This document shows positions 1 to 64,000 of a DNA stretch of 64,000 nt, piece by piece (the stretch's first letter is position 1; every line of letters begins with the position of its first letter). The position numbers and the translations under genes were made by a program. The stretch covers positions 310,001 to 374,000 of the forward strand of contig CAUYUJ010000114.1 in assembly GCA_963575745.1 (NCBI GenBank). Reading direction: 5' to 3'. The stretch comes from Prorocentrum cordatum. Its lineage: Eukaryota. Under the pieces are notes generated by a model. It was given only the letters and a program-made list of their open reading frames with translations. It ran no database searches and had not been told where the DNA came from.

Positions 1-916
1 CGAACCCGCAGTGATGGTTCAAGACTGGGCCCAGAGCTTCTGCTTGCGCAGACTGTTCAAGATTGAACCACCCTACGTTTTCCTACTTTCCACAGTTCCC
101 GCCTCCCCTGCTTCCCCTCCCACTTGCTCCCTGCTCCCCTTCCGCCTTGTCTCACCTCTTCCCACGCGGTGCTCGCAAGCAACTGCTGTGCCCGCTGGCA
201 CGTTTGGCGTTGTGGTGTGCACACAGGCGTTGTGGTGCACGAAGGCATTGGTGTGCACAGGCGCTGTACACAAGCATTTTGGGGCAGGCAGGCAGTGTGG
301 TGTACACATGCGCTGTTGCGCACGTGGCTGCTAGAGCGTACACAGGCACTGTGGTGTACACAGGCGTTGTGATGCACGTAGGCACTGTGGTGTACACAGG
401 CGTTGTGGTGCACACGGCTGTTGTGGTGTACACAGGCGCCGTGGTGTACGCAAGCGTTGCGGTGCAGGACGACGAGGGGGAGGCGGAGGGAGTAGGAGGA
501 GGGAAGGGGGAGGGAGCAAGATAACAACATATTCACAACTTGGTGGCCCATTGTGGGGGGGGGGCTGCGGGCTCTTGTTGTTGTTGGTTGTTGCCTCTGG
601 CTGCAGACAGTTCGCTGGCGCAGAGTAGGCGCGGCGGTGACCCCAGCGCGGGCGTTCAAGGTTGCGACGCGCCCCTGGGGAGGGAGCTTTCGCGCCCCAG
701 GATTCTCAGAAACGAACCCGCAGTGATGGTTCAAGACTGGGCCCAGAGCTTCTGCTTGCGCAGACTGTTCAAGATTGAACCACCCTACGTTTTCCTACTT
801 TCCCCAGTTCCCGCCTCCCCTGCTTCCCCTCCCACTTGCTCCTTGCTCCCCTTCCGCCTTGTCCCACCTCTTCCCACGCGGTGCTCGCAAGCAACTGCTG
901 TGCCCGCTGGCACGTT
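1..916 (+). repeat. ~204-bp near-identical direct repeat (1-204 and 713-916), with an ~18-bp GTGGTGTACACAGGCGCT-type minisatellite at ~205-460
   Basis: CGAACCCGCAGTGATGG..CCCGCTGGCACGTT occurs twice. The satellite unit recurs at 60.7-61.9 kb. Confidence 0.85.
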
Positions 917-934
917 TTGCCGTCCACGCGGCAG

Positions 935-1861
935 GCCAGTCCGACCGAGAAGGTGGTGGGTTTGCTCGACGACCTACGGGAGAAGGTGCTCAAGGAGGGC
1001 ACGTTCGAGGCTGGGACGTACAACGACTTCAGCTGCTTCTGCAAGGACACCATGACGGAGAAGTCGGAGGCCATCACCACAGGCGAAGACACGAAGGACG
1101 CGCTGGAAGCAGACATCCAGGCGGCGATGATACGGCGGAACGACGCTGACAAAGGCCTCCAGAAAGCCACAGGCTCCATATCCGATTTGCAGGCGGAGAT
1201 CCAGACCATGACAGCGGAGCACCACGAGGAGGCCCTCAGGAGCGAGAAGGACGAGCTCGACCTCACGAACGCCGTTCACGCGCTGGAGGCTGCCATCCGC
1301 GAACTGCAGGCGGCGAAGGTGGCCACCAGTTTCATCTCCGTTGCGCCGCTGGCCAAACGGATAGGACACGCAGTTGCGCTGGCCCAGGTGCTGGGATTCC
1401 CGCACGTCCAGGGCAAGCCAGCCGCTGCGTTGCTGCAGGCACTCACGGACCCGCTGGACATTCCGGACTCGGTCTACGAGTTCCACTCGGCCGACATCAT
1501 CACCACGCTGGAGGGTTTGATGACGGACTTCAAGAGCAAGAGGGTGGAGGTCCAGGAGGCGGCGGTGGAGGCCAAGAAGGTTTACCTGGCCCTGCTGCAG
1601 GAGAAGGAGGACGCCCTCGGAGTGCACGAGAGCGCCATCAGCGCCAGCAAGACCACGCAGGCCACGGAGACGAAGGCGATCTCGACGGCCTCGGCGGACC
1701 TGTCGGCCGTCTCGGCCAAGCTACTGGACGACCAGAACTACCTGGCCGACCTCTCCGCGCAGTGCCACGAGAAGGCCGTCATCTGGAACCAGCGGACCGA
1801 CATGCGGGCCAGAGAGCTCCAGGCGATCGTCTCGGCCACCGAGATGATAAAGTCGCTGCAG
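935..1861 (+). CDS. Internal exon of a dinoflagellate coiled-coil protein gene (gene 1)
   Basis: cag|GCC acceptor at 934. Reads ASPTEKVVGLLDDLREKVLKEG..TYNDFSCFCKDT..IITTLEGLMTDF..NYLADLSAQCHEKA..RARELQAI..SLQ, the PxxKVVxLL..Y.xF.C.C pattern of an abundant dinoflagellate coiled-coil family. Codons end mostly in G/C. CAG|GA donor at 1861. Confidence 0.8.
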
Positions 1862-1910
1862 GATCGACCAGACGGCACCGGAGGGGCAACAAACGTGGCG
1901 GGGCCGAGGG

Positions 1911-2146
1911 TGGAGGAGGAGGAGGAGGAGGTGGAGGAGAGAAGAGGAGGAGGAGGATGAGGAGGAGGATGAGGAGGAGGATGAGGAGGAAAGGAGGAGG
2001 AGGAGGAGGAGGAGGAGGAGGAGGAGGAGGAGGAGGAGGAGGAGGAGGAGGAGGAGGAGGAGGGGGAGGGGAGGAAGGGGAGGAGGAGGAGGAAAAGGAA
2101 GAGGAGGAGGAGGAGGAGGAGGGAGGAAGAATGAGGATGAGGTGGA

Positions 2147-2179
<33 letters not shown>

Positions 2180-2185
2180 GGAGGA
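1911..2185. repeat. (GGA)n microsatellite; similar GGA/CCT tracts at ~5122-5480, 5785-6120, 10060-10316, 29676-29990, 31390-31500, 40118-40250, 41095-41510, 56275-56352, 57775-58275
   Basis: Directly visible triplet runs. Confidence 0.95.
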
Positions 2186-4927
2186 TTGCAGGAATCTGGC
2201 CCTGGAGGGGCACCGAATTGCCCGCAAACTGCCACCGTGGGCCTGAAAGGTGCCCGAAAGGTGCACATTACTTCACCCCACGTCTACGGTCGAGAACTTT
2301 GGCTTCGTGTGTCGCTCCGCCGATTCTAGGCCCACCACGCCTCGGCGCGACACGCTGACCACGTCCCGGTCCGCAGTCGTGAACGTCCCGAGCTGCTCCG
2401 GGCCCCCCGCCCCGCGATCCAGATCGATGCGTTAGTATGCACCGTGCCGCGTTGGCGTCTCTCGTGGCTTCGTCGGTCCTCGGCCTGGGAATGGTACGAT
2501 GCATATTTTCTCGGCCCCTTGAAACATAACGATGATTCACCGTGCCGCGTTCGAAAGGGGCCTGAAGTGAGTCCAAGCATGGCACGGTGTATGGGTGCCG
2601 TTCTCGTACGCTTCCCGCTTGCAGGGAATAGCGTGTCGCCAGTGTCGCCGCCGCGACACGCTTAGCCAAAGTGCTTGACCGTCTTGCCCCCCCGCGGGAG
2701 GCGCGCGTCCGCCACGGCGGCACAGAGCACGGGCAGTGCGGACTTGGATGTCCAGCGTATGGCTGCAGGAAAATATGTCAGCTAGAGGTGACGCCAGGAT
2801 GCATCGGAGGGGGGGTGGAGAAGAAGGATCCGCTATACGTCATCAGGGTGCCCCTCCGACCTGGCTCGATCGATCGATCTCAACCAACCGATCCGACTCG
2901 GCCCGATCATGAGATCACTTGCCCGCAGGGCCGGAGGCCCCGGGCCGTTCAGAATCTGAGTGGCCAGAGGTCGCAGCCCCTCTCTTCCCCTGCCATCCTC
3001 TTTTTCTTCATCCGGTGAGTCCGATGTGGCCCTGACCTCCAGCCACTCAGATCCTGAGTGGCCCAGGGTCGTGGGGCCGCCCTCCCCTGCGAGGACAAAC
3101 CAATGAGAAATCTGCTCCGGGCCCCGGGCCAGTGACGGCAGCCCGATAAGACAGCTGCCACGGGCCCCGGTCACTCCGATTTGGAATGGGCGGGGGTCCC
3201 CGACCTCTGGCCACTCAGATTCTGAGTGGCCGGATGCTGCGGGGGCACCTCAAGAATCGACTAGACGTAAGAGTGACCTTTCGCCGGAGTGACCTTGGTG
3301 CGGGCACAGATGGGTCCCCATGATGGCTGAAAACGAGGCAGCAGCAGCTGCCTGCGCGTCCAGGTGTGGTCCCCCCGCGGCCCCCCAAAAGGTCGCGCAC
3401 CAGAGGTCACTCGTACCCAGGGTCACTCGTGCGTCTAGCCGAAAGAAAAGTCGCGCACCAAGGGTCACTCTTACCCAGGGTCACTCTTGCGTCTATAGCC
3501 GAAAGCAAAGCGCAACCAGTGGAAACACTGCCCCGCAGGGCCCCTATGGCCGCTCGGAGTATCTGGGGGGCTCCGGGCCTGTGAGCGGGCAGGGGCGCAG
3601 GGGCGCCGCCCAAGAGTCTGGGGGGGGGGGCCGCCGTGGGGTGGCCCGGGGAGGCTCCGGGCCTCGGGCCGCTCAGAGTCGGAGTGCCCAGGGGGGCCAA
3701 CCCCGCTCAGGAAGAGCCGTAAGGGAGCTGCTGTGGAGTAGCCTGTGGGGCTCCAGACCTCCGGCCGCTCAGAGTCGGAGTGCCCATGGGCCACCCCCGA
3801 TGAGGAACAGCAGTGAGTCGGGCCGGGCGAGAAGGGGGGGGGATTGGGAAAGGGGGGGGTCCGAAATTTGCTGCACGCAGCTGGTTTCGGCCTCACCGAG
3901 GGGCCCATTCCTCGATACATGGCCGCCTCGTGCGCCGGGAGGCGCTGGGAAAATCAGCTACGTGAGCTGATTCTGAAACCCCCCCTTTGCTACCCCCCCC
4001 CCTTTCGCCCGACCCGAGTAAGGAAGCTGCCCTGGGACCGCCGCCATTCAGATTTGGAGTGATCGGAGGTGGATCGACCTCCTGCCCTGACACGTCGATT
4101 AAGGAATGGGCCGTTTTCGGTTCGAGAGAGGGCGTCGCGGCCGTCATTTTGGCGGGTCCAGGTCCGTCGGTTTCGGTACCGGGCCGTTTTCACTAAGGGG
4201 AGGTTTTCTAAAGGGAGGTTTGTCCACCGCCGAAATGACCGGGTGGGCCGCGACCTCTGGCCACTCGGATTGCGAGTGACGGGTGGCCGCGAGACCTGCT
4301 CCCTGCCAATGATGAGAAACGCATGGCAAATCGGATTGCGAGTGACGGGTGGCCGCGAGACCTGCTCCCTGCCAATGATGAGAAACGCATGGCAAAATCG
4401 GCCTTGGTCCCTGGCCACTCACATTTGGAATGGCCCCGGGGGCCCAGGACTTGCGGCCATTCAGATTCTGAATGACCGGGGGCCCGAGGCCCCCCGCATT
4501 GAGGAGAAAGTTGTGGAAGTCGGTTAATGGAGAGGAAGCATGCTGCCAAATAATTTTCAGATGTCTAAAAGATGTTTCGAACATGTTCTAGATATGTAAG
4601 AATAATGCTTGAAACATGTTCAGAACATGTTTACACTTTACACATTTAAAACACAGATTGAATTCAATGATGGGATTGTTAGAGTGTCCATTGTCTTGGC
4701 ATCCACAAGGATGAAGCAATGAGAAAGCTCCCGCGGGCTTTTGGTTACTCAGATTTGAAGTGGCCGCAGGGGGCCCGCGAACTCTGTCCATTCGCATGCC
4801 ACGCGAAATCCGAATTGCCGGGGGCCTTGAGCACTGGCGCCTCAGAGATTTGGGCCGGCGTCAGACAAACCAGCTCTAGAACCGATCCGATCCGATCCGA
4901 TCCGGTTCGATCGACCACGGTCGTCTC

Positions 4928-4960
<33 letters not shown>

Positions 4961-5570
4961 CACCCTGGTCTTCAGATGGTGCGGGCGCACTGCGGTGTCC
5001 AGATGGTCGAATTCGATGCGATGGCAGCGGCTTGCGCGCTCCAGTTCGGTCTCCCCGCGGCCCCCGGAAGTCGCGGACCAAAGGTCACTCTTGCCGAGGG
5101 TCATTATTCAGTGTAGCCAAGTGGAGGAGGAGGAGGAGGAGGAGGAGGATGAGGAGAGGAGGAGGAGGAGGAGGAGAGGAGGAGGAGAAGAGGAGGAGGA
5201 GGAGGAGGAGGAGGAGGAGGAGGAGGAGGAGGAGGAGGAGGAGCAGGAGGGGAGGAGGAGGAGGAGGAGGAGAGGAGGAGAGAGGAGGAGGAGGAGGAGG
5301 AGGCGGAGGAGGAGGAGGAGGAGGGGGAGGAGGAGAGGAGGAGGAGGCGGAGGCGGAGGAGGAGGAGGAGGAGGAGGAGGAGGCGGAGGAGGAGGAGGAG
5401 GAGGAGGAGGAGGAGGGAGGAGGAGGAGGAGGAGGAGAAGGAGGAGGAGGAGGAGGAGGGGGAGTAGGAGGAGGAGGCTGGGGGGGTGTTTGACTGCCCC
5501 CGTCGCAGGAGGCGTCCCTCCCTCCCACGGTTCCTGCTCTCCGCCCGCGCCTTCCGCGGGCCCCCGGCAG

Positions 5571-5759
5571 GAGGAGTCGGCCAAGGGGGGCGCCGCAGAG
5601 CTGGCGCAGCGGGGCGCGCGCGCGGGCGCCCGGGCGGCCGCGCCGGCCCTGGTGCAGGTCTCGGCCCACGGGCGCCGCCGCCGCGGCGCGGCGGAGGAGC
5701 GCCCTGCGCGCGACGGCCTCAGCGGCGGAGGAGGCGCGGCGGAGCGAGACCCTCAGCTG
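5571..5759 (+). CDS. Probable linker exon of gene 1 (EESAKGG..APALVQVSAH..); 3' boundary uncertain
   Basis: cag|GAG acceptor at 5570 repeats the CAGGA of the previous donor. The PALVQ motif is typical of this family's linker. The exon sits between (GGA)n tracts. Confidence 0.55.
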
Positions 5760-6988
5760 GCATGCCGGGGAGGGAAAGTGCCCAGGAGGAGGAGGGGAGG
5801 AGGAGGAGGAGGAGGAGGGGGAGGAGGAGGGGGGGGAGGAGGATGAGGAGGAGGAGGAGGAGGAGGAGAGGAGGAGGAGGAGGGAGGAGGAGGAGGAGGA
5901 GGATAGGGGCAGGCCCCAACCTGACTCAGGGGAGGGGGAGGGTGTTGACGAGGACGAGGAGGAGGAGGAGGAGGAGGAGGAGGAGGAGGAGGAGGAGGAG
6001 GAGGAGGAGGATGGGGGCAGGCCCCAAGCTGACTCAGGGGAGGGGGAGGGTGTTGACGAGGAGGAGGAGGAGGAGGAGGAGGAGGAGGAGGAGGAGGAGG
6101 AGGAGGAGGAGGAGGAGGCGGTGTTTCGTCGTCCTCGCCCTCCTGGCGGTCCTCACAGGGCCACAGGGCCGTCATAAGACGACGCGGCTGAACAAAAAAA
6201 CGACCCCTGGGGAAGAGGTCCGGACGCCCAGGGACCCCGTACAGGCGGCCCAGATTAGTAGGTCGACCCTGCCAGCTCAAGGGTACCCTTGTGTCCTGTG
6301 CCTCTCGACACGAGCCTTCTTACACTCCTACGGCGATGTGGCCCTCGGAAGGGTCTTGTGTCCTCTCGCGTGTCCTGTCCAATCAAGGCCGACTGTACTC
6401 AGATGATCAAGACGCCCGATCTCTCGGCAACGGAGTCCAATGGAAAGCCGACGGGTACCCACACCGCTGCTCGTCCCGGGGAGCTCTCGAAGTTCTGGTC
6501 GGAACGCACCCTGGAGAGGTCCGTCAAGTAGCGGCATCGGTAATTACCAGAGGAACGAACATCGGCTCAAAGATGCACACTGCTCATTTCTAACTCTTCG
6601 GAGGTTCTTTAGTTTTTTGGGGGGCCAAGATCCTTTCATTTCTAATTGTTCTTTCCTGGGCCTATTCCTGGCCACTAGGGGGCCAGGAACAAATAGAAAC
6701 GAGCACAATTAGAAACGAGCACGATTAGAAATGAACGACGTGTACACTTTCGGAGGTCCGCGTGGATTTATTGGTTCGGCGCTGGGCCCCCCTGTCTGCG
6801 CCTCCGGCGCCGCCCCTGGCGCCGCCTCTGGCGCCGCCCCTGGCGCCGCCCCTGGCGCCGCCCCTGGCGCGCAGAGCGCGCCAGGGAGGTCCAGCGCCGA
6901 TCCAATAGATCCGCGCGGCCCTCCGAATGTTGATGTTTATGCAGATTTTCGTTCGCGATATTTGTACCTGTTTGCCCGCCCCCCCCAG

Positions 6989-7681
6989 GCACGGGCTCTG
7001 TCGCTGCTTCGCAGCAAGGCTGGGTCCTTGAAGAGCGTGGCCCTCCTCAACCTGACCTCCACCGCCGCCGAGGATCCCCTCGCAAAGGTGAAACAACTGA
7101 TCCAGGCTCTCGTCGAGCGCCTGCTGAAGGAGGCCGCGGCGGAGGCGAATCACAAGGGCTGGTGTGATAAGGAGGTCGGCCTGGCGGAGCAGAAGCGAGA
7201 CTACGCCGCCAAGGAGCTCAAGGAGATCAACAGCTTCTTGCAGAGCAGTGAGGTCCGCCACGAGAAGCTCGCCGAGCAGGCGGAGACCCTCGAGACTGAG
7301 ATCGAGGACCTGGCCACGGAGTTCAACAAAGCGGCTGCCATCAGGTCTTTCGAGGCGGCAGAGGCCAAGATGGCCATCTCCAGCGCCAGGAACAGCAGCC
7401 AGGTGGTCGCGACCGCGATGGACATGCTCGACAAGTTCTACCGGGAGGCCGCGAATCAGGGCACGTCGCAGCTGTCGCTGTTCCAGGCGCAGTCGCTGTC
7501 CCGCAACGGCACGGCCCCCGGCAGCACGCTGAAGGAGGACATGCCCGACGCCGGTTTCAACGACGTCTACACCGGCGACCAGGGCTCGGCGACCGGCATC
7601 ATGGCGTTGCTCGAGGTCGTGAAGTCCGACTTCGACCGTGCGGCCACGGAGACGGAGAAGGCGGAGAAAGAGGCCGAGCAG
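6989..7681 (+). CDS. Exon of gene 1 (second coiled-coil repeat)
   Basis: cag|GCA acceptor. Reads ARALSLLRSKAGSLKS..EDPLAKVKQLIQALVERLLKEAAAEANHKGWCDKE..GIMALLEVVKSDFDR..EQ. CAG|GA donor. Confidence 0.8.
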
Positions 7682-7777
7682 GAGTTCGAAGGAGAAAAAC
7701 TGCGTAATCATAAACTGTCGACGGTCCGCACTGAAGTCCGAGCGACGTTGATGTTTATGCAGTTTTTCTTCGTCCAG
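7682..7777 (+). mobile_element. Introner-like 96-bp GA-AG intron with terminal inverted repeats
   Basis: GAAAAACTGC..ATAAAC pairs with GTTTATGCAGTTTTTC. CAGGAGT is directly repeated at both junctions. Confidence 0.7.
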
Positions 7778-8014
7778 GAGTGGCTTGCGATGCAGACCGA
7801 CATGGGCAAGTCGAACGCCACGAAGAGGGAGACCCTGAAGTCGGTCGAGGGGCAGCTCAGCGAGGCCGCCGCGGACAACCACGACGCCCGCGAGAGCCTC
7901 GTGGGCCAGCAGGACCTGCTGGACAAGGCGCTGGGCCAGCTGGAGGCCCTGGGGCCGCCCTGCCTGGGCCCCAGCGGTCCGACGGCTGAGGAGCTCAAGA
8001 TCAAGCGCGACCAG
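7778..8014 (+). CDS. Exon of gene 1
   Basis: cag|GAG acceptor. Reads EWLAMQTDMGKS..LEALGPPCL..EELKIKRDQ. CAG|GA donor. Confidence 0.75.
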
Positions 8015-8234
8015 GATCGGGGGAGCGTAAGACACGGGCTTGCCAGGACTCGGGCTCGCCCTCGTTTTTTTTGACGACCGCGGCTCGGACTTTGACGAGT
8101 CGGAGTTTCGTGGGAGGTCTGCGGCGGGAGGCCTCGTCAGAATGCAGGCTCGGCCTCGTCATTTTTTTGACGACCTCGTCGCCGGGGGTTTCCGAGTCCC
8201 CTGTACCCGGGTCTTACTTACGCCCCCCCGACAG
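8015..8234 (+). mobile_element. Introner-like GA-AG intron with terminal inverted repeats
   Basis: TCGGGGGAGCGTAAGACACGGG..GGACTCGG pairs with CCGAGTCC..CCCGGGTCTTAC..CGCCCCCCCGA. CAGGA is directly repeated at the junctions. Confidence 0.7.
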
Positions 8235-8306
8235 GAGATCGAGGCACTCAAGCAGGCCCTGTGCATTCTCGACCAGCACGGCGGCGGCGGAGCGGAGCTG
8301 TGCTGA
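8235..8306 (+). CDS. Terminal exon of gene 1
   Basis: cag|GAG acceptor. EIEALKQALCILDQHGGGGAELC* completes the family's C-terminal R..EI.ALK.AL.IL motif. Confidence 0.75.
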   Translation, partial: EIEALKQALCILDQHGGGGAELC

Positions 8307-8408
8307 CGCGAGCCTCCAAAACGAGTCCTCTTCGTCAGCGGCATCCTCGCCCTCCTCTTCCTCCATTCTTTTTCCCTATAAGTAGTTCCTCAATGTCGGG
8401 GGACGAAG

Positions 8409-8556
8409 TCTATACATATCCACTGCTCCCTGGCCAGGCCCATCCTGAACCCAGGAGCTGCGTATACGCCCTCCTGGCCAAACCAGGAGGGCGTGGCGTA
8501 TACACAGCTGCTGTGTTCAGGATGGGCCTGGCCAGGGAGCAGTGGATATGTATAGA
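8409..8556. mobile_element. MITE-like perfect hairpin with 42-bp arms ending in TA-containing termini
   Basis: TCTATACATATCCACTGCTCCCTGGCCAGGCCCATCCTGAAC is the exact reverse complement of the 3' end. There is also an internal hairpin CGCCCTCCTGG/CCAGGAGGGCG. Confidence 0.8.
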
Positions 8557-8664
8557 TTGCGTCGCCCTACAATGTCGCACCCCGCGGCCAGTCGAAAGGG
8601 CGGGCTGGGCGTTTCGCCTGAGACGTCCTCACCATCTGCGACCTTGAAGCTGAAACATCGGCAA

Positions 8665-8930
8665 CAGTTTCACGGATGGAGGGCGGGTCGTTTTCAAGAT
8701 GTGGTTCTCGCTTTAGTGCCGCGTGCATTCGTTTTAAGCATTTGCAAGGCCTTCACGGGTTAAGGGCGGGCGACGGTTTTCAAAATGCGGTTCTCGTTTC
8801 AGCGCTGCGCACATTCATGCACAAAAAGTACAAGAGTTTCGCGGATTGAGGGCGGCTCGTTTTCAACATGTAGCTCTCGCATTAGCGCCGCGCACATTCG
8901 CTTTCAACATTTACCAGAGTTCCACGGATT
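8665..8930. repeat. Diverged ~84-bp tandem repeat, about 3 copies
   Basis: TTCACGG..AGGGCGG..TTTTCAA..TCTCG..GCGC.CATTC recurs at ~8668, 8752 and 8837. Confidence 0.7.
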
Positions 8931-10319
8931 CCCATGGTCAACGTACCAGAAGTAGTGTCTTGAAAGTTTCAGGATTCTGAGGGTGCAACAATTACGCTGG
9001 CTCGCGGTGCTGAAGTCCCAGGATGGGTGTTCTGGCACGGCTCAAAATCGTCAAGACGCACCAGTCAGGGTTATCCGCGGCGTGTGAGTCCCGAGAATGG
9101 TAGTTTGGCATGTTTCAGGGTCTTCAAACGGTTGTCTCACAACGAGGCCGTTCTCCCAGTGGAAATGAGCTTTTGTATGGGGCCTGTGAAGAGGGAGCTT
9201 GGAGGGACGGTTTATTCCAACATCATTGATGAATCTTGGGTTTGCACTGGTCCTCCTCCTGCTCCTGCTCCTCCTGCTCCCCCTCCTCCTCCCGGGCGGG
9301 CCCCAGTCCTCCGAAATCGTGATCTCTTCATGGCCTTCAATTCTGGACCCGATCACAGGGAATGCATTGTCCTGGAAGTTGCTTATGCCCAGGATTGTCT
9401 TTTAGTAGTGTTCCGTCGTCTACCGGTGCCAGGTTGGGGATTAGCCGCAGGGGTTGTGTCAGTTAAAAACAGGTAGAGTCAACTGTTCGATGCACTTCTG
9501 TGGCCTTCGGTGGATCTCCCTTTGGGGCTACGAAGCCCTGTGCTGGGTGGCGCGGGCGCATGCCAACGTCCTTTATGGCCTCCAGTGGAGTTCCCTATGG
9601 ACCACGGAGCGCCGTATTGGTTGGCTCGGACTAATGCCAGCGTCCTCTCTGGGCAACGTATTCCACTGCGCGTGCCCGCTCGTGGATGGTGCGCCCCGCG
9701 GTCAGAATCCTAGACTTACTGACTGGGTGCGTAGGCCCCAGGAAACCTCCGGGCACCCAAGGACGCCCCCAGAGGCAGGCCCCGGGAGCGTGGACGCCCA
9801 GCGCAGTTTGCGAGGGTTCGTGGCCTTGGGAGCGTGGGCGCAGCGTGTGCGTGTGCTTGCATTGGAAGGTTAAAGGGGGAGTTGTCGGTGTCTCCCGCTG
9901 CTATCACGTACGCTCAAGACTCCTGTCTCGCTCCAGTCCGCCAGTGGTGTAGGGCGGTCCCGCCGCCCAGCCTTCGTGGGCGGTCCTCGCGCTGGAAGCT
10001 GCCGAGCCTCGAGCCCGTGGTTTTCGAGTCCGAGCGCCACCCGCCGCGTCTACCTACCCTCCTCCTCCTCTCCTCCTCTCCTCCTCCTCCTCCTCCTCCT
10101 CCTCCTCCTCCTCCTCCTCCTCCTCCTCCTCCTCCTCCTCCTCCTCCTCCCCCTCCTCCTCCTCCTCCTCCTCCTCCTCCTCCTCCTCCTCCTCCTCCTC
10201 CTCCTCCTCCTCTCCTCCTCTCCCCCTGCTCCTCCTCCTCCCTCCTCCTCCCTCCTCCTCCTCCTCCTCCTCCTCCTCCTCCTCGTCCTCCTCCTCCTCC
10301 TCCTCCTCCTCCTCCTGAG

Positions 10320-13300
10320 GATTAGGGTTCGCCGGAGCGGCTGGCGTGGGTCGGGGCGGCCTGCCTGGACCTGGCGGTGCTGGAGTGCCCGCCGTGTGCG
10401 AGGTGCCCCGACGGCTTGCGCCCCCAGCCTGCGCATCCCAGCCACGCTCGGGGCGAGTTCTACTTCTGGTTCGTCGGCCCGCCGGTGCTCGCGAACGCCC
10501 TCGGTTTCCTTGCCAACAGACTCTGCGGGGTTCGACGTCCAGCTGCTGCGGGACATGGCGCTGTTCCCGTTCGGCCAGGAGGGGGAGTGGTACAGTGAGA
10601 TGTCCCCAGGCCACGAGGTCGGCACGGAGTGTGAAAGTGACGAAGTCGATCACGAGAGAGTGCTGTTGTTCTCCTTGGGTGGCGGCGAGTGGTGGATCCG
10701 CGCCCCACATGGGAACGAGTATTTCCAAAACCTGGCTTGTCAAGACATGGAAAGTGGCCCGTCTCGATGCTATCCGATGCCGAGGACGGCTTTCTCCCGG
10801 CTGAGTCGGGAGGTCGGCGCAGGCGCACGTTGCATCGATTTAAGAACTACCTGGCGGCCGGCGAGCTGCTCAGCGCCATCATTCGGGGCTATCGCTCCTG
10901 TGTGCATGGAGAGCGGCGTGAGTCAGAAAACGGTCAGACGCCGATGCTCCCCGGCCAGGTGTTCACCCCAAAGCCGGATGGCTTCTTCGGCGGCGCCTTC
11001 CCGCCGACGCCAGTCCGTCGCCTGCGTGCCAAGGCCCCGCCCGCGGCCATGGGCGGCGCGGACACGCCGCCCCTCATGGATGAGGGCAAGCCCGCGCCCG
11101 CCGAGCAGAAACTCCCCACCATCGCAGGCGGCGCCTGCGTGCCGGCGGACCCCGCGGGGCGTTCGGCCGTGGGAACGGAGCTCGACGCGTCGCGTGTCGG
11201 CTTCCCCCAGACCAGCACTGCGGATGCGGGTTTGGTGTATATCAGAGCGTGAATTACCTACCCTGCTTTCGCTTCCAAGCCAAGCCAAGCCATACCACGC
11301 GCCTCCTCGCCGAGCGGCCTGACCAGTACAGACTGCAATGTGGCATCGTTTGGTATCTCTTGGAAGCGAGGGTGGTGAAAAGCGAGGTTGGTTTGTTTTC
11401 CCCCTGGTATACGCCGACGGGAATGGCGTCCGGGTGGCGAGCATGCTGACCCCAAAAGCGCCCGCGCTCGTCGACGCCAGGGCCGTCTTCTCGAGAGGGC
11501 GCCTGGGCTCCGCCGAGGGCGCACCCAAGGCTGCAGCTGCGGGAGGTGACTTTCGAGGTTGCATCGGCCAGCCTCCCTTGCCACCTCCCGCTGCAGCACC
11601 ACTGGGGGCCCGAGAGTGAGGATGCGCGGCTTGGGGCTGGGGATTTCGACGGTCGAGAGCGACGCAATCTCTGGCGCGAAACGGTCACAGAGAGCCCGCA
11701 GAGGCAGTTCAGCGACCACCCGATGGACGCCCCACCGAATGCCTTGACTACGTGCAAGAATTTGCTCAGGGTGGGCGGTGATCCCATGCTCTGGCTCAGG
11801 GAGTACAGTCAGGGGAAAGACCTGTCGTCCAGCGGCCGAATCGCCCGCGAGCTGCGTTGCGTCTGCGAGGCGCTGCATACGGCTGGCGTATACGACCAAG
11901 TCAGCCCGGGCGGCCCGATGGTGCCCGAAGTGCTGCGCAAGCGCCTCAGTGGTAGCGCGGCAACTTATTTTACTCCCCGGCGCGTTCAGTGGGAGGTGGC
12001 CAAGTACTGCGCGGGCCCCCGGGCCGCCGGGGGCGCGTCGGGCCCCGCTGCAGGGGCCCGCGTCCACCGCGGGGCGCGCGAGGGCCAGGAGGGCCAGCCG
12101 GCTCTGCGCAGGGCCTCCTCCGCAGGCCCGCGATCCCGGGCGCGCCGACGCCGGCCGCTGAGCGCGAAGGGCCCCGCGGCACCCCGTCGGAGCGATGCTC
12201 GAAGCGCGGCCAAGGACCCCTTCATCCTGGCCATGCACAGGGAGCCGGCGGCCGCCCCGGACTGGTGGCCTCGCGGGGGCAGCGAAGCCCGTTCCCGATC
12301 CCGCTGGCGCCGCCCTCTGCTGCGGCGCGCCCCGGGGGGCGCGTCGAGAAGGCCGGCGTCGAGTTTTCCCGGCGTATATGAGCGCCGCCGGCCAGCGCGC
12401 TCGCGAACCGCGGGAGGAGGGGGGTTGGGGGCGGGCGCGCGGGAGGGGGGGGCAGGAAAAAAAACGGGCGGCGAGAGAGGGGCGGGGATTCGGCGGCCCG
12501 CGAGAGCCCAACGAAGCGCGTCATGGAAGCCAGGGCCCCCGCGAAGGTCTTCGTTCGATTTGTAACTTCGGCGCGCGCGGGGGAGGCGAGACAGCCCACC
12601 AAGTTCGACAGCTCGTCCGCGGCGCTGGCGTCCGGGCGGGGCCTCGCCAGCAACGCGTTGTTCTTGGTCCAGACCCGCGCTTCCCGGGCTTAATGTTTCG
12701 GAGTGTCTGAGGAGTTGCCCGCTGGGCCCCTTCTGGAACTATTGTGACAGGGGCGCCCGCGTTTCCGAGGGCGCCAGCGCGGCAATGCATTTGTCGATGG
12801 TGTGCCTTCCGCGGGCGTGCAAGGCAACGCTTCGCAGGGGGCTTTGCCGCGCGCCGGCGTCGGCCGCTCCCCCGCCGCGCCCCGCGGCCACTTTGGCCGC
12901 GCATTTGCCGTGCTTCATTCGAGCTCGAACTAGCCAAACCCTTCCGTCGGCGCAGATGGCCGCCGGCGGCGGGGGCCCGCGAGCGCGGCCGGCCTCGCCG
13001 CCGCCGGCGCGGCGCCGCTCAGCCGTGGGCGAGCTGGGCCGCGAGTCGCCGGCGCGCAGGCGACGAACCTCGCCTCGTCCAGGGGGCGCGCGGCCGGCCC
13101 CGCGGGGTCGATCTGCCGGGCCGCCCCTGGCGCGAGATCCCGCCGCCGGAGGGCGAGGCGCGCTCGAGGGCCGCTCCGCGTCGTCGGCGACCCCGGCAGC
13201 GCCGACGACGAGGGGGAGAGCGGGCCAGACGCCGCGAGGCGCGCGGCGCTGCGGACGTCGGGTCGCTTGCGACGCCGCGGGTTCTCATTGGCTGCCGCAG

Positions 13301-14200
13301 TTCGTTCTTCGAGGAGGGCTCGGTCGCGCCGGGTGCGCCGGGCGCCGCAACCGCCGCGAGGTCGCGGCTTGCGCGGAGCTTGCCAGAGAGCGCGCCCTCT
13401 CGCTCGCGACGAGGAGGCGGATGCTGAGCTGGCGACTTATTTCGGCCATTCTTCCCCAATGTTTCATGGGTTGTGGCGCGAACAAAGGCGGGCAGGTGCT
13501 TGCTGGCTCGGCGCGTCGGGCGCGGCCCCCCCATCGGGCCGATCGATGTCCGACGGGGTGGCGTCGCTGAACCCCTCGGCGCAGCCGCCGCAGCTGAGCG
13601 CCGGCCCTCGCGGGAGGACGCCGCCCGGCAGCCGGTCGAGAGGGGCGACCCCTCCCGCTCGCCCCCCCCCCAGCAGCAGCCGGCGGCCGAGCGAGCTCGG
13701 GCGCCCGGCAGAAGTAGGGGGTGATCTCGAAGTTGAAGAATTCGCTGCGAAGCCCGCGCCAGGAGCTGGACCCGGCGCTCGCGGAAGCGATCTTCAGGGC
13801 CTTTGCGGCGGGCCCAGTGCCCCAGGGGCCGGATTGGCCTTCGCGCGCCCGCAGTGCCTGGCGGAGTTCTCGCGGGCGGTGGCCGCGTTGCAGGTCGACG
13901 AGGCCATCTTGCCCTATCAGTCGCGGCACTTAGGGCCGTCGCGCGGCCTGGCCAGACAGCGCCGCGCCGAGGCCCAAGGGCGCGGCCAGTGGACGACGGC
14001 GAAGAGCGTCCAACGGCGCGAGAAGGGCGCCCGTCTGGGCGAGAGTTTGGAGCGGCCGTCGCAGCCCATCCGCGCTCTGCCGGGGGCCTGCGACGCAGCT
14101 CTCGCGGCCGCGTTCTCGGGCAGGCCGCGCGCTGCTTGGCAGGCCGCTTCAATGGCAAGTGCATCTTCGACGAGGTGCTCGAGCGGCGGCCCGGCAGATT
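10320..14200 (+). mobile_element. Decayed tyrosine-recombinase (DIRS/Ngaro-like) retrotransposon with gag-like and YR remnants
   Basis: Frameshifted gag-like fragments DHERVLLFSLGGGEWWIRAPHG.EY and DARLG..DFDGR..WRE..F.DHP..P..ALT.CK.LLR.GG.P..W..EAL..AGVYDQ. The ~13.9-14.05 kb segment PYQSRHLGPS..GRGQW.TAKSVQR(R)EK resembles YR box II (H..RH..G.W....V.RY) with the catalytic Tyr lost. Confidence 0.6.
11243..11404 (+). mobile_element. ~160-bp dispersed repeat inserted in the DIRS-like relic; inverted copy at ~25505-25667 and partial copy at ~37698
   Basis: TCAGAGCGTGAATTACCTACCC..AGCGAGGGTGGT..AAAGCGAGGT..TTTGTT matches the reverse complement of 25505-25667. Confidence 0.75.
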
Positions 14201-15329
14201 TGCCGCGCGTGCGCGTGCAGCCGCGCTCGAGGCATCCAAGAGGAGCTGACCCGGCCTGAGATGCAGTCCTGGCCCATAGCGGCCATGACTCGAGGCGAGG
14301 TGCTCGGGGCCGCGCTGAGGCCTCCACGCGACGCCTGGGGGGCCGCGGCTGAGCCCCCGGTTTTCGACCTCAACAGCTCACCGCCCGCCAATTTGAACAG
14401 CTGCAACGAGGCAGCGTCGGTTTTCGCTCGGCGCTCGCCTTGCTGAATCTTATGTGTCGCTGTGAGATTCCGACATCTCTAGATCGTCATGCAAATTCAA
14501 GAATTTGGCACGTTCACGAATTTTTCCATCGCGTACGCAGCTGTCGTGGCCGCATCCGTGTTTTCGACCAGCGTCAATTCTGGAGGTGCGGGAGGAAGAG
14601 GGAGCGAGAGAGAATTTGTTGTTCTACCTCGACGGTCTAGATTCTGAATAATCTGATCGCAGATGTAAGGTATCCTTAGGACTCCGTAGTAGGACGGGCT
14701 ATTTCGTTTCGTCTTGAGGGGGCGGCCCAGTCGGGGCGAAAGTGGGCAGCCATCGCAGCTTCACGGGAAGTCGAAGGGGGGAGTGTGGCTTATGTTTTTT
14801 TGGTTGCTACAAGGTACGCTGACGCCCCCCCTCCCTGGCCCTCGTTCTTCGGGGTGTTCATTCAACGCCTAACCACCATGCGGACCCGCCAGTGTGCACA
14901 GACTGGTTGGCGCCACGCTCGCATCGACGCGCGGCACTTTTGTATCTAAGCTTGTCCTTATAACAGATTGATACCGTCACCAGTCGTGACGCTTCGCCTA
15001 TCCCGCCAGCCCATCGAATACGTAACAATCACATGCGAGTTGCCTTGATCAGGGATGCGTAGCAGCATGTAGTCACGCTCTGGGAGCCGCTAAGAGGCAT
15101 CTTGGAGCCATGGTGGGGCCCTGTTGGATAGGGCCTTCTTGGGGCCTTGTTGAAGGCTTTTTGGAGCTCCCGTAATTCGGTTTCGGTTCCGCGTTGCTCG
15201 TGCGAGCGAACAATGCGAAGTGAACTCGCCGCGGATTGAACTCCGCTGTTCGGCAAAACGGGGCCACATGTTGCTGCCCCCCGCTGTTGGCCAGCGGTGC
15301 TTGGGTGGTGTCCCGCCGGTTGGCTCGCC

Positions 15330-15762
15330 GTGGCTTGGGGGTGTTCCGATGGTGTTCCGATGCCCGATGGTGTCTCGATGGTGTGCCGATGGTGTCCACA
15401 TTGAATTTTTCTGCTGTTTACATGGTGTCCACATCGTGTCCCTGTGGTGCCCCGATGGGTGTCCCCATGGTGTCCCGATGGTGCCCACAGGGTGTCCACG
15501 TGGTGTCCCGATGGTGTCCAGATGCTGTTCCGATGCTGTTCCGATGGTGTTCCGATGGTCCCGATGGTGTTCCCATGGTGTCCACATCGTGTCCACATGG
15601 TGACCATGTGGTGTCCCGATGGTGTCCCGATGGGTGTCACCACTGTGCCCCGATGGTGTCCACGTGGTGTCCCGATGGTGTCCGCATGGTGTTTCGATGT
15701 TTCGATGGTGCCCCGATGGTATTGCGATGTTGCCCCGATGGTGTTTCGGCGGTGTCCCGATG

Positions 15763-15799
<37 letters not shown>

Positions 15800-15835
15800 T
15801 ATAGATAGATAGATAGATAGATAGATATATAGATA
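15330..15835. repeat. ~11-bp CCGATGGTGTC minisatellite followed by (GATA)n
   Basis: Directly visible. Confidence 0.9.
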
Positions 15836-16409
15836 TAGGTATGAGATCGACGGATAGTGAGACCAGACGCTCGGGATTGCAATAGATAGTGGGGTCGATT
15901 GTGGGATGGATAGGGAGCCCTGTCCATCGTCAGACGGCTAGACTCTGAGAGTGAACGGCGGTGTGATCAATAGTGTTACCGACAAGCAGACAGTGATACC
16001 GAAATTGAGATAGTGATGCCGATCGTGAGACCGATCGAGCAATGGTGCGACCGATAGTGAGATCGACAAACAGGTAGTGAGATCGATATCGAGATCGATA
16101 GTCGAAACGGATAGTGAGATCGTTGGTGGGACCGATCGTGGGATCGAGAAACAGAAAATGAGATCGATAGTGAGATAGGTAGTGAGATCGCTAGCGTTAT
16201 GTATAGTGAGGCGATCGACAAACAGTGGACGGATGGACCACAATGGTGCCCCGATGTTGTTCCGACGGTGTCTGGACGGTGTCCCGATGGTGGCATGTAT
16301 TTGTCCCCAGGGGGTCCCGACGGTGTCTCATCGCAGTTGTCATCAGTTGGTTCCCCCCTCCCCACAGCCTCATAATCACCCGAAGGGTGGTCGTTTAAGT
16401 ATATGGTAT

Positions 16410-16590
16410 TACTCCAGATGTCGTAATAAAAGGGAGGGGGTCTCAACCCTCCCAGACGAGAAGTTTTAGACCCCCCCCCGTGGGAGAACCCTCCAAAACA
16501 TCGTCCCCAGACCCCTCAAGGCCCTCCAAGATAGCCTGGAAGAGACCCCCCCCGAAATGAGACCCCCCTCCCTTTACGAAATCTGGAGTA
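16410..16590. mobile_element. MITE
   Basis: TACTCCAGAT.TCGTAA..AAGGGAGGGGGTCTCA pairs with TGAGACCCCCCTCCCTTTACGAAATCTGGAGTA. Confidence 0.7.
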
Positions 16591-16705
16591 CACATCTAAA
16601 TGTTACCCACTTTTTCTTTACCCTCCTCCGGAAACGGGGTGCCCCAGAAGGTGAACTGCCAGCCTCCTCGTCTCGAGCCCCATTGCCTCCTCTCGCGGCG
16701 GCGAG

Positions 16706-16816
16706 GACACCACCGCCCTGGTGCCGCCGAAGCCGGAGGAGCCACAGGGGCCGCGGTCGAGGCTGATGATCCGGGAGATCGTGCTCACCAATTTCAAGTC
16801 GTACGGCAACCGCAAG
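16706..16816 (+). CDS. SMC4: SMC4 (condensin subunit) exon A; true start codon exon not located
   Basis: gag|GAC acceptor. DTTALVPPKPEEPQGPRSRLMIREIVLTNFKSYGNRK carries the SMC4 RL.I..I.L.NFKSY motif. AAG|GT donor. Confidence 0.85.
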
Positions 16817-16987
16817 GTTCGGGCGTTGCTAGAAGTGGTCTTGGCCCAAGGTGTCCCCAAGAATTCCCATGAGGTTCGAACGGCCTCCAAAGCATCCCTC
16901 GCAATGCCCTGAGGGCCCCGGGGGCTCCAGAGGAGCGACAAGCTGGGGACACCTTGGGCAAGGGTCATCTTGAGCAACACCCGAAAG
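16817..16987 (+). mobile_element. Introner-like 171-bp intron of SMC4 with TIRs
   Basis: TTCGGGCGTTGCT pairs with AGCAACACCCGAA, and GCCCAAGGTGTCCCCA pairs with TGGGGACACCTTGGGC. AAGGT is directly repeated at the junctions. Confidence 0.75.
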
Positions 16988-17007
16988 GTGATCGGACCGT
17001 TCCACAA
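16988..17007 (+). CDS. SMC4: SMC4 micro-exon B (VIGPFHK, phase 2)
   Basis: Encodes the conserved IGPFHK motif. aag|GTG acceptor and AA|GT donor, in phase with exon C. Confidence 0.8.
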
Positions 17008-18099
17008 GTCTCCGCCTCGGCAGCCTCCTCGCGCAAGCGTCGGGAGGGGCGGTCCCGGCGGAGCTGCCAGCGTTGGCCACGCGCAGGTTGTGGTCAGGCA
17101 GTAGCGAGCGAAGGCAGCAGGAGAACTGCGTGGAAGCTACACAGCGGGCATCAGGCGTGAGGTGCATTCGAGGTGACCGTGACATGGGTGTAGGCATTAC
17201 TTGCAGTGCGGCTACCGTAGCCGTGAGCATTTTGCGACATTAGTGTTCGTGGGCATTGAGTGGTAATGAAGTGGGCATGGTATTGATATCGAGTTGTTCA
17301 CGGTGGCGTGGACAAAAAGCAGTCAGTTACTTACCGAGCAGCTGCGAGGTGGCAGTCAGAAAGTTGCGGGCACGTTTTCCCAATCATACGTATTTTCCTT
17401 GATGGGGTGGGTGGCCAGGGCATTATTTCTTCAGGAAGGCTTGGGTCTAGGGCTCTCTTTTTTGAAATATCGTGCGGGTCCCTCGGCTGGGAAGGCCTGG
17501 CGGATAGGGTCGGTGAGTGTATATTACAAATATATACGTGTTTATAATTGCGATATCATAGAGTGATATATATATATATACATATGTATAGATCGTCGTA
17601 TAAAGTATATATACCTTATATAGGTCAATCGATATGTGCATATACGCACACGTGTATGATCCAAACGATTCGGTGTTCTTACTTTCGTTCCGAGGAACTG
17701 GGCCTTGTCTTCGGTCTTGCGGCTATGTGGCCGCCGTCGCCGCCTCGCCGCCGCCCGTCGTTTGGGCCGTGTCTTCGGTCTGGCGGCTATGTGGCCGCCG
17801 TTTGCGCGTCGCCGCCTCGTCGCCGCCCGCCGTCTAGGACTGTTTGCCAGTCGGGCGGCTATGTTGCCGCTGTCGCCGCCCTGTCGCCGCTTCGTCGCCG
17901 CCCGCCGTCTGGGCCTGACCGCTGCTCTGACGGCTATGTTGCCGCCGTCGCCGCCCCGTCGCCGTCTCGCCGCCGCATATATTGCGCACCACACAGATTC
18001 TCCTTTCTAAATGAGAAAAAGATTATATCCCCCCGCCCTGGGGTTATCAGTTGGTCTTTTCCGTATTGCAATTTATATACGAGTTTGGCCCATCGCCCA

Positions 18100-20600
18100 T
18101 AACCGTGAATCCATACCATCCCAGCCAGGCCGGTATCGCACCCCCCCGCCATCCCATGCAAAATATGCTATTCGGGAGCATTCGCTTACCAAAAATCAGA
18201 AGGTTTCAACAATCCTTTGCAGACGCTGTGACAAAGTGCACACGCGCACGTCGTCGCGCGCGCATGCCGAAATTCTTCGAAAACCATCGGTTCCGTAAGG
18301 ATTTCAAAATCGATTGTCAAAAAAACGTATAAAAGCACAGGGTTTCGCAACACGGATCTCCAACAAATTTGCGCGCGCGTTCTCACGAGTTCTTGCGAAC
18401 AAAAAAAACATAATGTTTTCAACAATTTCAGAACATGCTACCAAACGAAATTCGCGCGCGAATGACGACATAGTTCAAACGCCTCTGCGCGCGCGCTGGC
18501 GTGGCACGATCCTCTTCAAATGATACAATGCGGGCCACATATGCGCGTCTGCCACCACCACCGAATCGAAGACGCCCTCGTCGTCGTCGGCGTGATCAGC
18601 ATCGGCGCCATCACTGGCTGCTCCGTCGTCCAAGCGTCGTCACCAGCATCGATACTATCATCATCGTGTATACCGTTGTCTACGTTACCATGATACCGAG
18701 CCCGCCCAAGTCGCCGACTCTCCATGAAGTGCCCGTTGGGATGTGCCGAGCGGTCAGCGCCACCGCCTTCGCGTCGGCCGCGCCAAACTAGTTGGCCGCT
18801 GCACGCGCGAGCATGCGCGGGTTAGCGCGGCCGCAGAGATGCACCAACCAAAGCCGAGCACTCACCGCAATCGTTCCCGCATGGGTTTTGCAAACCAAAT
18901 TGCGGGTGGGCGGGTGGGATGCTTGCGCGAGCAGTGGAGTGGACTTTCAACTTCGGCAAGGTGAAGTGCACCATATATATTGCACTACGTAGCTTGCATC
19001 ACGTATCGTGCACAACATAGACGACTGCACTAACTAGGACATTGCACCACGCGGGTTGCACCACGTAGATTGCACAACATACATCGCACAATTGCGATTT
19101 CACAACAGTTATTGCACAACATATATTGCACGGCACATATTGGACGGGATTTTGTGAACCGCGTGTATGGCACAGTGTGTATTGCACAGCGCAGGTTGGA
19201 CCACATTATGTATATATATATATATGTGTGTGTGTGTGTCTGTGTGTGTGTGTGTTTCACCTCGCCTCTGCAACGCATGGATTGCGCACCGCGTAGTTTG
19301 CACACCATAGTTATTTACAAAAAAACAGCCGAACAACAAACACTACCACCCTCCCCTGCCCCATCGTCCATCCTAACGGTGAGTTCATACGATTCCAGCC
19401 AAATCGATATCACCCCCCCCCCCCCGCCATCCCATGCAAAAAACATAAAGTTCGCACACTCAAAAAAAGGCCCCCCAACAAAATGTGACGAAGTGCGCAC
19501 GCGCGCGTCGTCGCGCGCGCGTGCCGAAATGCTTCAAAAACCTTCGGTCCCGTAAGGGTTTCAAAACCGAGTGCCCAAACAACATTGCAAAGCGCATAGT
19601 CGCAACACGGATTTCCTAACAAAAAAAATGCGCGCGCGATCATGCGAGTTCTTGCGAAAACCGTAGGTTTGTCAACATTTTTCAGAACATGTTACCAAAC
19701 GGGCTCTTCGCGCGCGCATGTCGAAATCGTTCGGACGCCCTCTGCGCGCGTGCTGGGGCGGCACGATCCTTTTCAAATAAGACGATGCGGGCCACGATCG
19801 CGCGTCTGCCGCGCGCGCATTTCGAACTCTTCCCAAAACTTCAGCATCGACGCGAAGACGCCGTCATCGTCGTCGGCGTGATCAGCATCGGCGCCGTGTT
19901 TGGCTGCCTCGTCGTCGCTGTCAACGTCGTCGCCAACATCGATGTTATCATCGTGTCTACCGTTGTCGACATTGCCACTACACCGCGCCAGCCCAATTCG
20001 CCGACTCGCATTGCAATGCCCACTGAAATATGCCGAGCGGTCAACGCCACCGCGTTCGCGTCGGTCGCGCCAAACTGGCTGGCCGCTACGCGCGCGAGCA
20101 TGCGCGGGCTGGCGCGGCCGCAGATATGCACCAGCCAACACCAAGTATTCATCGCAATCGCGTCCGCATGGGGTTTGCCAACCAAGCTGCGGGTGGGTGG
20201 GTGGGCTGTTTGCGCGAGCAGTGGAGTGGACTTGTCAAGTTGAGCAAGTGATCGATTGCACAACATCGCTTGCACCACCTATATTGCGCCAGGTCAGTAT
20301 TAACTGCACACCACACACATGACACCACATACATTGGACTGCGTGTTTCGCACACGCAAGCTGGTAACGCATAAACTGCACCGCGGAAGGTGCATAACAT
20401 AGGGTACACCGCATATATTGCAGCTCGTCGAATGCATCGCGAATGCTGCGCACCACATAGATTGCACACCATAGATTGCCAAACAGGGTTTGCACAACGT
20501 AGATAGCAACACTTATATTGTACCACATTTATACTTAGCTGTATATATATGTATATATTGCACAATATGTGTTGCACAACGTACATTGCTAGAGCCACGC
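18100..20600 (+). repeat. Diverged tandem duplication of a ~1.3-kb unit (~18.1-19.3 kb and ~19.4-20.6 kb) with TTGCACAAC-rich tails
   Basis: Shared blocks CCCCGCCATCCCATGCAAAA, GTCGGCGTGATCAGCATCGGCGCC and GCGCGAGCAGTGGAGTGGACTT. Confidence 0.8.
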
Positions 20601-21445
20601 TGCTTGGGGCCCACGCGGGCTAACATGTGTATGCCTGAAGTGTGTGTGTATGTGTGCTTCATTGTTGGTATATACCTACAGATCGGCATGTGCATGTACA
20701 CATACGTAAAAATTGGTCAGGGAGCGGTTGGTTGACAGAATTTGGAGTGTGCGTGCCAAGCCGGGGAAAAAGATGCCTCCCATGCCGTACTCTCGATGCC
20801 CAGCAGGGTCCGCTCACCCCGTCTGCCTATTATAACAGGAAGGCGCGGAGAGTTTCGCACAGACCCCTCGTGAGTCGCGAGCAGGAGTCGACCAAACATT
20901 TAACATACCATGTAGACATGTAATGTTGTGTGTGCGCGCTCGGATTCGTTCAGTCGAAGCGTTGCCGCAGCCTGACCGCAGCGTAGATCCAAGGCGCCGC
21001 CGATCAAGAGCTCAGAGTCCTCGACTGACAACGGGGCGCGGGGGGCCCGGACGGCCCAGGAGGCCCTGGGGCGCCCCTGGATGCCCTCGGTTTGGGGACG
21101 CTTCGTGATTTACAAAGGATCATGGCCCGGGGAGCCCTGGGATCGCGGACGCAGCGTAATTAACCAGGGACTGTGGTCGCGGTTTGGTGGCAATTTCTTC
21201 AATAATGTCCTGAGCATTACTTTGCAGGCTCTCTCCCCCCGCCGTAAGCGTAATTTGCAAGAGGTCGTGGCGCTGGGAGTTCTGACCCTGAGTAGTTTGC
21301 AAGGGATTGTGGCTCCTGGAGCGCGGATTTAGTGAAATTCGCGAGGGCGCGTGGTCCTGGGAGTGCGGATCCATCGGAGAAGACTTGCAGAGCAGGATGG
21401 GGCGTTCCTGAGCTCGCCCCCTGGCGCGTTCCGTGGCACGTATCC

Positions 21446-21603
21446 TTAAATCGGGCCTGTCCCTCTACAGGAGGAATATTCAAAAATATAAAAAATATAA
21501 AGGGGACGATGTTTGGAGCATTTTTGAGCCATTTTGGATTATTTTTTTACTATTTTTAATTCTTCACCAGAAATCCCCCTGTAGGGGGAAGGGCCCGACT
21601 TAA
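21446..21603. mobile_element. MITE family with TIR (TT)AAGTCGGGCCTGTCCC; other copies at 24696-24976, 25291-25449, 42792-42953 and a partial at ~25750-25790
   Basis: Each copy is bounded by AAGTCGGGCCTG.CCC and GGG.CAGGCCCGAC.T with an AT-rich interior. Confidence 0.8.
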
Positions 21604-23034
21604 ACGTATCCTGGCGCGTCCCCTGGCACGTCCCCTGGCTTTCGCGTCCCGTGGCCCGTCTACGGCGCTTCCCCCGACACGTTCCCTGGGGGTTCCCCTG
21701 GCACGCCTCTGCGCACGTTCCCTGGCGCGCTGCCCGGAGCTCCCACTGCCACGTCCTCTGGCGTGCCCACGGCCACGTCCGTCCCCTGGCACGCCAGCTG
21801 GCGCGTCCCAGCGCTTCCCCTGCCCGCGCCGTGGCGCCTCCGCCCTCGCGTCCCTGGCCGGGTCCCCCTGCGCGAGCCCTTGAGAAGTCCCCTCGCATGA
21901 CGCCCCCTGGCACGCCCCGTGGCACTCTCCGTGGCAGATCCTTGCCGCGTGCATGGCCCGTCCCTGCAGTCGTCCTCCCTCGGCGCATCCCTTGGTGCAC
22001 CCCTGGCGCACCCTGGGGCGCGTCCATGCGCCCGAGGGCCCCCCTGTCGGTCCGCACCGTGCAGGAGCCGAATGTGGCCTTGAGCTCGAGGCCGGTCGAA
22101 GACCAGGCACGCTTCGACTACCACCAGCCCTTTTAAAACACACAGACACAACTAATCGTTGATCCCCAGGGAATATGGGAAAATATGGGAAGTGGGGGGT
22201 AAGGCAAAAATCCAGAAAATATTTGAAAATATTGTGAATCCTGTTATTTTGTCTATTTATTTGTGTGTCCCAGGGCCCCTTCACCCTGGGCGATCCATGC
22301 GCTCCCGTAGCTCGAGCCAAAGATCCAGATCGGTCCTGTCAAGATACAGACGCTAAGCACGATTGGACTCACAACGCAATAGGGTACAGCACGGGTCAGC
22401 ACAATATGTATGGCACAGCACATGTAAGCGCAGCGCGGCACAAGATCGAAAATTGGAGCATATGCATTACCAGTGACGGGCGGTTTCTCAATCCCAGGAC
22501 TCTTTTGAGGGTCGGGGACGACGTCGGGATGGTGTGGTGTATACTTTTTGTCCCCGTTTTGCTGGGGAAACAACGAAGAATGTATACACCAGGATCCCGT
22601 ATACACCAGGATCCGCTTTCTTGTGCGAGTTCCAGTGCAGGGCTGGAAAAAGCGTCGGTGTATAGAGTTCGGATCCCTACAAGACGGCACAGCGCAGCAT
22701 AGCATAGCCCCTGTCACAGTATTGTACCCGCGGATTTCCTCCGCGCTGCCACTGGTTCACGGCCCAAGGTAGGTCAGGTCTGTACCATTCTCCAGAATGG
22801 TATGTCGGTCGACTTTCCTTCATACCCAGCGATGTCGAGAAGCGCTGGTGGATGACGGGGAGTGTTTCTGAGAAGCGAGAAGCGTGGACTTTTGTTCTCT
22901 GGCTGAACTTCAAGATTCAGTTTCCTATGGGTCTATCTGTAAGGGCTTCGCCCCATGCCGCCGACCCCCTGTCTCGGATAATAGGAGATGCAAAAGCTAA
23001 ATCATGAGGTCTGGGCGCCGCCGTGAAGCAGTGT

Positions 23035-23525
23035 CGGGACCTGTTTGTTTTTCGATCCTGACCCTACGGATCTGCGTCACGGGTGCCACCGAATTTCAGA
23101 AATGTGGCAAATCCACTGTGATTTTGGACTCTGACCCGGCCGATCTGCGTGAGGGGTGTCACCGAATTTCAGAAATGTTGCAAATCCATTGTGTTTTTGG
23201 ACCCTGACCCCGCCGATCTGCGTGAGGGGTGCCAGCGAATTTCAGAAATGTGGCAAATCCCATGTGTATGTGGACCCTGACCCTGCCGATCTTCCTGAGG
23301 GGTGCCAGCGAATTTCATAAATGTAGCAAATCCGACATGTTTTTGGACCCTGACCCTGCCGATATGTGTGAGGGGTGCCAGCGAATTTCAGAAATGTGGC
23401 AAATCCCATGTGTATGTGGACCCTGACCCCGCCGATCTGCGTGAGGGGTGCCAGCGAATTTCAGAAATGTTGCAAATCCGATGTGTTTTTGGACCCTGAC
23501 CCCGCCGATCTGCGTGAGGGGTGTT
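23035..23525. repeat. 73-bp tandem minisatellite (~6.5 units) with alternating A/B variants
   Basis: GGACCCTGACCC.GCCGATCTGCGTGAGGGGTGCCAGCGAATTTCAGAAATGT recurs every 73 bp. Confidence 0.9.
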
Positions 23526-24430
23526 AATTTTCCCACCCTAGCAATTCAGAGCACACTCTCAGGGCGTAGTAGAAATGCCTTTTTTGGGCCTCCCCCCCTC
23601 GCGTGGTCCATCAACAAGGAACAGTAAGCAGCAAGAAGCAGAACTGCAACGGTAAGCAGCAAGAAGCAGAACTGTAGCAGTGGAAACTGGAAGCTGCAAC
23701 TGGTACAGGTGACTCCCCCGCCTCCGCCCCCCACCCCATCTGCCGCGCCTCCTGCTTGGAGAGAAAGTGCTGGTCAGCAGCGAGGGCGAGCCCCAGCGCG
23801 TTCGAGTGGCTGGCGGGCCCTGCCGGAGCCAGGGGGACCTTAGGCCTACAGCTCGGTGGCCCCACAAGGGGGCCGGCGGATCTACGCGCAGAAACCAGAC
23901 CCCATGCCTTGGCATCGCTCGGACGTGTGCATTTTTCCGTCGGCGAGGACCATCGAGGAGCATCCTTGATCATTTGGCGAAAAAACCACGCACGAAACCG
24001 AAAAAAGCACAGGGAATGGACGTCCGAGCGATGGCGAGATGCCGTCACCGCAGGAACTGCAGGGACGGCAGGCTCGCGCCGCGGCGGCGCGGCGGCGACC
24101 CCGGCCACGGGCGTTCAAGGTGGAGTGCCGCCAGCTCGGGGGCGGAAAAGAGGGGGGTGATGACTAGGGGGGGGTGGATATCATGGCGGGGGCCATGATA
24201 TTTCCCCAGATTTCATGGCGCCTCTTCTTGTTTCATTACGTCCCTGGCCCCGCCGCTGGGCCGCGCACATGCCGCCGGCCATGATTTGCACCCCCCCCTC
24301 TTGGACACCCGCCTCTTGGCCGCTACCGACCAGTGGCCCGCGACCGGCCTACACACAACGGGCGCCGTTGAGCCGCCATCGTTCGGCGCTGATCGATCCG
24401 CGCGGTGTCACAAGCCGGCGCCGAAGTCGT

Positions 24431-24664
24431 CTGATGAGCCTGTCGTCCACCACCACCGCCACCAGGAGTTGGAGGGGGGAAGGAGGAGGAGGGCGAGGAG
24501 GAGGAGGAGGACGAGGACGAGGAGGAGGAGGGCGAGGAGGAGGAGGAGAAGGAGGGCGAGGAGGAAGGAGGAGGAGGGCGAGGAGGAGGAGGGCGAGGAG
24601 GAGGAGGAGGATCCTCTCCCCCTCCAACTTAGGGTGGTGGTGGTGGTGGAACGCAGGCCCGTCA
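24431..24664. mobile_element. MITE copy of the same family as the Introner at 38944-39114; another copy at 57553-57756
   Basis: TIR CTGATG.GCCTG..CCACCACCACC..TTGGAGGG around a GGA/CCT-repeat core. Confidence 0.75.
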
Positions 24665-25125
24665 TCGTTCCGGCACGAGCTTCTGCGGTACGGGCAAGTC
24701 GGGCCTGCCCCCCTACAGGGGGATTTTGGGCGAACATTTCAAAGTGTTCAAAGCAATCTTACCAAAATGTTCAAAACTAGTCCAAGAATAGTCCCTTGAC
24801 TATTTTAGTATTGTAATAGTTATTATTATTATTATTATTAGTATTAATATTATTATTACTATTATTATTATTGGTATTATTATTACTATTATCATTATCA
24901 TTGTTATTATTCTATATTATTATTTTCGTTGTTTGTTTTTATAGTTTTTTTATGTCGAGGGACAGGCCCGACGTAACGGCACTGGCAAGACGCCAAGGCA
25001 GGGGCCTTTTTTCTGGGGACTCGCGTGGCAGCCCCACGGCTCTCGGGGGCCGCTCCCCCGAGCTGGTGCCGGGGAGAGCCTGCTCGTGGCCGAGGCTCGC
25101 CGTGGCCAGCGAGATCTCGTCTTGA

Positions 25126-25289
25126 TCAGGAGAGGAAACAACACACAGACACAATTAACCGTCCATTCCCAGGAGAATATGGGAAAATATGGGAATTGGG
25201 GGGGGAAGACAAAAACCCAGAAAGTATGGGAAACTATGGGACATATTTTTATGTGTGTGTATTTATTTGTGTGTCCTGGGGCCCCTTCA
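25126..25289 (+). mobile_element. ~165-bp dispersed element (TCAGGAG..ACACACAGACACAA..AAATATGGG..TGTGTGTCCTGGGGCCCCTTCA); copies at ~22137, 30173, 35695, 36175, 37965 (partial), 43582 and 44683/44970 (split)
   Basis: About 8 recognisable copies with conserved ends, all in the + orientation. Confidence 0.8.
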
Positions 25290-26651
25290 CTTAAGTCGGG
25301 CCTGTCCCTCTGCAGGAGGAATATTTCAAAAGTAGGCAAAACATTGTATAGGGTTTTAAAAAACTTGTTTTCAGCATTTCGGGGGAATTGGTTGAGTATT
25401 TATGAGATTTCGCCCAAAATCCCCCAGTATGGGGGACAGGCCCGACTTGAGTCTCATCCCGGGCAGTTTTTTTGACGGACCCGAGGCCGAGTATTCCAAA
25501 ATTGGGGGGCAAACAAACCTACCTCGCTTTTGACCACCCTCGCTTCCAAGAGATGCCAAGCGATGCCAAGCTACGGCCTGTGCTGGTCAGGCCGCTTGAC
25601 GAGGAGGCGCGTGGTATGACTTGGTGTTGCCTGGAAGCGAAAGCGGGGTAGGTAATTCACGCTCTGAAAGATAGGCGAAAAATTGTATGGGGACTATCTT
25701 TTTACTATTTTTCAGCATTGGGAGGGAATGTGTTGAGTATGTTTGATCTTTCGCCCCAAATCCCCCTGCAGGGGGACAGGCCCGACTTACGTCTCATCCT
25801 GGGCAGTTTTCTGACGGACCCGAGGCCAAGTGAGGGCCCCCAGAGCCCGAACAAATGGGAGAGAATGTTTCGTCCTGGCTTTTTTCAAGACGCGAGCTGG
25901 TCGACCAACATGCGTGCAAAACCGGACCCTGGACCCCTCCTGGTGTCCATATTGGCCAGCCGCTGGAGCTGCGTGCAGCCGTGACGACGAGAGCCCCCGG
26001 AAGCGTGCAACACACTTCGCCCCCCCCATCGTCCTCGATCAAGGGGAGGCCAGGAACGTCAGATCCAACTCCGATCCTGAAGCAGCAGGATCCTTGCATA
26101 GAGTTGCGCCCGCTAAGGCTGTAGGACTGTTTGCGCCGCCGATGTGTCGGCGATGCGGCGCGATCCTCCGACCCCGTCTACTCCGACCCCATCTAGAAGG
26201 CTTCTACGTGACGAGCACGCAACCGTTGGCCAAAAACTCCCAGAGGCCGGGATCAATCGGCTCGTACGAGGCGCTGCCGTGCCTCCAAGACGCGTCGGAC
26301 GTCCGCAGCGGGAGGGCGTCGTGGATGGCAGCAGGAGGACTGCGCTGCGGGCCTCCTCTCCCCTCCCTGCCCCCCCCCGCCTCCCCATCCCGCGCCCTCC
26401 GCCGTCTTCGCCTGCCGTTTGGCGGCGAGCCCCATGGGGGAAGCGAGAGGGGCAGACCTTCGCAGACGCCGTGTTCTTCATATCTTAGGAAAGATAGCTT
26501 CTCGGAAGGCCGGAGGCCTTCCGAGCCTTCGCGCCCCTGGGATCGCCGCCGGCTTGCCCGCCGCTCGTCTGTCCGTCGTGTCGTCGCCCTGTTCTCTGCC
26601 ACCGGGCTCCTCCCGCGCCTGCCTCGAGACGTGTCGCGGGCCGCGCCCGAG

Positions 26652-26757
26652 GTCCTTCTCCTCCATCGTGGGACCGAACGGCAGCGGCAAGTCCAACACG
26701 ATCGACGCGCTGCTGTTCGTGTTCGGGAAGCGCGCGAAGAAGATGCGCCTCAACAAG
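26652..26757 (+). CDS. SMC4: SMC4 exon C (Walker A)
   Basis: SFSSIVGPNGSGKSNTIDALLFVFGKRAKKMRLNK. AAG|GC donor. Confidence 0.92.
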
Positions 26758-28777
26758 GCTGCGCGCGACCAGTGGTCTCTCAGGAGGACGGGTTACCAAT
26801 GTCGCCAATTGCCCCTCCCTCGTTTTTGCCGTTAAGGGGCCTCCAGGGAGGCTCTCGTCGCCACGGTTGGTTTCTTCTCGAACTCATCTTGGTCAGAACG
26901 CACCCCAGGAGAGGTCCGAGGATGAGCCGTATCGACATTTTTTGTTTTCCGAGTCTGTCCGCTAACGATTGGCGGAGCACGCGAAGGGGGAGGCCCTGGA
27001 GGCTTCTGAAAGGGTTAGATGAAGGGAGGGTTTCTGCGAAGACACTTGCTTTCTTGGAGGCCCTGCATGTTCTTAGAAGGCCGCCCCCCCGCAGCGCCAC
27101 CTCGTTCTGCGCGCCGCCAGTGATGACCCAGATATCCGATGTCTTGAAATGAACATGACGTGTTTGTTGATTCGAGGGGTCCAGGCATCCTTTCTCGAGG
27201 ATGAAAGGGTCGATGTTTTTGAACCGTTTTGAGGGGTGCCCGCTGTTATGGCTGCACGCGGTTCGAGAGCCTGGCCAGGATGGACCCCAGCAGGGTTCGG
27301 GGAGCGGATTTGAAGGGATGTTGATCGACCAGCTACAGTCAGCCCGTATCAGAAGGATGCGCGGTGAGGATGTCAGGGCCTTTGAGGCCCATGTGTGCGT
27401 TTTTCGAACGAGGTTAGCCAGCGAAAGTCGCTAAGGATGGGCCGAAGGGGCAAGGATCCAAGGGTACCCTTGCGAAGGTTGCCCATCCTTACTGTGCGGG
27501 TTGGCTGTAGCGTTGTGGAAGTCGATCAATGGAGAGGAAGCATGCTGCCGAATAGTTCCCAGACGTCTAAAACATGTGTTAAACATGTTGTAGACATGTA
27601 AAGAACATAAGTAACAGATGTTTCGATTTTTCCGGCACGTGGAGCACACTTAAAGTTCAATGATAGGACCGTTAGGGTGCCCATTTTCGTGGCAGAGAAG
27701 GCTCCTGCAGCTCGGCAGCCAGCCCGAGGGGGCCGCCCGAGTGGAGCCGGGGAGGTCGGGACAGCCTCGCGGCACAGGGGGTCACTAAGGTGCCAAAGAG
27801 CTCTCGAGCTGTGATTGCGCAAGTTTCCTGCCTGGCTCTAGGGCGTGCCTTGCGACTTCTAGATTCGAGCCTCGGTGGCATCCACAGGCCCATCCTTCCT
27901 GTGCGGGTGGACTGCAGCGGCATGAAAGACTGAGGACTCACGATGCTCGCAGTGCTCGGCCTTCGGGGGCCCCCGCCAGGACAGGGCACCGGGATGGGAC
28001 CTCGGCCCCGGGGGGAGGCCCGAGACTGCCAGGGAGCCCCGCCTGGGAAGCACCCAGACGCTGGATGCTCGGGCACGTATACGTACACACTGTTCATTCC
28101 TAGTTATTCGGGAGTTCTTTAGTTTTTTTTTGGGGGGGGGCAAGATCCTTTCATTTCTAATTGTTAGATCCTGGGCCTCTTCCTGGCCACTAGCGGGCCA
28201 GAAACGATTGGAAACGAGCACAAAACCCGAAATGAACGCGATTAGAAGTGAACGACGTGTACCACGCTTTCCCTCCTGCGTTCCCCCAGGGGAGGAGAAG
28301 GGAAAAGGGGAGGGAGGGAGAGGGCACAGCGCTCCAGAAGGGAGGGAGGGAGGGAGAAGGGAAACGGGGAGGGAGGAGGGAGAAGGGAAAAGGGGAGGGA
28401 GGGCAAAGGGGGAGGGAGGGAGGGAGAAGGGACAAGGGGGGGGAGGGAGGGAGGGACAAAAAGGGGAGGCCCCTCTCCCTCCCGCGTCCAGGGGAGCGTC
28501 GACGGCCCCAGGGCCCCGCCGCAGACCGCACCGGCCCAAGGGCGCCCACGCCCTGGCGAGCGGCGAGCGGGCCCTCCCTCCCTCCCTCCCTCCCTCCCCC
28601 CTCCCTCCCCCCCTCCCTCCCCCCCTCCCCTCCCTCCCCCCCTCCCCTCCCTCCCCTCCCCTCCCCCTCCCCCTCCCCCTCCCCCTCCCCCTCCCCCTCA
28701 CTGAACGGGACTGGTTCGCCAAACCAGGTCAGGTCAGGTCAGAAGCCTTGCGCCAGACGGCGCGCGAGCAGGGTGTC

Positions 28778-28943
28778 ACCACCCACCAAACCACCCCAAC
28801 CCAGCCCGAAGGCTCAGATGTACCCTCGGTTTCCAGTGGGGGGTGGGGGTCGGGAAGCATCGAAAAAACACGTGTGGAACCCTTATCCCCCCCAACCCGA
28901 AATGCGGGTCTTCGGGTTGGGTTGGGGTGGTTTGGTAGGTAGT
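28778..28943. mobile_element. MITE
   Basis: ACCACCCACCAAACCACCCCAACCCAGCCCGAAG pairs with CTTCGGGTTGGGTTGGGGTGGTTTGGTAGGTAGT. Confidence 0.7.
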
Positions 28944-31597
28944 CAGGGTGAAACAAGACGACTGCGCCTGTGAATGGGCACTTCGGCAATCCATCCAAAC
29001 CAGTGAGTGCAGCCCTCCATCGGAGAGGCGTCCCGCAAGAATCCGCTTTATGGGGGTAGCGGTGTAAGAAATGCATGTGGGGGGGGTGATCGGGGGCGCG
29101 CGCGGGGAGAGACCGTGGGGGGGCCTCGACCCAGGGTCCCTCGTCTCCTGGCCCCTGCTGCCCCCAGGCCCCCCAAACCGCCTGGGGACCCGAAGGGGTC
29201 GCCGCCCCCTGCGCTGGATAGGGCTTCTGGAGGCCCCCAGGGAGGCGAGGGATGCCCTCCCGCCTGACCGCCCCTTGCCCGCGCTGGGCCCCGAAGGCCC
29301 CGAGTCGGCCCGTGAGCACCTCCTGTGTCTTGCTGGCGCTGTGGCATTTTTCCGTCGGCGTGGCTCTCGGGCACAGCCGAGTGCTGCCAGGTGCGGCCAG
29401 GTCCAGACTTTGCGGCATTTGTCTCGACGAGGTGTCCAGCAAAGGACGCCACCTGCCTGAAGGCCCTTGAGGCTGGCAAAGGCCCCCTATCATGGGGGAG
29501 TGGGTGGGGAACCCACGCCCCCTCCCCGTCATGGATGGGGCCTGGCGTCGTCTTCGGTAGCTCGCCCGACTCGAGCCGCGTTCTGCTTTTCCTCGTCGAG
29601 TTGTGCGTGCTCGCCTTTTCCCGCTTCTCTGCCTGCCCCACCGTCCCTCTTTTCCAGCCCGCTCGGACGTCTTGGTTCCTCCTCCTCCTCCTCCTCCTCC
29701 TCCGCCTCCTTCCGTCTCCTCCCGTCTCCTCCTCCTCCTCCTCCTCCTCCTCCTCCTCCTCCTCCTCCTCCTCCTCCTCTCCTCCTCCTCCTCCTCCTCC
29801 TCCTCCTCCTCCTCCTCCTCCCTCCCTCCCTCCTCCCTCCTCCTCCCGTCTTCTCCTCCTATTCTGCTCCTGCTCCTGCTCCTCCTCCTCCTCCTCCTCC
29901 TCCTCCTCCTCCTCCTCCCCCTCCTCCTCCTGTCTCCTTCCCGCCCTGCTCCTCCTCCTCCTGTCTCCTTCCCGCCCTCCCCCTCCCTCCGCCCTGCGCA
30001 TCCACCTCTCTCTCGTGGGGCTGCTCCGTGACGGGCCCCGGCCCCCTCCAGAGACCGAGCCCGAGGGTCGACCGGGTTGCCTCGACGCGCGCCCGCCGTG
30101 GGCCAGGCCAGGGGGTGGGCCCATGGGCGATCTCGTGGGCCGGTTTCGTTTCGATTACGTTTTGCATTAAAGTCAGGAGGGAGAATAACACACAGACGCA
30201 ATTCGTCGTCGATTCCCCAGAAAGTATAGGAAAATATGAGAAGTGGGGGGGAAGGTAAAATTTCAAAAAAAAGAAAGACTATGGGGAATATGTTTATCTG
30301 TGTGTATTTATTTGTGTGTCCTGGGGCCCCTTCATAAACGGTGTGTTGGCGATTTCGTGGGCCGTGTTCGTTTCGATTACGTTTTGCTTCAAAGGCGGAT
30401 CGAAGACAGAACGAGGGAAAACGAAAACAAAACGACAACGAAAAACACCGTTCAGGTTCAGCCCTGCCCAGGGCCGCCAGACACCGATGCGGGGAAAGCG
30501 CTGCCCCCCCGAGGAAAAGCTATACAGGGTCCGGCTTGAATGAGGAACGCTTCCTTTTCAAACGGGGCTCGGTCGTTCCTCTGGTCAGCATGCGTTCCGC
30601 TACCTTTTTGGCGGCGAGCCCCCTCTGGTGTTCCTTCGGGCTTCCTAGACTTACTTGGAACAAAGGGGCTTCGTTCCTTATTGATCGTTCCTTAGGTCAG
30701 GCCGAATATTGGAGGGTCGGGACTTCTGGGGACCCCGCATTGAAAAGAGCAAGGCGTCGGATCCTTAGGTTGGGCGTGCAATATGAGCAGGTTCAGATCC
30801 AGTCGTGCCGATGAGGGTGTTCCAGGTGGCCCTGGAGGGGGGTACCCTTTTTGGTCTGCGGCGAGTTGGGCAAACTGCAGCACACCGAAAACGAAGAGCA
30901 CTGTGAAGCTCGAGCCCTTGTCTGGACCTGCTCCCTGGATCGGCTTTTTTCCCCGAGCCCTCTTCTGGGGCTCACGCCACGGGGGTCCGCGCAAACGGGG
31001 GTCAGCAGCAGATCTAGATCCCCTCTGTCGGGGGTGGACAGAACCCCCAACAGTGACACGTCGATTAGTGAATTGTCCGTTTTCGGTTCTCGAGAGGGCG
31101 CCGTGGCCGTCATGTTCCAGGCTTGCGCCCGCCAGCTTTGGCCCTCAGGTCGTTTTCACTAAACCACGTTTTACTGAAGGGGAGTCTGTCCATCCCCGAC
31201 TCTGGCTGGCCCGGTTCCCTTTTTCCGCCCTCCGCGGATCTGGGCTTGTCAGCTATCGGCCAGCCCGGCTTTGCGACAGGGCCTCGGCCGGCCCAGGCTT
31301 CGGGCGGACCCGGGGAGAAGTGCGCCCCGAGTCGTTGGACGGCCCCAGGGCCCACGAGAGGCTCCCGGAGGCAGAGATTGTGCAGAAGCCTCTTCCTCCT
31401 CCTCCTCCTCCTCCTCCTCCTCCTGCTCCTCCTCCTCCTCCTCCTCCTCCTCCTGCTCCTCCTCCTCCTCCTCCTCCTCCTCCTCTTCCTCCTCTTCCTC
31501 TTCTCCTTGCTCGACAGAAGGCCGGGGTCGAGGGCCAGCCCCCCGGCCCGTCCCGAGCCCGGCGCCGGACGGGCTCGCGGGGGGCCCCCGCGGAGAG

Positions 31598-31657
31598 GTG
31601 TCCGAGCTCATCCACCAGTCTGCGGAGCTGCCCAACGTGCCGAGCGCGAAGGTGGAG
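31598..31657 (+). CDS. SMC4: SMC4 exon D
   Basis: gag|GTG acceptor. VSELIHQSAELPNVPSAKVE matches the SMC4 SELIH.S motif. GAG|GC donor. Confidence 0.85.
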
Positions 31658-31675
31658 GCTGCGGGGTCGCCCCTC

Positions 31676-32131
31676 ATGATGATGATTACGATGACGACTG
31701 GGACGACGGCGACGACGACGGTGATGATGATGCTGATGGTGATGATGATGGTGCTGCTGATGATGATGATGGTGATGGTGATGGTGATGGTGATGGTGAT
31801 GGTGATGGTGATGGTGATGATGGTGACGGTGACGCTGATGTTTCTGGCGATGGTGATGGTGATGGTGATGATTGTTGTGGTGATGATGGTGATTATTGTT
31901 ATGATGATGATTCCGATGATGACGATGACGATGATGATGCTGCTGCTGATGATGATGACGTTGTTGCTGATGATGGTGATGATGATGCTGATGATGATGA
32001 CCATAATCAGCATCATCATCATCATCATCAGCATCATCATCATCATCATTATCATCATCATCATCATCATCATCACCATCATCATTATCATCAGCAGCAG
32101 CAGCATCATCATCAACATCATCATCATCATC
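31676..32131. repeat. (GAT)n tract switching to (CAT)n; further (CAT)n at ~34035-34210
   Basis: Directly visible. Confidence 0.9.
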
Positions 32132-32924
32132 ACGCCCACTTGGTCAAGCACCTGCTTGCCCGTTGGCCGCTCGGCTGCACCTGCGGCCGCCCCTCCCCCC
32201 TCCCGCTACATGGTCTCGTCCTCGCGCCTGGAATGGGTGATTCAGCAGCTGCTGCTGTGTCGTCAATGCCAAGTCCGGATTAACAGCCACGAGGACGAGT
32301 TCGTCCGTTCCTTGGTTCTCTCCGCCAAGTTTGACGTGTGGATAAACAACACCATCGCGGCTCTTGTCATGGCAGAACTTCGACTGCGTTTGCAGCGTTA
32401 TGTCGTCGCGGATCATGGTCGTCAGACCTCAGTTGGCGAATCACATGTCAGATCATAGTTAGACATCATGCTCCTCCTGGAGGAAGTGCGGGCCACGATG
32501 ATGCTGATGATGACGATCTCCCCGACAAAGGAATGGACCTTATACCGATGATGACGATCATGATTCGGCTGGTGATCGACGTCGTGGAGACCGCGGAGCT
32601 GATGCAGGAGGCCTCCCTGGTGGCGCAGGTCCTGGCGCTCTTCGTGGACCTGATCCTTGGGCGTCTGGCAATGGTGATCCGTGGGCTGGCGGCCCTGTTC
32701 GCAAAGCCCCACTTAGGCGTAGGCCTCAACGTGGTGTACGTGGTGATGCAATGGCTGTGGGTTGTCCTCGAGGCGCTGTCCCTCTTGAGCTTTGAGTGGT
32801 CCCGACTTTCCCTTTTAACACAAGGTCTCGCGGGCTTCTCCCTGAATATCGTGATTCTGCCCGTGGGCTACCGTGGGCCGATCTGCATAGTGCAGAAGAT
32901 TATCTTGTTGAAGCCCCTGCGGAT

Positions 32925-33465
32925 CTGCATGAGCTTTCAGATGGTCCTGAGCTTCTTGATGATCGTGAGCTTCTAGATGGTTGTGGTCTTTCGGATGGGC
33001 TTCTCGGTGGGCTTCCGGACCTTGCTGAGCTTCCAGATGGTTGTGCGTTTCCAGACGGTCGTGAGCTCCTTGGTGGGTTTCCTGATGGTCCTGTTCACGG
33101 GCTTCCTGATTGTCGTGAGCTTCCAGATTGTTGTGATCTCCCCGATGGTCGTGATGCTTGTCGGCTTCGTGCTGGTCGTGGGCTTCAAAATGATGTGGCT
33201 CCAGATGGTCGTGAGCTTCCAGATGGTCGGGAGCTTCCAGATGGTCGTGAGCTCCAGATGGCCCTGAGTTTCCAGATGGGCTTCTCGGTGGGCTTCCAGC
33301 TGGTCATGAGCTTCGAGATGGGCGTGCGCTTCCAGACGGGCGTGAGCTCACTGGTGTGCTTGCAGATGGACTTGGTTGTGTAATTCCAGGTGGTCGCGAG
33401 CTTCGATATAGGTGTGAGCTTCCAGAAGATCGAGTTGTTTGTCGGCTTCCAGACGGTCGTGAGAC
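32925..33465. repeat. Degenerate 18-bp GAGCTTCCAGATGGTCGT repeats
   Basis: Recurrent unit visible. Confidence 0.75.
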
Positions 33466-33840
33466 TCTCCTGGCACAGGCCGCGGAGGAGATGAAGGAGG
33501 TCGTTCGCCGGGCCCTCGGTCATGTGGCGCATGATGATGAAGCCTATCGTGCCGATCTCGGAGGTTTTCGCCCCGCAGGTTCTGCTGGCCACGGTTCGGA
33601 ACAGGAGCGGTGCAGAGAGTTATTTCGAAGGATTGGAGTGATGCCGCATCGCGGTGTTGATCTTAGCAGTGCCTTGTAATTTGGCGGCCCTTTTCTCCTC
33701 AGCTTCCTCCTCGCTGCCTCGTGCGTGACTGAATGCCGCACGCTATTCAATGTGTGTTCTTCGGAGAGAGCTGGCGTTACGACGGTTTTTTTTGTTCTTT
33801 GTTTTCCGGCCTGCGAATTGGCGCTTCTGTTTCTTACTTC

Positions 33841-34008
33841 AGCGACAGCGCTGGGATCAGCGCGTGTGAGAAGGGCGAGCAGTGACAGCGGGCCCTGGCG
33901 CTACCGAGAGAGATGCAGGAGGCGAAGCTGGTGCCCCACGTCTTCAACGACAGCGCCGATTTAGCGCGTGCGAGAAAAGTGGGCGGTGGCAGCAGGCGTT
34001 CTCGTTGC
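33841..34008 (+). pseudogene. Pentatricopeptide repeat (PPR) gene fragment, about 1.5 repeats
   Basis: SDSAGISACEKGEQ*QRALALPREMQEAKLVPHVFNDSA/SACEKSGRWQQAFSL. There is a TGA at the conserved Trp position and one frameshift. Confidence 0.75.
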
Positions 34009-34032
34009 GGTGCCAGGGGGTGATTACCGAAC

Positions 34033-34073
<41 letters not shown>

Positions 34074-35949
34074 GTCATCATCATCATCATCATCGTCATC
34101 ATCATCATCACCATCATCATCATCATCGTCATCATCATCATCATCAGCATCAGCATCATCATCGTCAGCGTCAGCATCAGCATCAGCATCAACATCATCG
34201 TCGTCGTCATAATCCAACGGTCTCGCGCCTCGAACAGGAGTTCGGAAGGAAGGGCTCAGATCCCCCCGCGCCGTGAGCAAAGTCGAGGCGGGAGTTGGTT
34301 GGCAGGTTTCGGCCTCCGGGAGCCCTCAATTACCGGGCCCTGGGGCTCTCCCTAGACGAGTGGAGATGAACAGCCGTTCTTGGGGAAGAGTTCCTGGCGA
34401 AGGTGGAGGAGGATACCTCAGTGCCTTCTCGAGGGGCGTGCTTCGAGAAACAAGGAGTAATGAGAGGGGGAGGAGGGGAACGAGACAATGCCGGGTGATG
34501 GGGGCTGGAGTGGGAGGGTTGGACTTGGACGTGCCTCGATCAAGGAGGATAGGGGAGTGACGATAGCGCAGGCAGGAGGAAGGAGGGAGGAGCAGGCAGG
34601 CACGAGGGATGAGGGAGGAAGGGGTAGGAGGGAGAAGAAGCCAGGCAACTGGGAGGATAGGGGGACTGCTCATAAAGGAGAGGCCGGGAGATGAACGAGG
34701 AATCCGGATGGGTGGAGGAATCATGATGATATGAGATGGGATGACATGAGATGAGATGAGATGAGATGAGATGAGAAGAGATGAACAAGCGGCCTGGAGC
34801 CAGATTCGGTCGGGCTACACTGGCCCGCCGTCGGGTGCCTGCGATGAGGCCTCCCCGAAATCGTGGAGGGGCTCGTCTGGCCCCTCCTCGGCTTCCTTTT
34901 TGAGGAGCCTCGAGCCGTCCGCACGGTGGCGGGAGCTCTCCCTCCAGGCCGACAGCCCTCAGCACCTCGGCTCGGGACGTCGCCCCATCCCACTGTGCCC
35001 CCCCCCCCCCCCCCCGAAGCCCCGCCTCCCCCGCGTCCTGAGACGAGGCGTTGGGGGCAGGCTCACTAGAGCCAAACGAGGCAGCCACTCGCACGCGCAC
35101 AGCGTACGGGACGCCTTCGGGGGTCTCCAACCTACGTAAGGTCCTTCGGAGCTTCCTTGAAAACAGGGTACTTGCCAGCCTTGATCTGGTGGAGCTGCGC
35201 TCTCAGGCCCGAGGCCGCGTGGTCGCGGAGACACGGGCGGAGAAGGGCACGAGGGGGTCCTTCCACGCTGAAGAAGGTCCCACACGCACAGCAGACAGTG
35301 ATGGCCTTGCCATCGTCCCGACCTGACCTCTGGCACACACGCGCGTGTGCGGCAGCGGGTGGCCGTTGAGACGACAACCCATCGGTCGGAAGAAGTAGGT
35401 AGAAACATGAAGTAGGAAGGCGTTGGAAATAGATTGGGCTTCCGCACGCCTCCTGAAGAGGAAGGAAGAGGGAAAACCACTCGACTCTTGAAGTAGGAAG
35501 GCGCTGAAAGTAGATTGGAATCTGGGCATCCAAAAATACCTACTTTCAACGACCGATGGGTAACCCATGTCACGGTCGCCCCTCGACGCAGGCTGTGCCT
35601 CGGGCGGGGCCCGCGGCCGTGCGCCTGGCGGCGCCTCGTCGGCGTCTGCACGGCCAGCAGCATAGAGCTCCGTGAGATCGGCATGGTCCTAAAGTCAGGA
35701 GGGGAAGAAACACACGGACACAATGAATCGTCCCTTCCCGCAGAAAATGTGGGAACATCTGGGAAGTGGGGGGGAAGACGAAAACCCAGAACATGTAGGA
35801 AAATATGGGAATACATCATTTTATTTGTGTGTATTGATTCGTGTGTCCTTGGGCCCCTTCATAGGGGGCCTCCCCGTCCCCAGCCAGCCCGTGCAGCCGC
35901 CCACTCTACCGCCCAGGCCCCACGGGAGGCCCCGACCAGGCCTCGCCAG

Positions 35950-37230
35950 AGGTGACACTCGCTCTTCTCCTCTCAGGAGCGACGGCCACTGTTCGTCAAG
36001 GCTGCCGCTGCTTCTTCGCCGCTGGCTCGGCCAGGCACTTCGCGACCTCGGCCTGGTAACTCTCGGCCTCCATGGCTCGCTTGAGACCAGTCTGGAAGGA
36101 GGGGTCCTCGAAGTCGGCTTGGGTGCGGGGCTTGTGCGGGACGCCGGGCCCATGTGACCCAGCCCCTCCTGCAGCAGCGAGAAACAAACACACAGACACA
36201 ATTAATCGTCGACTCCCCAGAAAATATGGAAAACTATAGGCAGCGGGAGGAAGACAGGAAACCCAGACAATATGGGAAAGTGTGGGGAATCCTTTTCTTT
36301 GTGTGTATTTATGTGTGTGTGTGTGTGTCCCAAGGCCCCTCCTGCAGCGCCACTCCCATGGCCACCAGGGGCACCGCCAGCAGGCTGGCTAGCAGCCCCA
36401 GCAGCACGCTCGGCCGCCGCCTTGGACTCCCGCTGAAGGCGCTTGAGGGCCTCGGGCGCCGCCTTGCCCTCGGCGCAGGCCGCCCCACCATGCCAGACCT
36501 GGGTCGCCCACATCCTGGAAGTTGTCCCTGTGCAGCATCTTCGTGTGATGTTCCAAGTCCTTCCGCACCTCATCGATCTGCAAGGTGGTCTCCTCGATGC
36601 TACGCTGCAGCTCGCGCTGCTGGGACTCGAACTGCTGGAGGCGCTCCCCAAGCTTCGCGACCTTGCGAGCGGCGTTCTCGACAAGGTACCTTGCCGCCAG
36701 CGCTGTCGGGGGCTTCGACTCGAGATCTCTGGCCTTGGCCTTCTCGGCCTTGGCGATCGCCGACGTGCCGATGCCGTGCCCTCTGAGGAAGCCAAGCGCC
36801 TGGGCATAGGAGGGGTCCCCGCCCGTGGTTGACGAGGTCGAGCGCGAAGCACCCCCCCCTGCGCCGCCGGCTGTGCCCGCGCCGACGTTGGTGAGCGACG
36901 CCGGCTGCGCCGTGAGATCCTTGAGCTCCTTTGCCAGACGAGACTGCTCCCCACTGGCGTTGGCACCTCGACCTCCTGGGCGCACCTTGGCTGCACGGGC
37001 ACGGGCGTCCTGCTGGACTCGCACGGGCGCAGCTTCTCCACGTCCACGGCACCTGAGCCGACTGGCCCAGTTGCCGCTCTCTCCACACGTGCCGCACCCC
37101 CTGACTGGGTATCTGGGGCCTGGCCAAACATCGCCTTCCGCGCCCATGAAGCCGGTCAAGGGCTCTGATATGCAAGAACTTGGCCCGCAGGCACGAGCGC
37201 CACTTCGAAGTGCGCACCTGGAACACTCTC
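35950..37230 (-). mobile_element. Relic of a non-LTR (LINE) ORF1-like gene: zinc finger plus coiled coil, interrupted by the 165-bp element
   Basis: CGTCGESGNWASRLRCRG(R)GEAAP is a degenerate RanBP2-type finger, followed by the heptad region KVAKLGERLQQFESQQRELQRSIEE. Confidence 0.45.
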
Positions 37231-38603
37231 GAGTGCGGAATGGTTGATGGAGGAAGGATGAGGAAAGACGACGGAGCAAGGAGCGACGAGGAGTCAGGAA
37301 GGTGGAAGGAGGCGCTAGAGAGGTCGAGGGAGGAGGGATGAGAAAGGAACGGTGGGAAAGGAACGAGGAGCGAGGGAGGGGGAATAAGAAAGGAGGAAGA
37401 CAGAAGGGTCTCCACCTGGCCACTCCAGTCTGGCGTCATTGCCTGCATGCTGAGGAAAGGAAGCTTGCGAGAGAGGCTAGGCAAGACGGCCAGTTTACAC
37501 CATCAGAGGTAGCATGACGAACGTAAGACCTAGATATCCGGCGTCATGAACACCGAGAGAGCTGCTTTGTTCCTCGATCAGGGTCTCCAGTTGCCTTGCG
37601 CTGGTCTCTGGGACCGCCACATCCAGCCAGGAACGTTTGCTTAGCGTGTCGCGCCGCCAGTTCTGGCCCACCACGCTTGGTGCGACACGCCAAAAATCAG
37701 AGCGTGGATTACCTACCCCGCTTTCGCTGCCAGGTAGTCTCGTCTGCCTCTTTAAAATGGCCTTCCTTTCCAAGGCTCCACGCCTCGGGCTCTCCTCGGC
37801 CTCCCGCCCCGCGGAGCGGAGCGACGTGCCATCCTCCTGCAGGGCACGGCGTGCCGCCCGGGCTGCCGCCGCGACGCGCCCATCGGGAGCCTCGATATGG
37901 GGGTCGATGCACACGGGGGTCTGCCCAGGGCACGTGGATCGATGCACTCGGGAGCCTTGACCTGGGAAACTATGGGGAATTCTCTTATTTGAGTGTATTG
38001 ATCTGTGTGTCCTGGGGCCCCTTCCGTCCGCTCGGCACGTCGTGTCTGCTTCCTGTCCGCAGCCGTGCGCGAGCAGTCCTGCTCCGCCGCCCCCGAGCGG
38101 GCCTCGCTGCTCCGCCCCCCGCTGCTCCGCCGCCACCGAGAGGGCTCGCAGAGGGAGCCGGGGAGCAAAGGCAGCGTCAACGGTACACATCGGGAGCCTT
38201 GAGACGGGGGTCAATGCAGACCGGGGTCAGCCAGGGCACTGGACCCTTCAGGATCCTGCGAAGACCCCCTCTGGCTGACCAGGGTTTGCGAGCCGCTCGT
38301 GGCCGCGAGGCGGCCGCGCATATCGGTTGACCCGGGTTTGCGGAGTTCTGCGGTGCAGTTTTGTGCCTTGCGTTGCAGTTTTTTGGTTTCCTGCTGACCC
38401 GGGTCTGGACTGACCCGGTTTCAGAAGATCCCCGAGCTAAGCAAAACTTCCCCACCGTGAGCTACTTGGAGCGAGAAACGGTCATGGGAAGGGGCCCTCG
38501 CTGCACAAACAAAAATGCGGCGCCGCGTGTCTGAGGAGGGTGAACGGTTTTCCAAGGTGGTTGACATGCGTTCGGGTGTTCCCAGAGGTGGCATTTGCGC
38601 AAG

Positions 38604-38625
38604 GACGTAGACATCTTGGCCCAAG
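38604..38625 (+). other. Relic dinoflagellate spliced leader (DinoSL)
   Basis: CGTAGACATCTTGGCCCAAG versus SL core CGTAGCCATTTTGGCTCAAG gives 17/20 identity. It ends 51 nt before the ATG at 38677. Confidence 0.7.
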
Positions 38626-38676
38626 CTTTGGATCGGACCGCACCTCCTTTTGATTCACGATCCGGTCGATCGACCA

Positions 38677-38943
38677 ATGTCCTTGGGAGCGGCTGCCGTG
38701 CGGGACCTCGACCTCGTGTTCTGGGGCGCGACTGGTTTCACAGGCCGCCTCAGTGTGGCAGCCATGGCAGGGCACGCAGCCTCGTTCTATAGTTGCCATC
38801 TGCCCAACGTCGGATCGCCACGCGGCGGCGGCAGAGTGCGGTATGCCCTCGCCGGGCGCAACGAGGAGAAGCTGCGCCGGGTGCACGCCGAGTGTGGCTG
38901 CGGACCCGACGTGGACATTTTCGTTGCTGGCGCCGAAGACGAG
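38677..38943 (+). CDS. Saccharopine dehydrogenase-like oxidoreductase (trans-acting enoyl reductase-like family), exon 1
   Basis: MSLG..DLVFWGATGFTG (Rossmann motif)..YALAGRNEEKL. GAG|GC donor. Confidence 0.88.
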
Positions 38944-39114
38944 GCTGATGGGCCTGTTTTCCACCACCACCACCACCATAAGTTGGAGGGAGAGGAGGTC
39001 TTCCTCCTCCTCCTCCTCCTCCTCCTCCTCCTCCACCTCCTCCTCCTCCTCCTCCTCCTCCACCTCATTCCCCCCTCCAATTTATGGTGGTGGTGGAAAA
39101 CAGGCCCACCAGAG
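38944..39114 (+). mobile_element. Introner (MITE acting as a GC-AG intron), 171 bp, in frame and stop-free
   Basis: TIR TGGGCCTGTTTTCCACCACCACC..ATAA.TTGGAGGG. GAGGC is directly repeated at the junctions. Removal restores AEDE|AALAAFV. Confidence 0.85.
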
Positions 39115-39669
39115 GCCGCACTTGCCGCCTTCGTCTCACGCACCAAGGTGGTAGTGGCTCTCGCAGGGCCTTTCAAGTTCCACTCTGACATCGTCGTGGG
39201 CCTGTGTGCCAGGCTCGGGACGCACTATGTTGACATCACAGGCGAGGTGGCCTGGGTCCGGTCTGTAATCGACCGCTACGACGAGGTCGCAAGGTCCACT
39301 GGCGCCCTGATCTGCAACTGCTGTGGATTCGACAGCGTCCCTTTCGACCTCGGAGCTCAGTTCGCAATCAATCGGCTGAGGGCTCGCGGCACGGCGTCGT
39401 CGATACGGCGCGTCTCCGCCTACAGCGTCATGGGAGGCCCGTCCGGGCCTGGCATGCTGATCTCTGGCGGCACCCTGACGTCTGGGGCCTCCATGCAGCA
39501 GGTGCAGCTGACCAAGGGCGTCGACAAGGACGACCCCTTCCTGCTGGGCGGCCTGCCCAAGGGCGGGCCCCGCGAGGAGGACACGGACGCCTCCACCCAC
39601 GAGGTCCGGAAGCTGGGCGAGGGCCTCTACTGCGGCCCGTCCATGATGCACAGCGTGAATTCGCGCCTG
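39115..39669 (+). CDS. Saccharopine dehydrogenase-like oxidoreductase, exon 2
   Basis: VVVALAGPF..HYVDITGEV..CCGFDSVPFDLG..ISGGTL..MHSVNSRL. CTG|GT donor. Confidence 0.9.
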
Positions 39670-39847
39670 GTGCCCAGAGCATGCAAGACAGTACCGGTAC
39701 CGCCTCTCGTGCCTCGTTCTCGTCTTTTGGGGCCTCCGGGGAGGCCCTCGTCGGCACCGCGGAGTTCGCCTCTCGAGGTGCGGGCGAGGACGCTTCTCGG
39801 GAGCGGTCCCGGGAGCAGCGGCACCGGTGCCTTCTCGCTCCCCACAG

Positions 39848-40063
39848 GTGCGCCGCTCCGCCAGGCTGCTCCGGTGGGGGCCCGCCTTCAACTTTGCGGA
39901 GGTGATGCCCGTGCCCAGCGAGAGGGCCGCGGCGAAGCTCGTGAAGCGGGCGCGCGCCCCCGCGCCTCCGGAGGTGGTGGAGCAGCTGATGGCGGCGGGC
40001 CGCCTGCCGAAGCCGGGGGAGGGCCCGCTGCCGGAGGTGCGCAGGGTCACGCGGTTCGCCACG
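39848..40063 (+). CDS. Saccharopine dehydrogenase-like oxidoreductase, exon 3 (3' boundary approximate)
   Basis: cag|GTG acceptor. VRRSARLLRWGPAFNFAE..LPKPGEGP. Confidence 0.8.
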
Positions 40064-40685
40064 GTTCTCGAGCGGGTGTTGCCAGGGGGGGGTCCTGGGC
40101 CCAAGGTGATCTGGGCCCTCCTCCTCCTCCTCCTCCTCCCTCCTCCTCCTCCTCCTCCTCCTCCTCCTCCTCCTCCTCCTTCTCCTCTTCCTCCTTCTCC
40201 TCCTCCTCCTCCTCCTCCATTTCCTCCTCCTCCTCCTCCTCCTCCCTCCTCCGCCTCGGCGGTGCGGCTCGATGTGGAGCCCGATTTGCTCCACCCTGGC
40301 GTCGCCGATGCATCGGCGATGCGGCGCGATTTGGCGACCCCGTCTACTCGGACCGCGTTAGGGAGGCCTCGTGGTGAGTGACGGCAGAAAGCAGGTTCAG
40401 CTCCACTGGCAGTCGCGTGGCAGCTTCCCGCGTGAGGTCGCGCATGAGCGCCCTCGTCCTCCACGCGGCGTGCCGTGCTGGCGGCCCGCGTCAGCCGCGG
40501 CGTGGGGTCGCTGTGCCATCTCGCGTAAGACCCTTCTCTTTTCGTCGCCCGGTATCTCCCCGAGATTCGCGGGGAGGCCCAGATGGCCTCCGGGGCGCCC
40601 CCATCACGAGGCCCAAGGTGGGCCGGAGGTGCTCCAGGATGGCGCGAGAAGAGTCAGGGGCAGCATGGGCCATGGCCACGTCTAG

Positions 40686-40764
40686 CAACCTCCGTGTGGA
40701 GTGCACCGCGGACGACGGGAGCAGCCTGGTGGCAACTGTGCGGGGCGGCGAGGCGGGGTACGAG
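40686..40764 (+). CDS. Saccharopine dehydrogenase-like oxidoreductase, exon 4 (5' boundary approximate)
   Basis: LRVECTADDGSSLVATVRGGEAGYE. GAG|GA donor. Confidence 0.7.
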
Positions 40765-41709
40765 GAGATCGGAGGAGGAAACAAGGCACCGATACCCGCT
40801 ACCGTAGAGAAAGAGAGAGAGAGAGAGACAGAGAGACGTGCACGTCAGAGGGGCACTGGCACGACGGTGAGGCAAGACACTACGGGACAGTTCCGGCGGC
40901 CCCGCTGTGAAACAAGCGTGAATATCTCGAAAGCGCGTATTCTTATTTCAGGGCCCCAGCGGATCTCGAAAAAAGCCTTAAAGCACCCGCAGAGCCAGGG
41001 CGGGGGCCAGAGGCAAGGGTCACGGGAACGGGTCAATCAACACATTGGCATGAATCGTCACACGTAACACCAAGCTGTACAGCAGGTATGAGAGGGAGGA
41101 GGAGGAGGAGGAGGAGGAGGAGGAGGAGGAGGAGGAGGAGGAGGAGGAGAAGGAGGAGGAGAGATGGAGGAGGAGAGGAGAGGAGGAGAGGAGGAGGAGG
41201 AGGAGGAGAGGAGGAGAGGAAGAGGAGGGGGGAGGAGGAGGAGGAGGAGGAGGAGGAGGAAGGCAGCATGGATGTGCGCACATCAGAGTAGGGATCGGCC
41301 TGGCACCAGGTGCCCTGCAGAGGACTCTTACCGGCCGATGGCCCTGGGGGCGCACAGAGGCCCTGGGGCACCTCAGGGAGCTCAACAATCGACGAGGAGG
41401 AGGAGGAGGAGGAGGAGGAGGAGGAGGAGGAGGAGGAGGAGGAGGAGAGGGAGATGGAGACGTTGAGGAGGAGGGAGGAGGAGGAGGAGGAGGAGGAGGA
41501 GGAGGACGAGGATTGTGTCCTGAGATTGCACCCGAGAGCAAGATGCTTGACCGTGTGCGTCTGCTGCACCCTCCCCTCGCTTTCGCCTTCTCGGGCCTCC
41601 AGGGGCGCCCTCGTCGCCACGGCCGGGTTCGCCTCGGAATCACTGTGGAGACGTACCCGCGAGAGACCCGGGGAGCAGCCGTATCGGCACCATGTGGCTC
41701 CTCCGCGAG

Positions 41710-41949
41710 GAGGCCAGCAGGATGGTGCTGGAGGCCGCGCTCGCCCTGGTGGAGGAGCCCCACTGCTGCCCCGGCGCGGCCACCGGAGGCTGCCTCACGA
41801 CCGCCGCAGCCTTCGGCGAGACGCTCATCCGCCGCCTGGGCCAGGTCGGCATCGCCTTCGCGGTGGAGTCTCGAAGCGTCGCGGCGGTGGTCTCGGAGGC
41901 CTTCCGGGAGGGCGCCGAGAGAGCCGCGGCGGCCGGGTCGAAGCTGTGA
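41710..41949 (+). CDS. Saccharopine dehydrogenase-like oxidoreductase, terminal exon
   Basis: EASRMVLEAALAL..GGCLTTAAAFGETLIRRLGQVGIAF matches the family C-terminus, ending in TGA. Confidence 0.85.
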   Translation, partial: EASRMVLEAALALVEEPHCCPGAATGGCLTTAAAFGETLIRRLGQVGIAFAVESRSVAAVVSEAFREGAERAAAAGSKL

Positions 41950-42498
41950 GTGCCGCGCCGGCGTGGTCCTGGGAAGGCTCACGACCCACAGCCCCAGGAG
42001 TCCGGAAAAAGAAGAAGGAAATATTAGCACAGTAACTCGTTGCAGGAGCATGATTTCTCGGAGGTCTATGCGGATCTCTTCGATCGGCGCCGGGACCCCT
42101 GGCGGCGCATTCGGCACCGCCCCTGGCACGCTGGGGGTCATCGCCGATCCAAGAAATATCTACCTTAAAAAAAGACGTGACCTTGGCCGAAGGTGACTTC
42201 GGCTTTCTCAGGGCAGCCCAGATGGCCTCCAGAGCATCCCTCACGAGGCTCCCGAGGGCCTCGAAGATTGCCCGAGAAAAGTTGGGGATCGCTTCCGAAT
42301 GCAGGAGCTTCCAATTGGCTGTGTAGTTCGAGTGATGCCCAGTGGGATGCGGTCCAAGCCACACTTCGCAACCATCGCCAGGCCCTGCCATCCTCGGATG
42401 CAAGTGCTTCCGAGGCTGGACTTCTCCTCGCCATGCCCGTCCCCGCTCTGCCCCGCCACAGCTGGTGGCGGGGCGGAGGTAGGGCAGCCACGACCGAG

Positions 42499-42654
42499 GT
42501 GACGTTCCAGGACATCATGGACACCGGCGACGGGCCCGAAGACTACGAGATCGTCGAGGGATCCACGCTCTGCGTGGGCCGCGAGGCGTTCCGGAACAAC
42601 CAGTCCAAGTACTACATGGACGGCAAGGCGAGCAACTTCACCGAGGTGACCCAG
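42499..42654 (+). CDS. SMC4: SMC4 exon E
   Basis: VTFQDIMDTGDGPEDYEIVEGSTLCVGREAFRNNQSKYYMDGKASNFTEVTQ. CAG|GC donor. Confidence 0.9.
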
Positions 42655-43595
42655 GCCTCGCGGGGCCCTCTCGGGGCCTGGGGCGGCCCGCGGGAGGCCG
42701 GCCGAGGCGCGTGCAGGGAGGCGTCCGGCCTGGGGCGCGCCTGGCTCGGACGTGGTCATCGGGCGGGGGGCGGGGGCCCTCAGACCTAGGGTTAAGTCGG
42801 GCCTGTCCCTCCACAGGAGGAATATTCACGAATAGTCAAAAGATAGTCTGGGGGGGGGCGACTTTTTAGTATTTTTGGGCCCTTTTCTTCGATTTTTGAC
42901 CAGTTTTAGTTCTTCCTCGCAGATCTCCCTGTAGGGGGACAGGCCCGACTTCATCCTAGGGGTGCACGGTGGACGCCGTCGGGGTCGGGCCGGGGCTGCC
43001 CTGGCCACACTGGGCGTTGCGCCGCAAGCATGGGGGCACCGATTTTCGACGCGCCGTGTTCAGAACGAGCAACGTACAATACGTGATGAAGGTTTGAATT
43101 TCCAATTTGCTTAATTATTCGAAAATGTGCGTTCCCCCCAAGTTCGCGTCCCCCTGCGTTGACGTTCTCCCGAATTTCGGGCAGCCCTGTGGAATCCAAA
43201 TGCGCTTCCACCTTACCAGCCTTTTCTTGCCGTGTCTGAGAACAAATTGGCTTCTGAGGGAAAGGGCTCCTGACGTTTTTTTCTTCGCGTTCGGCTTTGC
43301 AGGATCCCTCCTGGGCCCCTGGGACCGCCAGAAACATGTCAGGATGGAAAGCTGACCTAGGGGAAGGCCCTGGTGGTCTAGGACCCGCGGCCCGCAGGAT
43401 CCCGCTGTCCGTCGCGCCCGCGTGATAGCCGCCGCCTCGCGCCTTCTCGTGGCCTCCTCCGCCGCTGGGCTTCTGGCTCGGGTCAACTGCCGCGGGAAGC
43501 GTGTTGGTCGCTCACCGTCCGTGGCCCAGGGAACCCGCGAGCCACCAGAGAGCGCCCCCCATCTGCTCGGCATGTCGTGTCTCAGGAGGGGAAAC

Positions 43596-43792
<197 letters not shown>

Positions 43793-46277
43793 AGAGACAC
43801 AATTCATCGTCGATTCCCTGGGAAAATATGGGCAGTGGGGGAGGGAAAAACAGAAAGAAACCCAGAACATATGAGAACATCGGGAATCGTGTTTTTTGTG
43901 TCTGTTTATCTGTGTGTCCTGGGGCCCCTTCAATCTGCTCGGCTCGTCGTGTCTGCTTCCTGTCCGCAGCCGTGCGCGAGCAGTTCTGCTCCGCCGCCCC
44001 CGAGCGCGCCTCGCTGCTCCGCCGCCCGCCCCACCAGGGAGGCGAGAGGCCTCGCAGAGGGAGCCGGGGAGCAAAGGCGGCGTCAACGGTACACATTGTT
44101 CATTTCTAATTTTTCCGAAATAGGGGTCCACATGCGAACCCTACCCCTACCCCCCCCACGATTTCTGAGTTGGAGGGTTGGGTTCACTGGGAGGAGGAGG
44201 CCGCCGTCCCGAGCTGCATGGTCGGATGCATTTGGCCGAGTCCTGCGCGTGCTTCAAGGTCTGGGTGGTATCTTGCAGGCAGCTTGGGTGGCTGGGTCCT
44301 GGCCGTACAACCGCTTCCTCTCTTTGCGCAAAGCTGCCGCCTTATGAGGTGCGCGCCAGCAATTGGCTAAGTATGGTCGCAAGCTTTGGTCAGAGCCGAG
44401 CGTACTGATTGGTCAAGGGCTTTTGTGGTTACGATGTGTAGCTGATTGATCAAACAACACTGCCATACCGCCCCTGCCCATGGCACTGATGCGAGCGTGT
44501 CGTTTATAATCGTCCTTGTACCCCCCATGTCTGGCCCAACGTCACTACCTCCAACGACGTGTACGCCAGCGCGGAGAACCCATCAGCGTGTGCACTACTG
44601 CACAGTCGCATGGCGTCTGTGGACGGAGGCGAGAGAGTAAAACACGCCGACGGGCTTCCGGCGGCGGCATGCCGTTCGTACCTCAGGAGAGGGAAAAACA
44701 CACAGACGCAATGAATCGTCGATGCCCAGGAAAATATGTCAAGCAGTGGCGAAGCGTCCTGCCTCGCCTATAGCCATAACAAACAATGTTCTAAGAACCT
44801 TTTGTGGTTTCCACGAAATGTTCTTAGAACACTTCTGGCGGAGTCTGTCTTGTTTTAGTACATCGGGTTTACGTGCTAAGCACATTGGTGTTGTTTTGTT
44901 TTAAACGTTTTTTGGTTCTAAGCACATGTCGTGGTAGAACTATCGGAATGCCGGGACGGTCGGTCCCTGCCCAAATATGGGAAAAGATGGGAAGTGCGGG
45001 GGGAGACGAAAATCCAGAAAGTATGATAAAGTATTGGGAATGTTGGTATTTGTGTGTTTTCATTTGTGTGTCCCTGGGCCCCTTCAACATCCTTTTCCCC
45101 TCCCGAGAAAGTCAGGATCAGTGATTTTGCCAGCCTTCAGGCAGCGAGCGGCGTGCAGGAATCAGAGCCAATGCTGTTGCTAGGGTCCCAGGAACACACC
45201 CCTCAACCCCCAGGATGCTGGCTTCGCTGGGCTTGCCCTTCGCGGCGCAGCGACGTCGGGAGGAGGAGGAGGAGGAGGAGGAGGACCAGTGCAAATCGAA
45301 AACGCATCAACGACGTTGACTCTCCAGTTTCCCTTGTCATGCGCCCCCATCAAGAATGATTATTAATTACGGAGAGTTGCCAATTAGAAGAGAACAGGTT
45401 GAGGATCTTCATCCGCGCCAACAGTCTGAGGATTTCCACGCAGCAGATAAACGTGTCTGTTGCGTCCTGACGATCGTAGACCGTGCCATAACTCTACAGC
45501 TGGAAGGTTCAACACCGCGAGTCAGCTTGACTGCTGCGTCCTGGCAGCATGAAATCTGAACCATACGAATCCTTGGGACCTGCCCTCCATCCTTAGAGTT
45601 GCTTCAGACTTTCAAGACGAATGCGCGCGCCGCCATGGCGAGAGCCACGATCTGAGAAGGACTTCCCTCCATCCATGCAGTGGCTGCCAGCTTTGGAGAC
45701 GAATGCGCGCGGTGCTAATGCTATACCATCAGTTTACCAGCCTGGAACATATCCCTATCCCTATGCTGGGCATCGCCCCATCACGTTGCCAATCTGTGGG
45801 ATTCCCTTATATTTTGAGGGCGCATCCCTAAGATTGTCATCGCCTTTGGGCGTGTCAATCTTAGGAGATAGGGATATGTTCGAGGCTGGTAATCAGTTTG
45901 ACAACGGCCCCAACGGCCCGCCCTCCAGCCGTGAAGCTCTTGCAAAGGTCAAGTGTCAGGGTCACCGGAGGGGAGGAAGTCTCTGGCGAAGCGCCCGGCA
46001 CGCCCTACCGACACGTCTGGGGCTGCGACAGGGCTTCGGGCCCCCCCCCACAGAGTCCTAAGGATACCCAAGGATTCTTGACGATCCTTTTGGATTCTGA
46101 GGATTCGCGCGGCTTCCTGATGATTCCGGGGGATTCCGCAGGATTCCTCCAGATTCCTAGAGGCTCCTCTGCGCCCCCATGGGTTCACACAGTTTCTAAA
46201 GGTTCTCTAGGATTATTTGCCATTCGCGAGGATGATCGAGAGTTCTAGGGGCTTCTAAGGGCTCCTAAAGGGTTCTT

Positions 46278-49200
46278 ACCTAACAGCGAAGACTGATAGG
46301 TTTCTAGTTGACTCGAAAGAGCTCACAGATCACTCCACAGGGGGGTCCGGGCAGGTGTTGGGAGTTGCCGGGCGGCAGGTGCCGGGCTCGTTTTTCGCCA
46401 ACAGTCACACACTTCGTGCTCTTCGATTTCCCAGAACTCCATTCCCAGGCCACATTCTGGAGGGCCGAATGCAACAGTCACACACTTCGTGCTCTTCGAG
46501 TTCCCAGAACTCCATTCCCGGGCCACATTCTGGAGGGCCGGATGCAACAGTCACACACTTCGTGCTCTTCGAGTTCCCAGAACTCCATTCCCGGGCCACA
46601 TTCTGGAGGGCCGGATGCAACAGTCACACACTTCGTGCTCTTCGAGTTCCCAGAACTCCATTCCCGGGCCACATTTTGGATGCCCGGAGCCAACTGTAGG
46701 CCACTTCGTGGTCTTCGAGTTCCCAGAACTCCATTCCCGGGCCACATTTTGGATGCCCGGAGCCAACTGTAGGCCACTTCGTGCTCTTGGACTTCCCAGA
46801 ACTCCATTCCTGGGTATGATTTTGAATGCCCGGAGCAAACTGTAGGCCACTTCGTGTTCTTCGAGTTCCCAGAATTCCATTCCCTGGCCACATTTTGAAT
46901 GCTGAGGCAGGCTGATGCTGAGGCTGAGGCAGGCTGAGGCAGGCTGAGGCTGAGGCCGAAGCTGAAGGCAGACTCAGGCTGAGGCTGATGCAGGCTGAGG
47001 CTGAGGCTGAAGCAGGCTGAGGCTGATGCAGGCTGAGGCTGAGGCAGGCTGAGGCTGAGGCTGAGGCTGATGCAGGCTGAGGCTGAGGCAGGCTGAGACT
47101 GAAGCCGAGGCTGAAGGCAGATTGAGGCTGAGGCTGAAGCAGGCCGAGGCTGAGGCTGAGGCTGAGGCAGGCTGAGGCTGAGGCTGAGGCAGGCTGATGC
47201 TGAGGCAGGCTGAGGCTGAGGCTGAGGCTGATGCAGGCTGAGGCTGAGGCAGGCTGAGGCTGAGGCCGAGGCTGAAGGCAGACTGAGGCTGAGGCTGAAG
47301 CAGGCTGAGGCTGAGGCTGAGGCAGGCTGAGGCTGAGGCTGAGGCAGGCTGATGCTGAGGCTGAGGCTGAGGCTGAGGCTGAGGCTGATGCAGGCTGAGG
47401 CTGAGGCAGGCTGAGGCTGAGGCTGAGGCTGAGGCTGAGGCTGAAGGCAGGCTGAGGCTGAGGCTGAGGCAGGCTGAGGCTGAGGCTGAGGCAGGCTGAT
47501 GCTGAGGCTGAGGCTGAGGCTGAGGCTGATGCAGGCTGAGGCTGAGGCAGGCTGAGGCTGAGGCCGAGGCTGAAGGCAGACTGAGGCTGAGGCTGAAGCA
47601 GGCTGAGGCTGAGGCTGAGGCAGGCTGAGGCTGAGGCTGAGGCAGGCTGATGCTGAGGCAGGCTGAGGCTGAGGCTGAGGCTGATGCAGGCTGAGGCTGA
47701 GGCAGGCTGAGGCTGAGGCCGAGGCTGAAGGCAGACTGAGGCTGAGGCTGAAGCAGGCTGAGGCTGAGGCTGAGGCAGGCTGAGGCTGAGGCTGAGGCAG
47801 GCTGATGCTGAGGCAGGCTGAGGCTGAGGCTGAGGCTGATGCAGGCTGAGGCTGAGGCAGGCTGAGGCTGAGGCCGAGGCTGAAGGCAGACTGAGGCTGA
47901 GGCTGAAGCAGGCTGAGGCTGAGGCTGAGGCTGAGGCTGAGGCTGAGGCTGAGGCTGAGGCTGAGGCAGGCTGAGGCTGAGGCTGAGGCTGATGCAGGCT
48001 GAGGCTGAGGCAGGCTGAGGCTGAGGCCGAGGCTGAAGGCAGACTGAGGCTGAGGCTGAAGCAGGCTGAGGCTGAGGCTGCAGGCTGAGGCTGAGGCTGG
48101 CTGATGCTGAGGCAGGCTGAGGCTGAGGCTGAGGCTGATGCAGGCTGAGGCTGAGGCAGGCTGAGGCTGAGGCCGAGGCTGCAGGCAGACTGAGGCTGAT
48201 GCAGGAGCAGGCTGAGGCTGAGGCTGAGGCAGGCTGAGGCTGAGGCTGAGGCAGGCTGATGCTGAGGCAGGCTGAGGCTGAGGCTGAGGCTAATGCAGGC
48301 CACTGCGACTGTCATCGCGAATGCGACTACGACTGCGAGAACAGCAGAACTCTACAACTGGATTCTCATCTGAATCTTAAGGGGGATGCTTCCAGATATG
48401 CTCCTACACATCGCTGTTAGGTTGCTTTGCCGGGATAATTTCTATTTAGACATTATCGAAGACGCCTACGGCGAATCACCGCCGCCCCCCTGCCTTTTTG
48501 GAAGCGCCTGTGTAGCCGAAATTTGAGGCCAGACCTGCCAAACTGTCGGACCATGTGTTCCCCGAATCGGTTTGGAAAGCCTTCGGGGAGCACGTGGGCA
48601 TCTTGAAGGTCATCTTGGCCGTCTGGAGGCCATTTTGACCCTTCCGGGCCTTGGAGGACGTCTTGGAGGGCCGTCTTGGAGGCCATCTTGAGCGTTTTGG
48701 AGGCCTCTTGCGCCGTCTTGGTGGGGGCCTCTTGGGGCTGTCTTTGGCGATATTTGGGGCACTTGGGCCGTCTCGGGCCGTCGGAAGGCAGAAAAAAAGC
48801 AAATGCCACAATCCTTCAAACACTCCGGGGAAATCAATGATTTTGGCATTTTCGGGCCTTCCTGGAGGCACTCTTGGAGGCCTCTTGGGCCATCTTTATG
48901 TCATCTTCGGCCGTCTTGGTGGGCTCCTGGCACGTCTGACGCAGTCGGGAGCCGTCTTGGGGGCCTCTCTGGGCCGACTTGGGGCCCTCTTGGGGCGCTT
49001 CGGGGCCGTCTTAGAGGCTATCTTGGGCGTCTTGGAGGCCTCTTGGCCCGTCTTGGGGCCCTCTTGGGGCCGTCTTGGGGGCCTCTCGGGGCCATCTTGG
49101 AGGCCTCTTGGGCAATCTTGGGACGACCTTGGGGGCCTCTTGGGCAGTCGGAAAGCTGTCGGAAAGCCGAAATGGCGCAAATACCAAAATCCTTCAAACA

Positions 49201-49450
49201 TTCAAGGACAATCAAAGATTTTGGCCTCTTCGGGCCTTCCTGGAGGACCTCTTGAGGGCCTCTTGGGCCGTCTTGGAGGCCATCTTTGACCATCTCTAGG
49301 CCATCTTGGCCATCTTTCAAGACATCATGTCGGCCATCTTCGATCATCTTGGTCATCTTGCAGGCCATCTTGGGCCATCTCCGCGATTGTTTGAGGATGT
49401 CCCTAGCGACACGGCCGTTTGGGGGGCTTAGCAGTCACCTCTGGGCAAGC
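46278..49450 (+). repeat. Composite repeat module: 73-bp minisatellite (46401-46900), (GCTGAG)n (46901-48300), a conserved ~140-bp block, then a ~10-11-bp GGGCCTCTT satellite; second copy at ~54115-56100 and partial at ~49508-49800
   Basis: Both copies have the same block order. 48301-48440 aligns to 55361-55500. Confidence 0.85.
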
Positions 49451-52400
49451 GTCCCGGGACCCCGGCGGGACGCGCCAGAGCCCCAGGGGGAGTTCTTTTG
49501 GAAAATTACCTAACATCGAAGACTGGTAGGTTTCTAGTGGTGTCAAAAGAGAGCATCTGATGACTCCCCAGGGGGGTCTGGGCAGCCGTTGGGGAGCCGT
49601 TGGGGTTTTCCGGGGGGGATCGTTTTTTGCATACAGTCACACACTTCGTGCTCTTCGACCTCCCAGAACTCCATTCCCGGGCCACATTCTGAATGCCCGG
49701 AGCCAACTGTACGCCACTTCGTGCTCTTCGACTTCCCAGAACTCCATTCCCGGGCCACATTTTGGATGCCCGGAGCCAACTGTAGGCCACTTCGTGCTCT
49801 TCTATTGGTTTCGCCGGTGCTAAGAGTGAATTCAGCGTGGATTTGCGTCTTCGCTTTTCATTTGTATTTTTTCTGATATGCGCACGTCAATCGATCATGT
49901 GGCTCGGGCGTTCGTGTGAATGCCGCGTGGCCAGCGAATTTCGAATGTCTTCCGCGCCCTTGATTCTTCCTCATCGTATTCATTTATATTATTCCTCTTG
50001 CCTGCATTGTCTTTCTCTTAATTTCCCTCCCGCTGTCATCTTCTTTTGTCAGGGCCTGCGGCAGGGTCCAACAGGGCGCCGAGAAAGCTGCAAGTGAGCT
50101 CGAGGAGAGTCCAGCAGGTCCCGAGAAGGATTGCAAGCAGGCCCTAGGGTCCCACGACAGGCTTTGTAGGGGTCCAAAACAACTTGCAGACCTGTCTCCT
50201 CGCATATGTTCTGACGCGTTTCGGCCGTGGTCCGCGGGATTCTACTGTTCATCCGCCTTTTTGCCTTCATTTCCGACGCCTCGCGTATCTCCGCCAGCCA
50301 AGGCAAAATCAATCACCAGGCGAGTTGCCTCGATCAGCATGTGTAGCAGCATGCGGCGCCGCAGCGAACCGAATGTGTTTTCATTGGTTTTGTGCGGGAG
50401 GAGGAAGAGGAGGTGGAGGAAGCGAAGGAACAAAGATGGTGGCGAAGGACCAGTAGTAACGAAAGAAAAGGAACAGCAAAAGGATGGACGCGTGCTGGAG
50501 GAAACAGCAACATGCTAGAGCATGAGAAGGTCGGAAGGATGATGAGGGACCTGAGGGGGGGAGGAGGGTTACGAGGGGCCAGGGGAAGGTAGCAACCGCA
50601 TTGGTGATCCGCGCAGAACACCAGCGCGCCGCATCCTTAAGCGAGGATGCAGGAATGTGCCAGATGGGGACGCGGGAGGAGCGTGGGGGAGGTAGGAGGA
50701 CATGGGGGTAAGAACACTCAGGGCGAAGCAGTTCCAGAGACGGTGCCCAGGCAAATTGTGTTGACCAGAAACGCGTGTCAGCATGGTGCTCAACCAAGAC
50801 GGCGACGCTGTTTACGTTAGAAACGCGAGGGCGGCGCAGGAGGAATCGGAGGATTAACAGCAGCGGGGAAGGAGGACAAGGAGGAGGATGACGAGTAAAC
50901 GGAGGAGGGGCGGGATGAGGACGAGGAGTAGGAAAAGGAATGATGGGGGAGAAAAGTCACGACGACGGCCAGAATCAATCATGGAGGATTTTGTTTGTTT
51001 TTCGCACACGGCTCTTGTTAGAAGCCCCATTGGGGTGATTTGTGGGCCATTGTGGAGCTAATTTGGAGCCATTTTGGGAGAGCCGACGGGGTCCTCTTGA
51101 GGCTGTTTCGGGCCTCCTTGGGATCCTCTTCGGGGTCTCGTGGGCCCGTCTTGGAGGCCTCGGGGGCCCTCTCGGGGCCATCTCGGAAACGCCGTCAGTC
51201 AAAGAGTACGGGGGGAGGGTCCTTGCAGCGTCCCCTCTCCGGAGCCGCCCACGTCGCCTCTTGGCGCTCTCTTGGGGCGTTCTTCGGCTGCTCTTGAGCG
51301 CTCTCGGCGCCGTCTTGGGGCCTGTCGGGTTCTTCTGGAGGGCCATCTCAGGCCAGCGTGGCCATCTTGAGGCCTCAAGGGCCCATGGAAAACGAAAAGG
51401 CGACGAGACATAACACATAGCACGCAATGGTTTTCACTTTTTTGTCTTGGAGGCCTCCTTGGAGAGCTCGAAGGGCACGCGGGGCCGTCTTGAAGCGGTC
51501 TTGACGATTCTAGAGGCATGTTGGAGGTTATTCGGAATCGTCCTGGGATGCATTGAGCGATATTGGGGGCGTATCGGGGCTCCTTGCAGCCATCTCGGAT
51601 ACATTTTGGGCCGTATTGGGCGCTCCAACGACCCGCGGCTACCTTCCCGCGCACGAAGGACTGGGCGGGGAAATGGGGAACCGTGTCCATGAAGGGGAAG
51701 AGTGGGCTTGGATGAATTACTTCGTCACGCCGCTCACGCTTAAAGGGGTGCTGGGATTCCTGTCTCCCTCCGGCCCTCTCCTGCGGCGTGCCCCCCCACT
51801 CCCTGTGACTTCTCCCCCCCCCCCCCGCCCTCCTTCCAGGCTCCGCGCGCGGCCTAGTGAAAACTTCGGGGAGAAAAACAAAAACTCGTTTTGAATACCT
51901 CTCCGAATTCTTGGTGGATTTTTCCTTGGGCGCGCGCATCGAAAAAACACGCGCGGAAAAATCCGGAGGACGCCCGGAAAAATTCACGCGGTTTCCGGGG
52001 CAAATTCACATTTGGATTTGGAAAAATCCGGGCAGAATTCATTCGAGAATCCGGGATAGTATTCCCAGGCGGCCGTGGAAAAATCCCACCAGCCATGCAG
52101 AGCGTGGGTGGTGGTTTAACGGGCTAGCTTATCCGCGCGTTTCTCCCTGGCAGGGACGGGGGCCCCGCCCCTGCCCGCTCGTCCCCGGGCGCGGGCAGCG
52201 AGTGACCGCGGGGCGGTGGAGCGCCCGAAATGGCCGAAGATGGCTCCAAAGGAACCGCAGGCAACCCAAGAAGGATTCGGAGATCGCTCCATGTACTTGC
52301 AGATGGTACAATTTTGCTTCCAATGTGCCTCCAAGCCCCCTCAAGACCGCTTCGTGACAGCCCACAATTGTCTTTCGAGCTCTTGAAGGAGGCCTCCAAC

Positions 52401-55400
52401 AGGTTCAATTCCTTTACAATCACTGTGCGCTTCAATTTTTCCCTTCTCGCCTTTTTGCTTTCCGTAGTTTCTAGAGGCCTCGAGATGGCTGCGAGTTGGT
52501 TTGAACTTGCTTTGAGAGGGGGCCATCAGGGCCCAAGTCGGCTCCAAGAGCACCAGAGAGCGGCCCAAAACGCTTCAAGGGCGTCGCAAGAGGGCCGCAT
52601 TCGGCGACTGGGGGGCTCGAGAAGGAATGGGGCGTTGCTAGGGCCCCACTTCTTTGACCGACGGCTTCAAGATGGCCCCAGGAGGACCCCCGAGGCTTCC
52701 AAGAGGGGCCCAGGAGATCCCCGAAACGACCCGAAGAGGGCCCCAAGGGGCTCCAAGACAGCCGCCAAAGGCAGCCATAATTGCACTAAGAGAGCGCCGC
52801 GGCGGCACCGATATGACGACGTTGATGGGGCGTCCCGCAGGCACCTAAAGCGAACGACTCGAGATCCTCGATGATTGATGCCCGTCGTCGTCAGCGTGTT
52901 TTTTCCTTTCTATCCTTTATATTTCCCTTCCTTGTCCTCCCCCTCCTCCTCGTCCCTCTTCTGTGACCTCCTCCTTTTTCTGCTCCTTCCCCGTTCCTGT
53001 GCATCTTCCGATTAATTACTCCTGCGCCTTTTTCTTTTCCTTAATGTAACGGTTGTCCTCGTTTTTTCTTGCGTTGCATGTTGCTTCACTTCGCTTTCAT
53101 GCTTAGCGCAACTTGCTTGGGGTTCGAGTTTGCAGATGCTTTCTTCTGCATGTTCTTGCCCCTCCTATTTCCTCATATTTCCTCCTGCTCCTTGATCTTC
53201 CCACCTCTTCCTACACCCTCGCTGGTGAGGGCGCGCGCTTCACGCGCGTTCCGCGCGGATCATTGGTGCGCCTTTTGCCTCCCTCAGGCTTCTTGCGCTT
53301 CTTCCTACCTCCCCCGAGCTCCTTTTCCGTGTTCCTACCTGCTCATGCTCTTGCACGTTTCCAGTCTTTCCTATCACCACACTCCCTCGCTTCACCGTGT
53401 TCATTATGATTTTCATTTTCCGCCCTCCTCTCCTTTGCTCCGCTTCCTGCACCTCATTATCCGCGAATACGGATGCGGCTCGCTATTTTCGCCGCTTGCC
53501 CGATTACCCGGCCTTGATCAGGGCGACTCGCCTTGTGGTTGTTCATGGATTGGCTCGCGAGGATTTGAGCAACGCGTCAATGACTTCACCGGGCGTCTAG
53601 GTGTTATTGTTGGCGTCTGGGCGTCGCCGTCGGGGTTCACCGCGGGCCAGTATGATTAACAATTGCAAGCGGCGCGTTGGCAGACATTCGCCTTCCTGGA
53701 GACATCTGTCTGGTTTCGCAGTGACCTTCTTTCGCACTGCTCTTGTTTTTTTTTGCCTCCAGTTTGCGGTTGTATGTTTGTAGCCCCTGGCTGAGCTCCA
53801 TCAGACGGCTATAATTCCGCTGCCGTCGCTCGATGCATGACCGTCCCCGCCGCAGTGCTCGTGAACTTTCCGGTGGGCTGATCATTTGTGGTTTTGTCTG
53901 CAGTTGGACTGCGGGCGGAACGCAGGCGCCGCTTACGCGGCATTCCATTGTTCGTTTTCCTCTGAGGGCATCCGCGGTGGATTTTGCGCGCGTTTGTTTT
54001 TTTGTTGAGCAGATCAGTTCAATAGGATCTGTCGTTGTTCGGCACGACACCACTAACATGAAATTTGAAAAGGAAAATATATCCACGCGTCCCTTCATAG
54101 CCCTTGGCGAAGCCAACTTCTATTTCCCAGAACTCCATTCCCGGGCCACATTTTGGATGCCCGGAGCCAACTGCAGGCCACTTCGTGCTCTTCGAGTTCC
54201 CAGAACTCCATTCCCGGGCCACATTTTGAATGCCCCGAGCCAACTGTAGGCCACTTCGTGATCTTCGAGTTCCCAGAATTCCATTCCTGGGCATGATTTT
54301 GAATGCCCGGAGCCAACTGTAGGCCACTTCGTGTTCTTCGAGTTCCCAGAATCTCCATTCCCGGGCCACATTTTGAATGTGACGCAGGCTGAGGCCGAGG
54401 CAGGCTGAGGCTGAGGCTGAGGCAGGCTGAGGCTGAGGCAGGCTGAGGCTGAGGCTGAGGCAGGCTGAGGCTGAGGCTGAGTCCCAGGCAGGCTGAGGCT
54501 GAGGCCGAGGCAAGCCGAGGCAGGCTGAGGCTGATGCTGAGGCAGGCTGAGGCTGAGACAGGCTGAGGCTGAGGCTGAGGCAGGCTTAGGCTGAGGCAGG
54601 ATGAGGCTGAGGCCGAGGTGAAGCAGGAGGAGGCTGAGGCAGAGCAGTGAGGTGAGGCTGAGGCAGGATGAGGCTTGAGGCTGACGGCAGGCTGAAGCTG
54701 AGGGCTTGAGGCTTGAGGGCTGAGGCTGTGAGGCTGAGGCTTGAGGCAGGCTGAGGCTGAGGCCGAAGGTGAAGGCGACTGAGGCTGAGGCTGAAGCAGG
54801 CTGAGGCTGACGCAGAGGCAGGCTGAGGCTGGGCTGAGGCAGGCTGATTGTGAGGCTGGCTGATGCTGCAGCCAGGTGAGGCTGAGGCTGAGGCTGATGC
54901 AGGCTGATGCTATGAGGCAGGTCTGAGGCGGAGGCCGAGGCTGAAGGCAGACTGAGGTGAGGCGAAGCAGGTGAGCTGAGGCCAAGGAGCTTGAGGCTGA
55001 GGCTGAGGTGTATGCAGTCTGAGTGGGGCAGGTGAGGTGAGGCCTGAGAGGACGGCAGATGAATGGCTGAGGCCGAGGCTGAAGGCAGACTGAGGCTGAG
55101 GCTGAAGCAGGCTGAGGCTGAGGCTGAGGCAGGCTGAGGCTGAGGCTGAGGCAGGCTGATGGTGAGGCAGGCTGAGGCTGAGGCTGAGGCTGATGCAGGC
55201 TGAGGCTAAGGCAGCCTGAGGCTGACGCCGAGGCTGAAGGCAGACTTAAGCTGAGGCTGAAGCAGGCTGAGGCTGAGGCTGAGGCAGGCTGAGGCTGAGG
55301 CAGGCGAAGGCTGAGGCTGAGGCAGGCTGAGGCTGAGGCTGTGACTGCGACTGCCGTTGCCACTGCGACTGTCATCGCGAATGCGACTACGACTGCGAGA

Positions 55401-57642
55401 ACAGCAGAATTCGACAACTGGATTCTCATCCGAATCTTAAGGGGAATGCTTCCAGATATGCTCCTACACATCGATGTCAGGTTGCTTTGCAGGGATAATG
55501 AATCAAAACCAGAACCGAGAGGATTCAGCACGCCAGGCACCCCTGTGATAAATCAACAGGGGGCGGCGGATCGAATGGCCTTCGGGCCATCCCGCCACCG
55601 TGCCTGGGTTGTGGGTACGAAGACTATTGGATGTTCGTTGGGATCTCGTGTGAGGCCTCTCGGGTGCCTCTCGGAGGCAGTATGGACGCCTCCTGGGGGC
55701 CGTTTCGGGTCATCTTGGGGCGTCAGTTGGGCCTCTTGGGGGGCTGTTGGGGCCTCTTTGGGGCCTCTTGGGGGCCTCTTGGGGCCTCCGCCTCTTGGGG
55801 CCGCTTTGGGCCCCTCTTGGAGGCCTTTTGGGCCGTCTTGGGGCGGTCTTGGGGGCCTCTAGGGCCGTCTGGGAGCGCCGGGAAGCCCTCTTGGGAGGCC
55901 TCTTGGGAGGCCTCTGTGAGCGTTTTGGAGGCCTCCTGGGCCGTCTGGGGGCCATCTTGAGTCTTGAGCGTCTTGGAGCGATCGTTCGGCGACTCGGGGC
56001 CCTCTTGGGCTGTGTTTTGGGGGCCTCTTGGGGCCCTCCTGAGCCCGTCTTGGGGCCCTCCTGGACCCGAGCAAGTCATGCGACACCACTTCCTGGCACG
56101 CGACAGGCCCCAGAGGGCACGCGCCAAGCCTCGGGGGATCTGTGAACGTTGCGCCCGGGCCCCCGAGGGAGACTCTGCAGGAGCGAGGGCTGAGGCTCAG
56201 AGGAGTTGGCCCGGGACCTGAGGACACGCCCACTCCGAGCCCAGCGGCATGGTGGCGGATTGATGAGGAAAGGGGTGGAGGAGGAGGCGGAGGAGGAGGA
56301 GGAGGAGGAGGAGGTGGAGGAGGAGGAGGGGGAGGAGGAGGAGGAGGAGGAGAAGGCCATCGCACGGCTTCGGAGTGGGTTCAACCTCGCTAGGGCGACT
56401 CGACTGCTCGGAGCTCAGCTTGCTACCTGACCTATGGGAATCGGAGTCTTGAAGACTACAGGGCTGGTCTTTGGAGCCCTGGGGTGTCTCCCCTCCTGGA
56501 GGCGCTCGTATGCACCCTCGAAAACGTAGACATGAACTTCCTTGGGCAAGTCGCTTGGAAGCCCTTGACAGTACATTCTGAATCCTTGCCACGGCCAGAG
56601 CATTCAGCAATGGAACTCTCTTCTGCAATTCTGCCAAGCACTCGAAGCTGGTCACCTTTGGCCTGCTGCGCTAATTAGCTTTGCCGGGGCGGCAGCATCC
56701 CCTGGGCAGCACTCCTTGGAACGGCCCTTCTTGGTCTTACCATTGAGGCACCGCGAGTGGCAGAGACGACAGAGCCGACGGGTTGTCTGCTCGGGCCACA
56801 TGCCCGACACGCGAGCGCGCGACTGTAGGGGGACGGGGCGGGGGGAGGACCGCAGCACTCCCAGGGCCCGAGCACGAGCCCCCAGAGGTGGCTCCGCCTT
56901 GCCACACCACCGCGCTCGAACGGGCTCCGACTGCTACAGTCGGGGCGCTGAAGAAGGAACCCTTTTCATTGGGGAGGGGCTCCGTGTTCCTTAATTGTTT
57001 CGCAGCTTGCCTTAGGTTTTCCTTTGGTTTTCGATACGAGATCGAAGTTGAACTTCTGGAAAAAAGGGGCCTCGTTCCTTATTTAGGGTTCCTTAGATCA
57101 ACGCCCCGACTGTAAATGGCAAGCTTTCCTTGGGGCCTCGAGCCCCCTACCTCGAACCCTGGGGACGAATGGCCGGCCACAGGGCGAGAGCCCCGGGCAC
57201 ATCGCGCGAGGTAACGTTTCCAGTCGCCTGTCGAGAGCCGGGCAGCCTGCTCCGCCTGTGAGGGCTGGGGTAATCTGGGGGCTGCCAGCTCGGCGATTCG
57301 ACATGCGTGCATCGTTGCCAGGTGCGTGTCGCCACTGGTCTGAAAGTCGGCCCAGGGCCTCAAAAGATCCTGAGGAGCTTGCGTGCACCTCGAGAACCTC
57401 GAGCCCTCCATCACGGCGGGCTTCACCGAGTTTGGCCACTGAGCCCAACCCGTCCAAACAAACAGTATTCCTACTGGCTGGCTTGCCAGAGTTATGGCAC
57501 TCCACAATTCCTTGTAAATTCCGAGTTGATTCTGGTCATACACTTGAATTTGATGGACCTGTTTTCCACCACCACCATAAGGTGGAGGGGGAGGGGGTCT
57601 TCCTCCTCCTCCACCTCCACCTCCTCCTCCTCCTCCTCCTCC

Positions 57643-57673
<31 letters not shown>

Positions 57674-58288
57674 TATCTTCGTCGTACTCCTCCTCCTCCT
57701 CCTCCTCCTTCCCCCCTCCAACTTATGGTGGTGGTGGTTGTGGAAAACAGGCCCATGTGAGTTTGCTACTAGCGAGGAGGAGCAGGATGAGGAGGAGGAG
57801 GAGGAGGAGGATTAGGAGGAAAGGATGGAGGATGAGGCAGGAGAGGAGGAGGAAGCAGGAGAAAGAGGAGGGAGGGCACAGGAATCGTGAGGAGGACCGA
57901 AATGACTGAGGTGGACGGAGGACGAAAGGAGGAGGAGGAGTAGGAGGAGAGGAGTCGGAGAGGAGGAGGAGGAGGAGGCCTGATGGGGAGGAGAAGGAGG
58001 AGGAGTCGGGGAAGAGGGGAAAACGAGGAGGAGGAGGAGGAGGAGGAGCCGTAGCAGATCGCCACAAGAATGCGTCAGGCCCGCTCAATGTCGAAAAAGG
58101 AGCCGCAGCACCATGACGAGGAGGACAGGCGATCAGGACAGGGAGGACGACGACGACCAGGAAGAGGAGGAGGACGAGGCGGAGGAGGATGAGGAGAAGG
58201 AGGAGGAGGAGGAGGAGGAGGACGAGGAGGACGAGGAGGACGAGAAGGCGGTGAAGGAGGCAGAGGATGAGGAGGGTGTTGGCCGCAG

Positions 58289-58356
58289 GTGCTCCGCAAG
58301 CGCGGCGTGGACCTGGAGCACAACCGCTTCCTCATCCTGCAGGGCGAGGTCGAGCA
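58289..58356 (+). CDS. SMC4: SMC4 exon F (Q-loop); the gene presumably continues beyond the window
   Basis: cag|GTG acceptor. VLRKRGVDLEHNRFLILQGEVEQ. Probable CA|GA donor. Confidence 0.9.
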
Positions 58357-58426
58357 GAGCCCGCCCCAGCAGCCTCCAGATCCCCGTATTCTTCGGGCGG
58401 CGGAGGAAGAGGGGAGCTCTGGGACT

Positions 58427-58640
58427 CCCAGATGGGGTCCGAATAGATGGAGTCGGAAGATCGCGCCGCATCGCCGATGCATCGGCGATGCGGCTCGATG
58501 TGGAGCCCGATTTTCTCACGCCGACGGCGCGTATGTATCGTCGGCGTCGCCGATGCATCGCCCATGCATCAGCGATGCACGGCGATGTATCGGCTATGCT
58601 GCTCGATCTTCCGACCCCGTTCACTCGGATCCCATCCTGG
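58427..58640. mobile_element. MITE with CATCGCCGATGCATCGGCGATG palindromic core; related pieces at ~26130-26195, 40255-40355, 62720-62745
   Basis: GATGGGGTCCGA..GTCGGAAGATCG pairs with CGATCTTCCGAC..TCGGATCCCATC. Confidence 0.7.
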
Positions 58641-60552
58641 AAGCCTCCAGGAGTGGGAGGGGGGAGGGGGAGAAGGAAGAATAAGGCTAAGAATGCACGC
58701 GGGGATCTTTTTGCCGCACGGGCCTTGAGACCGGGGCGCCCTGAAAGTTTTTCGCGCTGGGCGTTTCCGCCCGGCTTCGAGCTCTGGAGCCCTCATATGT
58801 CGATAAAGCTCAGCCGCGGAAGGTGGTGTTTTGCTGTGATGTTCCACCATCTTTCTTTTCGGGATGTCGGGTCTACGGGAAGAAGTGGCGGCAAGTTGCT
58901 TGGATGCTTGGACCCCACGCAGCACGACGGAGACAACGGAAACCGGCCCCGAATCGACGGAGACACGCCACGCACGCAAACCAAGCAGTCTGCTCATTTC
59001 GGTGGACTGACGGTCTCGATCTCCGCGGGTTTCTGTGATTTCGACCTCCAGAGCCCGTTTCCGGGCCGGGAGGCGGCGCCAAGATGTGCTGAAGTACCCC
59101 GATGGAAGGGTCCATGACCATTGAGCCTGCGGACTGAAACAAGCACGGATGTTTGGGTCTGTGCATGGAGATAAGGACGGCAAGCTTGTCTTCGCCACCT
59201 TCGGCCTCTGGACTCTGGAAGCCGTTCCGGGGCCGCCAAGAGATTGCTCGGGATGAGACGGCGGCCCCGGGGAAGGTCGAGGAGGTACAAGAGAGGGGTG
59301 AGGGCGCTAGGGGGGTGGCGATAGCATGGCCGGGGCCATATGCCCCGCCCCTCTTCCTGGAGCTCGCTTGCTGGCCCCACCCTCGTCGGCGCGTACGCCT
59401 CGGGCCACGATGCACTGATCCCCCGCTTCCTGGCCCCCCCCCCTTTGGCGCACGCGACCAGTGCATCCTCCGAGCCCGCCCGCTCCCGGGGGTTCTCCGA
59501 GCTGCCTCGCGCCGAGCCCGTCTCCGTCCCTGGCTCCCGGCCTCGTCTCACGCGGGCCTCGCCGCAGGCCCCAGGGTGTGTCCCCGAACTGGGCCACGTT
59601 ATCTGGCCAGTCGGACAGCTTACCGAGTCGGAAGTCCCAGCAGTCAGAAGCTTCGGAGGTCGGAAGTCCCCACTGTGTATCCTCGAGTTGGCCCAAGCTG
59701 TTTGGCAAGTCTGGTCGCCATACCTCTTATTACGTTAGGTAGTTCTGTGCCGTGTTGACGCGGCGACGACCTTGGCGCGGGCGTTCACGGCTAAACGCCC
59801 CTAGTGTCCCAGAAAAGGCCGACATCGAGCAGGCGCGAGCGCTCAAGGTTGGACTATCCACATGGCGTCAGAGACCATCGCCCAGGTCGTCACCACACGC
59901 TCTGGTTGCATCTTCGACGTGATCTCGTTTTAAGTAAACCAGGGCCAACCACCCTCACACTAACCTCTACCTTGGATCATCGACTGAGGATCGACGATGA
60001 AGGGCCGCCTCCAGGCAGTCAAGATGAGAGGATCGATGATCGATCTAGGATCGATGCTGGTAGCTGGCAGCCAGATGGATCGAGCATCCAGGCTTCGTCT
60101 TGCGTGGGTCGGAGGATGGCTGGCAGAGACGTCGGCTGCTCCCGTCCGGCCGTGTATGTGTGTGTGTGTGTTTTTTTCCGTGTGTGTTTTTTGTATGTTT
60201 TTTTTGTGTGTGTGTGTTGGTTGTTTCCCACATCCGGTCAAAATTGGTTCCCAGACCCCTCCCGGGATCCATCTGGGTTATCCGGAGACGAGTGCCGCCG
60301 CGGCGACGAGACGCCTCCATGTGGCCCAGGAAAGAAGGGAACCAACAGGGAGCGCCGGCGAGTGGCCCCAGGCGGTCGAGGTGAGAGGATCGATGATCGA
60401 TCGAGGATCGATGCTCGTAGCCGGGGCCAGGATTGATCTCGAGGATCGAGGCCTTGCTACGCGTAAGGGTGAGCCTTCGCCGGAGTGACCCTTGGTGCGT
60501 GTTTTCGGGGGGCGCGGGTGGGGGGCAAACCGAAGAGCGCAAACCGCTGCTA

Positions 60553-62063
60553 GAGCCTTTTTTTTCCGGGGCGATGACGGCCGTCCCCGGGGGGTGGGGG
60601 GGAAGGGGGCACGTGACGTCTCGTTTTGTGGCGGCGCCTGGGAATGCTTAGGAATCGCCGAGGACGGGTCGGAGCAGCATGTAGGTAGCGATCTTCACCA
60701 CAGCACCAGAATACACCACAGTGCCCGCGTGCACCACAGCGCCTGAGTACACCACAGCGAATGTGTACACAGCAGTCGCACGCACCACATCGCTTGTGTA
60801 CACCACAGCGTCTTCGTAAACCACAGCAGCCGTGCAACACAGCACCAGTGTACACCACAGAGCCTGCGTGCACAAGCGCTTGTGTACACCACAGCGCCTA
60901 TGTGCATCACAGCAACCGCGTGCAACACAGCGCCAGTGTGCACCACAGCGCCTGCCTGCGTAAACCACAGCAGCCGTGTGCAACATAGCACCAGAATACA
61001 CCACAATGCCTGCGTGCACCACAGCGCCTGTGTATACCGCGGTGCCTGTGTGCACCACATCAACCGTGTACAACAGAACACCATTGTTGTTGTATAGGTT
61101 TAATATTGGAAGGAATCCTTATGACACAGTGGAGCGCCTGTGTAATTCACAGAAAACACATGCTTTACATTGGATTTGGAAGGGAATCCTTCTGAGAAAA
61201 AAAAAGTCTCTAGATTATGGGTCCTCCCGGGTCCTCCCGCATTATCCTAACTCCTCCCATCTGCGTCCAGGAGGGTTCCACAGAGTTGACCGTCCGCGAA
61301 ACAAGCGGACTGATTCGAATGACCATGTTTCCGGGGTGCGCACTGAGATGCGCTCGTGCGCTGTAGCGTCGACCCACACGACGGGGGGAGGAGGGGGGAG
61401 GGAAGAAACTCGCATTCTATTATCAGCGCTCCCTTTGCGTGGTGTTTAGCTTTCCGCAGCAAGTCCTGACCTACATGTTCCTTCTACCTGTCCTGTGCAC
61501 GCAGGCGCTGTGGGTTGTGTTGCACGTGGATGCTGTGGTGTACACAGGCGCTGTGGTGTGCACAAGCGCGCTGCGGTGTACGCAAGCATTGTGGTGTACA
61601 CAGGCGCTGTGTTGCACACGTCTGCTGCTGAGTACACATCCGCTGTGGTGTATCCAGGCGCGGTGGTGTACGCAAATATTGTGGTGTACATAAGAGCTGC
61701 GTTGTACACGGCTGTGTCGGTGTACACAGGCGCTGTGGTGTACACGCGCGCTGTGGTGCACGCAACCACTGCGGTGTACACAGGCGCTGCGTTGCACACG
61801 GCTGTTGCGGTGTACTCAGGCCATGTGGTGTACACGCGCGCTGTGGTACACGCAAGTGCTGTGGTGTACAGGGTGGTCGTATAGGTATACAGGCGCTGTG
61901 GTGCAGATCGCCTTCTGCATGCTGCTCCTACTCGGCCTCGGTCATCCCTAGGCATTCCCTGACGCCGCTGGCGCGGAACGTGACGTCACCTGTGTCCTGT
62001 GGGGGGGGCGCGGGGCCGGTGACGGCCGTTATCGCGGATTGGTTTTTCAAGGAAAACAGGCTC
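60553..62063. mobile_element. Foldback-like element: long inverted arms made of unique termini plus an 18-bp minisatellite, around a ~400-bp loop
   Basis: The left arm (GATGACGGCCGTC..GGAATGCTTAGG..GGAGCAGCATG..GCGATCT then CACCACAGC repeats) mirrors the right arm (GCTGTGGTG repeats then AGATCGC..CATGCTGCTCC..CCTAGGCATTCC..GACGGCCGTTATC). Confidence 0.75.
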
Positions 62064-64000
62064 GTATCGCATCGCACGCAGCTATCGGCGAGCCCCCAGG
62101 GTCACGCAGTGCGTGCAGCCGAGAAGCCTCATCTTTTTTGGCGACGCCAGCCGCGTCCCAGATCAATTCGACACACGCCTCCGTGTGTGCTGGCACTCAG
62201 GGGCAACGTTATGGGGGGATAGGCGTAGCAGGGAACGCATCGACCCCCAATCGCCCATTCATCTCCGATAGAGGCCCGATAGCCCACCCCTCCCAGGACC
62301 GTAAGATTTCGCTATTGGGGGTACTTCACCGATCTAGGGAACGTTCGTGTATCCCCTGGCGATAACGGGCGTTACCGGTGTGGGGAGAGGGGGAGGGGGG
62401 CTGGTCATGTCAAGATTTTTGCCGGCGCCGTCTGGCAATGCCCAAGAGTAACACATTCCCACACGGCGTTGGCGCGAATCGTGACGTGACCAGGGTGTGG
62501 GAGGAGAGTGGGGGTGGGGCCAGTCACGGGCGTTACAGTCGGCCCAGATTAGTAGGTCGACCTTGCCAAGTCAAGGGTACCCCTGTGTCCTCTGCCTCGC
62601 GACCCATGCCTCCTACGTTCCTGTGGCAATGTGGCCCTCGGAAGGGTCTTGTGTCCTCTCGCGTGTCCTGTCCAATCCACCCCGACTGTATCGCGAATTA
62701 TACAGAAAATATATGGCTTCTATCGGCGATGCGTCGCCGATGCCAGCTCGACGCCTCCCCCCGGAGCCGGTCCCCGCCGAGCGTGCCCGCGCACTCCGGA
62801 TCGGCGGGCCTGCGGTCGGGCCGCGCGAGGGCGGGGTGGCGCAGCACGGGTCGCAGTCGGTCCTGTTCGAAGGTCGGAAACTGGAACATATACATTACCC
62901 ATCGGTCGTTGAAAGTAGGTATTTCTGGAGTCCCACATACCAATCTACTTTAAGCGCCTTCCTACTTCAATGATCGAGGGGCTTCTTCTCTTCCTTCCCC
63001 TTCAGCGGGCGGGCGGAGACCCGATCTGCTCCCAACGCCTTCCTACGTCATGTTTCTACCCTACTTCTTCCGACCGATGGGTACCAGTGGCGGGCTGTTT
63101 TTCGATCCCAGGACTTTCTTGAGGGTCGGGGGCGACGCTGGGGTGGTGTGGTGTGTACTTTTTTCCCCGATGTCCCGGGGAAGCAGCGGAAAATGTATAC
63201 ACCAGGATCCCGTATACACCAGGATCCGCTCTCCGGTGCAAATTTCAATGCAGGGCCGGAAAATACGTCGGAGTATAGAGTTCGATTCCTTACGACGATC
63301 GGGCTGGACGCAACTTTTTCTTTCATTCGCGAGCGGTCCAGGCGCCCAAGATGGCCTCGGCGAGAAGGCGAAAATCGTTGAGTGTGGTCCTGAGTCGTGG
63401 GCCCATTTTGGTTTCCTGGGGTGGCGAGGCGAACTAGGGACCAATTCCCTTTTCGGTTCGAATTCTCGAAGACGACCCCAAGACGGCCCGGAGAAAAATC
63501 CAAGAGAGGGCCAGGAGGCCCCAAGGGGCGCCCAAGAGGCCCCAAGATGCCCCTGAAAGGCCCCCCCCCCCAGAGGCCTCCAAGAGGCCCCCCAAGAGGC
63601 CCGCAAAAGCGGCCTCCCGAGAGGCCCCCCCTCTGCCGGCCGCGCGGCCGGGAGACCTGCCGCGGGCGGCGATGACGACGAGACCCGCTGCCGCGCGTGC
63701 TCCTGCGATCCGCTGCGGGCGCTACCACTGCGGGTCCTGCCGACGTCGGGGTGTCGGACGCCCCCGCCGAGGCTTGCTCGGCTGCAGGCACCCTTCGAAG
63801 TCTGTGCCCCCGCCAGCGATTCAGAAGCCTGGCCTGCAGGGGCACGGGGGTACGGTCAGGAACTGTGGCTTAGCGTGTCGCTGCGCCGCTTCTGGCCCAC
63901 CACGCTTCGGCGCGACATGCTATCCACGTGCCCATTCCGAAGGGTCAACGTCCTGAGCTTTCCCTGGACTCCCGCCCCGCGGAGAGGAGCGACACGCTAT

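What the first reader, a model, noticed from the sequence alone, without database searches (positions are those of the whole stretch)
38604..42021. Same-strand nested retrogene inside an SMC4 intron: spliced-leader relic plus regained introns
Seen: an apparently complete oxidoreductase gene (38677-41949) lies wholly within the 10.8-kb SMC4 intron 31658-42498, on the same strand. A 17/20 match to the DinoSL core ends 51 nt before its ATG, and an A-rich patch (~42005-42021) follows the stop. Established: SL relics in dinoflagellate genomes mark recycling of trans-spliced mRNA into DNA. Inference: a processed mRNA inserted into the SMC4 intron and stayed coding. It could be expressed without its own promoter, by SL trans-splicing out of the host pre-mRNA or excised intron. 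The host must then skip five internal exons and a 3' processing site.
Basis: partly seen in the sequence, partly recalled or inferred. Interest (0 to 1): 0.85.

Follow-up and report, generated by a model that had tools for sequence, protein, structure and literature searches.

The report
Recycled-mRNA gene inside SMC4 intron
A working oxidoreductase gene in the dinoflagellate Prorocentrum cordatum sits inside an intron of the SMC4 gene and bears the marks of having been copied back from a messenger RNA, but each of its features is already known to be common in dinoflagellates.

Summary
The window is Prorocentrum cordatum. A five-exon saccharopine-dehydrogenase-like gene (CDS 38677-41949, 449 aa, no stops) lies on the + strand between SMC4 exons ending at 31657 and starting at 42499. 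The 17/20 DinoSL match (38606-38625) is the best in the window, with 0.01-0.015 expected by chance.

Spliced RNA contigs of 1454-1486 nt from 4 of 4 runs (4 studies) start inside that relic. In 2 of them the fit begins at the relic's internal AG, with 3-4 non-genomic letters before it. By length they end at the A-rich patch. So this is an expressed retrogene tagged by a spliced-leader relic.

Intron 1 is an introner-type MITE with terminal inverted repeats, an AGG target duplication and two more copies in the window. That intron was therefore gained by insertion. The origin of the other three is open.

Not shown: RNA joining SMC4 exons D and E, a parental copy, and promoterless expression from the host pre-mRNA.

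Relic-tagged retrogenes (22-23% of genes), nested genes (6.5-25%) and introner elements are all published for dinoflagellates. Verdict: a clean new member of known kinds, of modest interest.

The parts
31595..31657 (+). SMC4 exon D (host), last exon before the host intron
   Evidence: Translation; its residues are colinear with homolog P0121 printed. tblastn itself did not list this 21-aa exon.
31658..42498 (+). SMC4 intron D-E (10,841 nt) that holds the nested gene
   Evidence: Bounded by exons D and E. Starts GC, ends AG. No Pfam family passing its cut-off on either strand apart from the nested gene. RNA joining D to E was not seen.
38604..38625 (+). DinoSL relic (18/22; 17/20 core), internal AG at 38609-38610
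   Evidence: RNA contigs start at 38609-38621 and keep the genomic variant letters (0 other letters in X1, X2 and X9).
38611..38676 (+). 5' UTR of the mature mRNA (15-nt truncated relic plus 51 nt); no ATG before 38677
   Evidence: contig pieces; sequence.
38677..38943 (+). Exon 1 CDS (89 aa, carries the WGATGFTG dinucleotide-binding motif)
38944..39114 (+). Intron 1 (171 nt, GC..AG, phase 0): an introner-type MITE (38945-39112) plus one copy of its 3-nt AGG target duplication
   Evidence: Joint skipping 171 nt in 4 of 4 runs. Inverted arms 38945-38990 and 39073-39112, 82.6% over 46 nt. Copies at 24430-24664 and 57551-57756. Other-locus contigs share the left arm.
39115..39669 (+). Exon 2 CDS (185 aa)
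39670..39847 (+). Intron 2 (178 nt, GT..AG, phase 0), with inverted arms 39683-39708 and 39813-39838 and a dispersed repeat at 39712-39772
   Evidence: Joint in 4 of 4 runs.
39848..40072 (+). Exon 3 CDS (75 aa)
   Evidence: Contig pieces end at 40072 in 4 of 4 runs.
40073..40701 (+). Intron 3 (629 nt, phase 0). Cut ambiguous within a GAG repeat: CG..AG, or GA..TG, AG..GG, GC..GA. None of these is canonical.
   Evidence: Homology. The contig fit reaches 40072, which excludes the annotated GC..AG cut at 40072.
40702..40764 (+). Exon 4 CDS (21 aa)
   Evidence: tblastn with 4 homologs.
40765..41709 (+). Intron 4 (945 nt, GA..AG, phase 0), with (GGA)n arrays and a dispersed repeat at 41569-41689
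41710..41949 (+). Exon 5 CDS (79 aa plus stop)
41950..42013 (+). 3' UTR; contig lengths place the 3' ends at 41991-42013
   Evidence: Arithmetic on contig lengths, done.
42005..42021 (+). A-rich patch (12 A of 17), a candidate poly(A) remnant
   Evidence: The richest 17-mer of the whole host intron.
42499..42654 (+). SMC4 exon E (host), first exon after the host intron
   Evidence: 82% and 78% identical to P0121 and P0122 in the tblastn stretch that holds the exon.

Best explanation
The unit from about 38604 to 42021 is a DinoSL-relic-tagged retrogene. A trans-spliced, polyadenylated mRNA of a saccharopine-dehydrogenase-like oxidoreductase was reverse-transcribed and inserted, in sense orientation, into what is now a 10.8-kb intron of SMC4 in Prorocentrum cordatum.

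The gene is still intact and expressed. Transcription starts somewhere upstream of the relic. A new spliced leader is most likely added at the relic's own internal AG (38609-38610), which leaves the 15-nt truncated relic at the head of the 5' UTR. The mRNA ends at the decayed poly(A) remnant.

After insertion the gene acquired at least intron 1. A MITE-type introner element landed at an AGG site, and it is spliced out together with one copy of its target duplication, which restores the reading frame exactly.

Shown: the gene structure for exons 1-3 and introns 1-2, its expression, where the contigs begin relative to the relic, and the mobile-element nature of intron 1.

Inferred: retroposition itself, the site of SL addition, the 3' end, exons 4-5, and that the host splices across the gene.
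For: (1) SL relic.
- 17/20 match, unique in the window, with 0.01-0.015 expected by chance. It has the top local score, 14 against a next best of 11.
- It ends 51 nt before the first ATG of the mRNA.

(2) RNA contigs.
- In 4 of 4 runs from 4 studies, one contig of 1454-1486 nt covers 38609/38615/38621-38940, 39112-39668 and 39847-40072, and runs on for 345-367 more letters.
- It keeps the relic's variant letters.
- In X1 and X2 the fit starts exactly at 38609, with 4 and 3 unmatched letters before it. That is what SL...CTCAAG joined after 38610 would give.
- PMC12014239 (passages) reports that assembled dinoflagellate retrogene transcripts typically begin with a truncated CTCAAG followed by the relic.

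(3) 3' end.
- Contig lengths put the 3' ends at 41991-42013.
- That abuts the A-richest 17-mer of the 10.8-kb intron.

(4) Coding integrity. The gene encodes 449 aa without stops. All four junctions are gap-free against homolog P0002.

(5) Intron 1.
- The homologous element has copies at 24430-24664 and 57551-57756.
- The three copies share the ends CTGATGG...CCA(T/C)CAG. Their flanking triplets are AGG/AGG, ACG/ACG and AAT/AGT (read from alignment A1).
- 9 listed pieces of other contigs match its left arm with 0-2 differences in 42-45 nt, but have other left flanks (loose ends at 38943-38946).
- So the element is younger than the relic (4 of 22 changed) and the A-patch (5 of 17 not A).

(6) No second P. 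cordatum homolog appeared among 544+32 hits of two searches.
Against: - No target-site duplication flanks the unit: best flank match is 5 nt, and 72.5% of 2000 random pairs score as high.
- No parental copy was found, and no whole genome is held, so the direction and source of the copy are unknown.
- Four introns sit in a supposed processed copy. Song et al. (PMC5585692, passages) report no intron-presence difference between retrogenes and source genes, and suggest that some retrogenes kept parental introns.
- The canonical SL itself was not seen on the contigs, only 3-4 unmatched letters that were not printed.
- Intron 3 has no canonical splice pair.
- The 3-7-nt repeats at the intron borders are a general dinoflagellate trait (PMC5032977, passages), so they do not themselves show recent gain.
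- All laid runs are assembled contigs, so starts and ends are soft evidence.
Confidence: 0.7

Rival explanations
1. The gene is a retrocopy of an incompletely spliced, SL-capped RNA, or a DNA-level duplicate of an older retrogene. Under this reading introns 2-4, and possibly 1, were carried in from the parent and not regained after insertion.
For: - Song et al. 2017 (PMC5585692, passages) found retrogenes that appear to keep parental introns. They found no intron-presence difference between retrogenes and source genes.
- Introns 2-4 have no full-length element copies in the window, only internal dispersed repeats.
- Their border repeats are a general trait (PMC5032977).
Against: - An SL-capped, polyadenylated template that kept four introns (1923 nt in total) is less likely than a spliced one.
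- Intron 1's arm matches other-locus copies at 95-100%, while the relic is 82% and the A-patch 71% intact. This points to insertion after retroposition, at least for intron 1.
Confidence: 0.2
2. The nested gene has no promoter of its own. Its mRNA is made from the SMC4 primary transcript by SL trans-splicing at the relic's AG plus polyadenylation at about 42010. Each host transcript therefore yields either SMC4 mRNA or oxidoreductase mRNA.
For: - The gene lies on the same strand as the host.
- The contigs include the relic, so transcription begins upstream of it and the relic's T-box (here TCTT) is not the start site.
- Polycistronic transcription resolved by trans-splicing is the usual working model for dinoflagellates (PMC10666404, passage).
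- The 3' end lies only about 480 nt before SMC4 exon E.
Against: - No RNA evidence links the upstream intron to the gene. The covered bins between 35334 and 38537 are short pieces, 95-99% alike, of high depth with foreign flanks, which means repeats from other loci.
- In A. carterae, nested-to-host expression ratios range from 0.07 to 14, and the authors read this as differential transcription of adjacent regions (PMC12584245, passage).
- SMC4 depth was not measured here.
Confidence: 0.22
3. The SL-like 20-mer is a chance match or part of a dispersed repeat, and the gene is an ordinary nested gene that was never an RNA copy.
For: - In a genome of several Gb, hundreds of 17/20 matches are expected somewhere (extrapolated).
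- The 12-mer TCTTGGCCCAAG recurs at 16839-16850, inside an unrelated hairpin element.
Against: - Only 0.01-0.015 hits are expected per 64-kb window. This one lies on the coding strand 51 nt before the ATG and coincides with the contig starts in 4 of 4 runs.
- The 46-nt region around it has no copy in the window above background; the best other score is 14 of 46.
Confidence: 0.04
4. The nesting is an assembly artefact, and the oxidoreductase gene does not really lie between SMC4 exons D and E.
For: No DNA run holding half or more of the words was found (0 of 24 rows), so the assembly could not be checked with reads. The region is rich in microsatellites.
Against: Five SMC4 exons (B to F) lie in order on one strand over 41 kb, with the nested gene between D and E. 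The source contig on record for P0001 is 1.5 Mb. The same MITE family occurs in three SMC4-region introns.
Confidence: 0.04

Closest known systems
DinoSL-relic-tagged retrogenes ('mRNA recycling'; Slamovits and Keeling 2008, recalled; Song et al. 2017 PMC5585692; PMC12014239)
   Same: - A relic of the 22-nt leader lies 50-100 nt upstream of the start codon.
- The relic is kept in the transcript from its internal AG onward.
- An A-rich tract sits at the 3' end.
- The gene is intact and expressed.
   Different: - It carries four introns. This is allowed by the literature but not the textbook picture.
- No parent was found.
- The relic's TTTT box is mutated to TCTT and lies inside the mRNA, so for this gene it cannot be the transcription start element proposed by Song et al.
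Nested genes in long dinoflagellate introns (Polarella glacialis PMC7245778; Amphidinium carterae PMC12584245)
   Same: It is a multi-exon gene lying wholly inside a long intron of a short-exon, long-intron housekeeping host, in a genome with unidirectional coding.
   Different: Those papers do not, in the passages I read, tie nesting to SL relics or to introner gain. Here the three occur together in one locus.
Introner elements / MITE-derived introns (Farhat et al. 2021 PMC7789003; Dougan et al. 2023 PMC10666404; Roy et al. 2023, seen only as a reference entry; Huff et al. 2016, seen only as a reference entry)
   Same: Intron 1 has terminal inverted repeats, a short direct repeat across the exon-intron borders and several copies. 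Splicing removes the element plus one target duplication.
   Different: - The donor is GC, made from the last base of the AGG duplication plus the element's first base.
- The arms are about 45 nt around a (TCC)n core, longer than the 8-20 nt used in the published screens.
- No transposase or autonomous partner was seen.
SL1-trans-spliced same-strand nested genes in nematodes (recalled, not looked up)
   Same: A same-strand gene inside a host intron receives a spliced leader.
   Different: In nematodes such genes generally have their own promoters. Here the promoter question is open.

Membership tests
DinoSL-relic retrogene | DinoSL or its relic encoded in genomic DNA just upstream of the coding sequence | tested here: met
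   38606-38625 matches 17/20, is unique in the window with 0.01-0.015 expected, and ends 51 nt before the ATG.
DinoSL-relic retrogene | Transcript carries the truncated relic (first 7 nt removed) directly behind a newly added leader | tested here: inconclusive
   Contigs of 4 of 4 runs contain the relic with the genomic letters. In 2 the fit starts at 38609 after 3-4 unmatched letters. The leader itself was not displayed.
DinoSL-relic retrogene | Poly(A) remnant at the 3' end of the copy | tested here: met
   42005-42021 has 12 A in 17, the richest in the 10.8-kb intron. Contig lengths end at 41991-42013. The tract is degenerate, so the support is moderate.
DinoSL-relic retrogene | Identifiable parental gene with fewer relics and other introns | tested here: not met
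   Only P0001, the window's own gene, is a P. cordatum hit in two protein searches. No genome is held. The absence is weak evidence, because the searches are word-indexed and the proteome is incomplete.
DinoSL-relic retrogene | Flanking target-site duplication | tested here: not met
   The best flank match is 5 nt, at background level. This is not required by the dinoflagellate literature I read.
Introner element (intron 1) | Inverted repeats at both intron ends | tested here: met
   38945-38990 against 39073-39112, 82.6% over 46 nt.
Introner element (intron 1) | Short direct repeat overlapping the exon-intron borders | tested here: met
   A 5-nt border repeat GAGGC. AGG is read as the target duplication from alignment A1.
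Introner element (intron 1) | Multiple homologous copies elsewhere | tested here: met
   Copies at 24430-24664 and 57551-57756. 9 listed contig pieces from other loci also match.
Introner element (intron 1) | Spliced from mRNA so that the frame is restored | tested here: met
   A joint skipping 171 nt in 4 of 4 runs. The junction is gap-free against homologs.
Nested gene | Lies wholly within one intron of a host gene whose flanking exons are joined in mRNA | tested here: inconclusive
   Position is met. The D-E joint was inferred from colinearity with P0121 and P0122 only. No RNA was laid there. A metagenome scan with an exon E string gave 0 hits.
Saccharopine-dehydrogenase-like oxidoreductase (Pfam PF03435) | NADP-binding domain above Pfam's gathering score | tested here: met
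   P0001 (exons 1-3 as annotated) scores 29.2 bits against a cut-off of 25.1. Single exons alone do not pass.
SMC4 (host) | SMC N-terminal ATPase head with Walker A; best relatives are SMC4 | tested here: met
   SMC_N scores 45.1 bits against a cut-off of 40 on the exon C frame. Relatives of 1224-1507 aa carry SMC hinge and head domains, and one is named 'structural maintenance of chromosome 4' by its source. The subfamily call rests on that one name and on my recall of SMC4 motifs.

The most novel reading that the evidence does not exclude
The retrogene has no promoter. It is released from the SMC4 primary transcript by spliced-leader trans-splicing at its own relic's AG and by polyadenylation about 480 nt before SMC4 exon E. 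One transcription unit would then be partitioned between a condensin subunit mRNA and an oxidoreductase mRNA. Introner insertions would since have turned the processed copy back into an intron-bearing gene. This would be a direct case of trans-splicing, rather than a promoter, rescuing a retrocopy inside an intron.
Probability: 0.2. Interest if true: 0.6.

Novelty: new member of a known kind. Interest (0 to 1): 0.3.

Why it matters
How dinoflagellate retrocopies become expressed is unsettled. One proposal is that the T-rich box of the relic leader acts as a basal promoter (PMC5585692, PMC12014239).

Here the relic lies inside the mature mRNA and its box is mutated. Transcription must therefore start upstream, either from an unknown intronic start or from the SMC4 promoter. 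The locus is small, single-copy as far as could be seen, and well expressed (contigs in 4 of 4 runs). That makes it a convenient test case for promoter versus host-transcript expression, and for dating introner insertion against retroposition.

It also shows a practical point. The public gene model is truncated and frame-shifted, because a canonical GC..AG pair was preferred over the non-canonical intron 3 that the RNA supports.

Tried and rejected
- Whole-genome search for SL relics or a parent: no genome is held.
The allowed part, 34800-40110, was laid instead.
- No support from public runs for the assembly: no row held half or more of the words.
- A second, upstream relic (38590-38603) was rejected. 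Its local score is 7, which 585 of 12,794 tiles reach.
- I rejected the idea that the relic is part of a repeat family shared with 42171-42192 or 16839-16850. The scores of 13-14 equal several unrelated hits. The 16839 copy belongs to a hairpin at 16844-16859 / 16944-16959.
- Target-site duplication around the unit: none found.
- Other genes in the host intron: 287 + strand frames across the window and 88 - strand frames in 26-46 kb gave no Pfam family above its cut-off other than SMC_N-related head domains and PF03435. Rfam gave 0 matches in the window.
- The P. cordatum SMC4 protein with exon E was not in the collection. The best hit is 88% identical, from another organism.
- Exact-string scans of metagenome contigs for exon E and for the 5' UTR gave 0 and 0.
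- Earlier notes of this scan: none for this genome.
- Supplements of PMC12014239, where a list of Prorocentrum minimum retrogenes might name this gene, could not be read.
- Covered bins upstream of the gene (35334-35689, 36046-36223, 37648-37825, 38182-38537) are short, high-depth pieces, 95-99% alike. I do not read them as transcription of this intron.


Full report
**What the window is.** Base composition is 55-75% G+C. Exon 2 of the gene in question is 100% identical to an NCBI protein labelled Prorocentrum cordatum, on a contig of 1.5 Mb (P0001). No whole genome is held for the window, so everything below rests on the 64 kb, public protein collections, four public runs and papers.

**The observation.** The 20-nt DinoSL core matches 38606-38625 at 17/20.
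- It is the only hit in the window. Shuffles give 0.01 expected hits.
- With the 21-nt leader it has 4 mismatches. No other site has 6 or fewer, although 1.37 such sites are expected. 200 simulated windows give 0.015 sites with 4 or fewer mismatches.
- By local alignment it scores 14. The next best of 12,794 tiles scores 11.
- It ends 51 nt before the ATG at 38677, and no other ATG lies between.
- The A-rich patch 42005-42021 (12 A of 17) is the richest 17-mer in the whole 10.8-kb interval.

**The nested gene.** tblastn with five homologs and a coordinate-built model give five exons: 38677-38943, 39115-39669, 39848-40072, 40702-40764 and 41710-41949.
- The product is 449 aa without stops. It is 63-67% identical over 430-436 aligned residues to six dinoflagellate proteins of 432-442 aa.
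- All four junctions are gap-free against P0002 and in phase 0.
- The annotated P0001 passes Pfam PF03435 (29.2 bits, cut-off 25.1).
- P0001 is only 367 aa. After exon 3 it reads exon 4 in another frame. That corresponds to a canonical GC..AG cut at 40072.
- The RNA contigs fit the genome through 40072, which fits the in-frame junction and not that cut.
- Intron 3 then has no canonical pair. The options are CG..AG, or GA..TG, AG..GG, GC..GA, depending on where within the GAG border repeat the cut is placed. Non-canonical sites and identically repeated intron borders of 2-11 nt are described for dinoflagellates (PMC5032977 and PMC7789003, passages).

**The host.**
- The frame at 26212-26832 passes SMC_N (45.1 bits, cut-off 40).
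- tblastn with two SMC4-type transcripts of other dinoflagellates (P0121, P0122) places the exons in order on the + strand: B at 16727-16819, C at 26638-26757, E at 42499-42654 and F at 58289-58360.
- The 21-aa exon D (31595-31657) is seen in translation. In P0121 its residues are directly followed by those of exon E.
- So 31658-42498 is an intron by homology, one of several giant introns of this gene.
- I could not show the D-E joint in RNA. The P. cordatum SMC4 protein is not in the collection (best hit 88% identical). An exact-string scan of metagenome contigs found nothing.

**Expression.** 20 of 24 listed runs hold part of the stretch. 16 of them hold 0.40-0.42 of the sampled words, roughly the exonic share, and none holds half. 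I laid four runs from four studies on 34800-40110. Results:
- Each run has one contig of 1454-1486 nt that covers exon 1 from 38609, 38609, 38621 or 38615.
- Each contig skips 171 nt (the joint can slide by 5, and GC..AG at 38944-39114 is the readable cut) and skips 178 nt (GT..AG, 39670-39847). It then continues past 40072 for 345-367 letters.
- Three of the four contigs have no differing letter. X17 has 3 in exon 3, among them G>A at 39948.
- X17 is on record as a poly(A) RNA library.

The gene is therefore transcribed and spliced.

**The 5' end.**
- The contigs contain the relic with its genomic variant letters, so the relic is part of the mature mRNA.
- In X1 and X2 the fit begins exactly at 38609, the A of the relic's internal AG. 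Four and three unmatched letters precede it.
- If a new leader ending in ...CTCAAG were joined after 38610, its last AG would fit 38609-38610 and the letter before would not. That is exactly this picture.
- PMC12014239 (passages) states that the relic is what remains after the first seven nucleotides are spliced out by a new leader. It also states that assembled retrogene transcripts commonly begin with a truncated CTCAAG followed by the relic.

I did not see the unmatched letters, so SL addition at this AG is inferred.

**The 3' end.** Subtracting the modelled exons from the contig lengths puts the ends at 42013, 42011, 42005 and 41991, at the A-rich patch. This rests on the unlaid exons 4-5.

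**Retrogene reading.** An SL relic where the mRNA starts and an A-tract where it ends give the unit the borders of an mRNA. This is the accepted mark of mRNA recycling in dinoflagellates (PMC5585692, PMC7245778, PMC12014239; passages).

Evidence against, or missing:
- There is no flanking duplication.
- No parent was found. Only P0001 is a P. cordatum hit among 544 and 32 hits, of which 120 and 32 are listed.
- The gene has four introns.

Song et al. found no intron-presence difference between retrogenes and source genes, and suggested that some retrogenes kept parental introns. Introns therefore do not exclude a retrogene, but they leave two histories open.

**Introns.** Intron 1 is a mobile element.
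- Its arms 38945-38990 and 39073-39112 are inverted repeats (82.6% over 46 nt) around a (TCC)n core.
- Two more copies lie at 24430-24664 and 57551-57756, in two other SMC4 introns.
- In alignment A1 the copies share ends CTGATGG...CCA(T/C)CAG. Their flanking triplets are AGG/AGG (here), ACG/ACG and AAT/AGT. This is my reading.
- The splice removes one G, the element and AG. That is the element plus one duplication, and it restores the codons.
- Nine listed pieces of other contigs match 42-45 nt of the left arm with 0-2 differences. They carry different sequence to the left of 38943-38946. The family is therefore transcribed elsewhere and is young.
- By comparison, the relic is 18% changed and the A-patch is 29% non-A. 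This suggests that intron 1 arrived after the retroposition. The numbers are small, so the argument is weak.

This matches the introner elements reported as enriched in P. cordatum introns (PMC10666404, passages; defined as in PMC7789003).

Introns 2-4 are less clear.
- Intron 2 has inverted arms 14 and 9 nt from its ends.
- They hold dispersed repeats that are also found in SMC4 introns: 39712-39772 and 41569-41689 resemble 26813-26937, and 40299-40370 resembles 58422-58647 and 26133-26188.
- Their border repeats are 5, 3 and 7 nt.
- Such border repeats are general in dinoflagellates, so their origin stays open.

**How the gene is expressed.** Because the relic is inside the mRNA, transcription starts upstream of 38609. 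The relic's T-box, here TCTT, therefore cannot be the start element proposed for retrogenes (PMC5585692). Whether the start is an intronic promoter or the SMC4 promoter cannot be told.
- The covered bins upstream are short, high-depth, 95-99% pieces with foreign flanks, so they are repeats from other loci.
- In A. carterae, nested genes average 2.07 times the host's expression, with ratios from 0.07 to 14 (PMC12584245, passage). That argues for at least partly separate control in general.
- If the host transcript is the source, trans-splicing at 38610 and cleavage near 42010 would each destroy an SMC4 pre-mRNA, so the two products would be alternatives.

**Comparison and novelty.** Each ingredient is published:
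- relic-tagged retrogenes, 22-23% of Symbiodinium gene models, and 477 in Prorocentrum minimum transcriptomes (PMC5585692, PMC12014239);
- nested genes, 6.5-8.4% in Polarella and 25% in A. carterae, including a six-exon gene in a long intron of a BUSCO gene (PMC7245778, PMC12584245);
- introner elements in this very genome (PMC10666404).

My searches did not turn up a paper that ties the three together at one locus. I read passages only, and three searches do not show that no such paper is in print. I file this as a new member of known kinds: a tidy, well-supported example and a usable test locus, not a surprise.

Noticed in passing
window 24430-24664 and 57551-57756 (and 38945-39112): A MITE family with ends CTGATGG...CCATCAG, arms of about 45 nt and a (TCC)n or mixed triplet core. 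Three copies lie in 64 kb, each flanked by a 3-nt repeat. Two sit in other SMC4 introns and one forms intron 1 of the nested gene. Other-locus RNA contigs carry the arm at 95-100% identity.
   Followed up: partly
window 40070-40075 and 40696-40704; protein P0001: The public P. cordatum gene model is truncated (367 aa) and frame-shifted after exon 3, as if a canonical GC..AG cut at 40072 had been chosen. The RNA contigs fit through 40072, and homologs support an in-frame junction whose intron has no canonical splice pair.
   Followed up: partly
window 16727-58360: The first roughly 270 residues of SMC4 are spread over more than 41 kb in short exons: B 16727-16819, C 26628-26757, D 31595-31657, E 42499-42654, F 58289-58360. 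The introns are about 5-16 kb. No other Pfam-recognisable gene was found in the frames scanned.
   Followed up: partly
window 39712-39772, 41569-41689, 26813-26937 (inverted partner about 26975-27010): A second dispersed repeat family occurs in introns 2 and 4 of the nested gene and just after SMC4 exon C. It contains the near-palindrome GGGCCTCC..GGAGGCCC.
   Followed up: no
window 40299-40370, 58422-58647, 26133-26188: A third repeat, partly palindromic (40299-40322), is shared between intron 3 of the nested gene and SMC4 introns next to exons C and F.
   Followed up: no
window 21527-21537 and 51067-51077: Two exact copies of the 11-nt leader core AGCCATTTTGG, both preceded by G, lie on the + strand inside other SMC4 introns. 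By alignment score they are within the simulated background of 0-6 tiles per window. They could be truncated relics. No convincing ORF was seen downstream of 51067, and only a 79-aa ORF lies about 370 nt after 21527.
   Followed up: partly
window 16839-16959: The 12-mer TCTTGGCCCAAG of the relic recurs 20 nt after the SMC4 exon B donor. There it is the arm of a hairpin (16844-16859 / 16944-16959), so it is unrelated to the leader.
   Followed up: yes
window 38182-38537, 37648-37825, 35334-35689, 36046-36223: Short stretches of the host intron are matched at 95-99% by very deep RNA contig pieces (word depth up to about 1750) with foreign flanks. These are abundant transcribed repeats of unknown kind.
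   Followed up: no
window 29677-29962, 31389-31500, 31722-32132, 34035-34214, 39002-39066, 40117-40257, 41095-41260, 41394-41512, 43599-43801: Dense triplet microsatellites (TCC/GGA, CAT/ATC, TGATGA) and an (AC)n array fill the SMC4 introns and the nested gene's introns. They blocked read laying.
   Followed up: no

What the first reader, a model, noticed from the sequence alone, without database searches (positions are those of the whole stretch)
38944..39114. An Introner caught in both states: one MITE family as a precise intron and as two passive copies
Seen: this 171-bp GC-AG intron is a TIR element with a GAGGC junction duplication. Elements with the same TIR (CTGATGGGCCTG.TT.CCACCACC..TTGGAGGG) and a CCT/GGA core occur at 24431-24664 (opposite orientation) and 57553-57756, deep inside SMC4 introns. 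Inference: both splice sites come from the duplicated AG|GC target rather than from the element, so insertion at such sites in exons creates an intron.
Basis: partly seen in the sequence, partly recalled or inferred. Interest (0 to 1): 0.75.

Follow-up and report, generated by a model that had tools for sequence, protein, structure and literature searches.

The report
Transposon-made intron in a dinoflagellate gene
A 166-base miniature transposon landed inside the coding sequence of a Prorocentrum enzyme gene and is cut out of the messenger RNA exactly, using splice signals supplied by its own 5-base insertion scar; this is a clean example of a way of making introns that is already known in dinoflagellates.

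Summary
Window 38944-39114 is a 171-nt GC..AG segment made only of a 166-nt inverted-repeat element (38946-39111) plus one copy of a 5-nt direct repeat, GAGGC. It sits in phase 0 in a saccharopine-dehydrogenase-like gene whose best match is a Prorocentrum cordatum protein.

In 4 of 4 public runs laid, one of them on record as polyA RNA, a 1.43-1.45 kb contig skips exactly these 171 nt. The joint can sit at any of six places, which is the repeat, and only GC..AG gives splice-like ends. No contig retained the segment. All 9 aligned homologs lack the 57 codons.

Two more copies of the family lie in the window, at 24432-24664 (reversed) and 57551-57758. Their 5-nt flanks differ from GAGGC (TCGTC/TCGTT and GAATT/GAGTT), so GAGGC is target sequence and not part of the element. 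By homology, both copies lie in long SMC4 introns.

The mechanism is already published: Polarella glacialis introner-like classes 12-14 take both splice sites from an (N)AGGH duplication. P. cordatum introns are already reported as enriched in such elements. This scan has also found similar cases on other DNA of this genome. Verdict: real, a new member of a known kind, of modest interest. Not tested: DNA reads, the whole genome, and intron positions in orthologs.

The parts
38677..38943 (+). Exon 1 of the saccharopine-dehydrogenase-like gene (starts at the Met; ends ...GAC GAG)
   Evidence: Identical to P0001 (P. cordatum) over the aligned columns. The part from 38648 to 38940 lies in the joining contig of all 4 runs with 0 differing letters; the longer contigs reach back to 38615.
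38941..38945 (+). Left copy of the 5-nt target-site duplication GAGGC; its last two bases are the GC 5' splice site
   Evidence: the joint ambiguity of 5 letters.
38944..39114 (+). Intron 1: 171 nt, GC..AG, phase 0. It equals the element plus one duplication copy. It is in frame and has no stop codon if retained (57 codons).
   Evidence: Skipped by one contig in each of 4 of 4 runs. Translation. Absent from 9 of 9 homologs.
38946..39111 (+). MITE copy B: 166 nt, arms of about 45 nt starting TGATGGG, with a (TCC)n centre at 39002-39066
   Evidence: Hairpin fold -80.85 kcal/mol against -53.05 +/- 4.27 for shuffles, z -6.5.
39112..39116 (+). Right copy of the duplication GAGGC; its bases 2-3 are the AG 3' splice site and its bases 4-5 begin exon 2
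39115..39669 (+). Exon 2 of the same gene
24432..24664 (-). MITE copy A: 233 nt, reversed relative to B, flanked by TCGTC (24427-24431) and TCGTT (24665-24669). By homology it lies in the SMC4 intron between the exons at about 16.8-17.0 kb and 26.64 kb.
57551..57758 (+). MITE copy C: 208 nt, same orientation as B, flanked by GAATT (57546-57550) and GAGTT (57759-57763); its right end is degraded. By homology it lies in the SMC4 intron 42664-58285.

Best explanation
A short non-autonomous cut-and-paste DNA transposon (a MITE, 166-233 nt) inserted into the coding sequence of a P. cordatum saccharopine-dehydrogenase-like gene. The element has arms of about 45 nt beginning TGATGGG and a variable (CCT)n centre. 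It landed at the 5-nt target GAGGC, between codons GAG and GCC.

Repair of the staggered cut duplicated GAGGC. [quoted passage not shown] The spliceosome removes the element plus one duplication copy, 171 nt in all, and the mRNA returns to the pre-insertion sequence. The element carries neither splice dinucleotide.

Copies that land elsewhere, such as the two in SMC4 introns, simply stay as ordinary repeats.

Shown: the family, the arms, the flanking repeats, exact absence from transcripts, and absence from homologous proteins. Inferred: that transposition created the intron, that the duplication is 5 nt long, and any helping role of the hairpin or of the pyrimidine-rich centre.
For: Family and arms: 6 arm matches against 0.01 expected. 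Only the six arms are found by the arm profile. Arm identity between copies is 79-95%.

The intron holds nothing but the element plus one repeat copy.

Splicing: 4 of 4 runs from 4 studies have a 1426-1454 nt contig joining 38940 to 39112. It skips 171 nt, 5 letters fit both sides, and the flanks show 0 differing letters. X12 is on record as polyA RNA-Seq. In all four runs the sequence that runs on past 39673 matches the window just after 39852. So a second intron is removed as well and these are spliced transcripts.

Homologs: 9 of 9 lack the 57 codons and show no other gap at the junction. The P. cordatum model P0001 is 100% identical over the aligned columns.

The duplication is target sequence: A has TCGTC/TCGTT and C has GAATT/GAGTT. 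Four or more matches out of 5 by chance has p 0.016 each, 2.4e-4 for both.

The family is dispersed beyond the window: in the same 4 runs other contigs match the left arm from 38943-38949 onward and have unrelated sequence upstream (tables 7 and 8).

Precedent: Polarella classes 12, 13 and 14 (bioRxiv 10.1101/2020.10.14.339549). Elements of this kind were found in 2.4% of P. cordatum introns (PMC10666404, supplementary note, passages read).
Against: Only one copy of this family was seen acting as an intron. The whole genome is not held, so flanking repeats of exonic and non-exonic copies could not be tabulated.

No DNA run was laid. Three of the four runs have no recorded kind. An identical gene copy without the element, if it exists, would give the same contigs.

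Gene structures of orthologs could not be fetched, so 'recent gain' is inferred from the anatomy alone.

A GAGGC repeat is partly expected at any dinoflagellate intron, because the splice consensus is AG|GH ... AG|GH. The independent evidence for a 5-nt duplication therefore rests on copies A and C, each with one mismatch.

No transposase partner was identified.
Confidence: 0.85

Rival explanations
1. Same event, different anatomy. The duplication is 3 nt (AGG) and the element ends are CTG...CAG. The C of the GC 5' splice site then belongs to the element, and only the G and the 3' AG come from the target.
For: The repeat finder extends the arms to 38945 (C) and 39112 (G). A nested 3-nt repeat also fits copy A (CGT/CGT) and partly fits C (AAT/AGT). 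Among other left-arm contigs in the RNA runs, several keep the C at 38945 (loose ends at place 38945: 4 records; at 38946: 6 records). Polarella class 12 uses an initial C of the element in this way (bioRxiv 10.1101/2020.10.14.339549).
Against: Under this model the outer positions of the 5-mer should match only by chance. They match in 5 of 6 comparisons across the three copies, p about 0.005 by my own binomial arithmetic. Six loose-end records break right at 38946, so they do not have the C.
Confidence: 0.12
2. The MITE inserted into an intron that already existed at this site. It would then be as passive here as the two copies in the SMC4 introns.
For: MITEs accumulate in introns, and two of the three window copies are in introns. 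Intron positions in orthologs were not checked.
Against: The intron holds no nucleotide outside the element and one copy of the flanking repeat. The splice sites lie inside the 5-nt repeat that immediately abuts the arms. An older intron would have left sequence of its own.
Confidence: 0.04
3. The transcripts come from an identical allele, paralog or retrocopy that lacks the element. The element-bearing copy is silent, or is read through; the 171 nt are in frame and have no stop.
For: No DNA run was laid, and 3 of the 4 runs have no recorded kind. None of the 24 listed runs holds more than 0.85 of the sampled words. The segment would translate as 57 residues without a stop. From recall, dinoflagellates carry many tandem copies and retrocopies of genes.
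Against: The ends are GC..AG in the AG|GH context typical of dinoflagellate introns. The flanking exons are letter-identical over 855 nt in 4 runs. The published gene model, built with transcript evidence, treats the segment as an intron (PMC10666404 methods passage). No contig retaining the segment was seen, although contigs can miss rare forms.
Confidence: 0.05

Closest known systems
Introner-like elements of Polarella glacialis, class 12 (5-nt duplication NAGGH or NNAGG) and classes 13/14 (4-nt AGGH); Roy et al., bioRxiv 10.1101/2020.10.14.339549 (parts 1-2 read; the journal version, Curr Biol 2023, is not held)
   Same: Also a dinoflagellate and also a transposon with inverted-repeat ends. 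The duplication is 5 nt and of the form N-AG-GH, and it supplies both the 5' and the 3' splice site. The 5' site is GC, the intron is in phase 0, and the mRNA is restored exactly.
   Different: Different genus. Under the 5-nt model this element starts with T, not the C described for class 12. Only one intron copy was seen here, against hundreds per class there. The (CCT)n centre is not mentioned in the parts I read.
'Introner elements' counted in the P. cordatum genome paper (Dougan et al., Genome Biol 2023, PMC10666404; passages of the main text and the supplementary note read)
   Same: Same species. This intron meets their operational definition: inverted repeats of 8-20 nt and direct repeats of 3-5 nt within 30 bases of each intron end. 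They report such elements in 2.4% of introns.
   Different: In the parts I read, that paper gives counts only: no families, no duplication-to-splice-site anatomy, no non-intron copies. Its Tables S1 and S2 could not be read here (files too large) and may list this intron.
Florenciella and Symbiodinium introners in Gozashti et al., PNAS 2022 (PMC9860276; passages read)
   Same: Florenciella introners carry neither splice site and take both from the insertion site. Symbiodinium introners have inverted-repeat ends and short duplications that supply a splice site. Copies outside genes are recognised there as part of a family.
   Different: The Symbiodinium elements carry their own 3' splice site and have 4-nt duplications. 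Florenciella is a stramenopile with unrelated elements.
Micromonas and Aureococcus introners (Huff, Zilberman and Roy, Nature 2016; recalled only, paper not held)
   Same: Non-autonomous DNA transposons that create introns and use the target duplication for a splice site.
   Different: As summarised in the Roy et al. preprint, those elements carry one splice site and recruit only the other. Here neither is carried.

Membership tests
Introner / introner-like element (a transposon family that creates spliceosomal introns) | Multi-copy family of similar sequences | tested here: met
   Three copies in 64 kb. Further left-arm matches with unrelated flanks appear in contigs of 4 of 4 runs.
Introner / introner-like element (a transposon family that creates spliceosomal introns) | A copy makes up an entire intron that is removed from the mRNA | tested here: met
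   Contigs in 4 of 4 runs skip exactly 171 nt, which is the element plus one repeat copy.
Introner / introner-like element (a transposon family that creates spliceosomal introns) | Many introns in different genes made by the same family | tested here: inconclusive
   Only 1 of the 3 window copies is an intron. The genome is not held. The metagenome scan gave 0 real copies among 36 loci.
Introner / introner-like element (a transposon family that creates spliceosomal introns) | The intron is a gain, absent at this position in orthologs | not testable with these tools
   The 9 of 9 homologs are proteins or transcripts and show only that the 57 codons are absent. No ortholog gene structures were available.
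Polarella class 12-type element | 5-nt target-site duplication | tested here: met
   B matches 5 of 5, A 4 of 5, C 4 of 5. A nested 3-nt reading is not fully excluded.
Polarella class 12-type element | 3' splice site, and in the NAGGH mode also the 5' splice site, taken from the duplication | tested here: met
   GAGGC has the form N-AG-GH, and only the GC..AG cut fits the joint.
Polarella class 12-type element | Sequence homology to the Polarella class 12 consensus; element starts with C | not tested
   The consensus is not available here. Under the 5-nt model the element starts with T.
P. cordatum 'introner element' as defined operationally by Dougan et al. | Inverted repeats of 8-20 nt and direct repeats of 3-5 nt within 30 bases of each intron end | tested here: met
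   Arms start 2 nt inside each intron end, and the 5-nt direct repeat spans both borders.
MITE (non-autonomous transposon with inverted-repeat ends) | Short, with inverted-repeat ends and a target-site duplication | tested here: met
   166-233 nt, arms of about 45 nt. At this size there is no room for a transposase; that last point is inference, not a test.
MITE (non-autonomous transposon with inverted-repeat ends) | An autonomous partner with the same ends | not tested
   No genome to search. No other match to the arms in the window.

The most novel reading that the evidence does not exclude
The element may be a ready-made intron body. It needs nothing from the target except N-AG-GH, or NN-AG-G, which together with the element's first T would give a GT donor. 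The 45-nt arms fold into a stem that brings the two borrowed splice sites within a few nucleotides of each other. In one orientation only, the (CCT)n centre supplies a long pyrimidine tract upstream of the 3' site. If so, intron birth would depend on orientation and would be predictable from exon sequence: 15 NAGGH and 21 NNAGG sites among 818 5-mers of exons 1-2. The in-frame, stop-free 171 nt could also soften the cost of occasional retention. None of this goes beyond inference from one intron copy.
Probability: 0.25. Interest if true: 0.45.

Novelty: new member of a known kind. Interest (0 to 1): 0.25.

Why it matters
This is a tidy case of intron birth by transposition. The whole intron is element plus scar, and the transcript is restored to the letter. 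Sister copies 14 and 19 kb away show that the scar, and not the element, provides the splice sites.

It adds a named, mappable family to a species where such elements have so far been reported only as a percentage of introns. It also extends the class 12-like mode, known from Polarella, to Prorocentrum.

It does not change the picture. The mechanism, its occurrence in dinoflagellates, and its prevalence in this genome are all in print, and this scan has already logged similar cases in the same genome.

Tried and rejected
- **Metagenome scan with a 19-nt arm word:** 36 loci, each with a single match. None of the 36 has a partner arm; the best partner has 5 or more mismatches in 19. The match does not extend over the 50-nt arm (23-34 of 50 identical, of which 19 are forced). 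These are chance hits.
- **Viral contigs:** 0 matches.
- **Earlier findings by sequence and by place near the finding:** nothing.
- **Pfam on stop-to-stop ORFs around the other copies:** for 19-30 kb, 103 of the 114 listed ORFs were scanned. Only the SMC_N P-loop exon matched, plus one sub-threshold PEHE hit on the low-complexity ORF that spans copy A. For 52-64 kb, 103 of the 115 listed ORFs were scanned and nothing relevant matched. The SMC4 context was then obtained by tblastn with 50 SMC4 proteins.
- **Depth:** no contig covers 39007-39080. This is the microsatellite and the contigs break there, so it is not used as evidence.
- **Element superfamily:** no transposase and no diagnostic ends could be checked. 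A guess from duplication length would be recall only, so I make none.
- **Papers not held:** Curr Biol 2023 and Nature 2016.
- **In-print check:** the search 'Prorocentrum' + 'introner' found 7 papers, 6 of them listed. I opened only the genome paper among them. From it and from the listings of the others I saw no description of this family. That is no proof of absence, and Tables S1 and S2 of PMC10666404 were unreadable here.

Full report
**What is there.**
Window 38944-39114 reads GC...AG and is 171 nt long. Inside it, two arms face each other: 38945-38972 against 39085-39112 (28 nt, 96% complementary) and 38967-38990 against 39073-39096 (24 nt, 96%). The centre is a (TCC)n microsatellite at 39002-39066. 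GAGGC stands directly before the left arm (38941-38945) and directly after the right arm (39112-39116).

A 20-nt piece of the arm, with up to 3 mismatches, occurs 6 times in the 64 kb. These are the paired arms of three elements. Shuffles give 0.01 matches on average, and 0 of 100 shuffles reach 6. A profile built from the six arms finds only those six (E 4e-21 to 1e-16); the next hit has E 0.25.

Aligned arm by arm, all six begin TGATGG-like and run about 45 nt to ...GTTGGAGGG. Identity between arms is 79-95%. The three copies are:

| Copy | Element | Length | Orientation |
|---|---|---|---|
| A | 24432-24664 | 233 nt | reversed |
| B | 38946-39111 | 166 nt | forward |
| C | 57551-57758 | 208 nt | forward |

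Their lengths differ mainly in the microsatellite centre.

**The host gene and organism.**
The frame through the site encodes a saccharopine-dehydrogenase-like protein. The read-through product hits Pfam PF03435 only weakly (E 0.0028, below the cut-off). Its relatives carry PF03435 in their precomputed annotation.

The best of 3762 relatives is an 'unnamed protein product, partial [Prorocentrum cordatum]' (P0001). In the alignment P0001 is 100% identical to the window over the aligned columns and lacks exactly the 57 codons of the segment. The other 8 aligned homologs lack them too and show no other gap at the junction, so 9 of 9 lack the segment. Several of these are named as transcriptome ORFs, and one is from Alexandrium.

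The window has 60.6% G+C, which fits the 59.7% reported for P. cordatum (PMC10666404, passage read). The intron sits between codons GAG and GCC, in phase 0. Retained, it would read through in frame without a stop, giving 57 residues, largely poly-Leu.

**Is it removed from RNA?**
I searched public runs with 38677-39672. Twenty of the 24 listed runs hold at least half of the sampled words, and none holds more than 0.85. I laid four runs from four studies on 38600-39700: X12, on record as polyA RNA-Seq, and X1, X9 and X10, whose kind is not on record.

In each of the 4 runs one contig of 1426-1454 nt joins 38940 to 39112. It skips 171 nt, 5 letters fit on either side, and the flanks show no differing letters (tables 5 and 8). 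The 5-letter ambiguity is the GAGGC repeat. Of the six equivalent cuts only 38944..39114 gives GC..AG.

The same contigs leave the window sequence at 39673. They continue with letters that match the window right after 39852 (table 7). A second intron (39670-39848, GT..AG, with GTGC repeated at both borders) is therefore also removed, and these contigs are spliced transcripts. No contig retaining the 171 nt was seen, but contigs drop rare forms.

**Where do the splice sites come from?**
The flanks of the other two copies differ from GAGGC:

| Copy | Left flank | Right flank | Match |
|---|---|---|---|
| B | GAGGC | GAGGC | 5 of 5 |
| A | TCGTC | TCGTT | 4 of 5 |
| C | GAATT | GAGTT | 4 of 5 |

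In copy C the right end of the element is degraded. Four or more matches out of 5 by chance has p 0.016 per copy and 2.4e-4 for both. So the family makes short target duplications, and GAGGC at copy B is target sequence and not part of the element.

One ambiguity remains. A nested 3-nt duplication (AGG; CGT; AAT/AGT) with ends CTG...CAG also fits, and then the C of the GC donor would belong to the element. I favour 5 nt for two reasons. The outer positions of the 5-mer match in 5 of 6 comparisons (p about 0.005 by my own binomial arithmetic). Also, in the RNA runs six left-arm records from other loci diverge from the window exactly at 38946, while four keep the C at 38945 (table 7).

**Context of the other two copies.**
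A P-loop exon of an SMC protein lies at 26638-26766 (Pfam SMC_N, E 1e-11). Proteins found with it are SMC4; several sources name them so. tblastn of 50 of these against the window maps colinear exons on the + strand:

| Exon | Queries matching |
|---|---|
| 16739-16819 | 50 of 50 |
| 26638-26766 | 50 of 50 |
| 31595-31657 | 46 of 50 |
| 42484-42663 | 50 of 50 |
| 58286-58354 | 50 of 50 |

A possible short exon near 16925-17011 is matched by 35 of 50. So copy A lies in the intron before the P-loop exon, and copy C lies in the intron 42664-58285, about 530 nt before the next exon. The whole dehydrogenase-like gene (38677 to at least 41904) sits on the same strand inside SMC4 intron 31658-42483. 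This rests on homology. No RNA was laid there.

**How it most likely works.**
A non-autonomous DNA transposon is moved by an unidentified transposase that makes a 5-nt staggered cut. Inserted at N-AG-GH in the sense strand of an exon, it is bracketed by ...AG|GH on the left and ...AG|GH on the right. The dinoflagellate spliceosome accepts GC, GA and GT donors and favours GH after the 3' site (bioRxiv 10.1101/2020.10.14.339549). It removes the element plus one duplicate and restores the reading frame.

The RNA folds into a long stem: -80.85 kcal/mol against -53.05 +/- 4.27 for 200 shuffles, z -6.5, with 0 shuffles as stable. The stem places the two sites side by side. In copy B the sense strand of the centre is pyrimidine-rich. 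Whether either feature helps splicing is inference.

About 2-3% of 5-mers in exons 1-2 would qualify as targets: 15 NAGGH and 21 NNAGG of 818. Copies that land elsewhere are inert repeats.

**Rivals.**
1. Insertion into a pre-existing intron. This is unlikely, because the intron contains nothing but the element and one duplicate.
2. Transcripts from an identical copy without the element. This is not excluded, because no DNA run was laid. It is disfavoured by the GC..AG ends in consensus context and by the transcript-supported gene model.
3. The 3-nt duplication variant described above.

**Comparison with what is known.**
Roy et al. (bioRxiv 10.1101/2020.10.14.339549, parts 1-2 read) describe 15 classes in Polarella glacialis. 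In class 12 the duplication is 5 nt, NAGGH or NNAGG, and the 3' site always comes from it. In the NAGGH mode the 5' site comes from it as well, and GC donors predominate. Classes 13 and 14 recruit both sites from AGGH. The present element behaves like class 12 in NAGGH mode. Whether it is related in sequence could not be tested.

Gozashti et al. (PMC9860276, passages read) show Florenciella introners that co-opt both sites. They also treat copies outside genes as normal members of a family. Dougan et al. [quoted passage not shown] This intron meets that definition.

The scan's own notes list 23 introner-related entries for this genome. One is a 162-nt element with inverted-repeat ends and a microsatellite core that is spliced using its duplication (e1-7628264). 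I did not test those notes, and a sequence look-up with this element found no look-alike among them.

**Verdict.**
It is a new member of a known kind and of modest interest. What would raise it is a genome-wide tabulation showing an orientation or structure dependence of intron birth for this family.

Noticed in passing
window 31658-42483 (SMC4 intron) holding 38677-41904+: The whole saccharopine-dehydrogenase-like gene lies on the same strand inside one intron of SMC4. Five SMC4 exons, covering only roughly the first 250-270 residues of about 1370, are spread over more than 41 kb, with introns of about 5-16 kb.
   Followed up: partly
window 39670-39848: Intron 2 of the same gene is GT..AG, with the 4-nt repeat GTGC at both borders. 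This is the duplication-like pattern described for Symbiodinium-type introners, but no terminal inverted repeat was found.
   Followed up: partly
window 40070-40701: At intron 3, the junction that would be colinear with the homologs has only a GAG repeat and no G[TCA]..AG pair. A canonical GT..AG (40076-40701) would add one residue. The intron holds a (CCT)46 microsatellite (40117-40257) and an inverted pair at 40104-40117 / 40576-40589 (86%), possibly another element. No RNA was laid here.
   Followed up: no
window 40696-40767 against P0001 residues 349-367: The tail of the deposited P. cordatum protein differs from all homologs. The window encodes the conserved stretch (ECTADDG...GGEAGYEE) in another frame, followed by a further conserved exon at 41707-41904. 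The public model therefore looks mis-joined and truncated at its 3' end.
   Followed up: partly
window 23046-23523, 46399-46902, 49642-49802, 54117-54379; 46901-48300 and 54380-55341: Arrays of two 73-nt units. One unit is at 23046-23523. A second, shared unit is at 46399-46902, 49642-49802 and 54117-54379, and twice it is followed by long GCTGAG-type hexamer arrays. This looks like a composite repeat or a segmental duplication inside the SMC4 intron.
   Followed up: no
tables 7-8 (contigs matching 38943-38988 only): In all 4 runs several other contigs carry the left arm of this family with unrelated upstream sequence, at depths up to about 119. Other copies are therefore present in transcript assemblies, either retained or in untranslated regions. 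Their last 5 upstream letters mostly lack the AG-GH form.
   Followed up: partly
loose end at 39673 in X12 against X1, X9 and X10: There is a single A/G difference in exon 3 between the 2014 polyA run and the other three runs, presumably a strain polymorphism.
   Followed up: no
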